The notes under the pieces are model-generated. The model made no database searches. It worked only from the letters and a program-made list of their open reading frames with translations, and was not told the origin of the DNA. From the IMG/VR virus record IMGVR_UViG_2630968933_000007, positions 1-64,000 of that record: a stretch of 64,000 nucleotides of DNA; one strand, 5' to 3'. This stretch comes from a virus. Its lineage: Duplodnaviria; Heunggongvirae; Uroviricota; Caudoviricetes. Shown here piece by piece: positions 1-64,000 of this stretch; position 1 is the first letter of the stretch, and each line of letters begins with the position of its first letter. The translations under genes were made by a program, and so were the position numbers.

Positions 1-564
1 CACGACATAATGCAGGCCTTCACGCTTCATACGTGGGTCATAGTTGGCAAAGTACCAGGCATCTTTTCGCGTCGCCCACATGCTGAATTGCACCTGGGCC
101 ATGTAAGCTGATTTTATTGCCTCGAAACCACCGAGCCGGAATTTCATGAAATCCCGGGAGGTAAACGGACATTTCAGCTCAAGGCCTTTACCGTCACTGC
201 ATAAACCATCGGGAGAGCAGGCTGTACGCATACTTTCGTCACGATAGATGATCGGGGATTCAGTAACATTCACGCCGGAAGTAAACTCAAACAGAGCTCT
301 GGCGTCGTTCTCGTACTGTTTTCCCCATGCCAGGGCTTTGGCGTTAACTTCCGGGGCCACACCCGTGCAGACCTCAGCCAGCAGGGTGTGGAAGTAGGAC
401 ATTTTCATGTCAGGCCATTTCTTTCCTGAGCGGGGTTTTGCTATCACGTTGTGAACTTCTGAAGCGGTGATGACGCTGAGCCGTAATTTGTGCCACGCAT
501 CATCCCCCTGTTCGACAGCTCTCACGTCGATCCCTGTACGTTGCAGGATAATGTCCGGTGTCAT
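1..564 (-). CDS. exo: Lambda-type exonuclease (Red alpha), N-terminal 188 codons; gene runs off the window start
   Basis: Reverse complement of 541-564 reads ATG ACA CCG GAC ATT ATC CTG CAA (MTPDIILQ, lambda Exo N-terminus); ATG overlaps bet stop (ATGA). Confidence 0.9.
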
Positions 565-1346
565 GCTGCTACCTTCTGCTCTGTGACTTTCTGTTTCAGG
601 AATCCAAGAACCTTCACAGCTTCAGCCTGTGTTAGTTCTGAAGATGTGTAAATGTTGCGGCGAAAAATCTGGGAACAGAGCGGCAACAGGTCGTCATCCC
701 ACGTTTTTTCCATGGAAGTAAGAAGGGCGTTAATTTCCGACATGGTTTCTTCGTTAACCGGGGTGATGTCGCGTTCCGGCTGACGTTCTGTAGTATATGC
801 AGTATTTTCGACAATACGCTCGGCTTCATCCTTGTCATAGATGCCAGCAAATCCGAAGGCCAGGCGAGCACACTGAATCATGGCTTTGTGCCGTAACATC
901 CGTTTGGGATGCGACTGCCACGGTCCGGTGATTTCTCTGCCTTCGCGGGTTTTGAATGGTGCGCGGCGACATTCATCCATCCACTCGGTAACGCAGATCG
1001 GGTGATTGCGATCTTTGCGGTAAATCCGGCATGTACAGGACTCATTGTCCTGCTCAAAGTCCATGCCATCAAACTGCTGGTTTTCATTGATAATGCGGGA
1101 CCAGCCATCAACGCCAACCACCGGAACGATGCCGTTCTGCTTGTCAGGGAAGGCGTAAATTTCTTTCGTCCAGGGATTAAGGCCGTACTGGTTGGCGACG
1201 ATCAACAATGCGATAAATTGCGCATCGCTGGCATCACCTTTAAATGCCGTCTGGCGAAGAGTGGTGATTAGTTCCTGTGGGTCGACAGAATCCATGCCGA
1301 CACGTTCAGCCAGCTTCCCTGCCAGCGTTGCGAGTGCTGTACTCAT
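561..1346 (-). CDS. bet: Bet single-strand annealing recombinase (Red beta)
   Basis: 261-aa [24 protein letters not shown]... matches lambda Bet over full length as recalled. Confidence 0.95.
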
Positions 1347-1351
1347 CCGTT

Positions 1352-1648
1352 TTATACCTCTGAATCAATATTAATTTGGTGACGGGCGATGGTTTCAGCC
1401 ATGTAGCGGATGTGTTCTGCCATGCGTTCCTGAAAATCGACATCGTCATCAAATGCACGGGAAATAGCTTTTTTGCTGGCCCCGTGACGTTGCAGATTAT
1501 CGATGCATAGCGATTCAAACAGGTGTTGGGGCAGACCTTTTTCCAGGTCGTCTGCCAGCTCAGCTTCAGTTTCTTCACGGGCAATTTGCTGGTAGTGTCG
1601 TGCCCATGACTGCTCTTCAATGCGATCGGGGATAAGCCAGGCATTCAT
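1352..1648 (-). CDS. gam: Gam, RecBCD inhibitor (short 98-aa form)
   Basis: ORF ...[16 protein letters not shown]...[19 protein letters not shown] matches lambda Gam; start overlaps stop of upstream gene. Confidence 0.9.
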
Positions 1649-3594
1649 GATTTATCACCTCCGAAATTTTCAAGCCTGTTGGCAATCATGATGGCGATAT
1701 CAGGGATTGCTGGCGCTGTGGCTATACATGCGGGGTTGGCGCACAAACCATAGACGGCGGCAATCACGAGCTGTCTTTTCCAGTCGAGAGTTACTGGCTC
1801 AGAATTGGCGTCATCGCCGGACGTATCACTGCCTGGCTCGTTCTGAACAACGGTTTCGCCCTCCTGAGCGGCATCAACAGAGTTTTCCTGAATGATCTTC
1901 TCCTCAGTTTTTTTTTCCAGCTCCGGTTGCGCTACTGGCCCTGGCTGTTGCTCTTCTGACCCGTTTTGTTGCGTATCCGGGCTGTTTTGTCCCGCTTCTG
2001 GGGCAATTTGTTCCACTTTGGACTGATTCTGGTCCTCAGTGTCGCGAGTCTGGATCCCCTTCACCCACTTCGGATCAGCAGGGTTACTGATGCCTTCAAC
2101 GAATTCTCCACGCGAGGCAGCCAGTAATTTGTCGGCATCGACTGGATTTTTTGGGGGGATGTTTTCCCTGGCTTTATTGAGTTCCTCCCTCAGTTCCTGG
2201 TATTTCGTTTCTACAGATGAGACATTTTCCAGTGATTGCGTGTCCTCATTATGTTTAACTGGAATTTCTTCCACTGATTCAGGCGCTGCCTGTTCATTAG
2301 CCATTGTGTCCGATGCTTGTTGCTTTTCTTCATCGCCATGTTTTCCTTCTGCTGTTCCGCGCTGCGGCATCGGTGCTGATGAGCGACCGCAGGCAATTTC
2401 CACGATTTCCGGATCCGGGTTAGCGTGATCGGTTTCGGTCAACACTTTGTTGAGATATTCAGTCACGCGTGCCGGGATGGCCTCAATGCCGATTGGTGCT
2501 TCTTTCACGGAAGCCACCACAATGGCGCGGGAATAATCCAGCCCACCGGGCATGGCGATAAATTTGTCGCGAAAAACAGAAAAGGGCGGCTTATTCTCTG
2601 ACACGATTTCTTCAACGCGTTTTGCGTGTGCTGGGTGCAGGTTATAAATATCCACATCCATTGAACGGGCCAGAACGCCGGTGGCTACATCTCGTGCGAG
2701 TGATGTCTTATCATGTTTGAATCCTTCACCACGATCGGTAAGATTTCCGCCGCCAGCGTTAGCACCGGAAGGCGTACGGGTAATGCCTGAAACATAATTT
2801 CCGTTCTGCCATTCTTTTGTCAGCAGGCCCTGATCAAGGTAGTCAGTTTTCATCCAGGTGGAAATGAACTTGTCGAATTCAGCCGGGCTGATGCGATGAT
2901 TTGCAGAGTGGGGGAATGCTTTCCCTACAGATTCAGCCAGGCGACTAAGGTGATAGTTCGTCAGTTTATCCAGTTCATGATGTGCGGCGCGCACAGCAGT
3001 AAGCAGGCTCTGAAGGTAACTGTCCTCTGTGTCCATCTCCATACGGATCACGTTATTGCGTTGTTCTGGTGTGGCGTGATGCCGGTATTTTCCATCTTCA
3101 TCCTTGCTGAAGAAGAAGAGGTGAAGGAAGCGATGAGTAAGGCTCAGAGTGGCGACGGGAATTTCACACTCAGAACAGTCATCGTCGCTGTCCGGGGATT
3201 CGCTTTTCTCCACATCATCCGGAATAGTTCCGTCCGGGTCATCGTTGTCATCGCCAGCAGTTGTGGCATCTTCACCGTTGATGTTGTCATTGAAGGATAT
3301 AGCCATCATGGTGATGCCATCTTCCCCGCCTTTTTCATAGCGGTTGCAGAATTCAGTATCAAACACGCCTTCCGGTGGAAGGTCATTCACGACGGGGAAA
3401 TTTACGCGAACGGGTTTTTTGAAATCATCCTCGTCGTAGCCTGCATCGTCCATGGCTGCAATGCAGCGGGAAACTGCGACAGAAAGTTTTCTGGCCTCGG
3501 TCCAGAAAAAACCGCCTTTGATGCCAAGGCGTTTTCTGACTTTATCGTTTTTTGCTTCGCAGTGTAGTGCAAAAGTCTGTTTATCAGCGCTCAT
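1645..3594 (-). CDS. Hypothetical 649-aa early-left-operon protein, highly acidic segments, no recognised domain
   Basis: Long ORF translationally coupled to gam (ATGA overlap at 1645-1648); Asp/Glu-rich stretches ([30 protein letters not shown]). Confidence 0.65.
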
Positions 3595-3701
3595 TGTATT
3601 TAAACCTCTGGCTGGATTAGAATTAGCGGCCCTTTGTCTGATTTCTCCGAATACGGTGACGCAGGGAGAAATCCGGTAGCCTGCGCTGCCGGATTTTTAT
3701 T

Positions 3702-4088
3702 TCAGTGGAAGGTTGCCTGGTTTGCTGTTTTGTGAGTTGTTTTTCCCTTTTCGTGCTGGCATTCAGGGCAGTCGCACTCAGAATTTTCTCTTGCAAACTC
3801 AAGAGCCTGCGCCAGTGTATGGATTTGTTGTGCTCCAATGTTGCTTCTGACGACTTCACATGCAGCATGAATATATGGGCTTGGTGTTTTGCCATTTAAC
3901 CCACATAAAACAAAACGACTGTCCTTATATTCGTTATTTCCAACTTCTGTAAGTACTGAAAAAGAAAATACAAAGTCGATTTTGTATTCTTTGCATATTT
4001 TACTGATGCGTTCTGCAATTTCTTTGACTTCATTTATTGCATCAGGACTGGTTTCGGAAAATATTTCATTTTGCGCAAGTTCTTTCAT
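3702..4088 (-). CDS. Hypothetical protein, Cys-rich C-terminus (CDCPECQHEKGK)
   Basis: 128-aa ORF in pL operon orientation. Confidence 0.5.
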   Translation of the reverse strand: MKELAQNEIFSETSPDAINEVKEIAERISKICKEYKIDFVFSFSVLTEVGNNEYKDSRFVLCGLNGKTPSPYIHAACEVVRSNIGAQQIHTLAQALEFARENSECDCPECQHEKGKTTHKTANQATFH

Positions 4089-4171
4089 TTTTATTTTTCC
4101 GTGGTTGATAATTAATGCGGTTTTATTTCGGCTTGTCTGTTACAGATATGGAAGGTGTATTTTATTACTCG

Positions 4172-4411
4172 TCACAACGACGCTGCTTTTACGGGTAAGC
4201 CATCGCGCCCGATGAAAACTTTAATCATGCAGTCGGTAATGCATGTTTTTGTTGTGAAGTTACGAATATAGAGTTTTCTCTTTTCAATATTGTTTGCTGA
4301 AGCGATATATGTCCGACCTTCATGAAGAACATAATCGCCAGGCGTCACGCACTGACGTGGTATTTCATCAGTTCCGAAGTGATGAGCAATCATAATTATC
4401 TCCATTTTCAC
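4172..4411 (-). CDS. Hypothetical small protein
   Basis: 79-aa ORF in pL operon orientation. Confidence 0.45.
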
Positions 4412-4574
4412 AAATGAACTTTGTTGATGCGGTGCCTGGTACCTCCAGGTGACGTTAACCAGTTAACAACTAACGCCGGGTCAGGGGACGATGACTTTCC
4501 GTGACATCCTGTCGGTTTAACTGTTCCGCGTGCGCATAGCCGCATTCACCGCATCACAAAATTCACTTTAAAAA

Positions 4575-4610
4575 GGGCGGACATCAGCAATCGGCAAACC
4601 GATGTCCGCC
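4575..4610 (-). terminator. Intrinsic terminator (10-bp perfect stem ggcggacatc/gatgtccgcc, U-run on minus strand)
   Basis: Perfect inverted repeat, followed on the minus strand by cttttt. Confidence 0.55.
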
Positions 4611-4849
4611 AAGGGCTACACACAGCAATGTTGTTATTCACAACCGGAAGCGCACGGTCGAAGAAATCTAACGACAAGCCTTCAATGGGAAAGAGTCTTC
4701 GCCGTGCACTTTCGTGTTGTACCCTGGCTTTCAGGGGAATGTCTGTTCAGTAAACTGAGAGTGCCGGAACTCACCCGTGTCCGGCGCACGATCTCCACCT
4801 CACCCGTGGAGAACTCCTCAACTACAAACCCCGTAAGGAGAGTGAATTT

Positions 4850-5059
4850 ATGACACAAGAAGAAAAAGTGATGTTTCTGATGCGGCTGGCTGTCGATACC
4901 TACAACACACAATTCAGGGAGAAAGATATACCTCAAAAGGCAGTTCCTGCCGCGGTAGATAAGGGCGGTGCTATTGCCGTATTTTACGATGTATTTGAAT
5001 CATTTTTTGATGAAAAACTCGACGCTGTTAGCGACTTCGGAACATCGAGTAATAAATAA
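4850..5059 (+). CDS. Hypothetical small protein on opposite strand within the early-left region
   Basis: 69-aa ORF with strong SD (aaggagag) 7 nt upstream of ATG. Confidence 0.4.
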   Translation: MTQEEKVMFLMRLAVDTYNTQFREKDIPQKAVPAAVDKGGAIAVFYDVFESFFDEKLDAVSDFGTSSNK

Positions 5060-5408
5060 CGTTCATTACGGTTCTTAAACAACAATCAGTGGGCTTGATG
5101 TTGTTCTTTTCAAGCTCACTTGCCATCAATTCCATTATTCTTGCGCTTACACGAATTATTTGGTGGCTGTAAGCGACGCAACTGTCGCTGATATTGCTGT
5201 TTATTTCTATTACTTCATTTTCACCATTAGCATCAACTTCAGATGCGCTGTTTTCATTATCCTGTTTCAGTGCTTTTTCTGCCATCTGGATGCGTGTCAG
5301 CGTTGCGGAATTTGGGCTAAGTCGATAAACCTGTTTGGCATCTTCCAGAAGCAGGGCGATAATGTGCTTCAGTTCTGTTTCGTTCATAGTTAACTCCGGT
5401 AGTTGCAA
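5028..5408 (-). CDS. Hypothetical protein
   Basis: 126-aa ORF in pL operon. Confidence 0.45.
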   Translation of the reverse strand: MQLPELTMNETELKHIIALLLEDAKQVYRLSPNSATLTRIQMAEKALKQDNENSASEVDANGENEVIEINSNISDSCVAYSHQIIRVSARIMELMASELEKNNIKPTDCCLRTVMNVIYYSMFRSR

Positions 5409-5418
5409 TTTATTAATA

Positions 5419-6135
5419 TCAGGCGGTCAGCTCTTTAAGCTTCTGAACTGCTTTATTCATTTCATCCATACAGTCGATGAATTCGTCCAGTTTAAGCTGC
5501 ATTTTTCCGGCGGCCTGAAGAATTTCAAGTTTTAAGGGCGCAAGTTTTTTGTTGAATTCATCATCTTCCTGGCGTTTTTTCTCCGCAATTTCGGCGGCTT
5601 TCAGCAATTCTTCAGCCTGTTTTCTGAGTATTTCTGGTGAAGGTGAAACTGCTTTGAGGTTATTCACTTCAGGTTCCTGTTGTTGCAGAATTAATTTGTT
5701 GCATTCTCTGCGTGAGCGTTTCATTGCAGATTCGCACTTCTTGCAATAAATGGCTCTCCCGTCACGCTTGCTGGCATCTGAATAAAAATCATTGACTGAT
5801 TTTGTCTGCCCGCATCTGGTACATAATTTTGATTGAAGGTCCTTAATGATTGTGACGTTTCCTTCCCGCTTGGGATATCCATATTTTTTGTGGCGTAAAA
5901 AGGTTACTCCGTTACCAGAACCTTCTTTTCTGACCTTAAATACAATGATGCTTTCCCGTTTATCGATAAAATCGATGAGCTGGTTTCTCTCCTTTCCTGA
6001 CAGTTCGGCAAATGTCTTAACTTTTTTAGTAACCTCAGTAAGGCGAACGCCGTCAGGCATTTTTTCAACGAAGTTTTTAATCTCTGCAAGCGGACGCCAT
6101 AATTTTTGCGGCAAAACTGAAGGCGTGGTCATCAA
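5419..6135 (-). CDS. Hypothetical protein with CxxC...CxxC zinc-ribbon and C-terminal coiled coil
   Basis: 238-aa ORF; motifs CTRCGQ...CKKCE. Confidence 0.55.
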   Translation of the reverse strand: MMTTPSVLPQKLWRPLAEIKNFVEKMPDGVRLTEVTKKVKTFAELSGKERNQLIDFIDKRESIIVFKVRKEGSGNGVTFLRHKKYGYPKREGNVTIIKDLQSKLCTRCGQTKSVNDFYSDASKRDGRAIYCKKCESAMKRSRRECNKLILQQQEPEVNNLKAVSPSPEILRKQAEELLKAAEIAEKKRQEDDEFNKKLAPLKLEILQAAGKMQLKLDEFIDCMDEMNKAVQKLKELTA

Positions 6136-6519
6136 TCACCTCGCCGTCAGTTGTTTGGATTTCCGGTAGCCTGCCGCGTAAATGGCTACGTTTGGAAGAC
6201 ATACACCAGTTTCTGGTTGCTTATGTCCAAACTCATTCGCGTACACAATGGCCGCTCGCTCCAGATTGCGTCTGTATTCTTTCTGTTGCCAGATCACGTC
6301 CTGTGCCATGAACTTAATTGGCTTAGCGTCTTCTATGCGCTCAGGCGTTTCGTGAGTACCTTTAGCCTGAATCTGCGCTCTGCTTAGAGTAGGGCGGTGT
6401 AATACTTCTGAACTTATTGCTTCTTCGCGGGCCAGCACGCCGTTAGCTAATGCCTTTGCCTTTAAACGCTCACGACGACGAGAACGTGAATTGCCTTTGA
6501 ACTGAGTTCTGCGTGTCAT
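6136..6519 (-). CDS. N: Antitermination protein N-like (arginine-rich N-terminal motif)
   Basis: First ORF downstream of pL/OL; N-terminal RRTQFKGNSRSRRRERLKAKA resembles N-family ARM; boxB hairpin in leader. Confidence 0.55.
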   Translation of the reverse strand: MTRRTQFKGNSRSRRRERLKAKALANGVLAREEAISSEVLHRPTLSRAQIQAKGTHETPERIEDAKPIKFMAQDVIWQQKEYRRNLERAAIVYANEFGHKQPETGVCLPNVAIYAAGYRKSKQLTAR

Positions 6520-6684
6520 ATAGACCTCCTGATGAACTTTGGTGGTGTGGTAGGTGGGAGACCCATTTCGACCTGTTTCGGCCTACTTCAATTCGGCAAT
6601 AGTCCCGCAGGCCCCGCCGCTTTACGTGCGACATATTCCCGTCCATGAACCCTTCACCACACCCCAAAGTTCACTTTGGTTATT

Positions 6685-6699
6685 GCGCTTTGTCAGCGC
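6685..6699 (-). promoter_or_regulatory. nutL boxB-like hairpin (GCGCUGACAAAGCGC, P22-type)
   Basis: 5-bp stem with GACAA loop in the pL leader; similar hairpin in nutR position at 8868-8882. Confidence 0.5.
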
Positions 6700-6767
6700 C
6701 GTAGATTCATATTTGAATCGTTGTATATTCACCGCCCAGGTGAGTAGTGCGTCCTGCTGATGTGTTT

Positions 6768-6830
6768 AGTATCACCGCCAGTGGTATTTATGTCAACACC
6801 GCCAGAGATAATTTATCACCGCAGATGGTT
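6768..6830 (-). promoter_or_regulatory. OL1-OL2-OL3 operators and pL promoter (lambda-type)
   Basis: tatcaccgccagtggta (6770-6786), caacaccgccagagata (6794-6810), tatcaccgcagatggtt (6814-6830); minus-strand -35 TTGACA at 6791-6796 and -10 GATACT at 6768-6773. Confidence 0.85.
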
Positions 6831-6969
6831 ATCTGTATGTTTTTTATATGGATTTATTTTTTGCAGGGTTGAGTGGCTTGGGAGGTGATCGAGAGATCTG
6901 AATTGCGATGTTTAGTGAGTTGTATCTATTTATTTTTCAATAAATACATTTGGTTATGTGTCTTTAGGT

Positions 6970-6979
6970 GGGGGGGGGG
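6970..6979. repeat. Homopolymeric G10 tract
   Basis: Ten consecutive G between the cI-operon terminator and OL. Confidence 0.95.
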
Positions 6980-6993
6980 TGAGGCAAAGAAAA

Positions 6994-7011
6994 CCCGGCT
7001 CTGTGGCCGGG
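6994..7011 (-). terminator. Intrinsic terminator of the cI operon (cccggc/gccggg stem, U-run on minus strand)
   Basis: Hairpin immediately after stop of 7020..7781 gene, followed on the minus strand by ttttcttt. Confidence 0.55.
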
Positions 7012-7019
7012 AATAACAT

Positions 7020-7781
7020 TTAGGAATCAAGGTCAGGTAGCATGATTTTCTCAATCAACGTCAATGCCCTTTGGTCTCGTTCAGCAAAATATTTAGGAGC
7101 GTACTGAGGCAGCCACACTTCGTTGAAGTGTTGTTTGAAATCTGCAAGATATTCGTTTGGGTATAGACGTACCGGGAATGTCCGGCCATCTGGGTACTCA
7201 TGGTTATATGTTGGGAATGTCTTCGGCTCAACCCCCCGGTTGTCACGGAGCCATTGCGAGAAAACCCTACCCTCTGAAATATCAGGGACCATTTTTTCTG
7301 GCAGCGTATATCCGGCCTGTTCAAGTGGCGCAACCAAGTTAAACGTCAGTTCATTAAGCATAGAAAAGTGCGTATGAGGAACTCTGCCTCGGTTTGTCAT
7401 ATACCGCTTAAGGTGGATAGGGAGTTCGGCAGGCGCTCTTTCACCTGACATCCACTCACGCACCCATCTCGATACTTGCACTGCAAATTTTGGAGATAGC
7501 CACTGAGCTAAATTAATTGCGATGTCTGGATGAACCCAAGTCCCTTGATTCTCTGCTCTTCCGCCTTTAAATGATTGAATTAACTCCGATATGGGAATCC
7601 CCATATCGCGTGATAATTCATCAAAAAAATCTTGTGTTGTTTTTAGTCGTGTATAGTCAGCAAGTAGCTTCCCCGCAGACTTGCACATCGCGGTGGCATT
7701 GATGTATCCGTCTTTGGTGCGAAGATGGATGACTTCTCCATCAACTTCTCTAGCGATTAATGCAAGTTGAAACTGTGTCAT
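7020..7781 (-). CDS. KilA-N domain protein with C-terminal domain of unknown function, in the rexAB position downstream of cI
   Basis: 253-aa ORF starting 31 bp after cI stop, same strand; N-terminal ...GYINATAMCKSAGK... region resembles KilA-N. Confidence 0.75.
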   Translation of the reverse strand: MTQFQLALIAREVDGEVIHLRTKDGYINATAMCKSAGKLLADYTRLKTTQDFFDELSRDMGIPISELIQSFKGGRAENQGTWVHPDIAINLAQWLSPKFAVQVSRWVREWMSGERAPAELPIHLKRYMTNRGRVPHTHFSMLNELTFNLVAPLEQAGYTLPEKMVPDISEGRVFSQWLRDNRGVEPKTFPTYNHEYPDGRTFPVRLYPNEYLADFKQHFNEVWLPQYAPKYFAERDQRALTLIEKIMLPDLDS

Positions 7782-7812
7782 AAATCATCCTATTACGTGA
7801 AAAATAAAACAA

Positions 7813-8529
<717 letters not shown>

Positions 8530-8535
8530 TTAAAT

Positions 8536-8601
8536 CTATCACCGCAAGGGATAAATATCTAACACCGTGCGTGTTGACTATTTTACCTCTAGCGGTGATA
8601 A
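8536..8601. promoter_or_regulatory. OR3-OR2-OR1 operators with PRM/PR promoters
   Basis: tatcaccgcaagggata (8536-8552), taacaccgtgcgtgttg (8560-8576), tacctctagcggtgata (8584-8600); PR -35 TTGACT 8574-8579, -10 GATAAT 8596-8601. Confidence 0.9.
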
Positions 8602-8626
8602 TGGTTGCATGTACTAAGGAGGTTGT

Positions 8627-8827
8627 ATGGAACAACGCATAACCCTGAAAGATTATGCAATACGCTTTGGGCAAACCAAGACGGCTAAAGATCTCGGCGT
8701 ATATCAAAGCGCGATTAACAAGGCCATTCATGCAGGCCGAAAGATTTTTTTAACTATAAACGCTGATGGAAGCGTTTATGCGGAAGAAATAAAGCCCTTC
8801 CCAAGTAACAAAAAAACAACTGCATAA
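8627..8827 (+). CDS. cro: Cro repressor
   Basis: 66-aa [56 protein letters not shown] matches lambda Cro; SD taaggagg. Confidence 0.95.
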
Positions 8828-8836
8828 GTAACACCG

Positions 8837-8882
8837 CTCTTTTCACAATGGACATTCGTCCTACGTCGCTGACAAAGCGAGT
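8837..8882 (+). promoter_or_regulatory. nutR-like site (boxA-like cgctctttt, boxB hairpin tcgctgacaaagcga)
   Basis: boxA-like at 8837-8845, hairpin with GACAA loop at 8868-8882, between cro and cII. Confidence 0.5.
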
Positions 8883-8965
8883 CCCAAGATATCTGACCAA
8901 CTAAGGCCATATGCGTTTCCACGCATACCTTTCAACTAGCTATTCACTATTGGAAATCATAAGAA

Positions 8966-9262
8966 ATGACACAAACAAGTTACAGCAAACTATCCCAGCG
9001 TGACGTTGATCGCGCAGAAACAGATTTACTCATCAACCTGTCAGCTCTGACGCAAAGGGGACTGGCAAAGATGATTGGCTGCCATGAATCGAAGGTCAGT
9101 CGTACCGACTGGCGATACATCGCGGCGATTTTATGCGCGTTCCAGATGGCATCTGATATCAGTCCGATCAGCCGGGCTTTCCAGCATGCCATTAACGTTC
9201 ATGCAAATAAAAAACGTCCGGTTGGGGCCGGACGTTCTGAGCAAATCCTGATGAATATCTGA
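8966..9262 (+). CDS. cII: CII-like transcriptional activator
   Basis: 98-aa ORF in cII position; C-terminal ...ANKKRP...RSEQI.M resembles lambda CII. Confidence 0.65.
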   Translation: MTQTSYSKLSQRDVDRAETDLLINLSALTQRGLAKMIGCHESKVSRTDWRYIAAILCAFQMASDISPISRAFQHAINVHANKKRPVGAGRSEQILMNI

Positions 9263-9324
9263 TATTCAGGCAGGGCATGGAGCAATACACGGGAATAATT
9301 CTGCCACATCTGGAAGAATTTCGC

Positions 9325-9395
9325 CAGCAACAACACCAACCGCAGCAGCCTGAAGCCGATTGGGTTAACCCGGGAGATACCGGGACCGTCTGCGG
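9325..9395. repeat. Direct repeat copy A (~71 bp); partner copy B at 10086-10178
   Basis: agcaacaacaccaaccgcagcagcctgaagccgatt...gggttaacccgggagataccgggaccgtctgcgg repeated with few mismatches plus a 23-bp insertion in copy B. Confidence 0.9.
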
Positions 9396-9425
9396 TATGG
9401 AGTAAATCTTGTATGCGAGGGGACT

Positions 9426-10004
9426 ATGCGTAATTACGCAACAATTTCACCTCAGTTCTGGTTAGGCGATACAGGGCGAAAACTAAGGAAGTCTGGTCCG
9501 GAATGTATGGTAGTGGCGTTGTATATGATGACCTCGCCTCATTCCAATATGCTGGGCCTTTATTACCTGCCTGTTTTGTACATTGCTCACGAAACCGGAC
9601 TTGCTCCTGAAGGGGCTTCTAAGGGGCTTCAAATGGCTTGCGAGGCTGGTTTTTGCAGCTATGACCATGATTCTGAGGTTGTATGGGTGCATGAAATGGC
9701 AGCATGGCAGGTTGGTGAATCGCTGAAACCTGGCGATAACCGTTGTGCTGGGGTAAGAAATGAATATTCCGCGTTGCTGGAAAATCCTTTTTTATCATCC
9801 TTTTATGATAGATATAAGGATGATTTCCACCTGGATGTCAGACGTGAATCATGTCGGAAAATTGAAGCCCCTTCAGAGCCCCTTCAGAGCCCCTTTCAAG
9901 CCAAGAACAGGAACAGGAACAGGAACAGGAAAGGGATAAAACCCTTCTGGTCCATGGCGAAAAAATCGCCACGGACCCACAGGGGGATTTTTGTCCTGTT
10001 CTGA
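9426..10004 (+). CDS. Replication initiator, putative origin-binding N-terminal part (ORF terminates after iteron array)
   Basis: 192-aa ORF in O-gene position; 3' end contains the tandem repeats and encodes (NR)n. Confidence 0.5.
   Translation: MRNYATISPQFWLGDTGRKLRKSGPECMVVALYMMTSPHSNMLGLYYLPVLYIAHETGLAPEGASKGLQMACEAGFCSYDHDSEVVWVHEMAAWQVGESLKPGDNRCAGVRNEYSALLENPFLSSFYDRYKDDFHLDVRRESCRKIEAPSEPLQSPFQAKNRNRNRNRKGIKPFWSMAKKSPRTHRGIFVLF
9866..9934. repeat. Putative ori iterons: 11-bp unit agccccttcag x3 then hexamer gaacag x4
   Basis: Tandem repeats read directly at 9866-9900 and 9905-9928, inside the replication gene as in lambda O. Confidence 0.6.
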
Positions 10005-10057
10005 CTGAACGTCCAGGACCAGATGGCACGACACCGGAAGCAGATTCCGGGCGTTGT

Positions 10058-10519
10058 GTGCAGCAGGTGCTGATCGTCGAACCGGAGCAACAACGCCAAC
10101 CGCAGCAGCCTGAAGCCGATTCCGCGATGAGCGGGAAGCCGATTGGGTTAACCCGGGCGATGCCGGGACCGTCTGCGGGACGAGTTGATTATCCTGACGT
10201 GTTCGAACGGGTCTGGCGTGAATATCCGCATCGGGCAGGGTCAAACCCGAAGAAATCCGCGTTCAATGCCTGGAGGGCCAGATTACGCGAAGGGGTGTCA
10301 CCGGATGTCGTGCTGGATGGCGTGAGGCGTTACGCAAGATACCTGGAGGCTACCGGGAAAGCGGGAACTGAATTTGTTCAGCAGGCATCGACGTTTTTTG
10401 GCCCGAACAGGAATTTCGAAAATCCGTGGTCGCTGCCGAAGGTTGGCGCAGTCAGCCTGCGTTGCGTGAATCACATTTCTGAACCGGACACCGAAATTCC
10501 GCCGGGTTTCAGGGGGTAA
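10058..10519 (+). CDS. DnaT-like primosomal/replisome-organiser domain protein (reading frame open upstream to 9866)
   Basis: C-terminus ...ISEPDTEIPPGFRG resembles E. coli DnaT C-terminus (…SEPDSQIPPGFRG); listed start is GTG; frame has no stop back to 9866. Confidence 0.6.
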   Translation: MQQVLIVEPEQQRQPQQPEADSAMSGKPIGLTRAMPGPSAGRVDYPDVFERVWREYPHRAGSNPKKSAFNAWRARLREGVSPDVVLDGVRRYARYLEATGKAGTEFVQQASTFFGPNRNFENPWSLPKVGAVSLRCVNHISEPDTEIPPGFRG

Positions 10520-10525
10520 TCAGCC

Positions 10526-11266
10526 ATGAAAAACATTTCGACAGGAGGGATTCTTGAACGGGTGCGCCGTCTGGCACCACCGCACGTGGCAGCACCGTTC
10601 CGGACGACCGACGAATGGCGGGAATGGCAACTGGCTGAGGGCCGGAAGCGCAGCGAGGAAGTTAACCGCCAGAATCACCAGACGCGGGTTGAAAAAATCC
10701 TGAATCGTTCGGGCATCCAGCCGCTTCACAGGAAGTGCTCATTCGGGAACTACCGGGTGCAGAACGACGGTCAGCGCCATGCTCTGAGCCAGGCGAAATC
10801 CATTGTCGATGAATTGATGACCGGTTATACAAACTTCGTGTTCAGCGGGAATCCGGGAACCGGAAAAAATCATCTGGCGGCGGCTGTGGGTAATCGTCTG
10901 CTGAAGGCCGGTAAATCCGTGATAGTGGTCACCGTGGCGGATGTGATGAGCGCGTTACATGCCAGCTATGACGACGGACTGTCAGGGGAAAAATTTTTGC
11001 GTGAACTGTGCGAAGTGGACCTCCTGGTTCTTGACGAAATTGGCATCCAGCGTGAGACGAAAAACGAGCAGGTGGTACTGCACCAGATTGTTGACCGCCG
11101 GACGGCATCACTGCGCAGTGTCGGGATGCTGACAAACCTGAATCATGCCGCAATGAGCACGCTTCTTGGTGAGAGGATTATGGACCGGATGACCATGAAC
11201 GGTGGTCGTTGGGTGAATTTTAACTGGGAGAGCTGGCGGTCAAACGTTGGACGTCAGGGTATGTGA
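10526..11266 (+). CDS. DnaC-like helicase loader (IstB-type ATPase)
   Basis: Walker A GNPGTGKNHLAAA, Walker B DLLVLDEIG; follows DnaT-like gene. Confidence 0.85.
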   Translation: MKNISTGGILERVRRLAPPHVAAPFRTTDEWREWQLAEGRKRSEEVNRQNHQTRVEKILNRSGIQPLHRKCSFGNYRVQNDGQRHALSQAKSIVDELMTGYTNFVFSGNPGTGKNHLAAAVGNRLLKAGKSVIVVTVADVMSALHASYDDGLSGEKFLRELCEVDLLVLDEIGIQRETKNEQVVLHQIVDRRTASLRSVGMLTNLNHAAMSTLLGERIMDRMTMNGGRWVNFNWESWRSNVGRQGM

Positions 11267-11291
11267 GAATTTTTGACGAGGTAAATTTTCG

Positions 11292-12062
11292 ATGGAAACC
11301 GTATTGCATGCACTGAAAGCGATGGGAAAAGCCAATTCTGTTGAACTGGCGGCGCGGCTTGATATCAGCCGTGAAGAAGTTCTCAACGAACTGTGGGAGC
11401 TCAAAAAAAATGGCGTTGTTGATAAAACGGGTCACACCTGGTTTCTGGCTGTCGAAGGTGAAGCCGGGGTAACCGAAGAGCGGCCAGTAAAATCTGAAAC
11501 ACAGGATATGCTGACCGAAGAGGTCGCTCCAAAAGTTAGCGCTGACATGATGATTGAGTTTATCTCTCAGGAGGGGGCTAAAACCTGTGAAGAAATAGCG
11601 GGTAAGTTCGGAGTTACCACTCGCAAGGTTGCTTCCACGCTGGCGGTGGTAACCGCAACGGGGCGGCTGGCACGCGTTAATCAGAACGGTAAATTTCGTT
11701 ACTGCATGCCGGGCGATAATTTACCAGCAGAGCCGAAAGCCGCGCCGGTAACGGAAAATGATGGTAAGGCCTTTCCTCAGCCAGCAGGTGCTGCGTTACC
11801 AGTCCGGGAAGCCGCAACACAGGAAGAAATTAAAACAGAAACTGTGGCGGACATTGTGCAGTCGTTGCCATCGTTTACCGAAACGCAAGCAGATGAGCTG
11901 ATTTTTCCGTCCCTTCGCAGGGCAAACCTGGCGCTGCGCAGGGCGAAAAGTGATGTTCAGAAGTGGGAGCGAGTCTGCGCCGCGCTGCGGGAGCTGAATA
12001 AACACCGGGATATTTTCAGTTCGATTGCTGATATTCCGGTTCATTCACCGACAACAAAGTGA
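11292..12062 (+). CDS. Hypothetical phage protein with two winged-helix-like segments
   Basis: 256-aa ORF; HTH-like stretches. Confidence 0.55.
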
Positions 12063-12071
12063 TCTCCGGAG

Positions 12072-12509
12072 GTGCTTATGACAAGAGCATTTACACCAGA
12101 AGAGCGGGAAAAAATTAAGGGGCTGATCGTGGAGTTCGTACGCCTTAACGGACGAGGCACGATTCGGCAGTTATCGGATGAAATTGGTGTCAGTCATGCG
12201 TCTGTCGGTCGTTTATGCATGGAGCTGGCCGCCAGTGGTGATGTTTACAATTCCGGTTACGGAGTATTCCCGTCTGAACAGGCTCGTAAGGACTGGCAAA
12301 ATGCCCGCAAAAAACTCTCAAGGGCAAAGTCGAAGAAACCGGTTGTCGTTGATCCAGACCTTATCCGGGCATTACCAGATGGGGAAATACGGCGCTACGA
12401 CAGACGCTACAACACAATTTGTCGCGAGTGCCGTAACAGCGAAACGATGCAGCGTGTGCTGGCATTCTGGCGAGGGAGTGCAGAGGGATTGATGTTCTCC
12501 CCGTCGTGA
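12072..12509 (+). CDS. Hypothetical phage protein (HTH-like N-terminus)
   Basis: 145-aa ORF. Confidence 0.5.
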   Translation: MLMTRAFTPEEREKIKGLIVEFVRLNGRGTIRQLSDEIGVSHASVGRLCMELAASGDVYNSGYGVFPSEQARKDWQNARKKLSRAKSKKPVVVDPDLIRALPDGEIRRYDRRYNTICRECRNSETMQRVLAFWRGSAEGLMFSPS

Positions 12510-12541
12510 ATGACGGGGGCTTACGTGTTCAGAAAAGTGAT

Positions 12542-13216
12542 TCATATAGAGGCTGAATCTGATCTTTTTTGTTCACGTCTGGCTTCCACCATTGCAGGCA
12601 GAGTGAAGGCGTAGACTAAAAACATTTCGGTAAAACTCAGGATCTGGCTTGCCTCAATTGGTGTGAAAACTTCATCTGTATGAACTGCTTTATTGGCATC
12701 AATTCGTACAATATGAGCCCATTCCTTCATCTGTTCAGTGATCAGGCCTTTTTTGTAAATCATCTGAATACGTTGCGACAGCGATTCTTTTCCTGCTTCA
12801 TCGCCGAGCAGTTTTTTCGTGGAGATATCGAGGACTCTGCGACAAAGAATAACCACTGTGTCGTACCGCCTCCTCTGTAAATCCTCTTTTGCCTCAACAA
12901 AAGTACGGTCTGCAACCGGGGGCGTATATTCTGGTGCGGTAATTTTTTTGACCACAGGATAGATCTTGCGGAAACGGTACTGGCTATTTCCTGAAATCAG
13001 AATATCGAGGTCTTTTTTCTGGCTTTCCGCCATGGGACCGTGATAGTGGTCTGATGGGATTTCAACAATAGCAACACCTCCTCGATGACAACTTCTGCAT
13101 ACAAAAGCGACGTTAAAAAAAGGTGTTTTTTCAATTTGTTTTTCGGCAAATGCCTCAATAACAGCTCGCTCTTTTAAACAGTGCGGGCATGTGATATCAA
13201 AGGAGACTAAACCCAT
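12542..13216 (-). CDS. Zinc-ribbon protein with C-terminal DUF4145-like domain (start taken at MGLVSFDITCPHC)
   Basis: CPHC...CRSCH zinc ribbon; C-terminal ...CRRVLD...WAHIVRIDANKAVHTDEV...ILSFTEMFLVYAF pattern recalled as DUF4145-like; opposite strand to flanking operon. Confidence 0.6.
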   Translation of the reverse strand: MGLVSFDITCPHCLKERAVIEAFAEKQIEKTPFFNVAFVCRSCHRGGVAIVEIPSDHYHGPMAESQKKDLDILISGNSQYRFRKIYPVVKKITAPEYTPPVADRTFVEAKEDLQRRRYDTVVILCRRVLDISTKKLLGDEAGKESLSQRIQMIYKKGLITEQMKEWAHIVRIDANKAVHTDEVFTPIEASQILSFTEMFLVYAFTLPAMVEARREQKRSDSASI

Positions 13217-13460
13217 GGATATTCCTCGCGAAATTAAAGAAATTAACGAAATCATTGAGGTTACTGATCGCCCCGAGTTTACCCTCATGCGTCGTTATGA
13301 AACAGGAACCGACGAACAAAAATACATCATGGTTGCAGCATTGGCTGTGATGGCGATAGAAAGGGAGCGAAGGGAAAAGGACGTAATGGTTATTCCTGAG
13401 AGAAATGATTCACCGGATTTGAGATGGCAGGAGCCGGAGTGGGATGTGGTAATCCGGTGA
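13215..13460 (+). CDS. Hypothetical small protein (uncertain; start codon overlaps divergent start of 12542..13216)
   Basis: SD aggag 9 nt upstream of ATG 13215; 81 aa. Confidence 0.3.
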   Translation: MDIPREIKEINEIIEVTDRPEFTLMRRYETGTDEQKYIMVAALAVMAIERERREKDVMVIPERNDSPDLRWQEPEWDVVIR

Positions 13461-13514
13461 TTGATATTTCTCTGGGGTAAAGCGCCGCCAGAATGACGGC
13501 GCGGTAGTGGAGAG

Positions 13515-13823
13515 TTAAACGAAGCGGATCTGGAGTTTTTTCCCTGTAGCACGGGCGAATTTTTTCAGTGTGGCAAATGATGGGCCGCTTGTACCTGATG
13601 CAAGATTGCTTTCCATTCTGGTTATCGCAGTCGCTTTTGTTCCCATACGTTCAGCAACTTCAGCCTGGGTTAAGCCAGCTTCTTTTCGTGCTGCCAGCAT
13701 TTCATCAAGTAGTGCGAATTCATCGGCGATGGCGTCGTATTCTGCTTTTACTGCGGGGTTAGACAACATTTTTTCTACCATATCATCGTGTGTCATGGTA
13801 GGTGGGGTACGTTTACCAGTCAT
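13515..13823 (-). CDS. HTH (XRE-type) antitoxin, HigA-like
   Basis: 102-aa ORF with HTH ...GLTQAEVAERMGTKATAITRME...; overlaps upstream toxin gene by 11 bp. Confidence 0.75.
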   Translation of the reverse strand: MTGKRTPPTMTHDDMVEKMLSNPAVKAEYDAIADEFALLDEMLAARKEAGLTQAEVAERMGTKATAITRMESNLASGTSGPSFATLKKFARATGKKLQIRFV

Positions 13824-14142
13824 GCTTAACCTCCTTCATTCTGGTTTCAGCTTTTCTAAGCTCGGCAGGTGGAGTTTTTTGCGTTTTCTTTACAAAGCTA
13901 TGCAACATAATGATTCGCTTTCCTTTTAGCGTGCAGTAAAAAACACGCCCTATGCCTTCCGAGCCCTTAAGGCGGATTTCAAACAAACCGTCGCCAAATG
14001 CCTCTGTATGCGGGGAACCAAGATTAGCTCCGTAAATACGCATTTTCTCCGTGTACCGAATGTACCGGGCTTGTAAGGTCTCAGGAAGAGAAAGGATCTC
14101 AGCTTCAACCTCGTCACTGTAGTATTCGATAATGTAGTTCAT
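13813..14142 (-). CDS. RelE/ParE-superfamily toxin, Gp49/HigB-like
   Basis: MNYIIEYY...GDGLFEIRLKG..GIGRVFYCTLKGKRIIMLHSFVKKTQKTP fits Gp49-like toxin pattern; toxin-first operon order. Confidence 0.75.
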   Translation of the reverse strand: MNYIIEYYSDEVEAEILSLPETLQARYIRYTEKMRIYGANLGSPHTEAFGDGLFEIRLKGSEGIGRVFYCTLKGKRIIMLHSFVKKTQKTPPAELRKAETRMKEVKHDW

Positions 14143-14463
14143 GAGAGTAAACATAACAAATTTGTTATATACATTCAAGGTATGTTGACGACAACACATA
14201 TCCGGGATTATATTCTTCGCACGCCAGCAAAATCTGGCGTCGGGATTAGGAACCCCGGATATTCAACCGCGACAGACACACGCCGCGAGCGTGTTTTTTA
14301 TTGTCGTATGCACACGCACATCTGAATTATGGTGGGGCGTATGGGGCAGCCGAAAGGCTGGCCGGTTGGTTGATCCGGTAGTTCCTAACCCTGTACGTCT
14401 CGCCACCCGATGATTAGGAACCTGACGGTGGTGATAGTTTAGAAACCACTCGAGGGCGTCATT

Positions 14464-15135
14464 ATGACAACTCAAGTTTCTGTTGAAACACTCTCCACGA
14501 TTACTTACAAGCAGATCCCCGTTATCACTACTGAACTTTTGGCGCACCTTTACGGCACAGAAGCTATTCGTATTCGCCAGAATCACCACGAAAACAAAGG
14601 TCGTTTCATTGAGGAAAAACACTTCTTCAAACTTGAAGGTGAAACTTTACGTGAGTTCAAGCACAGAGTAGCTTTTAACTACTCTGTGAAAATTGCCCGT
14701 AACGTTCGCTCCCTCATCCTATGGACAGAACGCGGCGCAGCCCGTCATGCAAAAATGCTCGAAACCGATCGGGCGTGGGAAGTGTTCGAAAAACTGGAAG
14801 ACTGCTATTTCAGCCAGGGAAAAACAACACAAACCGAACAGCAGTCGCAGATTCAGCCACAATTCACAGCCGAGGAAATCATCCTCCTTTGCTACATGCA
14901 ACTCTGGATGGAAAAAGCCCGGGACCTTAGCAAGCAGCTGTACCCCATAATGAAAGAGCTGAACTCCTCATACACGAACAAGCTGTATGACATTGCGTTT
15001 GAGACTATCTACATGGTGAAGAAGAACAGAGACGCGCTACTAAGGGAGGTAACACGTCTCGACATGTCAAGTTCCGTTATCCAGCGGGCCATGCCAATGC
15101 TGAAAAGCCTGCGGGCAAGACAATTTGAATTCTGA
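14464..15135 (+). CDS. Antirepressor-like protein (N-terminal ORF6N/Rha-like, C-terminal domain shared with the ant gene at 57722..58351)
   Basis: 223-aa ORF; last ~95 codons ~95% identical to C-terminus of 57722..58351 ORF. Confidence 0.6.
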   Translation: MTTQVSVETLSTITYKQIPVITTELLAHLYGTEAIRIRQNHHENKGRFIEEKHFFKLEGETLREFKHRVAFNYSVKIARNVRSLILWTERGAARHAKMLETDRAWEVFEKLEDCYFSQGKTTQTEQQSQIQPQFTAEEIILLCYMQLWMEKARDLSKQLYPIMKELNSSYTNKLYDIAFETIYMVKKNRDALLREVTRLDMSSSVIQRAMPMLKSLRARQFEF

Positions 15136-15142
15136 AACTAAA

Positions 15143-15162
15143 GGAGCTTCGGCTCCTTTTTT
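15143..15162 (+). terminator. Intrinsic terminator (ggagc-ttcg-gctcc + T6)
   Basis: Hairpin with UUCG loop followed by tttttt. Confidence 0.65.
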
Positions 15163-15189
15163 GTTGGGAAAATCCAGTGAGAGGGAATA

Positions 15190-15600
15190 ATGAACCAGAC
15201 TATCTTCCTCCGAAGTAAGCAGCAGCAACAATTCGCCATTAACGCCATCCTTGCAACAACTCTCGATAAAGACAAACCCGTTACGATCCGCATCACCGAT
15301 TACAAGCGGAATCTCGATCAAAATGCCAAATTTCACGCGATGGTCGCTGATATCTCCCGACAGGTTCAGTGGTGCGGCAGATGGCTAAAACCAGAACAGT
15401 GGAAAGTTTTGTTAATCAGCGGTCATGCCGTGGCGACAAAACAGGAAGCTGATGTTTTGCCAGGTCTTGAAGGTGAATACGTCAATATCCGCGAAAGCAG
15501 TGCGCAAATGAGCGTGAAGCGTATGGCAAGCCTGATTGAGTACACAACTTCCTGGGCTGTGGATCAGGGTGTCAGATTTACCGACAGGAGGTATGAATGA
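15190..15600 (+). CDS. ninB: NinB (Orf-family recombination mediator)
   Basis: 136-aa ORF with ...SLDQN.K.....D.SRQV.W.GRWL... pattern matching lambda NinB. Confidence 0.8.
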
Positions 15601-15788
15601 GACGACAGCGACAAAGCATCACCGATATCGTCTGTGAAAACTGCAATTACCTTCCAACCAAACGCTCCCGAAATAAACCCAGGCCAGTCCCCAAAGAATC
15701 TGATGTTAAAACCTTCAACTATACGGCTCACCTGTGGGATATCCGGTGGCTAAGGCGTCGAGCAAGATTTAATTGTCACTCCGGATAG
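15597..15788 (+). CDS. ninE: NinE-like protein
   Basis: 63-aa [60 protein letters not shown] resembles lambda NinE as recalled. Confidence 0.6.
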
Positions 15789-15808
15789 CCTACTGCATGA
15801 GGAATAAG

Positions 15809-16102
15809 ATGATGACAAACCTACGCAAAGAAGCGCGCGGCAGAGAATGCCAGGTACGGATTTATGGCGTATGCAATGGCAACCCTGAAACTACAGTTCT
15901 GGCGCATTACCGAATGGCTGGAATTTGCGGAACGGGAACAAAGCCAGATGATCTGTTGGCTGCATGGGCCTGTAGTGACTGCCATAATGAAATCGATCGC
16001 CGTACTCGCATTCTCGACAACAACGACGCCAGACTTTACCACCTGGAAGGCGTGATCAGGACGCTGGCGATATTGCTGAAGGAGGGGAAGATTAAGTCAT
16101 GA
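15809..16102 (+). CDS. YbcO-like (DUF1364) putative zinc-binding nuclease
   Basis: ...LRKEARGRECQVRIYGVCNGNPETTVLAHYR..G.CGTGTKPDDLLAAWACSDCHNEIDRR matches DLP12 YbcO as recalled. Confidence 0.7.
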   Translation: MMTNLRKEARGRECQVRIYGVCNGNPETTVLAHYRMAGICGTGTKPDDLLAAWACSDCHNEIDRRTRILDNNDARLYHLEGVIRTLAILLKEGKIKS

Positions 16103-16461
16103 ATGAATATGAGTTTGTGCTTCCCTGGCCGCCGACGGTGAATACCTACTGGCGAAGACGGGGAAGCCAGTACTACATCAGCGATAAAGGCCAGAAATAC
16201 CGAAAAGACGTACAGCAAATCATCCGGCAACTCAGATTAGACATTTTCACTAAATCACGACTTCGCATCACAATTATTGCTGAACCACCAGATTCCCGCC
16301 GTCGCGACCTCGATAACATCCTGAAAGGTTTACTCGACTCTCTTATCCACGCCGGATTTGCGGAAGACGACGTGCAATTCGATGACATTCGCGTAATTCG
16401 CGGCGTGAAAGTGCCTGGCGGTAGAGTGGGGATAAAAATCACCGAACTGGAGAACATATGA
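16099..16461 (+). CDS. rusA: RusA Holliday-junction resolvase
   Basis: LPWPP..N.Y.....G......G..YR.......DRRRRDLDN..K...D.L..AGF..DD.Q pattern of RusA. Confidence 0.9.
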   Translation: MNEYEFVLPWPPTVNTYWRRRGSQYYISDKGQKYRKDVQQIIRQLRLDIFTKSRLRITIIAEPPDSRRRDLDNILKGLLDSLIHAGFAEDDVQFDDIRVIRGVKVPGGRVGIKITELENI

Positions 16462-16658
16462 ACGCCACAATTCAAACAATACCGGAATTGCTTATCCAGG
16501 CACGAGGCAATATGACTGAAGTTTCACGAAAACTGAACTGTAATCGTGCTACGGTCAGAAAATATGTCGGTGATAAAGAAGGCAAACGGCACGCCGTCGT
16601 CAACGGTGTCCTTATGGTTCATCGTGGATGGGATAAGGGGAAAGCTACTGATGCGTGA
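16458..16658 (+). CDS. ninH: NinH-like protein
   Basis: 66-aa ORF ...TIPELLIQARGNMTEVSRKLNCNRATVRKYVGDKEGKRHAVVNGVLMVHRGW resembles lambda NinH. Confidence 0.65.
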   Translation: MNATIQTIPELLIQARGNMTEVSRKLNCNRATVRKYVGDKEGKRHAVVNGVLMVHRGWDKGKATDA

Positions 16659-16893
16659 TATTCAGCAGGTGCCTGAACGCATGGCTTTATTCAGGTCGTC
16701 TGGAAAAGCGCATGAGCAGCGTAATAGCGGAGTTCATGGCGAAGAGTATATGAACAGATTATTCGAATGCTATATGAGACTGAAGCACGGAGATCGCTAT
16801 GACCTGACACGTGATGCTGACGGTTTCTACTGCCGTGAAGTTGTGAAACGAATGTTTGAAGTGTGGTGTCATTGTAAAGGATGGGGGCTGTGA
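16651..16893 (+). CDS. Hypothetical protein (start overlaps ninH stop; stop overlaps next start as TGATG)
   Basis: 80-aa ORF from ATG 16651 (MRDIQQVPER...). Confidence 0.4.
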   Translation: MRDIQQVPERMALFRSSGKAHEQRNSGVHGEEYMNRLFECYMRLKHGDRYDLTRDADGFYCREVVKRMFEVWCHCKGWGL

Positions 16894-17507
16894 TGCGGCT
16901 AACCCCAGTATTCGGCATGGTTAACTTTATTAATGATGCTCATTTCCGCCGCATATGGAGGCATCCGAAGAAAATCATTAACTCTCGTCAGAAAGCATGG
17001 GTTCACTACATGCTACAGGTATGGGGAAATGTTAACGCTGGTGATGATTCTCCTTGTGGTGCAATTAACGTTATTGGGCGACTGATGATTCGCAGTCAGT
17101 GGAGCGATGACAAAGCTAAGCAGATTGAGTCTGTTGTCATGCGTCTGTATGAAGAAGACGGACTACGTGGAGATGAACTCCATCAGAAAGCCCGAGAACT
17201 GGTCATCCCTCAGTCATCGGCAGGTAATATCATTGCTCTCGCCAAAGAATCCGATGATGCTGCTTTCGTTGAACGTGTGATGGTTGAGACCTTTCATCGT
17301 GAAAGCCCTGTCCGTGATGTAGCTATTAGGCGATATTGCAATCGCGACAGCACGCAAGATATCGCCAGGATGATTTCTCAGATAACAGGAGTTGATATTC
17401 AGTATTGCCGGAGGCGGGTCGTGTGGTGCGAGAGGGTCCTTGATTCAGAAATGTTTTATGCAATGAAGCGAGAATTGGAGAAAGAACTTCTAGTGATTGC
17501 TGGATGA
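16893..17507 (+). CDS. Putative late-gene antiterminator Q-like protein (assignment by position)
   Basis: 204-aa ORF immediately upstream of late promoter/terminator region; no sequence-level family match claimed. Confidence 0.4.
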   Translation: MRLTPVFGMVNFINDAHFRRIWRHPKKIINSRQKAWVHYMLQVWGNVNAGDDSPCGAINVIGRLMIRSQWSDDKAKQIESVVMRLYEEDGLRGDELHQKARELVIPQSSAGNIIALAKESDDAAFVERVMVETFHRESPVRDVAIRRYCNRDSTQDIARMISQITGVDIQYCRRRVVWCERVLDSEMFYAMKRELEKELLVIAG

Positions 17508-17531
17508 TGCAAAATATTTTTTGTAAATGCG

Positions 17532-17560
17532 TTGCTTTCGAGAAATGAAAGTAGTATGTT
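17532..17560 (+). promoter_or_regulatory. Putative late promoter pR' (-35 ttgctt, 17-bp spacer, -10 tatgtt)
   Basis: Promoter-like hexamers ~110 nt upstream of tR'-like terminator. Confidence 0.3.
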
Positions 17561-17668
17561 TTGTGTATGCTCGGAGCAAAAGCGCACTGAGAAGCGAAAG
17601 AGAAATCCTGATTTACCTCGGTCGTCGATAATATTTAGGATCGGCATACTGGCTAGATTAGGTAAAGG

Positions 17669-17695
17669 CCTCGGCAGAAATGTCGGGGCTTTTTG
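17669..17695 (+). terminator. tR'-like intrinsic terminator
   Basis: 7-bp stem (cctcggc/gtcgggg with G-U pairs) + cttttt; followed by sequence matching lambda late leader (gcacaacaggtaagagcattga). Confidence 0.55.
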
Positions 17696-18040
17696 TTTGC
17701 ACAACAGGTAAGAGCATTGAACCCGCAGACCTCGTGGAATTGGTGAAAGGTGTGCGCAGTGCTCTTATCGTTGTGGTGAAGCTCAATGGCGAGCTAGCAG
17801 ACAGGCGACTGTGAAAATACTAGTCATGTAGCGGATCGCCGCGCGTATTGTAATCGGCAGCGCACCGATGGGAGCTGGTTCGATTCCGGCCGCCACAATC
17901 CAAACTGAGCCGTAGCCTCTGGGTGTCCTGAATTCATCAGTGATAGTTACGCTGCGGCCTTCTACATACGATTTTTGTGAAAAGCGGGTGGCAAGAGGCT
18001 GCGAAATTTTTAAATACCTCACAATTCCACAGCTTGATGA

Positions 18041-18235
18041 TTGTCTGGCTGCCGGAGAATTTGTTAAAAATTGCATCGCGTGGTGAATCCCCCTCAGCGG
18101 CGGGGCATCTGGCAAAGTGTATGATCCAGCGAACATGCAAATTCAGTAGCCAGGCTGAATTTACCGGGAGGCACCTGGCACCATGCGACAGACAGAAATT
18201 AGGCTATACTTCAGCCCCTCTCCGGAGGGGCTTTT
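18041..18235 (+). ncRNA. Candidate small RNA unit 1 (promoter-like ttgtct-N17-ttaaaa to UCCG-loop terminator)
   Basis: No ORF; promoter-like hexamers 18041-18069; 8-bp stem agcccctc/gaggggct with tccg loop at 18213-18232 + T-run. Confidence 0.3.
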
Positions 18236-18426
18236 CTGTGCAGGATGTGTCACAGTTTCCTGAATTCTGAGTACTGTCCTGTTACTCAGGGTGCTATATT
18301 TTCTGACGTGATGAAAGTCTGCCGGAAGGCGGAACGTATCGGAAATGACCCAGTAGAGAAAACGTTGACTCAGATACCGGTGCTGAGTTACCGGGAAACC
18401 GGCATCACATGACCGCTATCCTTCCA

Positions 18427-18449
18427 GGCTCGCTCCGGCGGGCCTTTTT
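18427..18449 (+). terminator. Intrinsic terminator (ggctcgc-tccg-gcgggcc + T5) of a middle small unit
   Basis: 7-bp stem incl. one G-U, UCCG loop, ttttt. Confidence 0.5.
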
Positions 18450-18509
18450 ACTGCAGAAAACAGTTTTCCCGTAAAATGCCACGTTACTCACAATTCAGGC
18501 TGGCGATTA

Positions 18510-18720
18510 TTGTCTGGCCAGCGGGAAGTTTGTTAAAAAAATATGGCATGGTGAATCCCCCTGTGCGGAGGGGCATATCAGCGACAGGTGTTTGGTCACA
18601 CCCCTTATCCTTTCTGGTGCGGGTTCAGGTGCTGATACTGAACTCACCGGGAGGCACCCTGCACCATGCATGAACGGTACATAGCGCTACTCTCCAGCCC
18701 CTCTCCGGAGGGGCTTTCTT
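18510..18720 (+). ncRNA. Candidate small RNA unit 2 (paralogue of unit 1)
   Basis: Same promoter architecture 18510-18538, conserved blocks (tggtgaatccccct, accgggaggcacc), same terminator hairpin 18696-18715. Confidence 0.3.
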
Positions 18721-18957
18721 GTTGGATAAAAAAAAGCCCGCGCCGGGAAGCGCGGGTGGCAAGGAATAAACAACAAAACGTGAAGTGATCAATTTTCAGC
18801 TGGCGAATAATACCTGATAGTAATCACTCTGCGCAACTGTATGGTCTTTTTCGTATTGCGGGCTGTAGTCATCCTCCTGTTTCTGAACCCTTGTCCATGA
18901 CTGACGTCAGCCCGCACCTTATCTTGATTGCATACACTATCCCTGCCGGGAGGAATA

Positions 18958-20931
18958 ATGGCATTTAAACACTATGACGTGGTCAGGGCATCATCGCCGT
19001 CAGACCTCGCAGGAAAACTGACGCAAAAACTGAAGGAAGGCTGGCAACCCTATGGTAGTCCGATTATCTCAAACGCGGGTTATGGTGCTGAATTTATCCA
19101 GGCTATAGTCGCTGAAGGGGATATGACCTCTCCGGTAGTTTCACCGGGGGGAGATGGTACCCGGACTGTTGTTGTTGAACCAGAATATTACTTTGTCATT
19201 GCGCTGGCCGGACAGTCAAACGGCATGGCGTATGGTGAAGGCCTGCCGCTGCCGGAGACATATGACCGTCCGGACCCGCGTATTAAACAGCTGGCGCGTC
19301 GCAGTACGGTGACACCGGGTGGTGCGGCCTGTGCATATAACGACATCATTCCGGCGGACCACTGCCTGCATGATGTGCAGGATTTGAGCCGTTTTTCTCA
19401 TCCGAAAGCCAGCGCAGAGCAGTATGGGTGTGTCGGACAGGGATTGCATATTGCCAAAAAGCTGTTGCCCTTTATGCCGGAAAATGCGGGTATTTTGTTA
19501 GTGCCGTGCTGTCGTGGTGGGTCTGCGTTTACAGCCGGTGCTGACGGAACGTTCAGTGAAAGTTCAGGAGCGTCGGATAAATCTGAACGATGGGGCGTTG
19601 ATAAGCCGTTGTATAAAGACCTGCTGACACGCACTCAGGCCGCGCTGAAGGCAAACCCCAAAAACATACTGCTTTGTGTTGTCTGGATGCAGGGCGAGTT
19701 TGATTTAAAACAGGGAGCGTACGCCAGTCAGCCCGCCATGTTTGATGCCATGGTGGAAAAATACCGTTCTGACCTGGCGGGAGTATCCGGTCAGTGCGCT
19801 GGTGCTTCTCCTTCTCTGGTGCCCTGGATTTGTGGTGACACGACGTACTACTGGAAGGAGACGTATTCAGCGCAATACGATGCCGTCTATGGCGCATACA
19901 AAACCAAAGCCGGTAAAAATATCTTCTTTGTGCCGTTTATGATGGATGACAATGGTCAGAAAGTCGGGACCAATGAACCGTCAGAAGACCCGGATATTCC
20001 GGCTATCGGGTATTATGGTTCCGGTGGACGAACGGATGCGAAGAGCTGGACAACATCCGATCGTAAAACCCACTTTGGTTCATGGGCGCGTCGCGGAATT
20101 ATTTCCGACCGTCTGGCAACAGCCATTCTTCTGCATGTGGGCAGAGTGGCAGATTTTGTTTCCGGGAAAGTGACAAAAGCCGCGGTTTCTTCAGGCGGAG
20201 GCGTATCGCAACCAGCACAGGAGAGTGGCGATACTCAGCCTGAATCCGTTGTCCCGACAAAGATACAGTCAGTGCTGGCTTATGATGCGAATGCGGAAAA
20301 TGCCGATCTGGCTTCGCAGGGCTGGACGCTGACAGATGTCAAAAACACGCTGGTCAGTGACAGTGGTTCAGGTAAAAAAGCCCTTCGTCTTGAAAAACCA
20401 GAAAATGGTCTTGCACAGAAAAAGACCTGGAAAGTATCGCACGCAATTGATGCCGGTAAGGGGAAGGAGCTGTTCGATAACGGCGGTGAAATCACGCTGC
20501 GCTTTAAAATCCCCGATGATGTATCTCTCAATGCTTCTGCAAATCAATATTCTGCGGGTATTTACTGGCGCGGTAGTGGATGGCCGGGAGCGGAATCAGA
20601 GGAGGGTTATATTGCGGCCTTCTATCTGCAGACTGATAAAACAAACATCAATGTGATGTATCATGCAAACACCACATCACAGCGGCTTGGTAGTTATGGT
20701 CCGTTCGATCACGACTGGCACACGCTGACTTTCCGCTTCCCGGGTGGTGGCTCGCTGAACGTCACGCCGGTGCTTGATAATGCAGCAGGAAAACCGTTTA
20801 CGCTGACCAGATGGACGAATGCAGCCTTTGAGGCCAACGCGCTGGCAATTACGGATATTACCGGAAATGCGGCAACTTACCCTGTGCTGATTGAAAGTCT
20901 TACTGTTGGTGTGAATGCCGTAGCAGCATAA
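18958..20931 (+). CDS. nanS: Prophage sialate O-acetylesterase NanS-p-like (DUF1737 N-terminus + SGNH hydrolase)
   Basis: N-terminal MAFKHYDVVRASSPSDLAGKL...; SGNH block ALAGQSNGMAYG; position downstream of Q as in Stx phages. Confidence 0.8.
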   Translation: MAFKHYDVVRASSPSDLAGKLTQKLKEGWQPYGSPIISNAGYGAEFIQAIVAEGDMTSPVVSPGGDGTRTVVVEPEYYFVIALAGQSNGMAYGEGLPLPETYDRPDPRIKQLARRSTVTPGGAACAYNDIIPADHCLHDVQDLSRFSHPKASAEQYGCVGQGLHIAKKLLPFMPENAGILLVPCCRGGSAFTAGADGTFSESSGASDKSERWGVDKPLYKDLLTRTQAALKANPKNILLCVVWMQGEFDLKQGAYASQPAMFDAMVEKYRSDLAGVSGQCAGASPSLVPWICGDTTYYWKETYSAQYDAVYGAYKTKAGKNIFFVPFMMDDNGQKVGTNEPSEDPDIPAIGYYGSGGRTDAKSWTTSDRKTHFGSWARRGIISDRLATAILLHVGRVADFVSGKVTKAAVSSGGGVSQPAQESGDTQPESVVPTKIQSVLAYDANAENADLASQGWTLTDVKNTLVSDSGSGKKALRLEKPENGLAQKKTWKVSHAIDAGKGKELFDNGGEITLRFKIPDDVSLNASANQYSAGIYWRGSGWPGAESEEGYIAAFYLQTDKTNINVMYHANTTSQRLGSYGPFDHDWHTLTFRFPGGGSLNVTPVLDNAAGKPFTLTRWTNAAFEANALAITDITGNAATYPVLIESLTVGVNAVAA

Positions 20932-21071
20932 CAGACGAAAAAAACCGCCAGCAACAGGAATGGAGACTGGCGGAGGTAATCCCAATGGAGAATCTAACGA
21001 AAGGATGCTTTCGACATCAATCATTTCTAAATGAAAACAGTTCTCATTGTCAACAGTAACGGTAATAAACC

Positions 21072-21266
21072 ATGACATTCATCAACCAGTTAATGCTGTA
21101 CTTCTGTACGGTGGTCTGTGTGTTGTATCTGCTTTCGGGTGGATACAGGGCAGTACGCGACTTCTGGCGCAGACAGATTGACAAAAGGGCCGCTGAGAAA
21201 ATCAGCGCCACTCAGTCAGCCGGAGCAAAAACAGAAGCCCCACTCATTCCGGAACAACCTTCTTAA
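21072..21266 (+). CDS. Hypothetical small membrane protein
   Basis: 64-aa ORF with N-terminal hydrophobic segment. Confidence 0.4.
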   Translation: MTFINQLMLYFCTVVCVLYLLSGGYRAVRDFWRRQIDKRAAEKISATQSAGAKTEAPLIPEQPS

Positions 21267-21291
21267 TAACCCCTTTCAACGAGAAAATCTC

Positions 21292-21582
21292 ATGACAGAT
21301 ATAAAACAACTGGTCACTGCTGAGGCAGTGAAGGAAGTCATTCGCTCTGAAGAAGTCAGAAGCGTCCTGAAACAAAAACTCCGCCAGAATCTGGAAGAGC
21401 GTCTTGATGCAGAAGTGGATTCAATTCTGGATGAATTGCTTGGTGCACAGCCGGAACCATCCCCGGAACTGCTTCCGGAACCACAGGCGGAAGATGTCAC
21501 CACGGAAAATGGTGATATTCAGCCGGAGTCACCGGTGACGGATATGACAGACACACAACCCGAACCGGGCACAATGCTGTAA
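21292..21582 (+). CDS. Hypothetical acidic protein
   Basis: 97-aa ORF. Confidence 0.4.
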   Translation: MTDIKQLVTAEAVKEVIRSEEVRSVLKQKLRQNLEERLDAEVDSILDELLGAQPEPSPELLPEPQAEDVTTENGDIQPESPVTDMTDTQPEPGTML

Positions 21583-21592
21583 CGGCGGGGCA

Positions 21593-21624
21593 GGGCCATC
21601 AGTAAAACACTGATGGCCTTTTTT
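21593..21624 (+). terminator. Intrinsic terminator (ggccatcag...ctgatggcc + T6)
   Basis: 9-bp perfect stem followed by tttttt, just upstream of holin gene. Confidence 0.65.
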
Positions 21625-21658
21625 ATTTCCGGTAGCACAGGTCTGTCGGGGCGGGGAT

Positions 21659-21874
21659 ATGTATCAGATGGAAAAAATATCAACGGGCATAGCCTATGGT
21701 ACTTCTGCGGGCAGTGCGGGTTACTGGTTTCTACAGTGGTTGGATCAGGTTACTCCGTCACAGTGGGCTGCTATCGGGGTTTTGGGGAGCCTGTGTCTGG
21801 GGTTCCTGACATACCTGACGAATCTGTATTTCAAGATTAAAGAAGACCGGCGCAAAGCTGCGCGGGGAGAGTAA
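21659..21874 (+). CDS. S: Pinholin S21-type holin/antiholin (dual start MYQM)
   Basis: ...[64 protein letters not shown] matches phage 21 S. Confidence 0.85.
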
Positions 21875-21878
21875 GCTG

Positions 21879-22412
21879 ATGAGCAGGAAACTCCACTATG
21901 GTTTATCGGTAGCCGTTCTGGCGCTGATTGCGGCAGGTGCTTCTGCGCCTGAAATCCTCGACCAGTTTCTTGACGAAAAAGAAGGTAACCACACCACGGC
22001 ATACCGTGATGGTGCGGGGATCTGGACCATCTGCCGTGGTGCCATCATGGTGGATGGCAAACCTGTCGTCCCGGGCATGAAGTTGTCGAAGGAAAAATGC
22101 GCTCAGGTTAATGCCATTGAGCGTGATAAGGCGCTGGCATGGGTGGAGAAAAACATCAGATTGCCACTGACTGAACCGCAGAAAGCGGGCATCGCGTCAT
22201 TCTGTCCGTACAACATCGGGCCTTCTAAGTGCTTCCCGTCAACGTTTTACCGGAAACTGAACGCCGGAGACCGGAAAGGTGCATGTGCTGAAATCCGCCG
22301 ATGGATATATGACGGTGGCAGAGACTGCCGTATTCGTTCAAACAACTGTTACGGTCAAGTATCCCGTCGTGACCAGGAGAGCGCGCTGGCGTGCTGGGGA
22401 ATTGACAGATAA
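21879..22412 (+). CDS. R: SAR endolysin (lysozyme with N-terminal signal-anchor-release segment)
   Basis: N-terminal hydrophobic LSVAVLALIAAGASA then lysozyme-like body; follows holin. Confidence 0.8.
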   Translation: MSRKLHYGLSVAVLALIAAGASAPEILDQFLDEKEGNHTTAYRDGAGIWTICRGAIMVDGKPVVPGMKLSKEKCAQVNAIERDKALAWVEKNIRLPLTEPQKAGIASFCPYNIGPSKCFPSTFYRKLNAGDRKGACAEIRRWIYDGGRDCRIRSNNCYGQVSRRDQESALACWGIDR

Positions 22413-22568
22413 GCAGAATATTTTGCTGAAAAATGCGGTTTGCTCACACGGACGGATAACACGAAATCCTGCGAACTGACAAAAACTAAGTGAATAAAAG
22501 TAAAAACCCCGTTTGTTGGCTGCAAGCGGGGTTTTGTGTTTCTGACCTTGAGTAAGGCAAGGGAGAAC

Positions 22569-22751
22569 ATGGCGAAGTATAAACGAATTCTGTTGAGGTT
22601 GACTATGAAAAATGGCCTTGAACTGAAAGCGCCTGTAACTGATGACATCAGCAGAGCACTGGCTTTTGCCATTAAGTGGGTGGCGGTCGGTGTTGCTGTG
22701 TCCCCGATGCTGTATGGGCTGGCAAAACTGGTCATTGCGTTGAAATCGTGA
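22569..22751 (+). CDS. Hypothetical small membrane protein
   Basis: 60 aa, SD gggaga, C-terminal TM segment. Confidence 0.4.
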   Translation: MAKYKRILLRLTMKNGLELKAPVTDDISRALAFAIKWVAVGVAVSPMLYGLAKLVIALKS

Positions 22752-22765
22752 AGGGAGGATTAAGC

Positions 22766-22897
22766 ATGTCAGACAAACTCATAACGCTGGCGAAGATCCT
22801 CTGTGTAATTGTCGGCATTTCATTTTCACTAATGCTGGTTGCCATTTTCTTTTCCACCGCCTGGCGAGTCCTGACGTTATCGGGACTGGTGGGGTGA
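22766..22897 (+). CDS. Hypothetical small hydrophobic protein
   Basis: 43 aa, SD agggagg, single TM segment. Confidence 0.35.
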   Translation: MSDKLITLAKILCVIVGISFSLMLVAIFFSTAWRVLTLSGLVG

Positions 22898-22904
22898 AAG
22901 AGAG

Positions 22905-23346
22905 ATGAGCCGTGTTCTGTGTGTGGTGATTATTGTCCTGGCGGGTGGCTCATTACCGCGATAACGCCATCACCTACAAAGCGCAGCGCGATAAAAAAGC
23001 CAGAGAGCTGGAGCTGGCAAACGCCACCATTACTGATATGCAGGTGCGCCAGCGCGATGTTGCTGCGCTCGATGCAAAATACTCGAGGGAATTAGCCGAT
23101 GCGAGAGCTGAAAATGAAACTCTGCGTGCTGATGTTGCTGCTGGTCGTAAGCGCCTGCGGATCAACGCCACCTGCTCCGGTACCGTGCGTGAAGCCACCG
23201 GCACCTCCGGCATGGATAATGCAACCGGCCCCCGACTGGCAGACACCGCTGAACGGGATTATTTCACCCTCAGAGAGCGGTTGATGATGATGCAGAAGCA
23301 GCTGGAAGGGGCACAGGAATATATCCGCACTCAGTGCCTGAAATAA
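22905..23346 (+). pseudogene. Rz: Rz i-spanin, apparently frameshifted in the N-terminal transmembrane region
   Basis: ATG 22905 frame gives [19 protein letters not shown] then stop at 22962; body ...[20 protein letters not shown]... continues in +1 frame from 22933. Confidence 0.6.
23099..23284 (+). CDS. Rz1: Rz1 o-spanin lipoprotein (embedded in Rz, +1 frame)
   Basis: [20 protein letters not shown] lipobox, Pro-rich ...[30 protein letters not shown]. Confidence 0.8.
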
Positions 23347-23647
23347 GTTTTGCTGATGCGCCGTATCGTCGCAGTATTCCCGCATTAACAGAGACCTCAG
23401 CCAGACACTGGACCTCCTGCGCGAGTGTGTGGGGATAATCAAAAACGATGCACACCGGGCTTTCCACGTTTTCAGGTAACGTGAGCGTTTTCCCGCATGG
23501 CCGCCTGTCCGGTGCGGTGGTGGGAGAAACCGGATAAAACAACCATATTGTGTAAATATCAATCAAACAAGACGCTGCTGTGTGAATTCTGAAAAATCAC
23601 AGCGGTCATTATGCGTCAGTTTTTAACAGAGGACGTCAGAAAGTGAC

Positions 23648-24499
23648 ATGGCAAAGCTGGACTGGAAAAAACTGGAGCAGGCATTCCGACGCGAACATGC
23701 CAGAACTGGCATAAAACTTCAGGACTGGTGTCGACAGAACAATATCTGCTATGGCACGGCTCGTCGGTACATAAAACTGCGCAAAAACTCCCCCAAAAAT
23801 ACAGAGGAAAGTGCGCAGAAAAATGCGCAAAAAAGTGCGCAAATTGACACTCAAAAAAGCGCACAAAAAAATGCGCATGGAGCTGATGACGAGTCCAGTA
23901 ATGACGAGTCTTACGGCGATGATGGCAGTGATGAAAAATGCGCAAAAAACTGCGCAAATTCGGCAGAAACGAAACGCAACAGCAGATCGGGCAATCCTCA
24001 CCCCGTTGCCCGGTTTAGCGACCGTAACACCCACGCCGTGAGACACCGTGGATATGCGAAGTATCTTGAGGCAGATAACCTCATGGATGATGCGTCCGAT
24101 ATGGTGCTGTTCGATGAACTGGTGTTCACCCGTGCCCGCGCACTTTCAGTAACAGGAACACTGAAAAAAATGTTCGCCGACCTGAAAGAGGCGGCTGACG
24201 TGGAAACCCGTGTTGCCCTGTACGACAAAATACTTAAAGCCGAACAGGCTCTTGACCGGAATATTGCCCGTATCGAGTCAATTGAACGCTCATTGCTGAC
24301 GCTGGACGTTCTGGCGGAAACAGCACCAAAACTTCGTGCTGACCGGGAAAGAATCAACGCCGCCAGAGATAAACTCAGAGCGGAAACCGATATTCTGACC
24401 AGCCAGCGCCGGGGGGTTATTACGCCAGTCAGTGACATCGTGTCATCGCTGCATGAAATGAGTAATTCGGGGAGACTGGATGACATTCCGGAAGAATGA
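23648..24499 (+). CDS. Terminase small subunit (putative)
   Basis: HTH-like N-terminus, position directly upstream of terminase large subunit; internal repeat array. Confidence 0.6.
   Translation: MAKLDWKKLEQAFRREHARTGIKLQDWCRQNNICYGTARRYIKLRKNSPKNTEESAQKNAQKSAQIDTQKSAQKNAHGADDESSNDESYGDDGSDEKCAKNCANSAETKRNSRSGNPHPVARFSDRNTHAVRHRGYAKYLEADNLMDDASDMVLFDELVFTRARALSVTGTLKKMFADLKEAADVETRVALYDKILKAEQALDRNIARIESIERSLLTLDVLAETAPKLRADRERINAARDKLRAETDILTSQRRGVITPVSDIVSSLHEMSNSGRLDDIPEE
23778..23960 (+). repeat. Array of ~8 TGCGCA + A-tract repeats inside the terS gene (candidate pac/terminase recognition site)
   Basis: ctgcgcaaaaa, gtgcgcagaaaaa, tgcgcaaaaaa, gtgcgcaaatt, agcgcacaaaaaaa, tgcgcatgg, atgcgcaaaaaa, ctgcgcaaatt. 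Confidence 0.6.
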
Positions 24500-26186
24500 A
24501 CCGCGATGTGATGAACCGTCAGAAATGACCGGGACCGAACAACGTCTGTTCATCATGACTAAACTGAGCAATCCCTGGTGGCGCCTCAATCATCTCTACA
24601 AAATACAGAACGAAAAAGGTGAACTGGTCACCTTCAGAATGCGACCGGCGCAACGTCAGTTGTTTCGTAACATGCATAATAAAAACATTATCCTGAAAGC
24701 GCGCCAGCTGGGATTTTCCACAGCCATTGATATTTATCTTCTCGACCAGGCATTATTCATTCCGCATCTCAAATGCGGGATTGTCGCTCAGGATAAACAG
24801 GCTGCCAGTGAAATTTTCCGCACCAAAATTGCTGTACCGTTTGATCATCTTCCTGACTGGCTGAGAGCCTCATTCACCATCGTTGAACGTCGTAGCGGAG
24901 CCAGCGGTGGCTATATCCTGTTTGGTCACGGCTCGAGTATCCAGGTGGCAACCTCATTCCGTTCAGGTACGGTGCAGCGCCTGCATATCTCAGAGCACGG
25001 CAAAATTTGCGCAAAATATCCGGCTAAGGCGAAAGAACTGCGAACCGGTACACTTAATGCCGTCTCTGATGAGTGCATTATCTTTGATGAATCCACTGCT
25101 GAAGGTGTGGGTGGCGATTTTTACGAGATGAGTAACCGGGCACAGGAAATCACTGCATCAGGGCTGGCGCTGACGCCACAGGATTATAAATTCCATTTTT
25201 ACGCCTGGTGGCAGGATCTCAAATACAGCGCCAGAGTGCCGGAAAGCGGACTTAAGCTGTCACGGGAAAAAACAGCGTATTTTTCTGCGGTTGAAAAAGC
25301 AATGAACATCACGCTTACCGATGAGCAGAAACACTGGTACATCTGCAAGGAAACTGAACAGCGTGAGGAAATGAAGCAGGAATTTCCCTCAACGCCACAG
25401 GAGGCGTTTCTGACGTCAGGACGACGGGTGTTCAGTGCGGAAAGCACGCTGCAGGCAGAGTCATTCTGTTCGCCACCGCTGATTGTTTATGACATTGAAC
25501 CGGTTACAGGAACGAAGACCAAAGCGCAGTCTCTGCGTGACGGGAATAAAGCCGAACAGCACCGGACGCTGATGAATTATCTGCTGGTCTGGGAGCTGCC
25601 GGATCCGGATGAAGAGTATGTATGCGGAGCGGATACCGCTGAGGGGCTGGAGCACGGAGACCGCTCATCGCTGGATATCATCAGATGCAGTAATGGTGAG
25701 CAGGTGGCTCACTGGTTTGGTCATCTCGATGCGGAGCTTTTCGCTCATCTCATTGCGCAGGTCTGCCGTATGTACAACAATGCGTTTGTGGGGCCGGAGC
25801 GTAACAATCACGGACATGCCGTTATCCTGAAACTCAGGGAACTCTATCCGACGCGTTATATCTACAACGAACAGCACCTTGACCAGGCATATGACGACGA
25901 TACGCCCCGTCTTGGCTGGCTGACAACCCGCCAGAGTAAACCGGTCCTGACAGAGGGAATGAAAACGCTGCTGAATAACGGCCTGTCGGGGATCCGCTGG
26001 TCGGGCACATTATCAGAAATGAACACCTACGTTTATGACGCGAAAGGCTCCATGAATGCACAGGAAGGCTGTTTTGATGATCAGCTTATGAGCTACATGA
26101 TTGCCCAGGAGATGCGCGCCAGAATGCCGGTGAGGGTAAAACAGAAAACGGATAAACGCAGAACCACACACTGGATGGCTCACTGA
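24480..26186 (+). CDS. Terminase large subunit
   Basis: 568-aa ORF with ATPase and nuclease-like regions; follows terS. Confidence 0.85.
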   Translation: MTFRKNEPRCDEPSEMTGTEQRLFIMTKLSNPWWRLNHLYKIQNEKGELVTFRMRPAQRQLFRNMHNKNIILKARQLGFSTAIDIYLLDQALFIPHLKCGIVAQDKQAASEIFRTKIAVPFDHLPDWLRASFTIVERRSGASGGYILFGHGSSIQVATSFRSGTVQRLHISEHGKICAKYPAKAKELRTGTLNAVSDECIIFDESTAEGVGGDFYEMSNRAQEITASGLALTPQDYKFHFYAWWQDLKYSARVPESGLKLSREKTAYFSAVEKAMNITLTDEQKHWYICKETEQREEMKQEFPSTPQEAFLTSGRRVFSAESTLQAESFCSPPLIVYDIEPVTGTKTKAQSLRDGNKAEQHRTLMNYLLVWELPDPDEEYVCGADTAEGLEHGDRSSLDIIRCSNGEQVAHWFGHLDAELFAHLIAQVCRMYNNAFVGPERNNHGHAVILKLRELYPTRYIYNEQHLDQAYDDDTPRLGWLTTRQSKPVLTEGMKTLLNNGLSGIRWSGTLSEMNTYVYDAKGSMNAQEGCFDDQLMSYMIAQEMRARMPVRVKQKTDKRRTTHWMAH

Positions 26187-28330
26187 TGAAAAATGAAACT
26201 AATACCATGGCGACGAAAAACGACAACGGAGCCACGCCGCGTTTTTCTCAGCGCCAGTTACAGGCGCTTTGTTCTGATATTGACAGTCAGCCTAAATGGC
26301 GCGATGCCGCAAACAAGGCCTGTGCGTATTACGATGGTGACCAGTTGCCACCGGAAGTTCTCCAGGTGTTGAAAGATCGCGGTCAGCCGATGACCATCCA
26401 TAACCTCATCGCGCCTACCGTTGATGGTGTTCTGGGTATGGAGGCCAAAACGCGGACTGATCTGTTGGTGATATCAGATGATCCTGATGATGAAACAGAA
26501 AAACTGGCTGAAGCTATTAATGCTGAATTTGCCGATGCTTGCCGCCTTGGAAATATGAATAAAGCCCGTTCTGATGCCTATGCGGAACAAATCAAAGCGG
26601 GGCTCAGCTGGGTGGAGGTCAGACGGAACAGCGATCCGTTCGGGCCTGAGTTTAAGGTGTCTACTGTCAGCCGGAATGAAGTGTTCTGGGACTGGCTCAG
26701 CCGGGAGGCTGATTTAAGTGACTGCCGCTGGCTGATGCGCCGCCGCTGGATGGATACCGATGAGGCAAAAGCCACATTTCCGGGAATGGCTCAGGTTATC
26801 GATTATGCCATTGATGACTGGCGTGGTTTTGTCGATACCACGGTTACTGAAGGCCAGCCCAGTCCGTTGATGAGTGCATGGGAAGAGTATCAGTCATGGG
26901 ATCGACAGCAGAACGAATGGCTTCAGCGTGAACGCCGTCGTGTGCTGCTTCAGGTGGTTTATTACCGTACATTCGAGCGTCTTCCGGTGATTGAACTCAG
27001 TAATGGACGGGTGGTGGCCTTTGATAAAAATAATCTGATGCATGCGGTGGCTGTGGCATCCGGGCGGGTGCAGGTGAGAGTCGGGCGGGTAAGTCGTATT
27101 CGTGAAGCCTGGTTTGTGGGACCGCACTTTATTGTGGATCGCCCCTGTAGTGCGCCGCAGGGGATGTTCCCGCTGGTTCCCTTCTGGGGATACCGGAAGG
27201 ATAAAACCGGGGAGCCTTACGGGCTGATTTCCCGGGCCATTCCGGCACAGGATGAGGTGAATTTTCGTCGTATAAAACTGACGTGGTTGCTTCAGGCCAA
27301 ACGCGTGATTATGGACGAGGATGCCACCCAGTTGTCAGACAACGAGCTGATGGAGCAGATCGAGCGTCCGGATGGCATTATTAAACTGAATCCGGCCCGA
27401 AAAAATCAGAAAAGCGTTGCTGATGTTTTCCGGGTTGAACAGGATTTTCAGGTTGCCAGCCAGCAGTTTCAGGTCATGCAGGAGTCGGAAAAACTTATCC
27501 AGGACACGATGGGGGTTTATTCCGCATTTCTCGGGCAGGATTCAAATGCATCGTCCGGTGTGGCGATCAGCAACCTGGTGGAGCAGGGAGCCACAACCCT
27601 TGCCGAAATCAACGATAACTACCAGTTTGCCTGCCAGCAGGTGGGAAGGCTGTTGCTCGCTTATCTTCTTGATGACCTGAAAAAGCGGCGCAATCATGCG
27701 GTGGTGATTAATCGCGATGATCGTCAGCGTCGCCAGACCATTGTCCTCAATGCTGAAGGTGATAATGGTGAACTGACCAATGATATTTCAAGGTTAAATA
27801 CACATATTGCGCTGGCTCCTGTTCAGCAGACACCGGCGTTTAAGGCACAGCTTGCACAGAGAATGTCAGAGGTTATTCAGGGGCTGCCGCCTCAGGTGCA
27901 GGCTGTTGTGCTCGATCTGTGGGTTAATCTTCTGGATGTGCCGCAGAAACAGGAATTTGTCGAACGTATTCGTGCGGCGCTGGGGACGCCAAAATCACCG
28001 GATGAGATGACTCCGGAAGAGCAGGAAGCGGCAGCACAACAGCAGGCGCTGGAGCAACAGCAGGCAGAACTTCAGATGCGCGAAATGACAGGCCGGGTGG
28101 CTAAACTGGAAGCAGAAGCTGCCAGGGCACGCGCGGCTGCGCAACGGGATAATGCTGGCGCACAACGGGATGTCGCCGCGGCACAGGGACAGCGTTATGT
28201 GGATGCGCTTAACCAGGCACATACGGCAGAAATCATTACCGGCATACAGAATATGGAACAGGAGCAGGAAGTTCTTCAGCAACAGATGCTGCATACACTA
28301 CAACAGCGGATGCATGAAATGCCGCTCTGA
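26186..28330 (+). CDS. Portal protein (714 aa)
   Basis: Large ORF coupled to terL stop (ATGA), coiled-coil Gln/Ala-rich C-terminus. Confidence 0.8.
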   Translation: MKNETNTMATKNDNGATPRFSQRQLQALCSDIDSQPKWRDAANKACAYYDGDQLPPEVLQVLKDRGQPMTIHNLIAPTVDGVLGMEAKTRTDLLVISDDPDDETEKLAEAINAEFADACRLGNMNKARSDAYAEQIKAGLSWVEVRRNSDPFGPEFKVSTVSRNEVFWDWLSREADLSDCRWLMRRRWMDTDEAKATFPGMAQVIDYAIDDWRGFVDTTVTEGQPSPLMSAWEEYQSWDRQQNEWLQRERRRVLLQVVYYRTFERLPVIELSNGRVVAFDKNNLMHAVAVASGRVQVRVGRVSRIREAWFVGPHFIVDRPCSAPQGMFPLVPFWGYRKDKTGEPYGLISRAIPAQDEVNFRRIKLTWLLQAKRVIMDEDATQLSDNELMEQIERPDGIIKLNPARKNQKSVADVFRVEQDFQVASQQFQVMQESEKLIQDTMGVYSAFLGQDSNASSGVAISNLVEQGATTLAEINDNYQFACQQVGRLLLAYLLDDLKKRRNHAVVINRDDRQRRQTIVLNAEGDNGELTNDISRLNTHIALAPVQQTPAFKAQLAQRMSEVIQGLPPQVQAVVLDLWVNLLDVPQKQEFVERIRAALGTPKSPDEMTPEEQEAAAQQQALEQQQAELQMREMTGRVAKLEAEAARARAAAQRDNAGAQRDVAAAQGQRYVDALNQAHTAEIITGIQNMEQEQEVLQQQMLHTLQQRMHEMPL

Positions 28331-28348
28331 AAATCCTGAACTTAACGG

Positions 28349-28374
28349 AACCCCGTCATCGTACGGGGTTTTTT
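28349..28374 (+). terminator. Intrinsic terminator (ccccgt...acgggg + T6)
   Basis: Hairpin followed by tttttt after portal gene. Confidence 0.6.
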
Positions 28375-28487
28375 GTTTCCGGAGATAAGCGTTCCGGGAG
28401 CGGTGCGCTTATTCGCGGGGGCAGCGATAAGCCTTATTTACTCAACCATTCGGATCTGTCCGATAAACAGACCATGCGGAGTTATTT

Positions 28488-39901: not shown

Positions 39902-41166
39902 CAAAAAAACCGTGGCGCGCAGGAAAGGATTTATCTGCGGTTGTGGAAAATATGGAGATAGGGACAGGACAACGTGGCGATGGTCGTCATGCTTTTGTAA
40001 CCCGTGAAGAACTGGTCGGTCTGAAGCTGGCCCGTCGCCGGACTTCAGGTGGTGCCGCATATGCCCTTAATCCGGGGATTGAGATGGACAGCTCTGTAAT
40101 GGTCGTTGATTTCCCATCGAAACCTCAGAATTTTAAGGCGACAGGGGGATTTGGCTCGGTACTGCTTGAATGGGATATGCCGAATTATCGCGGTCATTCA
40201 CTGACTGAAATCTGGCGGGGTACGGAGGATGACCTTTCGGATGCGGTGCTGGTTGCCACGACGCCGGGGCAGGTTTACGGTGATCCGGTTGATCCGGGCT
40301 GGTCGGGATTCTACTGGATACGCTTTGTTAATGCAGCGGGAGTGAAAGGGCCATGGAACGCGGTAAAAGGCACTCCCGCACAAACCCAGATAAGCGTTCA
40401 GGCCATTATTGACCAGATCAAGGAGGAGGCTGCAAAGTCACCGGTGGTGGAAGAGCTGCGTAAGGAAATAAAGAATGCTCAGGGGCAGGCAGTAAAGGAC
40501 GCGGCAATCGAGACGACGGAAGTTGTGGGTAATCTCAGGGAAGAAACACTGAAAACTATCGGTGGTATTGATACCCGTGTTACGGGGATGAATAAGTCAA
40601 CCAGTGAAGAGCTTAATAAGGTAAATGAGCGCATCACTAAGGTGGATAAAGAAGGCGGTGAAGCTTTCCTGGCCATGTGGTCAAAAAAGACCGGCGTTGA
40701 GGGAATTACTGCGGGGATCGGAATTGTTGCAGGAAAAGATGGTGAAGGGAAGCCGGTAAGCCAGGTTGCAATTTCGGCATCGCAGTTGTTTGTCTTTGAC
40801 CCGAACAACCCGGATAACACAGCCTATCCCTTTGCGGTGTCAGGTGGAAAAGTTGTTATTCCCAAAGCGATGATTTATGACGCGGTGATTGAAACACTGG
40901 TGTCGCGGAAGGTTGTGGCAGATGAAGTAAAAGCCGGGGCAAGTATCACGTCGCCTGTTATCCGTAGTGCTGTTATTCAGAACGGGAACTTTCAGGTTGA
41001 TTCTCAGGGTAACCTGAATATTGGTGGCCTTTTTAGTGTTACGTCGCAGGGGCAACTGACAATTCGTTACTCTAATCAGAATGTTGGGCTGGTGATCCGC
41101 AATGATAAAATTGAAGTTTATGACCAGAACGGACGCCTGGCTGTTCGCATAGGCAGGTTAAGCTGA
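39898..41166 (+). CDS. Putative tail fibre/host-specificity protein
   Basis: 422-aa ORF; FN3-like segment ...PSKPQNFKATGGFGSVLLEWD... Confidence 0.5.
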   Translation: MTKKPWRAGKDLSAVVENMEIGTGQRGDGRHAFVTREELVGLKLARRRTSGGAAYALNPGIEMDSSVMVVDFPSKPQNFKATGGFGSVLLEWDMPNYRGHSLTEIWRGTEDDLSDAVLVATTPGQVYGDPVDPGWSGFYWIRFVNAAGVKGPWNAVKGTPAQTQISVQAIIDQIKEEAAKSPVVEELRKEIKNAQGQAVKDAAIETTEVVGNLREETLKTIGGIDTRVTGMNKSTSEELNKVNERITKVDKEGGEAFLAMWSKKTGVEGITAGIGIVAGKDGEGKPVSQVAISASQLFVFDPNNPDNTAYPFAVSGGKVVIPKAMIYDAVIETLVSRKVVADEVKAGASITSPVIRSAVIQNGNFQVDSQGNLNIGGLFSVTSQGQLTIRYSNQNVGLVIRNDKIEVYDQNGRLAVRIGRLS

Positions 41167-41180
41167 TCCGGAGGCTGACA

Positions 41181-41462
41181 TTGGCAGAATATGGTTTTGC
41201 AATATACAACAGAAACAATGTTAATGTTACGGGCGTGCTTACTCCCATATTTTTCCTGGACAGGTTTACGGCGGAGTCGGGATCAAAAACGTATACGAAT
41301 AAACCAGAAGGGAAAACATTGCAGGCAGTCTGTTCATTATTTCCGTGGAATAATGTATTTAAGGACCGGAAAGTACCGAAGATAACCATTAATGGCAATA
41401 CGGTGACGTGGTCGAATCTTGAGCAGGGGATGGGGTCATATATTTATACATTCTGGGGGTGA
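41181..41462 (+). CDS. Hypothetical protein
   Basis: 93-aa ORF. Confidence 0.4.
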   Translation: MAEYGFAIYNRNNVNVTGVLTPIFFLDRFTAESGSKTYTNKPEGKTLQAVCSLFPWNNVFKDRKVPKITINGNTVTWSNLEQGMGSYIYTFWG

Positions 41463-42085
41463 GTTGTATGTATGGTTTAAGCATTACGAAACCAGATGGC
41501 AGCTTGTGGATAAGCCCGGGGTTTACGCCTCAGTGTCTGATCAATAAGGGAACTATTCCGGCGACTGAGAAGGCTTTTTTTAAAACATCAATCCCGTCAG
41601 GAAAAAGTTGTTTTTTCTTTATCAGAACAGAGAAAAAGGCCGATGTCATGTACACACATGAACAGATTGATGGATATCATGCCTTAAGGCTTCATCAAAT
41701 TGTCAGGGGAACGAATCCTGGTGTTACGACTGTTTATGCTTTTGCGAATATGGTTACTCAACCTTCTGAGTATGGTATTGCCATGTATAACCCGTCGGGT
41801 GAGATGATTTACCATGGCGAAATGATGCTGCTTGACGCGAAGTTAATACCTGTTGATATCAAATTTGAAAAAGATCTCGGATATCCATGTGCAATTATGC
41901 CTGCACTGGTTGGGTATTATAACTGGCAGCGTACACCTTATGACCGACCGATTTACACCACATCAACGGGGGCTACAGGAAATAAAATATATTCCTGTGA
42001 GCATTATTCCGGTCGTGCAACATGGGATATTCGGAAGCCGTATATAGATAAAGTGCTGGTCATTAATTCATCAATATATGACTGA
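41459..42085 (+). CDS. Hypothetical protein
   Basis: 208-aa ORF. Confidence 0.45.
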   Translation: MSCMYGLSITKPDGSLWISPGFTPQCLINKGTIPATEKAFFKTSIPSGKSCFFFIRTEKKADVMYTHEQIDGYHALRLHQIVRGTNPGVTTVYAFANMVTQPSEYGIAMYNPSGEMIYHGEMMLLDAKLIPVDIKFEKDLGYPCAIMPALVGYYNWQRTPYDRPIYTTSTGATGNKIYSCEHYSGRATWDIRKPYIDKVLVINSSIYD

Positions 42086-42171
42086 TATGCCTGTCAGTAT
42101 GAATATTAAGTAATAAAACTAAATTCATCTTAGATAATACGGGGTTATTTTATTATAGGAAAAGTCTAAAA

Positions 42172-42906
42172 ATGAAACATGCCAGAATTATTTTTGCGTG
42201 CACAACTTTTGTGATGAGTTTTGTAGCAGCCCCTGCCTGTGCAGCACAAGGTGACAGTACAGTTTCTTTCGGATACGCTCATCTTCAGCTCTCTGGACTG
42301 AACAATTTTGTTAAGGATTTAAGTCTTTATAATCTTGATACTTTTAACCGTTTTACAAACAGACACTACTTCAATTCAGGCGAATATGCAGATGCTTCTG
42401 TCCGGGGGCATGATGGCAAAGGCAAATCTCCTCAGGGGATGAGCATCAGGTATCGTTATGAGATAACGGATGAGATTGGTGTTATAACATCTTTTACATG
42501 GGCGCGTTCTATGACTAATGCGCAGGCATTTATTGATATTAACCCAGGAGATGAATCCAGAGAGGTTAAAAATCCGGCAGCTTCAGCGAGAACTGATATC
42601 AGGGCTAATTACTGGAGTCTACTATCCGGTCCTTCGTGGCGGTTTAACGAATACCTCAGTGTGTATGCAATGGCTGGTATGGGGGTTGAAAAAGTCACCA
42701 CTGACTTGAAAATTAACGACAATCTTAATCATGGTGCCGGTAGTTTTTCTGAAAGCAAGAGTACTAAAAAAACAGCACTTGCATGGGCTGCTGGTGCACA
42801 ATTTAACCTGAATGAAAGTGTTGCTATGGATGTCGCGTATGAAAGCTCCGGATCCGGTGACTGGCGCACGAGTGGGGTTATTGTAGGCATTGGCCTGAAA
42901 TTCTGA
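42172..42906 (+). CDS. lom: Lom/Ail/PagC-family outer-membrane protein
   Basis: Signal peptide; C-terminal ...ESSGSGDWRTSGVIVGIGLKF matches Lom; AT-rich upstream. Confidence 0.8.
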   Translation: MKHARIIFACTTFVMSFVAAPACAAQGDSTVSFGYAHLQLSGLNNFVKDLSLYNLDTFNRFTNRHYFNSGEYADASVRGHDGKGKSPQGMSIRYRYEITDEIGVITSFTWARSMTNAQAFIDINPGDESREVKNPAASARTDIRANYWSLLSGPSWRFNEYLSVYAMAGMGVEKVTTDLKINDNLNHGAGSFSESKSTKKTALAWAAGAQFNLNESVAMDVAYESSGSGDWRTSGVIVGIGLKF

Positions 42907-42928
42907 GTAATACCCGACAACATGTCAT

Positions 42929-42953
42929 AACCCGCTGTGATGGCGGGTTTTTT
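42929..42953 (+). terminator. Intrinsic terminator after lom
   Basis: cccgc...gcggg stem + tttttt. Confidence 0.65.
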
Positions 42954-43136
42954 GTTGCCCGTGCAGGGCAAAAATCGTAGATTATGCGCGGGTGCCTTTC
43001 GGCTGATGGCTGGAAGGTGAACCTGAAGGCCTGATGTGGAAAGGCCCCGAGTCAACTTTAACGTTAACCCGAGGCCCTGACACTTCTTTCCTTGAAAGTA
43101 GAAGGTTAGCGCCTCTCCACTCAGGAGGCAAGCGCT

Positions 43137-43275
43137 ATGTCGCAAAAATCGCTTATCACCGTCACAATTTGCATGACGGTAATCTTCACCATCTGGATGT
43201 TACACGGTTCGCTGTGTGAGTTCCGGCTGAATTTGTGGGGAGCGGAGTTTGCGGCGTTCTTACAGTGTAAGCAGT
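43137..43275 (+). CDS. hok: Hok/Gef-family type I toxin (45 aa), below the ORF-track size cutoff
   Basis: MSQKSLITVTICMTVIFTIWMLHGSLCEFRLNLWGAEFAAFLQCKQ: TM segment then SLCE.R...G.E.AAF pattern; SD aggagg; downstream GAAA-loop hairpin 43282-43303. Confidence 0.7.
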
Positions 43276-43333
43276 AGGAAAACCGCGACGGGGACGAAAG
43301 TCCCCGTCAACTGGTTGCTGAGGTTCAGCCGAT

Positions 43334-43735
43334 ATGGCACCCGTTTCAGGTGAGAGAATGGACGACAAAATTCTCCGGTATATGCAGCGTGTTGTGAGAA
43401 ATTCCCGCAACCCTGAATTTATGAATGAAGTTAAAGACGCCTGCCTTAAAAAGCAGGCGTTTTGCTTTGAAGCGCCGGATGGTTTTCTGGTGCTGCGTTC
43501 TGTGCTCAGTGACGATGGTATCCCTTATGTTCTGGTGTTACTGGGCGTGTGTACGGGGAGTAAGAGTGTTGAGCGTTATCTGCCGGAGGTGAAGACATTA
43601 ACCCGCCTGGCTGGCGGACGCTGGGCCGAATTTCATACGGCAAGACGAGGATTTATCCGGCTGGGAAAACGTCTGGGCTTTGAGCGAATGCCGGATGATG
43701 AGGATGGCTTCATGGTGTTCAGGATAGCAGTCTGA
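43334..43735 (+). CDS. Hypothetical protein
   Basis: 133-aa ORF. Confidence 0.5.
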   Translation: MAPVSGERMDDKILRYMQRVVRNSRNPEFMNEVKDACLKKQAFCFEAPDGFLVLRSVLSDDGIPYVLVLLGVCTGSKSVERYLPEVKTLTRLAGGRWAEFHTARRGFIRLGKRLGFERMPDDEDGFMVFRIAV

Positions 43736-43828
43736 CTGCCACTGTATTCATCATCGAGCGTAAACCCACATTGCAATTCACATTCTGACCCTGCTCCGGC
43801 AGGGTTTTTTGTTATCTGAGGAGCCATT

Positions 43829-44485
43829 ATGGGCGGAAGTAAAGGTGGTGGTGATACCAAAGTAAAACCAACAGCAGCGCAAATAGCACAGGAAGAGGTG
43901 GCCTGGAAAGGGTGGCAGGATTACAAAAATATTCTCCGTCCGGCAGAAGATAACTTCATGAAAAAGGTCGATGACCTTAACAGTGAGCAGCAGTACGAAA
44001 ATATCGCAGGCACAACAAATCTTGGGTATCAGAAACAGTTTGGTGAAGCGCGAAGGGAGCTGGCGGGTAATCTTGCTCAGTCCGGCGTTGACCCATCCAG
44101 TGGTCGTTTTAATGCAGTAATGGATGCAAATCAAAGCGACCAGGTGATCGGGCAGATTGACACGACCACACGGGGGCAGGTATCGCAGGCAGATAAATAT
44201 ATTGCCGGGCTACAGGATGTTGCGGCTCTCGGTTCCGGTCAGAAGGCAGATGCGTTACAGAGTTTTAACTCCCTGGCTGACAGCAGTCTGGCAAAAGCCA
44301 AATCGGACGCACAGGCTGCGTTTACGAAACAGCAGGGGCGAGCCTCTCTTGTTGGCGCTGGTCTGGGTGCGGTTGGTGCATATGCGATGCATAAGGCTGG
44401 CGGTAGCGGAGGAAGTGGCGGTGCTAAAACACCTGGCACCGGCGCTAATGCCATTCAGCATCAGGCTCAGAACTGGAGACTGTGA
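43829..44485 (+). CDS. Hypothetical virion/internal protein
   Basis: 218-aa ORF, Gly-rich C-terminus. Confidence 0.45.
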   Translation: MGGSKGGGDTKVKPTAAQIAQEEVAWKGWQDYKNILRPAEDNFMKKVDDLNSEQQYENIAGTTNLGYQKQFGEARRELAGNLAQSGVDPSSGRFNAVMDANQSDQVIGQIDTTTRGQVSQADKYIAGLQDVAALGSGQKADALQSFNSLADSSLAKAKSDAQAAFTKQQGRASLVGAGLGAVGAYAMHKAGGSGGSGGAKTPGTGANAIQHQAQNWRL

Positions 44486-44934
44486 TTATGGAGTACGGTA
44501 AATACGAAACTCTCGCAAGGGCTGGTTATTCAGGAGCAGCCCGCCCACAGGGTGACTGGCAGACGTCAGCAGCGCTGACACGCCAACAATACGACGACTG
44601 GCGAACCAGATATTTGCCCCGCGTGGCAAGGCTGGCTGACCTTGGCGAGAACAACAGCCTGATGAATGCGCAGCTTGCCCGGGTGGGCGGCCTTGCCACT
44701 TCCAGTCTCCGTACAGCGCAGATGGCGCAGGATAACCAGATGGCACGATATGGCGTTAACCGACCTGATAATCCCAACAGTAATACGCTGGGGTTACGTA
44801 ATGCCCTGGCAATTGCTGGCGCGAAAAATGGTATCCGTGAAGCAGAGCAGGATCGTCAGATGAACATACTGACGGGGGCTTCTGCACCTGCAAGACAGCA
44901 ACTGAGTGTTGGCGGACAACTGGTGTCAGCTTAA
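44482..44934 (+). CDS. Hypothetical virion/internal protein
   Basis: 150-aa ORF, coupled. Confidence 0.45.
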   Translation: MIMEYGKYETLARAGYSGAARPQGDWQTSAALTRQQYDDWRTRYLPRVARLADLGENNSLMNAQLARVGGLATSSLRTAQMAQDNQMARYGVNRPDNPNSNTLGLRNALAIAGAKNGIREAEQDRQMNILTGASAPARQQLSVGGQLVSA

Positions 44935-44943
44935 GGAGGAAAT

Positions 44944-45195
44944 ATGGGATACGGTTTACTGGATATTGCGAATCAGTCACGGCGTGAGGCATTACAGGGA
45001 ATAAGTGACGCCGACAGGCGACGTGAAGAAATTGAGGCTGCTAACAAGCAGATGGCGGCGCAACAGAAAGCGCAGAACAAGCAGAATATCGGTACGGGCA
45101 TTGGTACGGGGGCGGCTATGGGCGCTGCCGTTGGTGGTCTCCCCGGTGCGGCTATTGGTGCTGTCATAGGTGGTCTTGCTGGCTCGTTGTTTTAA
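44944..45195 (+). CDS. Hypothetical small protein with Gly-rich membrane-like C-terminus
   Basis: 83-aa ORF. Confidence 0.45.
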   Translation: MGYGLLDIANQSRREALQGISDADRRREEIEAANKQMAAQQKAQNKQNIGTGIGTGAAMGAAVGGLPGAAIGAVIGGLAGSLF

Positions 45196-45205
45196 GGAGT
45201 GGTGA

Positions 45206-46471
45206 ATGAGCGGATTTGCACAGGGGTTACTTGCCGGATTCAGCACGGTTGACCAGGCAATGACCCGTCGTAAGGAGCTTGGTTTGCGAGAAGCACAGCT
45301 TGCTCAGCAACAGAAAAATAACGAGCGAGATTTTGAGTTTGCGCAGTCGCAGTTTGAACATAATAAAAACGTTGATCAGCGTGACTTTGATTACAAAGCC
45401 AAAGTTGATGACCGTGATTATGCGCTTAAAGAACGTGAATTTAACGCCAACCAGAATTACCGGAATGCGTCGCTGGGTATGGAGCAGCAGCGACTCCGGA
45501 TGCAGAAATACAACCAGCGACGGCTTGAGTATAACGATATGCTGGCGCGCGATCAGCCTGTGATGGCGGCGCTTGGAAAGGCTGTGGATGCTGGCGAGCG
45601 GGATGCAGCAATGCGTCTTTACGGCCAGTTGTCAGAGGGTAATCCGCTGAGGCTGATGGCGAATGATGGCTATGTAGCGAAAGCGGGTCAGGCCGTGAAC
45701 AACCTGCAAAAAATCTTTGATGACAAGCCGGACAGGGCGATCGCTTCACTCAATACCCCGGAAAGTCTTGATGCGCTTTCTGGTGTGTTTGCCCCGGAAC
45801 TGCAACAGCGTATTGGCATGCCCGATTCAACCGGGAAAAAGACGATAAAAGAGGCCAGGATTGGCAGTATCGTACCGGCGCAGCAGGAAGGGTACGTACT
45901 TATTGGCCTTGATCTCACATACAGCGATGGCTCCACCGCGCATAAACCTGTAACAGAATACGGCAGTGCACATCCTGATGATCAAACCGTGCTGGCGGTG
46001 CCTGTTGATAAGGCTGTTGAGCTTGTCAGGGATCGCAGTAAATTCGCGGAAATTTCGAAAAATTTCGGCTATTTCACGCCGAAGCAGCAGGGACTTTCTC
46101 TGGCGAAACTTCAGGAAGGAGCCAGCAGTGTAGCGGCGGAAGCGATCAAGAACGGCGGGAATGCTCAGGCGGCGGTGGATGAGTATTACGCTGCAACTGG
46201 TTCACCGCAACATCAGCAGAAAATTCAGCAGCAAAAAATTCAACAAGGGATTACCAGTTGGGCGGGTGATGATCCGGATAAGCAGGCATTCGCCAGAGAA
46301 GTTGCTTCCCGTCAGCCAGAAATGCTGGAGCCTCAGAATCAGAAATTGCTGGAGAACGGGTATGCGAATTTTCTCCGTATTCAAAAGGCCAGGGGGGAAC
46401 AGGCCAGAGATGATAGTGCGGCCTCTGCATCTGAGTTTATCCGTGGTCTGAAACAGAATTACGCGCAGTAA
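45206..46471 (+). CDS. Hypothetical virion/internal protein
   Basis: 421-aa ORF. Confidence 0.5.
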   Translation: MSGFAQGLLAGFSTVDQAMTRRKELGLREAQLAQQQKNNERDFEFAQSQFEHNKNVDQRDFDYKAKVDDRDYALKEREFNANQNYRNASLGMEQQRLRMQKYNQRRLEYNDMLARDQPVMAALGKAVDAGERDAAMRLYGQLSEGNPLRLMANDGYVAKAGQAVNNLQKIFDDKPDRAIASLNTPESLDALSGVFAPELQQRIGMPDSTGKKTIKEARIGSIVPAQQEGYVLIGLDLTYSDGSTAHKPVTEYGSAHPDDQTVLAVPVDKAVELVRDRSKFAEISKNFGYFTPKQQGLSLAKLQEGASSVAAEAIKNGGNAQAAVDEYYAATGSPQHQQKIQQQKIQQGITSWAGDDPDKQAFAREVASRQPEMLEPQNQKLLENGYANFLRIQKARGEQARDDSAASASEFIRGLKQNYAQ

Positions 46472-46539
46472 TTCACCATTCCCGTTAATACTATTTCCTG
46501 ATACCCGGTCATTGTGCCGGGTTTTTTTATGGAGTCTGT

Positions 46540-49500
46540 ATGGCTTATTCCGATGAACAGCGCCCTGAAGCGCAATTTGGCAACCAGAACCGCAACAGCC
46601 TGAACATTCAGCAGCCGGGCGAGACTGACCGCTATGATGCGTTTTTCTCCGATCCCAATCGCTGGAAGGACAACAGCACGTCGTTCAGCCTGGGCGATGT
46701 ATTGCCAACTATGGGGAAAGGTGTCGCCCAGTCCGTCCGGGGGGCAGGGGAAATGGCCCGTGGACTCGGTGATGCGATGATTCAGAGCCCGGTAAAAACA
46801 GGGGCGCGTATTTTAAATGAGTTCAGCCGTATGGGGCTGCCGGGAGTCGCAACTGTTCAGGATATTTTTGTCGGTGGCAGCAAGGGGGCGGATGAGGTCA
46901 TCGACACTCTGCCTGATGGAAAAAATGCGGTTACTGATATTGTCGGTAAAGGTCTGAAGGTCACAGGCAAGGCAGTCAGTGGCGGCGCTAAAGCCTCGGA
47001 TGAATGGCTGACTGGCAAGATGTCGCCGGGGGCGCTGCGGGCGCTGAATACACCGATGACTGAAGGATATGATGATTCTGCGGTCTGGGTGGCGAAGGGC
47101 GTAAACCTGATTGGTGCCCTTGTACCTGATATGGTTGCAGGCGGTGTGACTAAAAAGCTGGGTGAAGTCACTCTGCGAAAAATGCTGACCGCCGGGCTGG
47201 AGAAAAAATACATTGCGGCAGGGATGCAGCCGGAAAGAGCTACCGCACTGGCAGCAGAAGCTGTCGATAAAAAAATGCCGGATTTATTCCAGGCAGGCCT
47301 GATCACCCATTCCTCAGCCAGCGCACAGGGGCAGAGTGCAATGGCAGCAGCAGACTCTGTTCTTAACGCGGATTACTCTGAGCTGGCGAAGTCCCCGAAA
47401 TTTCAGCAGATGTTTTTGTCAATTGATGCAGATCCGCAGCACGCACAGCTTACTGATCGCCAGAAAATGGATCTGGCAAAAGAGCGTGTTGCCGATGAGG
47501 TGCGCGCGCAGCTGGCAACAGATCCTGAATTGCTGGCTGTGAATGCCATGGCGGCAAAACTGGGCGATGCTCAGTTGCTTAATCTGGCGATGCGGGGCAC
47601 GGCGAAGACCGTTAAAAGCGGCATTGTCAGAAATGCCACGGAACAGGGGACGATTAATGCGGCGCAGGGTGGCTATTCACGCTATCAGGAAAACACGGCA
47701 TTGCGTGAGACTGCCGGAATGGATGTATCACCATGGGAGGGGGTAGCTGACGCAACGATCGAAGGAGCCGCTCTTGGTGCAGCGATGGGCGCACCGTTCG
47801 GTGCGGTTGCCGGATATCGTGGAAAACGTCAGGCCGCAGAAGAAACCGCCATGCGTGAGGCTGAAGTCGTACAGCAGGGTGAAGCAGCCCCGCAACCCGA
47901 ACCGGCTGATCCGGTGGCACAGCATCGCGAATCCATGCAGGGCATGAATCGCGAGCAACTTCTGGAACAGTATGCTGATGCGGATATGGCACATGAGGGA
48001 GACACGTCTGCCGTTCATCGCCGGGAAGCCGCCAGCCAGCTGTTGAATGAACTGGATGAACAGGCGAAGCGACAGGCGGTAATGGATGAGCTGAAGGCGA
48101 AGCCGCGCCCTGAACTGCTTGAGGAATACCGAAAACTCAGCCTGAAGGAAGGGCGTACTGATACTGAAGAGCAGCAGTTACAGGCTATCCGTGATGTGCT
48201 TCGCCCTCAGCAGGAGGCCAGACCGGAGGCACAGCCACAGCCGGAAAATGCGGATGATGGCGACGGGAGTATTTACCCGACGGTGCGGTTCCGCGATCCG
48301 GATGAAGTTCGTATTGAAATTAACGGGAGTGGTGCGTCCAGACCAGCAGAACGCATTGAAAAGGTGCGTCCGGACAACCGTTATTTCACGGATGAAAAAA
48401 GTGCTCTGGGGAGCGACGTTTTCCGCAATGCCAGCGCCACCGGCCTGAAACCGTCCGTAGTAAAGAAAGGCGAGAATCAGTATGCCGTTGAAATGGATAA
48501 TCCTGCGTTCTCTGAAGATGTGGCAACGGAGACCATTAACACCCTGGCTGACGGAGAGCGTATTGCTGATGCTGAACCGATGGAGCAGCCCGCGTTCATG
48601 CGTGACCCGCGATTCCGTGGTTTCACGGGGGATGATACAGAAGTGCAGGCCCGCCTTGCCCGTGGCAACGCGCCGACGGCAGAGGAGCTTGTACGTTCAC
48701 AGATGGCTGAAGGTGATGCCGGTCCGACAGCACAGGAGTTAACTGAGCGTCCACGCCTTCCCGCTCCCGGTGATATTCATCCCGGACAGGGATATCCGTT
48801 ACCAGGAGAAGTGGCGCGTACGCCGGATGAAAATCAGGCCGGACGTGGTGGTCGTTTTACCACAACCGGTGAGGTGAAGGGCCAGAGTTTCCAGAAAGGA
48901 CGTGCGCAGGCACCGGAAAATGCCGCTGGTCGCCGGGGGGAAATACTGGAGGGCGAACCGGTTCGTCGTGGTCTGCCGTCACCGGATGAGCAGAACGCCA
49001 CAGCACCAGTGCGTGAAGGACTTCCTGCACCTGAAAGTCAGCGTGGGGTTGATATGCCACAGCCTGAATCACTCCCTCGTATGGTTCGTGACTCCCTTCC
49101 GGAACTGGCACAGCAGGCAGAAGCACGCAGACAGACCGGGGATAATCGCCAGACCATAACCGATGTTCCGGATACTGAGGTGCCGATGCCGGTAGATAAA
49201 CCGAGCACTCACCAGCAGGCGCGTGGTGCGAAAATTGAAGACTTTGGTGAAGAAATTAAGGGCGCGGCAAAACACCGTTATGCACAGCTTGCCGAAACAC
49301 TGGGTAAAACGCTGGAAGACAGGGATTATTTCACGCAGCCGCTGAGCAAAGTGTTCCCGAAACCGGACTATGCAAAACTGGCGAACGAAGGGGCCGACGC
49401 TGACACACTGGCAATGATAGCGCTGTATCGTAGCGATATTCCGGCGAAGACGAAACACAATACGGCTGGCTGGGGGGAGAGCGTAAAAAAAGTACGACAC

Positions 49501-52500
49501 AGTGTATCGGAAATGCTGAACGGAACGGTCAGCGCGAAACGCCTCGCAGAATGGATGGAAGGCAGAATGCCCTCCCGTTACGCGGATACCTGGCAACTGT
49601 TACGCACTCTGCCACCCTCACAGATGGACAAGGCTTCTGCTTATCGGGTGGTATCGGGTGTGTATCAGGCGGCAGGAGGGAAGCGTTACGATCCGCCACA
49701 GAAACTTTATTCACTGCGCAATAAGGACAATAAGGGGACTAACCTCTTTTTCTCGGAAAGCAGGGATGAATTACTGACAAAGGCGAAAGTCTGGTTTGCA
49801 GAGCTGGAGGAAAAGTCACAGGCGAAAGGAGATGAAAAAACGGCACCGTCACCGGATGACAAAATCAGCTTTGACGTTTACCGGAATACCCGTAGTGGCG
49901 ATATTTTTATCGCTTACGGCAAAAACAAAATGCGGGTGAGAGGTGGTTTTAAGTCAGCCAGTGATGCGCGTAAGTACATTGATTCACATCGTGATGAGCT
50001 TGTTCGTCATGTGAAGGAGATGCGGGAGATTTCGCGTGAGGAGCAGCGTAACGCCACCAACCGCGATCGTACCGGACCAGAACGCCGCAAGGGGGATGTT
50101 TCGCCGGAGCAGTTCAGTGATGCGTTTGGTTTTCGTGGTGTGCAGTTTGGTAATTATGTGGAAGGTCCGCGTCGTCAGGCTGATTTGAACCGGGCTTATG
50201 ACTCGCTGCATGACCTGGCTGATGTGCTGAACGTGCCGACAAAAGCGCTTTCTCTGAACGGTCGTCTTGGGCTTGCTTTTGGTGCCCGTGGTAAGGGTAA
50301 GGCGGCGGCACACTATGAGCCGGGTGAGGTGGCAATCAACCTGACAAAAGGTAACGGACCGGGTGCGCTGGCCCACGAATGGTTCCATTCACTGGATAAT
50401 TATTTTGGTCGTTATGATGTTTCCACTGACGGGAAGATCACGTCAGGTGGCGACTATATGACGGAAGCACAGCGTGCCGGGCGCGTATTTAAAGACGGCA
50501 GATATGTTGATGCGGAATATCCGGTACGTCAGGAGGTTTACGACGCGTTTAAAGGCGTGATGAAAGCGATCAACAGCAGTGACATGCCGCGTCGTTCAGC
50601 GCTTCTCGATGAGGTGCGCTCAAAACCGTACTGGTCAACGGATGTTGAAATGGCGGCGCGTGCCTTTGAGCGTTATGTTCAGGATAAAGCGCGTACGGCT
50701 GGCGTGGAGAATGATTATCTGGTCAATATCCGTAAGGCACCTGAGCACAACACAGATAACACCTGGGCTTATCCGACGAATGCGGAACTGGATGGCGGTA
50801 TTCGTGATGCATTCGATCACCTGTTCAGTACGCTGAAAACCCGTAAGACGGACAAGGGCGTTGCGTTTTATTCCCGTAAGGGCGTGACCCGCACACCTGA
50901 AGGCAATCTCATTTCGGATGTTAACCGCAGTGCGGAAGCCAAAGGCAGCCCGGTCCCGCAGGTTGAAGCGGTTGCCCGTGGCGTGATGAGTGGCATTAAG
51001 GACAGTGACCTGAAGGTCCGCGTGGTGAAGTCACAGAAAGAGGCTGAAGCACTGGCGGGTGAATCATTCGACGGTTACGGCAAGGTGCACGCGTTCTATC
51101 GTCCGGATAAACGTGAAATTGTCCTGGTGGCGGATAACATCCCTGACGGGCGGACCGTACGCGAGAAGTTGCGTCACGAGATTATCCACCATGCCATGGA
51201 GCATGTTGTCACGCCAGCGGAATATCAGACGATCATCAAAACCGTGCTGAAAACCCGCGACAGTGATAACGCCACCATCCGTGAAGCCTGGCGTAAGGTT
51301 GATGCGTCCTATGGTAAGGAATCACCGGAAGTGCAGGCGGGTGAATTTCTGGCACATATGGCGGAGAAACAGCCGAATAAATTCGTGGCGGCATGGGAGC
51401 GTGTTGTTGCCCTGGTCAAAGGGGTACTGCGTCGCACGGGGTTACTGAAGCCGACAGAACTGAACGATATCAGACTTGTTCGCGAGACCATCCGTACGTT
51501 AGGCCAGCGTGTGCGGGAAGGTTACACGCCGCGTGAGGATGGCGCTGGCGCATCGTCTCAGTACTCCCGTAGCGGTAAGCCTGATCCGTTCAAAGTGCCG
51601 GAAGGTGAGGGCGAGCGTTATCGTGATGACCTTGCCAGAATGATGAAGTCGTTACGTTCTGGTGCAATGACTGCAAACATCGGGCGTACGCCGCCGGTAT
51701 TGCGCCACCTTGGCGCACCAGATTTGCCGCTGGTTATCTCCCGCGACACTGTGCGGAAGGCTACCAATGGCGTGAAACATGTGGTGCCAATGGATGTTAT
51801 CGAGAGACTTCCGGAACTGATGCACGATCCGGATGCAATTTACCGTTCCGCGACAGAAAGAAATGCGGTTGTGATGCTGCTTGATGCCATGGATAAAAAT
51901 GGTGATCCGGTCGTCTCGGCAGTGCATATGAAGGCGACAGATAAACGTCTGGAAATTAACAAGGTGGCATCTGTTTACGGTACGGAAAACGGGAAAAAGC
52001 TGAAAAGTATGGAAATGGCTGGATTAACGCTTTACCGGAAGGAGAAATTAAGCCGCGATAACCCTCAGTACAGTGGGCTCCAATTGCCCAAAGAGGAGCG
52101 TTCTTATCGCGGCTCTGTAGATAAAATACTCTATCCTGAAGATATTCGCAAGGGGCCGTATTACTCCCGTACCAGCAGTCTGACACCGGAAGAGACAATT
52201 GCATCGCGTTTTGTGCGCCAGATGCAGGATAAATTCCAGGTGCTGAAAGCTGTTCAGGAGAATATCCGTAAAACTGGCGGAAAAATAGACGACAGTAACA
52301 ACGCTTATATGGCGGAAGAACTCTTCCACGGGAAGGCGGAAAACGACCTGAACGTGATGAAGGAGCGCTACGTTCAGCCACTGGCTAAATTACTGGCGGA
52401 CTACAAAATTGCGCAGGCCGATCTGGATGAGTACCTCTACGCCCGTCACGCGCCGGAACGTAACGCGCATATTGCGAAAATCAACCCGAAAATGCCGGAC

Positions 52501-54906
52501 GGCGGTTCGGGGATGACCAACGCGGAAGCGGCGGAAATCATGCAGCGTGTGCGTAACAGTGGCAAACAGGCACAGTATGACCGTCTGGCAGGGATTGTTG
52601 ACGATATGCTGGCCCGTCGCCGTGAGCTTATCCGTGAGGCCGGACTGGAAGAGAGCGGTGTGGTGGATGCCTGGCAGAACGCCTACCGTTACTACGTTCC
52701 CCTGAAAGGTCAGGATGTTGACGGTGTGGTGTCACTGCCCCGTACAGGTAAGGGCTTCACCATCGGCGGACGTGAAAGCAGGCAGGCCATGGGGCGTGCA
52801 TCCCGCGCACAGTCTCCTTCCACTCAGGCGATACAGGATTTGAGCGAATCGCTGATCCGCCATCGCAAAAACGAAGTGGGTAACGCCTTCCTGAAACTGG
52901 TGCAGGATAATCCCGATAAGGATTACTGGCAGGTATTCACTGATGACAAACCGGACACCATGCGGGCGATTGCAGAGCGTGTTGATCCGGAAACCGGCGA
53001 AACCCGTCGCGAAGTTGTTGAACGTCCGGTGCCTATGGCAATGATGGCGGATCGCTACTTCACCACCAAAAAGGACGGCAAAACTTACTACATTAAACTT
53101 CATGATCCGCGCCTGATGCGTGCGATGAAGAACATGGGGCCGGAAACCAGTAACGCCGTAATCCGTACGCTGGGGAAAGTTAACCGTTTCCTGGCAACGG
53201 TGAACACGTCGTATAACCCGGAATTTCTGGTCAGTAACTTCATCCGTGACGTGCAGACGGCGGTGATGAACCTGAAGGCGGAGCAGGGAAGGAGCGACGG
53301 TAAACTGAAAGGGCTGGATAACTTATCCGCCCTGGCTGTAGTCAAAGACAGCCGTTCTGCAATGTCAGCCGTGTACGCCAGTCTGCGTGGCAAAACCCTC
53401 ACGGGCAAAGGCGCACAGTGGCAGAAAGTGTGGAAAGAGTTTGTTGAGGACGGAGGTAAAACCGGCTGGTTTAACATGGGTGACCTTGAAGGCCAGAAGA
53501 AGGAAATGGATCGCCTTGTATCGCTGGCGAAGGGAGGATGGAAAGGCCAGAGTATCGGTGCATGGCATTCGTTCCTGAACCTGGTCGAGGATGCCAACGG
53601 CGCGGTTGAAAACGCTCTGCGTCTTTCTGCCTATAAACACGCCCGTGATGCCGGTTTGTCACGCCAGCAGGCGGCATCTCTTGCCAAAAACATGACGGTG
53701 AACTTTAACCGTCGTGGTGAGCAGGGAGCGCTGATGAACTCGCTGTATATGTTTGCCAACGCCAGCATTCAGGGGACCGCAAACCTGGTGAGAACGCTCG
53801 GACATCTTAATGGCGACGGGCCGTTACCGGAGCGCCTTCGCTGGAAGAATCTCAATGTACCGCAGAAAATCGCGCTTGCAGCTGTGGGAGCGGGTTATCT
53901 GCTTGGCTCGCTTAACCGCAGTGTTGCGGGGGAGGATGATGACGGGGTTAACTGGTACGACAAGGTGCCGTATCATGTGAAAGAGCGTAACCTCGTCATT
54001 ATGAAATCGATGTTCGGGGGCAGGGCCGGAGAGTACTGGAGTATTCCTCTGCCTTACGGGTACAACGTTTTCTTCCTGCTCGGGCATACCTCTGAAGGTG
54101 TGGCTGCTGGTGACCTGACGGCGTCCCGTGCTGCCGGTAATGTTGTCGGTGGTATCCTGGGGGCATTCAGCCCGATTGGCAGTGAGACGTCGGAAACGCT
54201 GTCCGGGGCATTGCTGAAAAATGCAGCACCGACAATTCTGCGTCCGTTTGCGAATCTTGCCATGAACGAAAACTTCATGGGGGCGCAGATTTACCAGGAG
54301 AACATGCCGTTTGGTACACCAAAACCTGACAGCCAGCTGGGAAGACGTTCAACGCCAGAAGCGTACAAGGCGTTTGCATCCTGGCTGAATGCGTTCTCAG
54401 GTGGCAGCCAGTATCGTCCCGGCGCGGTGGATATCACACCGGAATCGCTGAAATTCTGGATTGACTATATCTCCGGAGGGACAGGGCGCTTCATTTCCAA
54501 AACCACAGATGCGGCGGTGAAATCGCTGAACGGTATTGATATACCGGAGCAGCAGGTGCCCTTCCTGGGGAAAATTTCGGGTGAGGTGATGCCGTATGCA
54601 GACCAGCAGAAGATGTACGACCGGATGACAGAGGTTGCGCAGTATCACGCAGAGCTGAAGAGTCTGACCGGTGCAGAAAGAACGGCGTTCATTGACGAGA
54701 ACAACGGAAAATTGTTGATGAACGGGCTTATGCAGGATACCCGGAAGAGACTGAAGGATTTGCGCAAACAGCGCGATGCCATTTATGCCGACAGTTCTCT
54801 CAGTCTGGCGCAGCAGGCGGCGATGGTGAAATCGGTAGAGCGGGATATGAAGGTTGCCGTGGATCGCTTTAACCGCGAGTACAACAAAAAAGTGGGAGTG
54901 GATTAA
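46540..54906 (+). CDS. Giant 2788-aa protein (putative virion-associated/ejection protein) with HExxH motif
   Basis: Single uninterrupted ORF; HEWFH at residues 1279-1283 (nt 50374-50388); terminator 46513-46537 upstream. Confidence 0.7.
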   Translation: MAYSDEQRPEAQFGNQNRNSLNIQQPGETDRYDAFFSDPNRWKDNSTSFSLGDVLPTMGKGVAQSVRGAGEMARGLGDAMIQSPVKTGARILNEFSRMGLPGVATVQDIFVGGSKGADEVIDTLPDGKNAVTDIVGKGLKVTGKAVSGGAKASDEWLTGKMSPGALRALNTPMTEGYDDSAVWVAKGVNLIGALVPDMVAGGVTKKLGEVTLRKMLTAGLEKKYIAAGMQPERATALAAEAVDKKMPDLFQAGLITHSSASAQGQSAMAAADSVLNADYSELAKSPKFQQMFLSIDADPQHAQLTDRQKMDLAKERVADEVRAQLATDPELLAVNAMAAKLGDAQLLNLAMRGTAKTVKSGIVRNATEQGTINAAQGGYSRYQENTALRETAGMDVSPWEGVADATIEGAALGAAMGAPFGAVAGYRGKRQAAEETAMREAEVVQQGEAAPQPEPADPVAQHRESMQGMNREQLLEQYADADMAHEGDTSAVHRREAASQLLNELDEQAKRQAVMDELKAKPRPELLEEYRKLSLKEGRTDTEEQQLQAIRDVLRPQQEARPEAQPQPENADDGDGSIYPTVRFRDPDEVRIEINGSGASRPAERIEKVRPDNRYFTDEKSALGSDVFRNASATGLKPSVVKKGENQYAVEMDNPAFSEDVATETINTLADGERIADAEPMEQPAFMRDPRFRGFTGDDTEVQARLARGNAPTAEELVRSQMAEGDAGPTAQELTERPRLPAPGDIHPGQGYPLPGEVARTPDENQAGRGGRFTTTGEVKGQSFQKGRAQAPENAAGRRGEILEGEPVRRGLPSPDEQNATAPVREGLPAPESQRGVDMPQPESLPRMVRDSLPELAQQAEARRQTGDNRQTITDVPDTEVPMPVDKPSTHQQARGAKIEDFGEEIKGAAKHRYAQLAETLGKTLEDRDYFTQPLSKVFPKPDYAKLANEGADADTLAMIALYRSDIPAKTKHNTAGWGESVKKVRHSVSEMLNGTVSAKRLAEWMEGRMPSRYADTWQLLRTLPPSQMDKASAYRVVSGVYQAAGGKRYDPPQKLYSLRNKDNKGTNLFFSESRDELLTKAKVWFAELEEKSQAKGDEKTAPSPDDKISFDVYRNTRSGDIFIAYGKNKMRVRGGFKSASDARKYIDSHRDELVRHVKEMREISREEQRNATNRDRTGPERRKGDVSPEQFSDAFGFRGVQFGNYVEGPRRQADLNRAYDSLHDLADVLNVPTKALSLNGRLGLAFGARGKGKAAAHYEPGEVAINLTKGNGPGALAHEWFHSLDNYFGRYDVSTDGKITSGGDYMTEAQRAGRVFKDGRYVDAEYPVRQEVYDAFKGVMKAINSSDMPRRSALLDEVRSKPYWSTDVEMAARAFERYVQDKARTAGVENDYLVNIRKAPEHNTDNTWAYPTNAELDGGIRDAFDHLFSTLKTRKTDKGVAFYSRKGVTRTPEGNLISDVNRSAEAKGSPVPQVEAVARGVMSGIKDSDLKVRVVKSQKEAEALAGESFDGYGKVHAFYRPDKREIVLVADNIPDGRTVREKLRHEIIHHAMEHVVTPAEYQTIIKTVLKTRDSDNATIREAWRKVDASYGKESPEVQAGEFLAHMAEKQPNKFVAAWERVVALVKGVLRRTGLLKPTELNDIRLVRETIRTLGQRVREGYTPREDGAGASSQYSRSGKPDPFKVPEGEGERYRDDLARMMKSLRSGAMTANIGRTPPVLRHLGAPDLPLVISRDTVRKATNGVKHVVPMDVIERLPELMHDPDAIYRSATERNAVVMLLDAMDKNGDPVVSAVHMKATDKRLEINKVASVYGTENGKKLKSMEMAGLTLYRKEKLSRDNPQYSGLQLPKEERSYRGSVDKILYPEDIRKGPYYSRTSSLTPEETIASRFVRQMQDKFQVLKAVQENIRKTGGKIDDSNNAYMAEELFHGKAENDLNVMKERYVQPLAKLLADYKIAQADLDEYLYARHAPERNAHIAKINPKMPDGGSGMTNAEAAEIMQRVRNSGKQAQYDRLAGIVDDMLARRRELIREAGLEESGVVDAWQNAYRYYVPLKGQDVDGVVSLPRTGKGFTIGGRESRQAMGRASRAQSPSTQAIQDLSESLIRHRKNEVGNAFLKLVQDNPDKDYWQVFTDDKPDTMRAIAERVDPETGETRREVVERPVPMAMMADRYFTTKKDGKTYYIKLHDPRLMRAMKNMGPETSNAVIRTLGKVNRFLATVNTSYNPEFLVSNFIRDVQTAVMNLKAEQGRSDGKLKGLDNLSALAVVKDSRSAMSAVYASLRGKTLTGKGAQWQKVWKEFVEDGGKTGWFNMGDLEGQKKEMDRLVSLAKGGWKGQSIGAWHSFLNLVEDANGAVENALRLSAYKHARDAGLSRQQAASLAKNMTVNFNRRGEQGALMNSLYMFANASIQGTANLVRTLGHLNGDGPLPERLRWKNLNVPQKIALAAVGAGYLLGSLNRSVAGEDDDGVNWYDKVPYHVKERNLVIMKSMFGGRAGEYWSIPLPYGYNVFFLLGHTSEGVAAGDLTASRAAGNVVGGILGAFSPIGSETSETLSGALLKNAAPTILRPFANLAMNENFMGAQIYQENMPFGTPKPDSQLGRRSTPEAYKAFASWLNAFSGGSQYRPGAVDITPESLKFWIDYISGGTGRFISKTTDAAVKSLNGIDIPEQQVPFLGKISGEVMPYADQQKMYDRMTEVAQYHAELKSLTGAERTAFIDENNGKLLMNGLMQDTRKRLKDLRKQRDAIYADSSLSLAQQAAMVKSVERDMKVAVDRFNREYNKKVGVD

Positions 54907-55056
54907 CAGAAATGGCCCCGTACGGAAGTGCGGGGCTGATTAAGAAATAAACACACATTAACCTGTAATAACCGGAGCTATTAACATATAGTCAGAAAGA
55001 GTATTTCATGTGAGACAGAGAGCCGATTTATGTTTAATGAAGAAAAAGTTGCGTAA

Positions 55057-55581
55057 ATGGCAGCGTATTTGCTGAAAAAACATGGCGGATCTATGCGTTT
55101 CATTAAGCTGATGTATCTCTCTGACCGCAAAGCAATGGAGTTGTATGGTTTTCCCATTAGTGGTGATCATTATTTCTCTATGAACAAAGGACCCGTTTTA
55201 TCGCAGACATATTCTTTGGTTAAGGATGGAAGTGAAAACGAGTACAGTCCGTGGGAATCATGGATATCTGATGTAGCGGATCATAAGGTTGAAATGTGGC
55301 GTACATTTTCTTCTGTTGATGAGCTGGGGGAGTTATCGCCCGCAGAAATAGAGTCAATGGACATAATTTTTGGTCAATATGGAGGTTGGGATGCGTTCAG
55401 GCTTTGTGATGAAACTCACAGAATTTGCGGTGAGTGGCGCGATCCGCATGGTTCATCAATTCCAATCAGCCTTAAGGATATATTTATTGCTCTTGGAAAG
55501 TCGCCAGAAGCAGCAACAGTAATGGCGAATAGCATTTATGCGCAAAATAATCTTGATATATTATTAAGTGATCTGAGGTAG
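55057..55581 (+). CDS. Panacea-domain (DUF4065, SocA-like) protein
   Basis: 174-aa ORF ...FIKLMYLSDRKAMELYGFPISGDHYFSMNKGPV... pattern; in-frame MFNEEKVA-stop directly upstream. Confidence 0.55.
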   Translation: MAAYLLKKHGGSMRFIKLMYLSDRKAMELYGFPISGDHYFSMNKGPVLSQTYSLVKDGSENEYSPWESWISDVADHKVEMWRTFSSVDELGELSPAEIESMDIIFGQYGGWDAFRLCDETHRICGEWRDPHGSSIPISLKDIFIALGKSPEAATVMANSIYAQNNLDILLSDLR

Positions 55582-55669
55582 TCGGGATGATGTTCAGCCC
55601 TTATTTGTATTTACCGGGGAGGGAAGATGTTTAATTCCGATTCCCCGGCTCCACAGGCCTAACCTAACT

Positions 55670-56314
55670 TTATGTAACAGTCCATGCAGGGCTGAAATCT
55701 GCCTGCTGAAATAACTCCGTTAGCCCGCTAATCTGCTTTAACCTCAGAACTTCATCCTGGTCCATCCCCAGTTCTGTTCCGATACGTTCATCAGTCCAGC
55801 CAAGACGTGAAAGATCTCTGACAATATCAGACATTGAGGTTATCTGGTGTTTCCCCCTGGCTCTGTTATGTCGGATAGTCGCGGCAATACGTGAGGTTTG
55901 TCCCTTTCGGTCTGGATTAATACAGGTTACTGGTAGCCAGCCTTTCAGGCGTTTTCCAGTAACTGTTCTTCTACCTAGTAACTGCCTATGAAAACCATCC
56001 ACCACCAGGTAATGGCTTGTTTCTTCCGAAACAACAATTGGTTGAGTAAAACCGTCTTTTTCCAGAGATTGTTTCAGTAATTTTTTTTCGCTTGGGGCCA
56101 TGACATTGGGATTATAATCGTTAGCGACAATTTCATCCGCTTTTACCCACAGCACACAGTCCACTGGTTCTTGAGCAAAGGGGCTGATCTCATGGAGTAC
56201 GCAGCGGAGATGGTTCAGGGCCTGTATGGTTTTCTCTTCAGATTGTTCCTGACTGAAGTACTGTCGAATCATCTTGCTCAGCACCTCCACCTCTGGTGTC
56301 ACAGAATTCCCCAT
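55670..56314 (-). CDS. ibrB: IbrB-like ParB/Srx-type nuclease-domain protein
   Basis: 214-aa ORF with ParB-like motif region ...QPIVVSEETSHYLVVDGFHRQ...; overlaps ibrA-like gene by 16 bp. Confidence 0.65.
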   Translation of the reverse strand: MGNSVTPEVEVLSKMIRQYFSQEQSEEKTIQALNHLRCVLHEISPFAQEPVDCVLWVKADEIVANDYNPNVMAPSEKKLLKQSLEKDGFTQPIVVSEETSHYLVVDGFHRQLLGRRTVTGKRLKGWLPVTCINPDRKGQTSRIAATIRHNRARGKHQITSMSDIVRDLSRLGWTDERIGTELGMDQDEVLRLKQISGLTELFQQADFSPAWTVT

Positions 56315-57525
56315 TCCTTCCTCCTTTCATTCATACGCTGCAGGTAACGTTCATAGTGCCGGGGTTTGTTGGGGCTGAAGGAGAGCGTTCGGCACCAGAA
56401 ATCATTCTTTATGAGAGTCTTACAAATACGTCGCCAGGAGGGAACATCCCGGCAGCCCAGATCATTTTCCTGTTCATCCGGGATATCATCCGGGAATCCC
56501 CGGTTCTGATACCAGCGCAGGTAAACTGCTATCTTGTTGCGGTAGTGTTCAGCCGTTCTTTCCGGCATTACGTCCAGCAGGAAGAACGCATAGCTGCGCC
56601 AGGTATGATGGGATGGTTTTGACATCCGTTTACGCAGGGCAAAATAGGCCCCGCTTTCATTGGCATAAAGAGCCCCACTGGCAGCACCAGATACTCGTTC
56701 ACACATCCGTGCCCAAGTTTCTGGCTCCAGAACATGATAAAGCCATAGTCCCTTACGCTGTTCCGGGCCAAAAGGCTCACAGACACGCATATTACGTAGA
56801 GGAATGCCTGCGCGGTACATCAAATCATACAGAGGATTGTAGATTGCACAGGTTTTAGCGTTATATACCCAGATATCGTTGGTTTTCCAGTCATACAGCG
56901 GATACATGGTGTAGTAAAAACCTTCAGGTGACGCCGTGGTCCAGGGTTTATCATCTGCATATCTCAGTTTTCGTTGGGAAACCAGTCCCATAAATCTGTT
57001 AAGAGATTCATCCGCGCGGACTCCAGTCAGTATTGCCACGCTACATTGGTTACTTGCGAACCAGGAAGAAAAAGCCGGGACAAATTCTTCAAAAGTCATG
57101 GCGTAGCGGTAAAAGGGGAAATACGCCATATCAGTAATAGCATCTTCCGGTGGCTGTCGAACCCACTCTACACCGGGCTCCCAGCATATCCACTCAGGCT
57201 GAAACTGCGAGACACCATTTACTGTCGTCAGGGGAAGTGCAACCCAGTAAAAGGTATCTGTTACATCTTGGTACATCATCCGCATCTTCTGTATATGATC
57301 AATGGTGCATTGATACTGGGCTTCCCAGTCAATGAACAATACAGAAAAACGACGTTTCTTCCTGTAGGCCACTTCGGCTACAAGATGGAAAAGTACAGTG
57401 GAATCTTTACCGCCAGAAAAAGATAAACATACAGAAGAGAATGTTTCAAACAACCATTCAATGCGGTGAATGGCTGCTGACAAAACATCTTCTCCAGTTC
57501 TGATTTTTGTTATAGTTACCGGCAT
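56299..57525 (-). CDS. ibrA: IbrA-like PAPS-reductase-family (PP-loop ATP pyrophosphatase-like) protein
   Basis: 408-aa ORF with PP-loop-like SFSGGKDS motif near N-terminus. Confidence 0.65.
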   Translation of the reverse strand: MPVTITKIRTGEDVLSAAIHRIEWLFETFSSVCLSFSGGKDSTVLFHLVAEVAYRKKRRFSVLFIDWEAQYQCTIDHIQKMRMMYQDVTDTFYWVALPLTTVNGVSQFQPEWICWEPGVEWVRQPPEDAITDMAYFPFYRYAMTFEEFVPAFSSWFASNQCSVAILTGVRADESLNRFMGLVSQRKLRYADDKPWTTASPEGFYYTMYPLYDWKTNDIWVYNAKTCAIYNPLYDLMYRAGIPLRNMRVCEPFGPEQRKGLWLYHVLEPETWARMCERVSGAASGALYANESGAYFALRKRMSKPSHHTWRSYAFFLLDVMPERTAEHYRNKIAVYLRWYQNRGFPDDIPDEQENDLGCRDVPSWRRICKTLIKNDFWCRTLSFSPNKPRHYERYLQRMNERRKEWGIL

Positions 57526-57693
57526 ACAATCTGATAAAAATAGCGAGGGTTTGCATTTTACCTAGTAACGTTATGTAACTATTTTTTTGAATAAAGGCAA
57601 TGAGATAATGATAAAAAATGTTTATCTAATGTACTGAGCTCTTCTCTTTATTGTATTAACTCTTCGATTTCAGCGGCGTTGTCGTTCAGGTAT

Positions 57694-57714
57694 AAAAAAA
57701 GGAGCCGAAGCTCC
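57694..57714 (-). terminator. Intrinsic terminator after ant (same hairpin as 15143-15162, inverted)
   Basis: ggagc-ttcg-gctcc + T7 on minus strand. Confidence 0.65.
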
Positions 57715-57721
57715 TTTGGTA

Positions 57722-58351
57722 TCAGAATTCAAATTGTCTTGCCCGCAGGCTTTTCAGCATTGGTCTGGCCCGCTGAACTACGAAACTCGACTGGTCAAGC
57801 CGTGCCGCCTCTCTCAGTAGCACATCTCTGTTCTTCGTCACCATGTAGATAGTCTCAAACGCAATGTCATACAGCTTGTTCGTGTATGAGGAGTTCAGCT
57901 CTTTCATTATGGGGTACAGCTGCTTGCTAAGGTCCTGGGCTTTTTCCATCCAGAGCTGCATGTAGCAAAGGAGGATGATTTCCTCGGCTGTGAATTGCGG
58001 CTGTGGTTCTGCTTGTACTGGCTGAATGTTGCGAAGTTTCTTTTCGCACTCGATGAAGTAGCGGCGGATCTGGCGACCTTTTTCGTTACGTTCAACCATC
58101 GCAAGCTCTTTGGCTGTGTCGAGGGTGAGGTGGTAATCCTTGCGGCGGCGGCCTGGAGTTTTCGCCAAATTTGGCGAAAATAGAATGTAGTCTAAATTTT
58201 CTACGAATCCATACTCGTTTAGCCTGGCCCGTATCCAGTTAGAAAAATCTTTACCTACCTCTAAAAATCCATGCAAATCACGCGCGTTCACCAGAAGCGT
58301 AGGTTCATTTGAGATTGTACCTTCAAACACAGGGATGAGTTGAGTGGTCAT
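57722..58351 (-). CDS. Antirepressor, AntA-like N-terminal domain + C-terminal domain shared with 14464..15135
   Basis: Start MTTQLIPVFEGT with SD aggagg; ...DFSNWIRARLNEYGFVENLDYILF... AntA-like. Confidence 0.7.
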   Translation of the reverse strand: MTTQLIPVFEGTISNEPTLLVNARDLHGFLEVGKDFSNWIRARLNEYGFVENLDYILFSPNLAKTPGRRRKDYHLTLDTAKELAMVERNEKGRQIRRYFIECEKKLRNIQPVQAEPQPQFTAEEIILLCYMQLWMEKAQDLSKQLYPIMKELNSSYTNKLYDIAFETIYMVTKNRDVLLREAARLDQSSFVVQRARPMLKSLRARQFEF

Positions 58352-58600
58352 GATGACCTCCTTTGGCTTTTTTCGAGAAATGCCACCACAAGATGTGGTG
58401 CCGGGAGGCTCGAAACGGCCCAAAAGATACCGCGGACTTATTCCCCTTGCGGGTGTTGTATTCGTCGCCCTCCCGACATTGATCGGGGATGTGACCGCAC
58501 ACTGTGCTATCACTGAATAACAGGCATAAAAAATCCAACACTGACGGGGTTGGTTTAATCCGCTTTTGGGAGGTTTTCGAGGCCTCGGCGCGGAGTATAG

Positions 58601-58885
58601 TCAGTATTGGACGCAGTCGTCAACCATCGCAAGCTCTTTGGCTGTGTCGAGGGTGAGGTGGTATTCCTTGCGGTTGTGACCGCCTCTACCTTTTGCTTCC
58701 CGAATTTGGGAAGCAATCATATAGTCCTGATTTTCAACGAAACCATATTCAGCAATACGTTCTGTTATCCACGATGCAAAGCGTTTACCAACCCCAAGGA
58801 AAGCGTGTAGATTGCGAGCATTGCATAGAAGGGCTGCTTGGTTTGAGATAGAACCGTTGAATACGGGGATGAGTTGACTGGTCAT
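58601..58885 (-). pseudogene. Truncated second AntA-like copy (N-terminal 94 codons only)
   Basis: MTSQLIPVFNGSIS... with identical SD; homologous to 58086-58351 but ends prematurely. Confidence 0.5.
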
Positions 58886-59300
58886 GATGACCTCCTTATT
58901 TGTTTAGTTTATAACCGCCAGTTAGTAGCTGGCGGTCGGGTGTCAACTGAGCCAAATAAGAAGCTCTGGGCATATTCCCCTTGCGGGTGTTGTATTACGC
59001 CTCTCCACCCGACCTTTGTACGGATGTAACTATGCCAAATTGCAGGCATAAAAAAGCCGCAAAGCTATCGGGTGCGGAGACCGCTTATTTGTTCAGTGCG
59101 ATCAGTATGCGATAGCTCTGGCGGATTTGTCAAATCGTGCAGTAACATCCTTTTCTTCCTTGCCATTTCTCAATGATGACAAAGGGTGGATTCGGATTGG
59201 TATTGGGACAAAAGTGAGACACACAAAGCTTTGCATCGGCTTACAAAGCTTTGCATGTTTTTCAATGTTGGGACGTGTGAGCGCAGAAATGACGGGCTAT

Positions 59301-64000: not shown

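Follow-up and report, generated by a model that had tools for sequence, protein, structure and literature searches.

Introduction

Polyvalent proteins, as described by Iyer, Burroughs, Anand, de Souza and Aravind (2017), carry several unrelated enzymatic domains, are encoded among virion genes and are organized around a zincin metallopeptidase (MPTase) hub. Neither "933W" nor "Stx" occurs in that paper, and the Stx-phage protein considered below is not discussed there. The giant DarB-like proteins, of P1 DarB and Bcep22 type, are head-packaged and are defined by helicase and methyltransferase domains. The N4 virion RNA polymerase (vRNAP, gp50) and DEV gp71 are also giant, virion-packaged and cysteine-free proteins encoded by the last gene of the virion module, with small cysteine-free genes upstream, and cysteine suppression is a published hallmark of the Schitoviridae (N4-type) ejection operon. 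In the N4 vRNAP, the N-terminal domain (NTD) binds lipid and a 100-aa low-complexity linker comes after it; an HExxH subdomain and a large helical subdomain are found at the C-terminal side.

Closer still are the giant proteins of the 933W/Sp5/phi24B-type phages. The phi24B gp47 (2811 aa) is abundant in virions and invisible in the cryo-EM map, and a preprint proposed it to be an ejection protein, a claim that rests on its absence from the map. Deletion of Sp5 ORF80 (ECs1242, 2793 aa) gave neither plaques nor lysogens, was complementable and left DNA packaging normal, so ORF80 is essential for infectivity; an anti-tail-fibre antibody did not bind the mutant particles, from which the authors inferred a role in tail assembly. 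Both virion presence and essentiality were established by others, and on orthologues only. Here, the corresponding gene was analyzed in a window of 64,000 nt (positions 1 to 64,000 of IMG/VR record IMGVR_UViG_2630968933_000007). The giant gene itself is known and widely annotated. Its product is probably the giant polyvalent protein that short-tailed Sepvirinae prophages (933W/Sp5/phi24B type) package in their virions, and it follows the plan of the N4 vRNAP with different cargo.

Results

The giant gene and its surroundings

The uninterrupted reading frame described in an initial annotation is listed at exactly the same coordinates and length, on the + strand and with an ATG start (Table 1); it has a GGAG 7 nt 5′ of the ATG and in-frame stops upstream. 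It is the last late gene, located after those for the portal, N4-gp56-type capsid, adaptor, fibres and needle, and the final gene ahead of the prophage end; neither an stx-sized ORF nor a tRNA gene was seen for this prophage in the window. At the DNA level, its full length is 93–98% identical to the late giant gene of phages of the 933W/Sp5/phi24B type; 186 phage records and 426 of the 5426 complete E. coli genomes contain it. The Sp5, phi24B, 933W and PA2 orthologues are the same gene, as they have the last-late-gene position and the domains in common with the window copy, which differs from them by a few small indels (at residues 833, 870 and 892, all in the linker that distinguishes phage variants by its indels, and at 1818) and scattered substitutions. 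RefSeq already names the product an LPD5/LPD38 domain-containing protein, and PHROG 616 matches it as a full-length phage family. L0121, a literature lead for this gene, proved to be a tail fibre, that is, a different gene.

A terminator had been placed at 46513–46537. The hairpin is real, but lies about 10 nt away from that position: its stem-loop spans 46503–46522 and seven T follow to 46529, within the 68-nt gap ahead of the giant ORF and inside the late operon. Since 12 terminator-like sites were counted in the scanned region vs. 11.5 expected from shuffles, the hairpin is notable only for its intergenic place and coding strand.

Table 1. Features of the giant gene and its upstream neighbours in the window.
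Feature	Position	Strand	Details
Four upstream genes, 218, 150, 83 and 421 aa	43829..46471	+	All cysteine-free; candidate partner ejection proteins
Terminator-like hairpin and T-run	46503..46529	+	Stem-loop and seven T
Giant ORF	46540..54906	+	ATG start, 2788 aa, cysteine-free; Sp5 ORF80/ECs1242 and phi24B gp47 are orthologues
N-terminal module, aa 1–440	46540..47859	+	Homologous to N-terminal domain of N4 vRNAP
Low-complexity P/E/Q-rich linker, aa ~441–1040 (~600 aa)	47860..49659	+	Composition
LPD5, aa 1046–1195	49675..50124	+	Pfam E 5e-45
Zincin domain 1 (predicted), CLCA_X type, aa 1177–1432	50068..50835	+	HEWFH, H1258, D1286, E1370
Zincin domain 2 (predicted), aa ~1471–1625	50950..51414	+	HEIIHH 1546–1551 (51175–51192), E1602 (51343–51345)
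MuF_C/PBECR RNase-fold domain (predicted), aa 1745–1836	51772..52047	+	Pfam E 5e-18
C-terminal 915-aa mostly helical module, aa 1874–2788	52159..54903	+	LPD38 2471–2676, hydrophobic segment 2440–2462

Five consecutive cysteine-free gene products

The small genes reported upstream of the giant ORF are real and encode 133, 218, 150, 83 and 421 aa. No cysteine occurs among the 2788 residues of the giant protein (P ~1e-9 at the 0.74% of neighbouring virion genes), and five consecutive genes, the giant one and the four preceding it, have none in 3660 aa, compared with 0.74% in the other virion genes. Suppression of cysteine as in the Schitoviridae thus extends from the giant protein to the products of the genes immediately preceding it. 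Similarly, only 8 of the 196,224 residues in 66 giant relatives are cysteine, and the N4-like vRNAPs have 0.

The 421-aa gene corresponds by position to Sp5 ORF79, which is essential in Sp5 genetics, and all four upstream genes are assigned to PHROG families of unknown function. Comparison of the 83-, 150-, 218- and 421-aa ORFs with N4-like gp51/gp52 by hhalign, using shallow profiles, was negative. Searches with N4 gp51–gp59, gp64 and gp67 by phmmer found nothing among the window virion ORFs; this test has no power because even the capsid protein was missed. According to the source paper, divergence among the gp51/gp72 and gp52/gp73 homologues defeats sequence tests even inside Schitoviridae.

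An N-terminal module related to that of the N4 virion RNA polymerase

The N-terminal module contains a hydrophobic segment (181–200) and a Gly-zipper (406–433). A word-index homologue search with the N-terminus recovered E. coli and Salmonella sequences only, and an exhaustive HMMER search was needed to reach the wider family, in which 66 giants of 1500–5497 aa have the module N-terminally. The module HMM matched full-length N4 gp50 with 30.5 bits (gp50 residues 115–445) and the isolated N4 NTD (residues 1–906) with 33 bits, while shuffled sequences reached at most 5.7 bits (n = 2000). Consistently, hhalign gave a probability of 97.5% (E 5e-12) against the N4 NTD vs. 0.1% for negative controls, and the only region of the giant protein matched by the PHROG vRNAP family is the N-terminal one (E 0.004). 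These profile comparisons indicate homology between the module and the NTD by which the N4 vRNAP binds membranes. In the study of Iyer et al. (2017), searches with the N4 N-terminal region reached only related phages, whereas here the module links the Stx-phage giant to it.

The window protein has in common with N4 gp50 and DEV gp71 the homologous NTD, a long low-complexity linker, an HExxH subdomain and a helical C-terminus of ~900–1100 aa. It differs in its cargo: the N4 vRNAP carries an RNA polymerase domain, while LPD5, zincin and PBECR domains stand in the window protein, in which Pfam and NCBIfam scans detected no polymerase family. No sequence similarity was detectable between the C-terminal modules of the two proteins, and whole-protein and profile searches of PDB sequences returned nothing significant, though full-length N4 vRNAP is included there. 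The window's phage type also uses lambdoid early regulation, in which it differs from N4.

Two predicted zincin domains

The domain content had initially been left unassigned; however, Pfam, NCBIfam and PHROGs assign LPD5, LPD1, MuF_C, LPD38 and CLCA_X. The HEWFH motif was found where it had been noted, at residues 1279–1283 (window 50374–50388), and a second motif, HEIIH(H), which had been missed, belongs to a domain conserved across the wider family. Two HExxH motifs are present vs. 0.04 expected by chance from composition. Because HEW[FWLM]HxxD[ND] is kept in every diverse homologue examined, at 33–55% identity, the HEWFH motif is, by sequence conservation, not a chance match.

Zincin domain 1 always accompanies LPD5 in homologues, and Pfam LPD1 (1356–1435) falls within it. 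The domain matched CLCA_X (NCBIfam NF041907) over profile positions 3–245 of 250 with 152.5 bits (E 1.3e-44), which falls short of the curated cut-off of 260 bits and denotes domain-level homology, not membership under the family name. Its predicted core has a helix at the N-terminal end, a three-stranded sheet, the helix bearing HExxH and another helix in which a Glu is conserved, and the extra active-site residues H1258 and D1286 of the predicted domain are also conserved. Both a strand-2 His and an Asp three residues past HExxH characterize a phage polyvalent MPTase clade of Iyer et al. (2017), and both are found in domain 1. Members of CLCA_X (Lenart et al., 2013), which reside mostly on phages or plasmids and are often part of very long proteins, likewise have HExxH and a nearby conserved Asp, although the published motif is HExxHxxxD and that of domain 1 HExxHxxD. 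The self-cleaving metalloprotease at the N-terminus of CLCA is grouped with CLCA_X in this comparison; for CLCA_X members, no demonstrated protease activity was found in the literature consulted. The LPD5-CLCA_X cassette was also found in a transposon/conjugative-element setting that lacks a virion, and in a phage-like contig a stand-alone LPD5-CLCA_X protein adjoins a 988-aa SLT transglycosylase protein. Zincin domain 1 is a mobile cassette linked to LPD5, and more likely has the role of an effector protease.

Zincin domain 2 belongs to the HExxxH clade of polyvalent-protein metallopeptidases, corresponding to the HEXXXH clade of Iyer et al. (2017). It is present in 49 of the 66 giant relatives, in which it is the most conserved internal domain, and its end lies a median of 979 aa ahead of the C-terminus. 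The HExxxH motif is kept in 42 of the 49 aligned domains, and an alignment of 13 giants shows no variation in the columns of His, Glu, His and the Glu downstream. The first His is degenerate in 3 of 49 relatives, so catalysis by domain 2 may not always be needed. The model of the domain comprises the elements H432-444, E453-457, E479-482, E487-491, H498-517 (HEIIHH) and H557-571 (E1602), which include the HExxH/HExxxH helix and the downstream Glu helix of the zincin core. In Pfam searches of sub-segments with E up to 10, it gave only a sub-threshold Peptidase_M76 match, the rest being noise, and hhalign against N4 CTD-C1 was weak (probability 21%).

In the models, zincin core elements are predicted around both motifs. 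These results indicate that the giant protein has two zinc-protease-like domains of predicted zincin fold, for which protease roles are predicted. Their closest resemblance is to MtfA, lethal factor and PPEP, which are endopeptidases, and not to wall peptidases of the M15 or M23 type. The most likely target of the conserved domain 2 is the polyprotein itself or a partner protein, although the packaging of the N4 vRNAP in unprocessed form gives no support to self-processing by the zincin in the best-studied analogue.

The MuF_C/PBECR domain and the C-terminal module

MuF_C (PF18819) was matched with 65–70 bits vs. a gathering cut-off of 27.6, and an RNase fold is predicted. Its conserved residues are H1747, H1796 and the S/T at 1770, 1772 and 1811; H1747 and the three S/T positions are conserved in 44 diverse sequences. 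The phi24B preprint labelled MuF-C a metallopeptidase, which is contradicted by its definition as an RNase-fold PBECR domain (Iyer et al., 2017).

The C-terminal module was modelled by AF2 with a pLDDT of 85 and a pTM of 0.81, and the structure had no meaningful match in the PDB libraries searched; hhalign against N4 CTD-C2 was negative. Its whole-length matches are C-terminal pieces of many phage polyvalent proteins, and in homologues it is joined to different effector domains. Likewise, the cargo between the N- and C-terminal modules varies among relatives and includes ddrB-ParB, Sno helicase, methylase and ART domains. An LPD38-type carrier region is common to the window protein and the DarB-like giants, and the latter also have the N-terminal module in common with relatives of the window protein.

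As in the polyvalent proteins of Iyer et al. (2017), LPD5, two zincin domains, MuF_C/PBECR and LPD38 occur in one polypeptide encoded among late/virion genes (portal, capsid, adaptor, fibre, needle), and LPD5, LPD1, LPD38, MuF-C/PBECR and both MPTase variants of their set are present. The zincin signature is real, but the protein that bears it had already been described as a polyvalent ejection protein and is not new. What the present analysis shows is how the domains are arranged, that both motifs are conserved and sit in a predicted zincin fold, that the N-terminal module is homologous to the N4 NTD and that cysteine is absent.

Discussion

The initial view of a virion-carried, ejected giant protein agrees with the published data on orthologues, that is, phi24B gp47 present in virions and off the map, and Sp5 ORF80 essential. 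By analogy, the window protein is most likely packaged within the head and delivered to the host by injection. We infer from these data ejection, membrane insertion and every catalytic role in the following scheme. A few copies would be packed inside the head and, at infection, threaded through the tail with the small cysteine-free products of the upstream genes. The N-terminal module would then associate with the membrane, the long flexible linker and bead-like domains would traverse the channel, and the enzymatic cargo, LPD5 with the HEWFH zincin, the HExxxH-type zincin and the PBECR RNase-fold domain, would be active in the cell.

An alternative is that the protein serves in tail assembly, or supplies energy for it, as a structural AAA+ ATPase required for tail building, and is not delivered to the host. 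The Sp5 ΔORF80 heads hold DNA yet do not bind the anti-tail-fibre antibody, and the Sp5 authors reported a COG1483 AAA+ match. However, neither a strict nor a loose pattern finds a Walker A motif, the scan for G/AxxxxGK[ST] bearing out its reported absence, and no ATPase family was matched in Pfam or NCBIfam even at permissive thresholds, so the COG1483 assignment was rejected. The phi24B orthologue is abundant in virions yet missing from the resolved tail and capsid shell, cysteine suppression and homology to the N4 NTD point to envelope passage, and loss of an internal protein could destabilize tail attachment indirectly; a tail-assembly ATPase is therefore unlikely. The phi24B preprint instead reads the metallopeptidase domain(s) as digesting peptidoglycan or peptide cross-links, which would let a trans-periplasmic conduit reach the inner membrane. 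The neighbouring SLT transglycosylase noted above would fit, and the LT_GEWL domains on some relatives of the C-terminal module show that wall-cutting cargo does travel on this chassis. Yet the preprint places the peptidase activity in MuF-C, the RNase-fold PBECR of Iyer et al. (2017), the zincin domains are nearest to MtfA, lethal factor and PPEP instead of wall peptidases, and the LPD5-CLCA_X cassette also occurs in the virion-less setting; a wall-digesting role appears improbable to us.

The zincin domains could also be beads serving packaging or encapsidation structurally, with HExxH motifs that are non-catalytic relics. For N4, encapsidation requires the region that holds the MPTase, and packaging takes place without processing of the protein; in addition, 3 of the 49 relatives no longer have the first His of domain 2. 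Against this, both domains keep His, Glu, His and the Glu downstream with little or no variation across relatives of 20–50% identity, and H1258 and D1286 are conserved too, so we give such relics little credence. A DarB-like anti-restriction effector, shielding incoming DNA from host restriction, is far less credible still. A PHROG "DarB-like antirestriction" family does match (E 5e-27), and relatives with the N-terminal module bear Sno-type helicase and methylase domains; but the match, the sole one of its kind, is confined to residues 2349–2676, the shared LPD38 carrier module. Contrary to the anti-restriction domains hinted at initially, Pfam and NCBIfam scans of the giant protein turn up neither a methyltransferase nor a helicase nor a ParB domain, and its being essential on a K-12 host sets the gene apart from accessory anti-restriction functions.

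Returning to the injected polyvalent protein, a broader reading is possible, though we hold it to be rather doubtful: the Stx-phage giant and the N4 vRNAP may be two versions of one ancient cysteine-free delivery chassis of T=9 short-tailed phages, with a membrane-anchoring N-terminal module, a flexible linker, exchangeable cargo, an HExxxH zincin and a helical C-terminal module of ~900–1100 aa. The polymerase would have been swapped for protease/RNase cargo, which the zincin would free after injection by cleaving the polyprotein.

The giant gene takes up ~1/7 of the genome of phages that spread Shiga toxin genes and is essential for infectivity. The map places two predicted metalloprotease-type domains in its product, providing a basis for mutagenesis, and connects the N-terminus with the domain by which the N4 virion polymerase binds membranes; two published labels are corrected, as MuF-C is not a metallopeptidase and the protein is no AAA+ ATPase. 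If the delivery-chassis reading is true, the infectivity of Shiga-toxin-spreading phages would hinge on a self-processing injected protease, which would be open to inhibition.

The giant gene and its immediate surroundings

Translation of the + strand at 46540..54906 bore out a single uninterrupted ORF, which starts with ATG, contains zero internal stops and encodes a 2788-aa protein, with GGAG 7 nt 5′ of the ATG and in-frame stops upstream. The HEWFH sequence pointed out in the initial annotation was found at residues 1279–1283 (50374–50388), and the claimed absence of a Walker A motif held for both strict and loose patterns. Of the terminator proposed before the ORF, the hairpin is present, while its position required correction, as the stem-loop lies at 46503–46522 followed by TTTTTTT, ~10 nt upstream of the original placement; terminator-like sites in the giant-ORF region were not enriched vs. 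shuffles. HExxH occurs twice in the protein (0.04 expected by chance from its own composition), the second being HEIIH(H) at residues 1546–1551, which had been overlooked. The G+C content of the ORF is 54.6% vs. 48.7% in the 5.5 kb upstream and 45.9% in the 4 kb downstream, and within it the LPD5-zincin and PBECR segments (~51.5%) are lower than the end modules (~55%).

Domains of the giant protein and genes beyond it
Feature	Residues	Window positions	Strand or location	Source
LPD5	1046–1195			Pfam
LPD1	1356–1435			Pfam
MuF_C	1745–1836	51772–52047		Pfam
LPD38	2471–2676			Pfam
214-aa ORF, hypothetical		within 55670–58513	-	
PAPS-reductase/DUF3440 protein		56299–57525	-	
AntA/P22_AR_C antirepressor-like protein		57722–58513	-	
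Host-type molybdopterin oxidoreductase		59425–61851	beyond the three minus-strand genes	

Two zincin-like domains and a BECR-fold domain

The NCBIfam profile CLCA_X matched residues 1177–1432 over nearly its whole length (E 1.3e-44), with a score below the curated naming cut-off, so that Pfam LPD1 represents the C-terminal portion of this first zincin domain. CLCA_X was described as a group found mainly on phages and plasmids and sister to the CLCA metalloprotease domain, which cleaves itself (Lenart et al., 2013). A homologue search with residues 1177–1660 gave 987 matches; HEW[FWLM]HxxD[ND] was present in all diverse homologues, and H1258, Y1259, E1260, H1279, E1280, W1281, H1283, D1286, E1370, and E1377 were at least 90% conserved. 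In an AlphaFold2 model of residues 1040–1660 (alignment of 87 sequences, mean pLDDT 85.4), the surroundings of HEWFH comprise one helix followed by three strands, then the HExxH helix and, further on, a helix carrying E1370; this predicted core is the one given for zincin-like metallopeptidases by Iyer et al., who also describe a phage polyvalent-protein MPTase clade that is matched by H1258, which ends strand 2, and by D1286, three residues past the motif. Minimal zincins, YbeY, Spartan, IrrE, Wss1, and thermolysin ranked lower than the closest likenesses.

The same model contained a second unit of helix, strands, HExxH helix and Glu-helix at ~1471–1625. In relatives the motif reads LRHE(V/I)(L/I)xH(H/Y/N)G, that is, HExxxH, for which Iyer et al. 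described a clade among polyvalent-protein MPTases, and the downstream helix (A/V)EExxA(H/R)xAE, with E1602, is also conserved. Among 49 aligned copies, 42 carry HExxxH only, four, including the giant protein, carry HEIIHH that can be read either way, and three have lost the first His. In the giant relatives P0325, P0331, and P0338, Q/R-E-E replaces H-E at the start of HExxxH, so the second zincin domain has possibly lost catalysis in certain lineages.

MuF_C was defined by Iyer et al. as PBECR, a phage BECR-fold RNase-type domain. Across 44 diverse sequences, H1747, H1796 and Ser/Thr at 1770, 1772, and 1811 were conserved, a pattern that fits the arrangement of His and Ser/Thr in active families of PBECR. 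In the phi24B preprint, MuF-C was labelled a peptidoglycan-degrading metallopeptidase; this label was rejected, the defining paper giving an RNase fold. The true zincin domains sit at 1177–1432 and ~1471–1625.

N-terminal kinship with N4 and the family of giant relatives

The first 440 residues (N-module) seemed confined to enterobacteria in a word-indexed search, while an exhaustive HMMER search recovered them from 66 representative giant proteins (1500–5497 aa), located N-terminally. The second zincin domain was detectable in 49 of these, CLCA_X in 19, LPD5 and PBECR in 16 each, and the LPD38-type C-module in 12; the distance from the end of the second zincin domain to the C-terminus had a median of 979 residues. 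Pfam analysis of 13 such giants showed LPD38 or LPD39 ends, with ddrB-ParB, Sno-type helicase, and methylases among the cargo. The C-module, the final 915 residues, is a conserved unit that in other proteins is fused behind various effectors, among them ART-PolyVal, methyltransferases, and LPD3. Proteins made up of LPD5 and the CLCA_X zincin alone were found in two settings (contigs L012, 8001–10388, and L013, 8001–9725): one adjoins a 988-aa SLT transglycosylase protein on a phage-like contig, and the other lies in a Gemmobacter transposon/conjugative element that also encodes TniQ/TniB/Mu-type transposase, PcfJ, and a giant protein with a Sno-type helicase. The family counts place HEWFH in a mobile, LPD5-linked cassette, of which these stand-alone proteins are further occurrences, and the overlooked second motif in the conserved core.

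An N-module profile matched N4 gp50, the virion RNA polymerase (vRNAP), over residues 115–445 with 30.5 bits, and the isolated N4 N-terminal domain with 33 bits (best of 2000 shuffles, 5.7; reversed sequence, -26). An hhalign comparison with aligned N4-like N-terminal domains gave 97.5% probability (E 5e-12; 259–425 here, 296–444 in N4), compared with 0.1% in cross-controls. In the N4 vRNAP, an N-terminal domain that binds lipid is joined by a low-complexity linker of 100 aa to the polymerase, after which come an HExxH subdomain and a 110-kDa helical subdomain without structural relatives (Bellis et al., 2026); the giant protein shares this order of parts, but other cargo replaces the polymerase. 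The second zincin domain matched the N4 C1 subdomain weakly (hhalign, 21% probability), and hhalign found no sequence similarity between the C-terminal modules; therefore, kinship with N4 vRNAP is shown for the N-terminus only.

The giant protein has zero Cys, as do the four genes directly upstream, making five consecutive Cys-free genes at 43829–54906 on the + strand (218, 150, 83, 421, and 2788 aa; 3660 aa in total), while the other virion genes in the window average 0.74% (P about 1e-9 for the giant protein at this frequency). The PA2 and KY173 orthologues and N4-like vRNAPs also lack Cys, and the 66 relatives hold 8 Cys in 196,224 residues, with none in 60. Cysteine suppression is a conserved trait of the Schitoviridae ejection operon, tied to passage through the periplasm (Lokareddy et al., 2024). 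The Cys-free N4 gp52/gp51/gp50 (150/644/3500 aa) are paralleled in size by the 150/421/2788-aa series here, with no sequence similarity found between the small upstream genes and gp51/gp52.

Distribution and proposed role

At the DNA level, 186 phage records contain a full-length counterpart of the gene with 93–96% identity; nearly all are Stx-converting or related short-tailed phages of Escherichia/Shigella (GER2, phi24B, PA2, VT2phi_272, P13374, and others). A counterpart with 90–98% identity is present in 426 of 5426 complete E. coli genomes, under the RefSeq name ‘LPD5’ or ‘LPD38 domain-containing protein’; the protein matches PHROG 616 end to end. In PA2 and one E. coli chromosome the gene closes the late region, directly before the prophage end, following portal, N4-gp56-family capsid, adaptor, tail fibre, nozzle/needle, Lom, Hok, and small hypothetical genes. 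No stxA-sized ORF was visible at ~14–19 kb of the window, and, judged by ORF size, this prophage may belong to the Stx-phage group without carrying the toxin. No tRNA gene turned up in window 1–64000. A 667-aa ORF at 18928–20931 (DUF1737, SASA esterase domain, DUF6645) is a NanS-p-type esterase, which in phi24B (gp84) is a processed capsid decoration protein according to the preprint.

Virion presence and essentiality have been demonstrated on orthologues. The phi24B gp47 (2811 aa) was abundant in virion proteomics, missing from the cryo-EM map, and proposed to be an ejection protein (phi24B preprint, 2026). Deletion of Sp5 ORF80 (ECs1242, 2793 aa) abolished plaques and lysogens and was complementable in trans; heads and DNA packaging were normal, anti-tail-fibre antibody binding was lost, and ORF79, the 421-aa gene upstream, behaved likewise (Mondal et al., 2016). 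The best-supported reading is that the giant protein is packaged in the head and would be ejected along with the DNA: it would leave with the DNA, the N-module would engage the membrane, and the cargo and zincin domains would act during or after entry. The tail-assembly phenotype of the Sp5 mutant is the main observation that this reading does not readily accommodate. We infer ejection, membrane insertion, self-processing and all enzymatic activities. The COG1483 AAA+ ATPase label given to the Sp5 orthologue was not recovered; neither a Walker A nor an ATPase family match was found.

Databases or the literature already cover the gene and its family, the two zincin clades, and the protein’s essentiality and presence in virions, and a known gene was thus re-detected. 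New here are a corrected domain map, recognition of the second motif as the conserved one, the N4 N-terminal homology, and a cysteine-free ejection-operon signature that now extends to Stx-type phages, all of which are useful leads.

Follow-up and report, generated by a model that had tools for sequence, protein, structure and literature searches.

The ibrA-ibrB cassette of a 933W-like Escherichia coli prophage and its possible role as a DNA-directed modification dyad

What do the products of a small overlapping gene pair, one a PP-loop enzyme of the PAPS-reductase type and the other a ParB-like protein, do together, and does the Panacea gene that converges on them take part? We addressed this question in the window, the whole stretch of 64,000 nucleotides of viral DNA that was analysed. 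An earlier note on this DNA, made from its letters, had listed the three open reading frames, and all three are present. The pair and its surroundings are as follows:

55605-57657, no strand: ibrAB cassette, 2,053 bp without counterpart in phage 933W by blastn
55670-56314, minus strand: ibrB, ORF of 214 aa; ParB/Srx-type N-terminal domain, then a predicted helix-turn-helix (about 160-200)
56299-56314, minus strand: ibrA/ibrB overlap, 16 bp, with an internal Shine-Dalgarno sequence
56299-57525, minus strand: ibrA, ORF of 408 aa; PP-loop PAPS-reductase fold (residues about 1-240) and helical DUF3440 (about 240-408)
57526-57657, minus strand: region upstream of ibrA, cassette-specific and AT-rich (27% G+C), presumed promoter/regulatory region
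57698-57717, minus strand: terminator-like hairpin and T-run at the 3' end of the upstream antirepressor gene
57722-58351, minus strand: AntA/AntB-type antirepressor gene bordering the cassette, 83% identical to 933W L0142
36273-37352, plus strand: Eib-family trimeric autotransporter, 359 aa, candidate IbrAB target on the same prophage

The ibrAB cassette and its prophage

The ibrA/ibrB identity, which had been put forward in the earlier note, was borne out: the ibrAB DNA is 100% identical to that of 19 E. coli chromosomes and of phage PhiR5_2, whose genes are annotated IbrA and IbrB and for which the record gives E. coli K-12 MG1655 as host. The RefSeq product name of the second gene, 'IbrB-like domain-containing protein', agrees with it, and IbrB is here 100% identical to proteins named IbrB-like. 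Since more than 6,800 homologues of IbrA were found, the ORF pattern is not due to chance. By these sequence comparisons, it is near certain that the locus is the already-named ibrA-ibrB module and not a new one, in its classic 933W-like/antirepressor setting. Full-text searches of the literature on IbrAB turned up annotation-level mentions only and no biochemical study, in keeping with the remark of the earlier note on an under-described mechanism.

The cassette is carried in E. coli by an apparently complete prophage that is 933W-like and Stx-negative and has ynfG as its insertion site. When the window from 54000 to 59500 was compared with 933W by blastn, the cassette boundaries were clean at 55605 and 57657, and the 933W genes L0135-L0141, hokW/sokW included, were found to be replaced by ibrAB. 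The only neighbours of ibrAB at the locus are the Panacea gene and antirepressor genes. It is near certain that the module stands as a self-contained accessory unit of 2 kb within the variable right arm of the prophage.

Within the cassette, the 16-bp overlap that had been noted is present, and a strong ibrB Shine-Dalgarno (AAAGGAGGAAGGA-ATG) lies inside the 3' end of ibrA; together, these features suggest that ibrA and ibrB are coupled in translation. A promoter scan of the 132-bp region upstream of ibrA found no consensus sigma-70 site. An inverted-repeat scan of that region returned weak AT-rich repeats only, none of which can be put forward as a candidate IbrB site. The hairpin resembles an intrinsic terminator, hence ibrAB is probably driven by its own promoter.

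The same prophage also encodes the Eib-like autotransporter that had been pointed out. This protein matches YadA_anchor (4.6e-16) and the EibD structure 2xzr (3.1e-7), and over its C-terminal 40-54% it shares 58-61% identity with EibA/C/D/E of ECOR-9, which confirms it as a member of the Eib family.

The Panacea gene had been described as standalone and as possibly shortened by a CAA->TAA change behind an in-frame ORF of eight codons. Three features are concerned:

55030-55056, plus strand: lost start of the Panacea gene, eight codons (MFNEEKVA) and then a premature TAA at 55054-55056
55057-55581, plus strand: Panacea (SocA/DUF4065) gene, 174 aa as now read; Pfam SocA_Panacea PF13274, 2.4e-19
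55587-55604, plus strand: partner-ORF remnant, first six codons (MMFSPY); 933W homology stops at 55604

Both points held. The 933W codon is CAA exactly where TAA stands here (codon 9), with an ATG directly after, and full-length homologues start MFSEERVAQMAAYLL; the TAA is found in all five copies examined from this prophage lineage, and the alignment to PHROG 1281 starts at profile position 15. The partner ORF is lost save for its six codons, and no co-oriented toxin gene is adjacent in the 88 bp between the Panacea stop and the convergent ibrB. In Yersinia phage YeP2, an ORF of 135 aa comes after the Panacea gene and overlaps it; in 933W, L0135 is a remnant of the partner ORF and the Panacea gene has a 395-bp internal deletion. 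All together, the Panacea gene is an antitoxin-type orphan in decay, left from a module of two genes that has lost its partner; it belongs to the phage backbone and is unrelated to the ibrAB cassette. An immunity function toward the upstream 2,788-aa polyvalent protein was also considered and rejected, because 933W-type phages keep the polyvalent protein with the Panacea gene internally deleted.

Its adjacent and convergent position in this prophage might suggest that Panacea is a partner of IbrAB, either its third component or the antitoxin to a toxic IbrAB. Such a partnership is hardly to be expected, however: the adjacency is limited to 7 loci of one prophage lineage and absent from the other ~155 IbrAB loci, a Panacea remnant is present in 933W, a phage without ibrAB, and homologues elsewhere are paired with a different downstream ORF.

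Domains, pairing and genomic context of IbrA and IbrB

IbrA contains PF01507 (1.5e-16) followed by PF11922 (5.2e-33), both above gathering scores, and the first of these matches supports the PAPS-reductase-like fold proposed earlier. In its SGGKDS loop, G39, K40 and S42 are invariant and S37, G38 and D41 nearly invariant; D66, E68, S174 and D217 are likewise invariant, down to 27% identity. IbrA has the SGGxDS loop on a Rossmann-like fold of a PP-loop ATP pyrophosphatase of the adenine nucleotide alpha-hydrolase superfamily. No cysteine is conserved family-wide: C249 occurs in 23 of the 35 sequences, and the position-96 cysteine of the family is an alanine in this IbrA. With the loop kept and no such cysteine, IbrA is neither CysH nor DndC. 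Its scores were 25-34 bits against the NCBIfam CysH and CysD models (cut-offs 154-413), 24.7-33 bits against CysH equivalog models (cut-offs 154-254), which leaves it outside CysH, and 17.8 bits against NCBIfam DndC (cut-off 290), with E-values of about 1e-8 for CysD/CysH and 1.2e-3 for DndC. With PADLOC, BrxP matched at 1.6e-7 over residues 17-96 only, that is, the PP-loop region, to which the weak match of the DndC defence model was also confined. The best structural matches were CysD, FMNAT and the CysH group, not tRNA enzymes, and no structural match was found for the DUF3440 domain (~170 residues). Longer IbrA-like proteins (493-671 aa), which are probably gene-calling artefacts, held no informative domain fusion, only one doubtful ABC_tran fragment. 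Between E. coli alleles, identity is ~84% in the DNA and ~92% in the encoded IbrA; ibrA thus appears to be under purifying selection in E. coli.

It is very improbable that IbrA is a true CysH-type PAPS reductase and an auxiliary metabolic gene product, comparable to phage 'cysH + DUF3440'. CysH thiol chemistry requires a cysteine, which the family does not conserve. The low CysH and CysD scores, the canonical ATP-binding loop and the obligate pairing with a ParB-like protein also speak against it. The CysH reading draws on the RefSeq product name of IbrA, 'phosphoadenosine phosphosulfate reductase', and on a virome study that put DUF3440-bearing proteins in a CysH clade (bioRxiv 2021.01.05.425418); according to the same study, Fe-S type CysH requires a CC...CxxC motif.

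IbrB matched Pfam ParB_N at 1.6e-3, below the gathering score, and its other Pfam/NCBIfam matches, to ParB/Noc, were weak. A family profile built from 20 sequences and run against PDB sequences retrieved ParB 4umk (3.6e-6), then Noc, Spo0J and SbnI (E 0.079), and IbrB matched PHROG 2159 'ParB-like' at 4.9e-91; the suspected ParB-like fold thus stood up to profile searches. Residues 160-193 gave a weak match to an HTH transcription-regulator PHROG, and helices are predicted there. Two motifs, DGFHR (106-110) and RHNRARGKH (148-156), are invariant. The segment aligned with the GERRxRA CTP-binding box of ParB reads vvDGFHRqll and keeps only the G and one R. An AlphaFold (AF2) model of IbrB (pLDDT 46), made from a shallow alignment (74% identity or more), was unreliable.

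We next consider how constantly the two proteins occur together. Among 163 IbrAB loci, taken from 79 bacterial species and from 80 viral contigs, IbrB adjoins IbrA in 160; the remaining 3 are cut by contig ends directly upstream of an intervening small gene. The ibrA->ibrB adjacency is found in 79/79 bacterial genome loci, and the pairing is obligate. In cultured and uncultured phages alike, the context consists of genes for helicase, SSB, RecT, YqaJ, DnaB-like protein, sliding clamp, C5 DNA methylase, NinG and terminase; in phages, IbrAB sits within replication/recombination modules. Flavobacterium, Mycobacterium, Streptococcus and environmental phages are among those where it is common. No restriction-type or nuclease partner and no sulfur-, amine- or sugar-donor gene is conserved beside IbrAB. 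There is no homologue of dndA, dndD or dndE at the locus, and no such family recurs in 157 neighbourhoods. The locus holds none of the BREX genes PglZ, BrxC and BrxL, which sets it apart from BREX type 4, and PADLOC found no system-level match at the locus and no defence model matching IbrB.

About 36% of complete E. coli genomes have a close ibrAB copy, besides the ybdNM paralogue pair found in K-12. Matches at 80-90% DNA identity in ~1,900 E. coli genomes were considered as ybdNM and ruled out, YbdN and YbdM being only 57% and 61% identical in protein to IbrA and IbrB; they are island-borne ibrAB copies, for example those of CFT073, O157:H7 and Nissle. These island copies often lie beside a PerC-family regulator and adjoin autotransporter or surface-protein genes; an AAA protein is encoded near both the CFT073 and the O157 copy, and an ATP-dependent nuclease near the former. 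The fixed locus of ybdNM type, beside its own LysR-type repressor gene, was found in K-12 and in 26/79 bacterial genome loci.

A proposed DNA-directed dyad and its rivals

The comparisons above show which domains and invariant motifs the two proteins have, that their pairing is obligate, how the cassette is built and in which genomic contexts it occurs; from this we infer complex formation, DNA as the substrate and a chemistry. Our leading model, which we hold tentatively, is that IbrA and IbrB act as one DNA-directed adenylyl-transfer/modification enzyme. IbrB would bind DNA via its predicted C-terminal helix-turn-helix, and its ParB/Srx-type nucleotide-binding domain, with the two invariant motifs, would recruit or gate IbrA on double-stranded DNA. 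With its PP-loop, IbrA would then split ATP into AMP and PPi and attach the AMP to a group of the nucleic acid. By analogy with CysD and FMN adenylyltransferase, which are closest to IbrA in structure, the acceptor would most likely be a phosphate-type oxygen. The nucleic acid may thereby be marked covalently, or be activated as an intermediate for displacement by a second nucleophile. Activation of eib would be a downstream effect of altered DNA at AT-rich, silenced loci, and the target in lytic and temperate phages would be the replicating DNA of the phage itself. The match of IbrB to ParB/Noc/Spo0J N-domains and its HTH-like C-terminus count for this model. Precedents are the ParB-family protein DndB with the DNA-modifying DndC (PMC10853773), DpdB with DpdA (PMC12839542), and thymine dioxygenases dependent on a ParB that is needed on dsDNA only (PMC13229309).

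Other observations count against the model: no modified base or backbone is reported in the searchable literature for any ibrAB carrier, IbrA is no closer to DndC than to CysD/CysH, restriction-type partners and donor genes are not conserved beside IbrAB, the published phenotype is gene activation, and the PerC-family neighbour in E. coli islands fits a purely regulatory role equally well. The earlier note had favoured a DNA-directed or defence role. The DNA-directed part gains comparative support from the obligate pairing and the phage replication context. No defence model matched IbrB, and the BrxP and DndC matches of IbrA were weak.

The phenotype itself, the only one known to be published, is activation of silent prophage eib genes, as cited in PMC7649339, and would suit an anti-silencer. 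IbrB would then spread on or remodel AT-rich DNA and relieve H-NS-type silencing of acquired genes such as eib, as does VirB, a ParB-family protein that counters H-NS silencing and requires CTP (PMC10653881); IbrA would be accessory, making or consuming a nucleotide ligand of IbrB or adenylylating IbrB, and DNA would stay covalently unchanged. The regulators and surface-protein genes beside the E. coli island copies, the 27% G+C of the cassette upstream region and the Eib-family gene on the same prophage are all consistent with this account, which we nevertheless consider rather unlikely. In IbrB, DGFHR takes the place of the GERRxRA of CTP-dependent ParBs, an invariant and obligately paired PP-loop enzyme is hard to see as accessory, and the Flavobacterium, Mycobacterium, Streptococcus and environmental phages carry IbrAB within replication modules. 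Since H-NS belongs to the enterobacteria, counter-silencing would not account for IbrAB in the hosts of those phages.

A target other than DNA is unlikely. IbrA would in that case modify RNA (e.g. tRNA, as do TilS, TtuA and NcsA), protein or a small nucleotide, with IbrB as a ParB/Srx-type kinase/ATPase partner comparable to Srx and SbnI, and Eib would be raised via translation or signalling. SbnI, which the IbrB profile weakly matches, is a serine kinase, and the DGxHR motif class includes ATP-using enzymes (Srx, SerK, SbnI), not CTP clamps; both points favour such a target. However, the structural neighbours of IbrA are not tRNA enzymes, IbrB keeps the ParB-like domain order with an HTH-like region, and the genes around the pair in phages serve replication and recombination of DNA rather than translation. 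We judge it quite improbable that IbrAB is a conflict system, acting in anti-phage defence or phage counter-defence (e.g. by nucleotide depletion or by marking DNA against restriction) with eib activation as a side effect. The cassette does occupy a variable prophage slot, where 933W holds hok/sok and other accessory genes, and the nuclease and AAA neighbours in CFT073 and O157 as well as the weak BrxP and DndC matches point in this direction; moreover, ParB-family proteins have been proposed as effectors in conflict systems (PMC10853773), and a PAPS-reductase effector cluster is reported for PANGU-like defences (bioRxiv 2026.04.06.716658). Yet PADLOC matches none of its models to IbrB and the PP-loop region alone of IbrA, a nuclease or restriction partner is not conserved, and the fixed chromosomal locus of the ybdNM paralogue is atypical of defence islands.

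The locus offers a tractable test case for a large family without known biochemistry, which takes in phage 'PAPS reductase + ParB-like' pairs now annotated as sulfur-metabolism or partition genes. Because ibrAB and a candidate Eib-family target lie in cis, and an identical cassette exists in PhiR5_2, with its recorded K-12 host, a clean test of modifier against anti-silencer is feasible. If DNA modification were true, a widespread mis-annotation of phage 'cysH' auxiliary metabolic genes would be corrected.

Comparison with known systems

The Panacea domain is that of PanA/SocA antitoxins, and the overlapping bicistron of YeP2 has the usual antitoxin-toxin layout; unlike those modules, the gene here has a stop at codon 9 and a partner ORF, the putative toxin, of only six codons. 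For ibrAB, the nearest comparison is the ECOR-9 island, said to have been described by Sandt, Hopper & Hill in 2002 (J Bacteriol 184:3640), which reportedly has Stx2-phage homology, antirepressor genes and a boundary near min 35.8 of K-12, the position of ynfEFG; the eib genes of ECOR-9 reportedly lie on four other prophages. The present locus is like it in the IbrA/IbrB names on identical PhiR5_2 DNA, the overlapping two-gene layout, the antirepressor and 933W-like flanks and an Eib-family gene in the genome, and we infer identity with the ECOR-9 type locus, although the present cassette lies in a prophage that is apparently complete and has an eib-like gene of its own. YbdN/YbdM of K-12 (b0602/b0601) share the two-domain architectures, gene order and overlap, but occupy a fixed chromosomal locus, not a mobile element; no link of theirs to Eib is reported, and ybdNM is repressed by the adjacent LysR-type CitR/YbdO (PMC9068703).

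CysH, CysD and eukaryotic FMN adenylyltransferase differ from IbrA, which scores far below the family cut-offs, is devoid of a conserved catalytic cysteine and has the extra DUF3440. The ParB-CTPase switches (ParB, Noc, KorB) and VirB, which turns on silenced, horizontally acquired virulence genes (PMC10653881), have a ParB N-domain followed by an HTH, as predicted in IbrB, whose profile matches ParB and Noc structures; unlike them, IbrB has DGFHRxLL in place of the GERRxRA box and a PP-loop partner at every locus not cut by a contig end. DndB-DndC also joins a ParB-superfamily protein of DGxHR type to a PAPS-reductase-family PP-loop ATP pyrophosphatase, and there the pair acts on DNA (PMC10853773). 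Dnd phosphorothioation, however, also requires DndA/IscS, DndD and DndE, homologues of which are missing near ibrAB, and the [4Fe-4S] cluster of DndC is held by cysteines such as C280 (PMC11662687), with no family-wide counterpart in IbrA, whose DndC score is far below the cut-off. In DpdB-DpdA and ParB-5mYOX, a ParB-family partner is encoded beside, and required by, a post-replicative DNA-modifying enzyme (PMC12839542, PMC13229309), and 5mYOX176 needs its ParB on dsDNA only (PMC13229309). Those enzymes are of other classes than IbrA (tRNA-guanine-transglycosylase-like and Fe/2OG dioxygenase), and the 5mYOX ParBs keep a dimerisation domain and have no obvious DNA-binding domain, whereas in IbrB an HTH seems to be present and a C-terminal dimerisation domain absent. 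It is possible, if doubtful, that IbrAB, YbdNM and their phage homologues make up a widespread minimal two-protein nucleic-acid modification system, in which a ParB/Srx-guided PP-loop adenylyltransferase would mark DNA by a chemistry unlike Dnd/Ssp phosphorothioation and Dpd deazaguanine insertion, phages using it on their own genomes and islands epigenetically on silenced genes such as eib.

The ibrAB cassette in a mosaic prophage

The minus-strand gene pair that the earlier note identified as ibrA and ibrB is correctly named, and the pair, its 16-bp overlap and the convergent Panacea gene are all present, together with other features of this prophage:

56299-57525, minus strand: ibrA, 408 aa (ORF table and raw sequence)
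55670-56314, minus strand: ibrB, 214 aa, overlapping ibrA by 16 bp (ORF table and raw sequence)
55057-55581, plus strand, convergent to ibrB: Panacea/SocA domain protein, 174 aa (domain search, 2.4e-19)
36273-37352, plus strand: Eib-family autotransporter (YadA anchor; match to a fragment of the EibD crystal structure)
58601-58885, minus strand: second, truncated AntA-type antirepressor gene
59331-59414, minus strand: 84-bp remnant of the 4Fe-4S protein gene (ynfG), the right prophage junction, beside ynfF
about 13500-14200 (shifted coordinates), minus strand: RelE/ParE toxin and HTH antitoxin pair (G1/2 annotation)
about 43150-43300, plus strand: Hok/Gef family gene (G1/2 annotation)

Four E. 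coli chromosomes match positions 54900-57700 at 100% identity, and another 15 match at 99.6% or more. In its RefSeq annotation, strain G1/2 has a lambdoid early region followed by a 933W-type late region, with genes for an N4-gp56-type capsid protein, a giant LPD38/LPD5/LPD1/MuF_C polyvalent protein and AntA-type antirepressors; this matching prophage has no annotated stx gene. The prophage terminates in a truncated 4Fe-4S gene adjoining ynfF/ynfE, which places its insertion in ynfG. The abstract of the 2002 IbrAB paper reportedly describes an IbrAB island close to min 35.8 that adjoins antirepressor genes and Stx2-phage-like sequence, a location which we take to match a ynfG-inserted prophage. 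The RelE/ParE pair and the Hok/Gef gene give the prophage several addiction-type modules besides a broken Panacea one. The polyvalent protein (2,788 aa; LPD5, LPD1, MuF_C and LPD38 domains) is uninterrupted in the window (46540-54906, plus strand). The G1/2 record, otherwise nearly identical, lists its gene as a frameshifted pseudogene, which may reflect either an error in sequencing or genuine loss of function.

The Eib-like autotransporter that had been claimed for the same prophage indeed lies in cis: its C-terminal 40-54% shares 58-61% identity with EibA, C, D and E of ECOR-9. It is 65-67% identical to the autotransporters of phages GER2, PhiR5_1 and PhiR12. PhiR5_2 shares the ibrAB region at 100% identity, but the adhesin is only about 50% identical to its counterpart there (38307-39563), thus the prophage is a mosaic in which the adhesin gene was swapped independently of ibrAB.

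To delimit the cassette, window positions 54000-59500 were aligned to phage 933W. Homology runs until 55111, is found again at 55507-55604 and resumes from 57658, within antirepressor gene L0142. These breaks reflect a 395-bp internal deletion in the 933W Panacea gene, and a 2,053-bp stretch (55605-57657) that is specific to this phage relative to 933W and stands in place of 933W L0135-L0141, including hokW/sokW. The cassette contains ibrB, ibrA, a 132-bp upstream stretch of 27% G+C and nothing else. A hairpin resembling a terminator closes the antirepressor gene just upstream, so ibrAB presumably has a promoter of its own; a promoter scan found no consensus sigma-70 site in the stretch upstream of ibrA. 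The sequence AAAGGAGGAAGGA precedes ibrB within the 3' end of ibrA.

An orphan Panacea gene

The N-terminal truncation of the Panacea gene by a CAA-to-TAA change, which the earlier note had suspected, is borne out: GCG CAA ATG of 933W corresponds to GCG TAA ATG in the window, TAA is found in all five copies examined in the prophage lineage, and the homologues of Yersinia phage YeP2 and Pseudomonas phage Sirocco start further upstream, with M(I)FSE(E/Q)(R/K)VAQMAAY. PHROG profiles align to the window protein from profile position 10-15 onward. Translation may re-initiate at the ATG that directly follows the stop.

In YeP2 (2474-3438 of record L173), the Panacea gene overlaps a downstream 135-aa ORF, the usual antitoxin-toxin arrangement, and both genes are intact. 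In the corresponding region of 933W (5130-5478 of record L004), the 62-aa L0135 is a remnant of this partner ORF (tblastn 1e-4 and an N-terminal PYR(K/R)GT match). The ancestral occupant of this slot in 933W-like phages seems to have been such a bicistron. The window (55030-55641 region) retains just the first six codons of the partner, after which the cassette starts, and carries a Q9stop in the Panacea gene, which is thus the orphan of a broken two-gene module, unrelated to ibrAB; among the loci gathered, every ibrAB with a Panacea neighbour belongs to a copy of this prophage.

Distribution and pairing of ibrA and ibrB

More than 6,800 IbrA homologues were found among 8,000 candidates scored, and IbrA matches 1,811 clusters (50% identity clusters, E<=1e-3), 317 of them below 1e-30. 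A copy occurs in 1,930 of 5,426 complete E. coli genomes; only 19 carry the window allele, the others being about 84% identical in DNA. These copies are borne on genomic islands, beside a PerC-family regulator in CFT073 and O157:H7; Nissle 1917 and plasmids carry copies too. In the CFT073 (L170, 5647-7857) and O157:H7 (L171, 5647-7850) islands, the PerC-family gene follows directly, together with a conserved 645-bp hypothetical gene; the CFT073 ibrB is frameshifted. Contact with epithelial cells co-induces ibrB and perC (PMC7649339). More distant paralogues are the K-12 chromosomal ybdN and ybdM (57% and 61% protein identity); the LysR regulator CitR/YbdO, encoded next to them, represses them (PMC9068703). 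An IbrA relative is also encoded by 220 cultured-phage records, with hosts including Flavobacterium, Mycobacterium, Streptococcus, Arthrobacter and Bacillus.

We gathered 79 bacterial loci, using one genome per species, and 80 viral contigs; annotated records brought the total to 163. IbrB adjoins IbrA in 160; the other three begin a few hundred bp ahead of ibrA, at the small gene found between ibrB and ibrA in their subgroup, so IbrB is merely cut off. The pairing is obligate. Gene order is A to B, touching or overlapping, in all 79 bacterial loci, and the viral contigs divide into A to B (38) and B to A (39). The pair is conserved and mobile as a unit, and its layout suggests translational coupling.

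In 37 viral loci (environmental contigs, L114-L164; e.g. L144:2002-2409), a conserved protein of about 130 aa, with no match in Pfam or PHROG, is encoded between ibrB and ibrA; 11 loci of this arrangement additionally have a GNAT acetyltransferase. The consensus of the intervening protein is ...W..SCEANLTAS..N.QAW.GHAACA....PEDLTR.AW..L...Q...AN.AAD.AI..W. Absent from enterobacterial cassettes, this protein could serve as a third subunit or a substrate carrier.

Helicase genes come before the pair in Streptococcus phage PY1, and Sak4 and a further helicase after it; in Microcystis phage Mwe-JY13 it sits between primase/ParB-Srx genes and YqaJ-RecT, and in Faecalibacterium phage Taranis the terminase genes come just after it. 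Recurrent neighbours on environmental contigs are a ResIII/DEAD helicase, C5 cytosine methylase, SSB, a DnaD-like protein, RecT, a DnaB-like helicase, sliding clamp, NinG and large terminase. Such surroundings are to be expected for a function on phage DNA, and not for a regulator of host genes or a gene of sulfur metabolism.

Predicted activities and rival explanations

Profile searches agreed with the PAPS-reductase-like and ParB-like folds proposed earlier. IbrA matched PAPS_reduct (1.5e-16), DUF3440 (5.2e-33) and, weakly, the PP-loop family; its NCBIfam CysH, CysD and DndC scores were all far below cut-offs. In an alignment reaching down to 27% identity, G39, K40 and S42 of the PP-loop are invariant and S37, G38 and D41 nearly so, and D66, E68, T74, S174, D217, Y233 and three tryptophans are also invariant. 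Cysteine is conserved at no position of this alignment: C249 is present in 23 of 35 sequences, and the commonest cysteine column (30/35) is yet alanine in the window IbrA. With an invariant PP-loop and no conserved cysteine, IbrA should bind ATP and release PPi, and its sequence is not that of a thiol-dependent PAPS reductase or of a DndC-type Fe-S enzyme.

IbrB itself hit ParB_N at 1.6e-3, below the Pfam cut-off, with a weak Noc match in NCBIfam. A profile of 20 diverse family members (46-62% identity) found H. pylori ParB best (3.6e-6), then Noc, Spo0J, other ParBs and SbnI, thus the ParB/Srx assignment stands. Invariant motifs are ANDYNPN, DG[FY]TQP, VDGFHR, TIRHNRARGxH and an ELGM..DEVLRL.Q..GL segment; the C-terminal segment weakly matches an HTH-regulator PHROG. 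VDGFHR occupies the position of the ParB GERR box, so the CTP-clamp signature is not kept. VDGFHR resembles the motif of the DGxHR class, a group known to use ATP (Srx, SerK/SbnI, DndB, Osa). IbrA thus appears to be an active-looking PP-loop adenylyltransferase, and IbrB a ParB/Srx protein with a predicted HTH.

The suspicion that the mechanism is under-described was well founded, as full-text literature searches returned no mechanistic study of IbrA/IbrB. In the papers found, IbrA/IbrB figure only as annotation labels, as a differentially expressed 'immunoglobulin-binding regulator' (PMC7649339), as a guilt-by-association 'toxin-antitoxin' pair in Listeria, or as a 'CysH' clade with DUF3440 (bioRxiv 2021.01.05.425418). 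The finding is real, and the locus is one already known.

The main rival to a DNA-directed enzyme is a VirB-like anti-silencer to which IbrA would be an accessory. It fits the only published IbrAB phenotype and the PerC-family and autotransporter genes found near the pair in E. coli islands, and has a precedent in VirB (PMC10653881). We nevertheless consider it the less likely of the two: IbrB has lost the CTP box, its enzyme partner is invariant, and H-NS-type silencing would not explain the pair in Flavobacterium, Mycobacterium and Streptococcus phages. An RNA, protein or small-molecule target and a conflict system are lesser possibilities, and a true CysH auxiliary metabolic gene is effectively excluded.

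The best reading, which we hold tentatively and at somewhat less than an even chance, is that IbrB would bring or open DNA for IbrA, which would adenylylate a group on nucleic acid; activation of genes such as eib would be a downstream effect. It draws on the coupling of an active-looking PP-loop adenylyltransferase to a ParB/Srx protein with a predicted HTH, on the DNA-metabolism context and on known ParB-family partners. Indeed, DndB serves DndC (PMC10853773), DpdB serves DpdA (PMC12839542), and phage thymine dioxygenases need ParB on double-stranded DNA only (PMC13229309). The enzymes differ, however: DndC depends on C280 for a [4Fe-4S] cluster (PMC11662687), whereas IbrA has no conserved cysteine.
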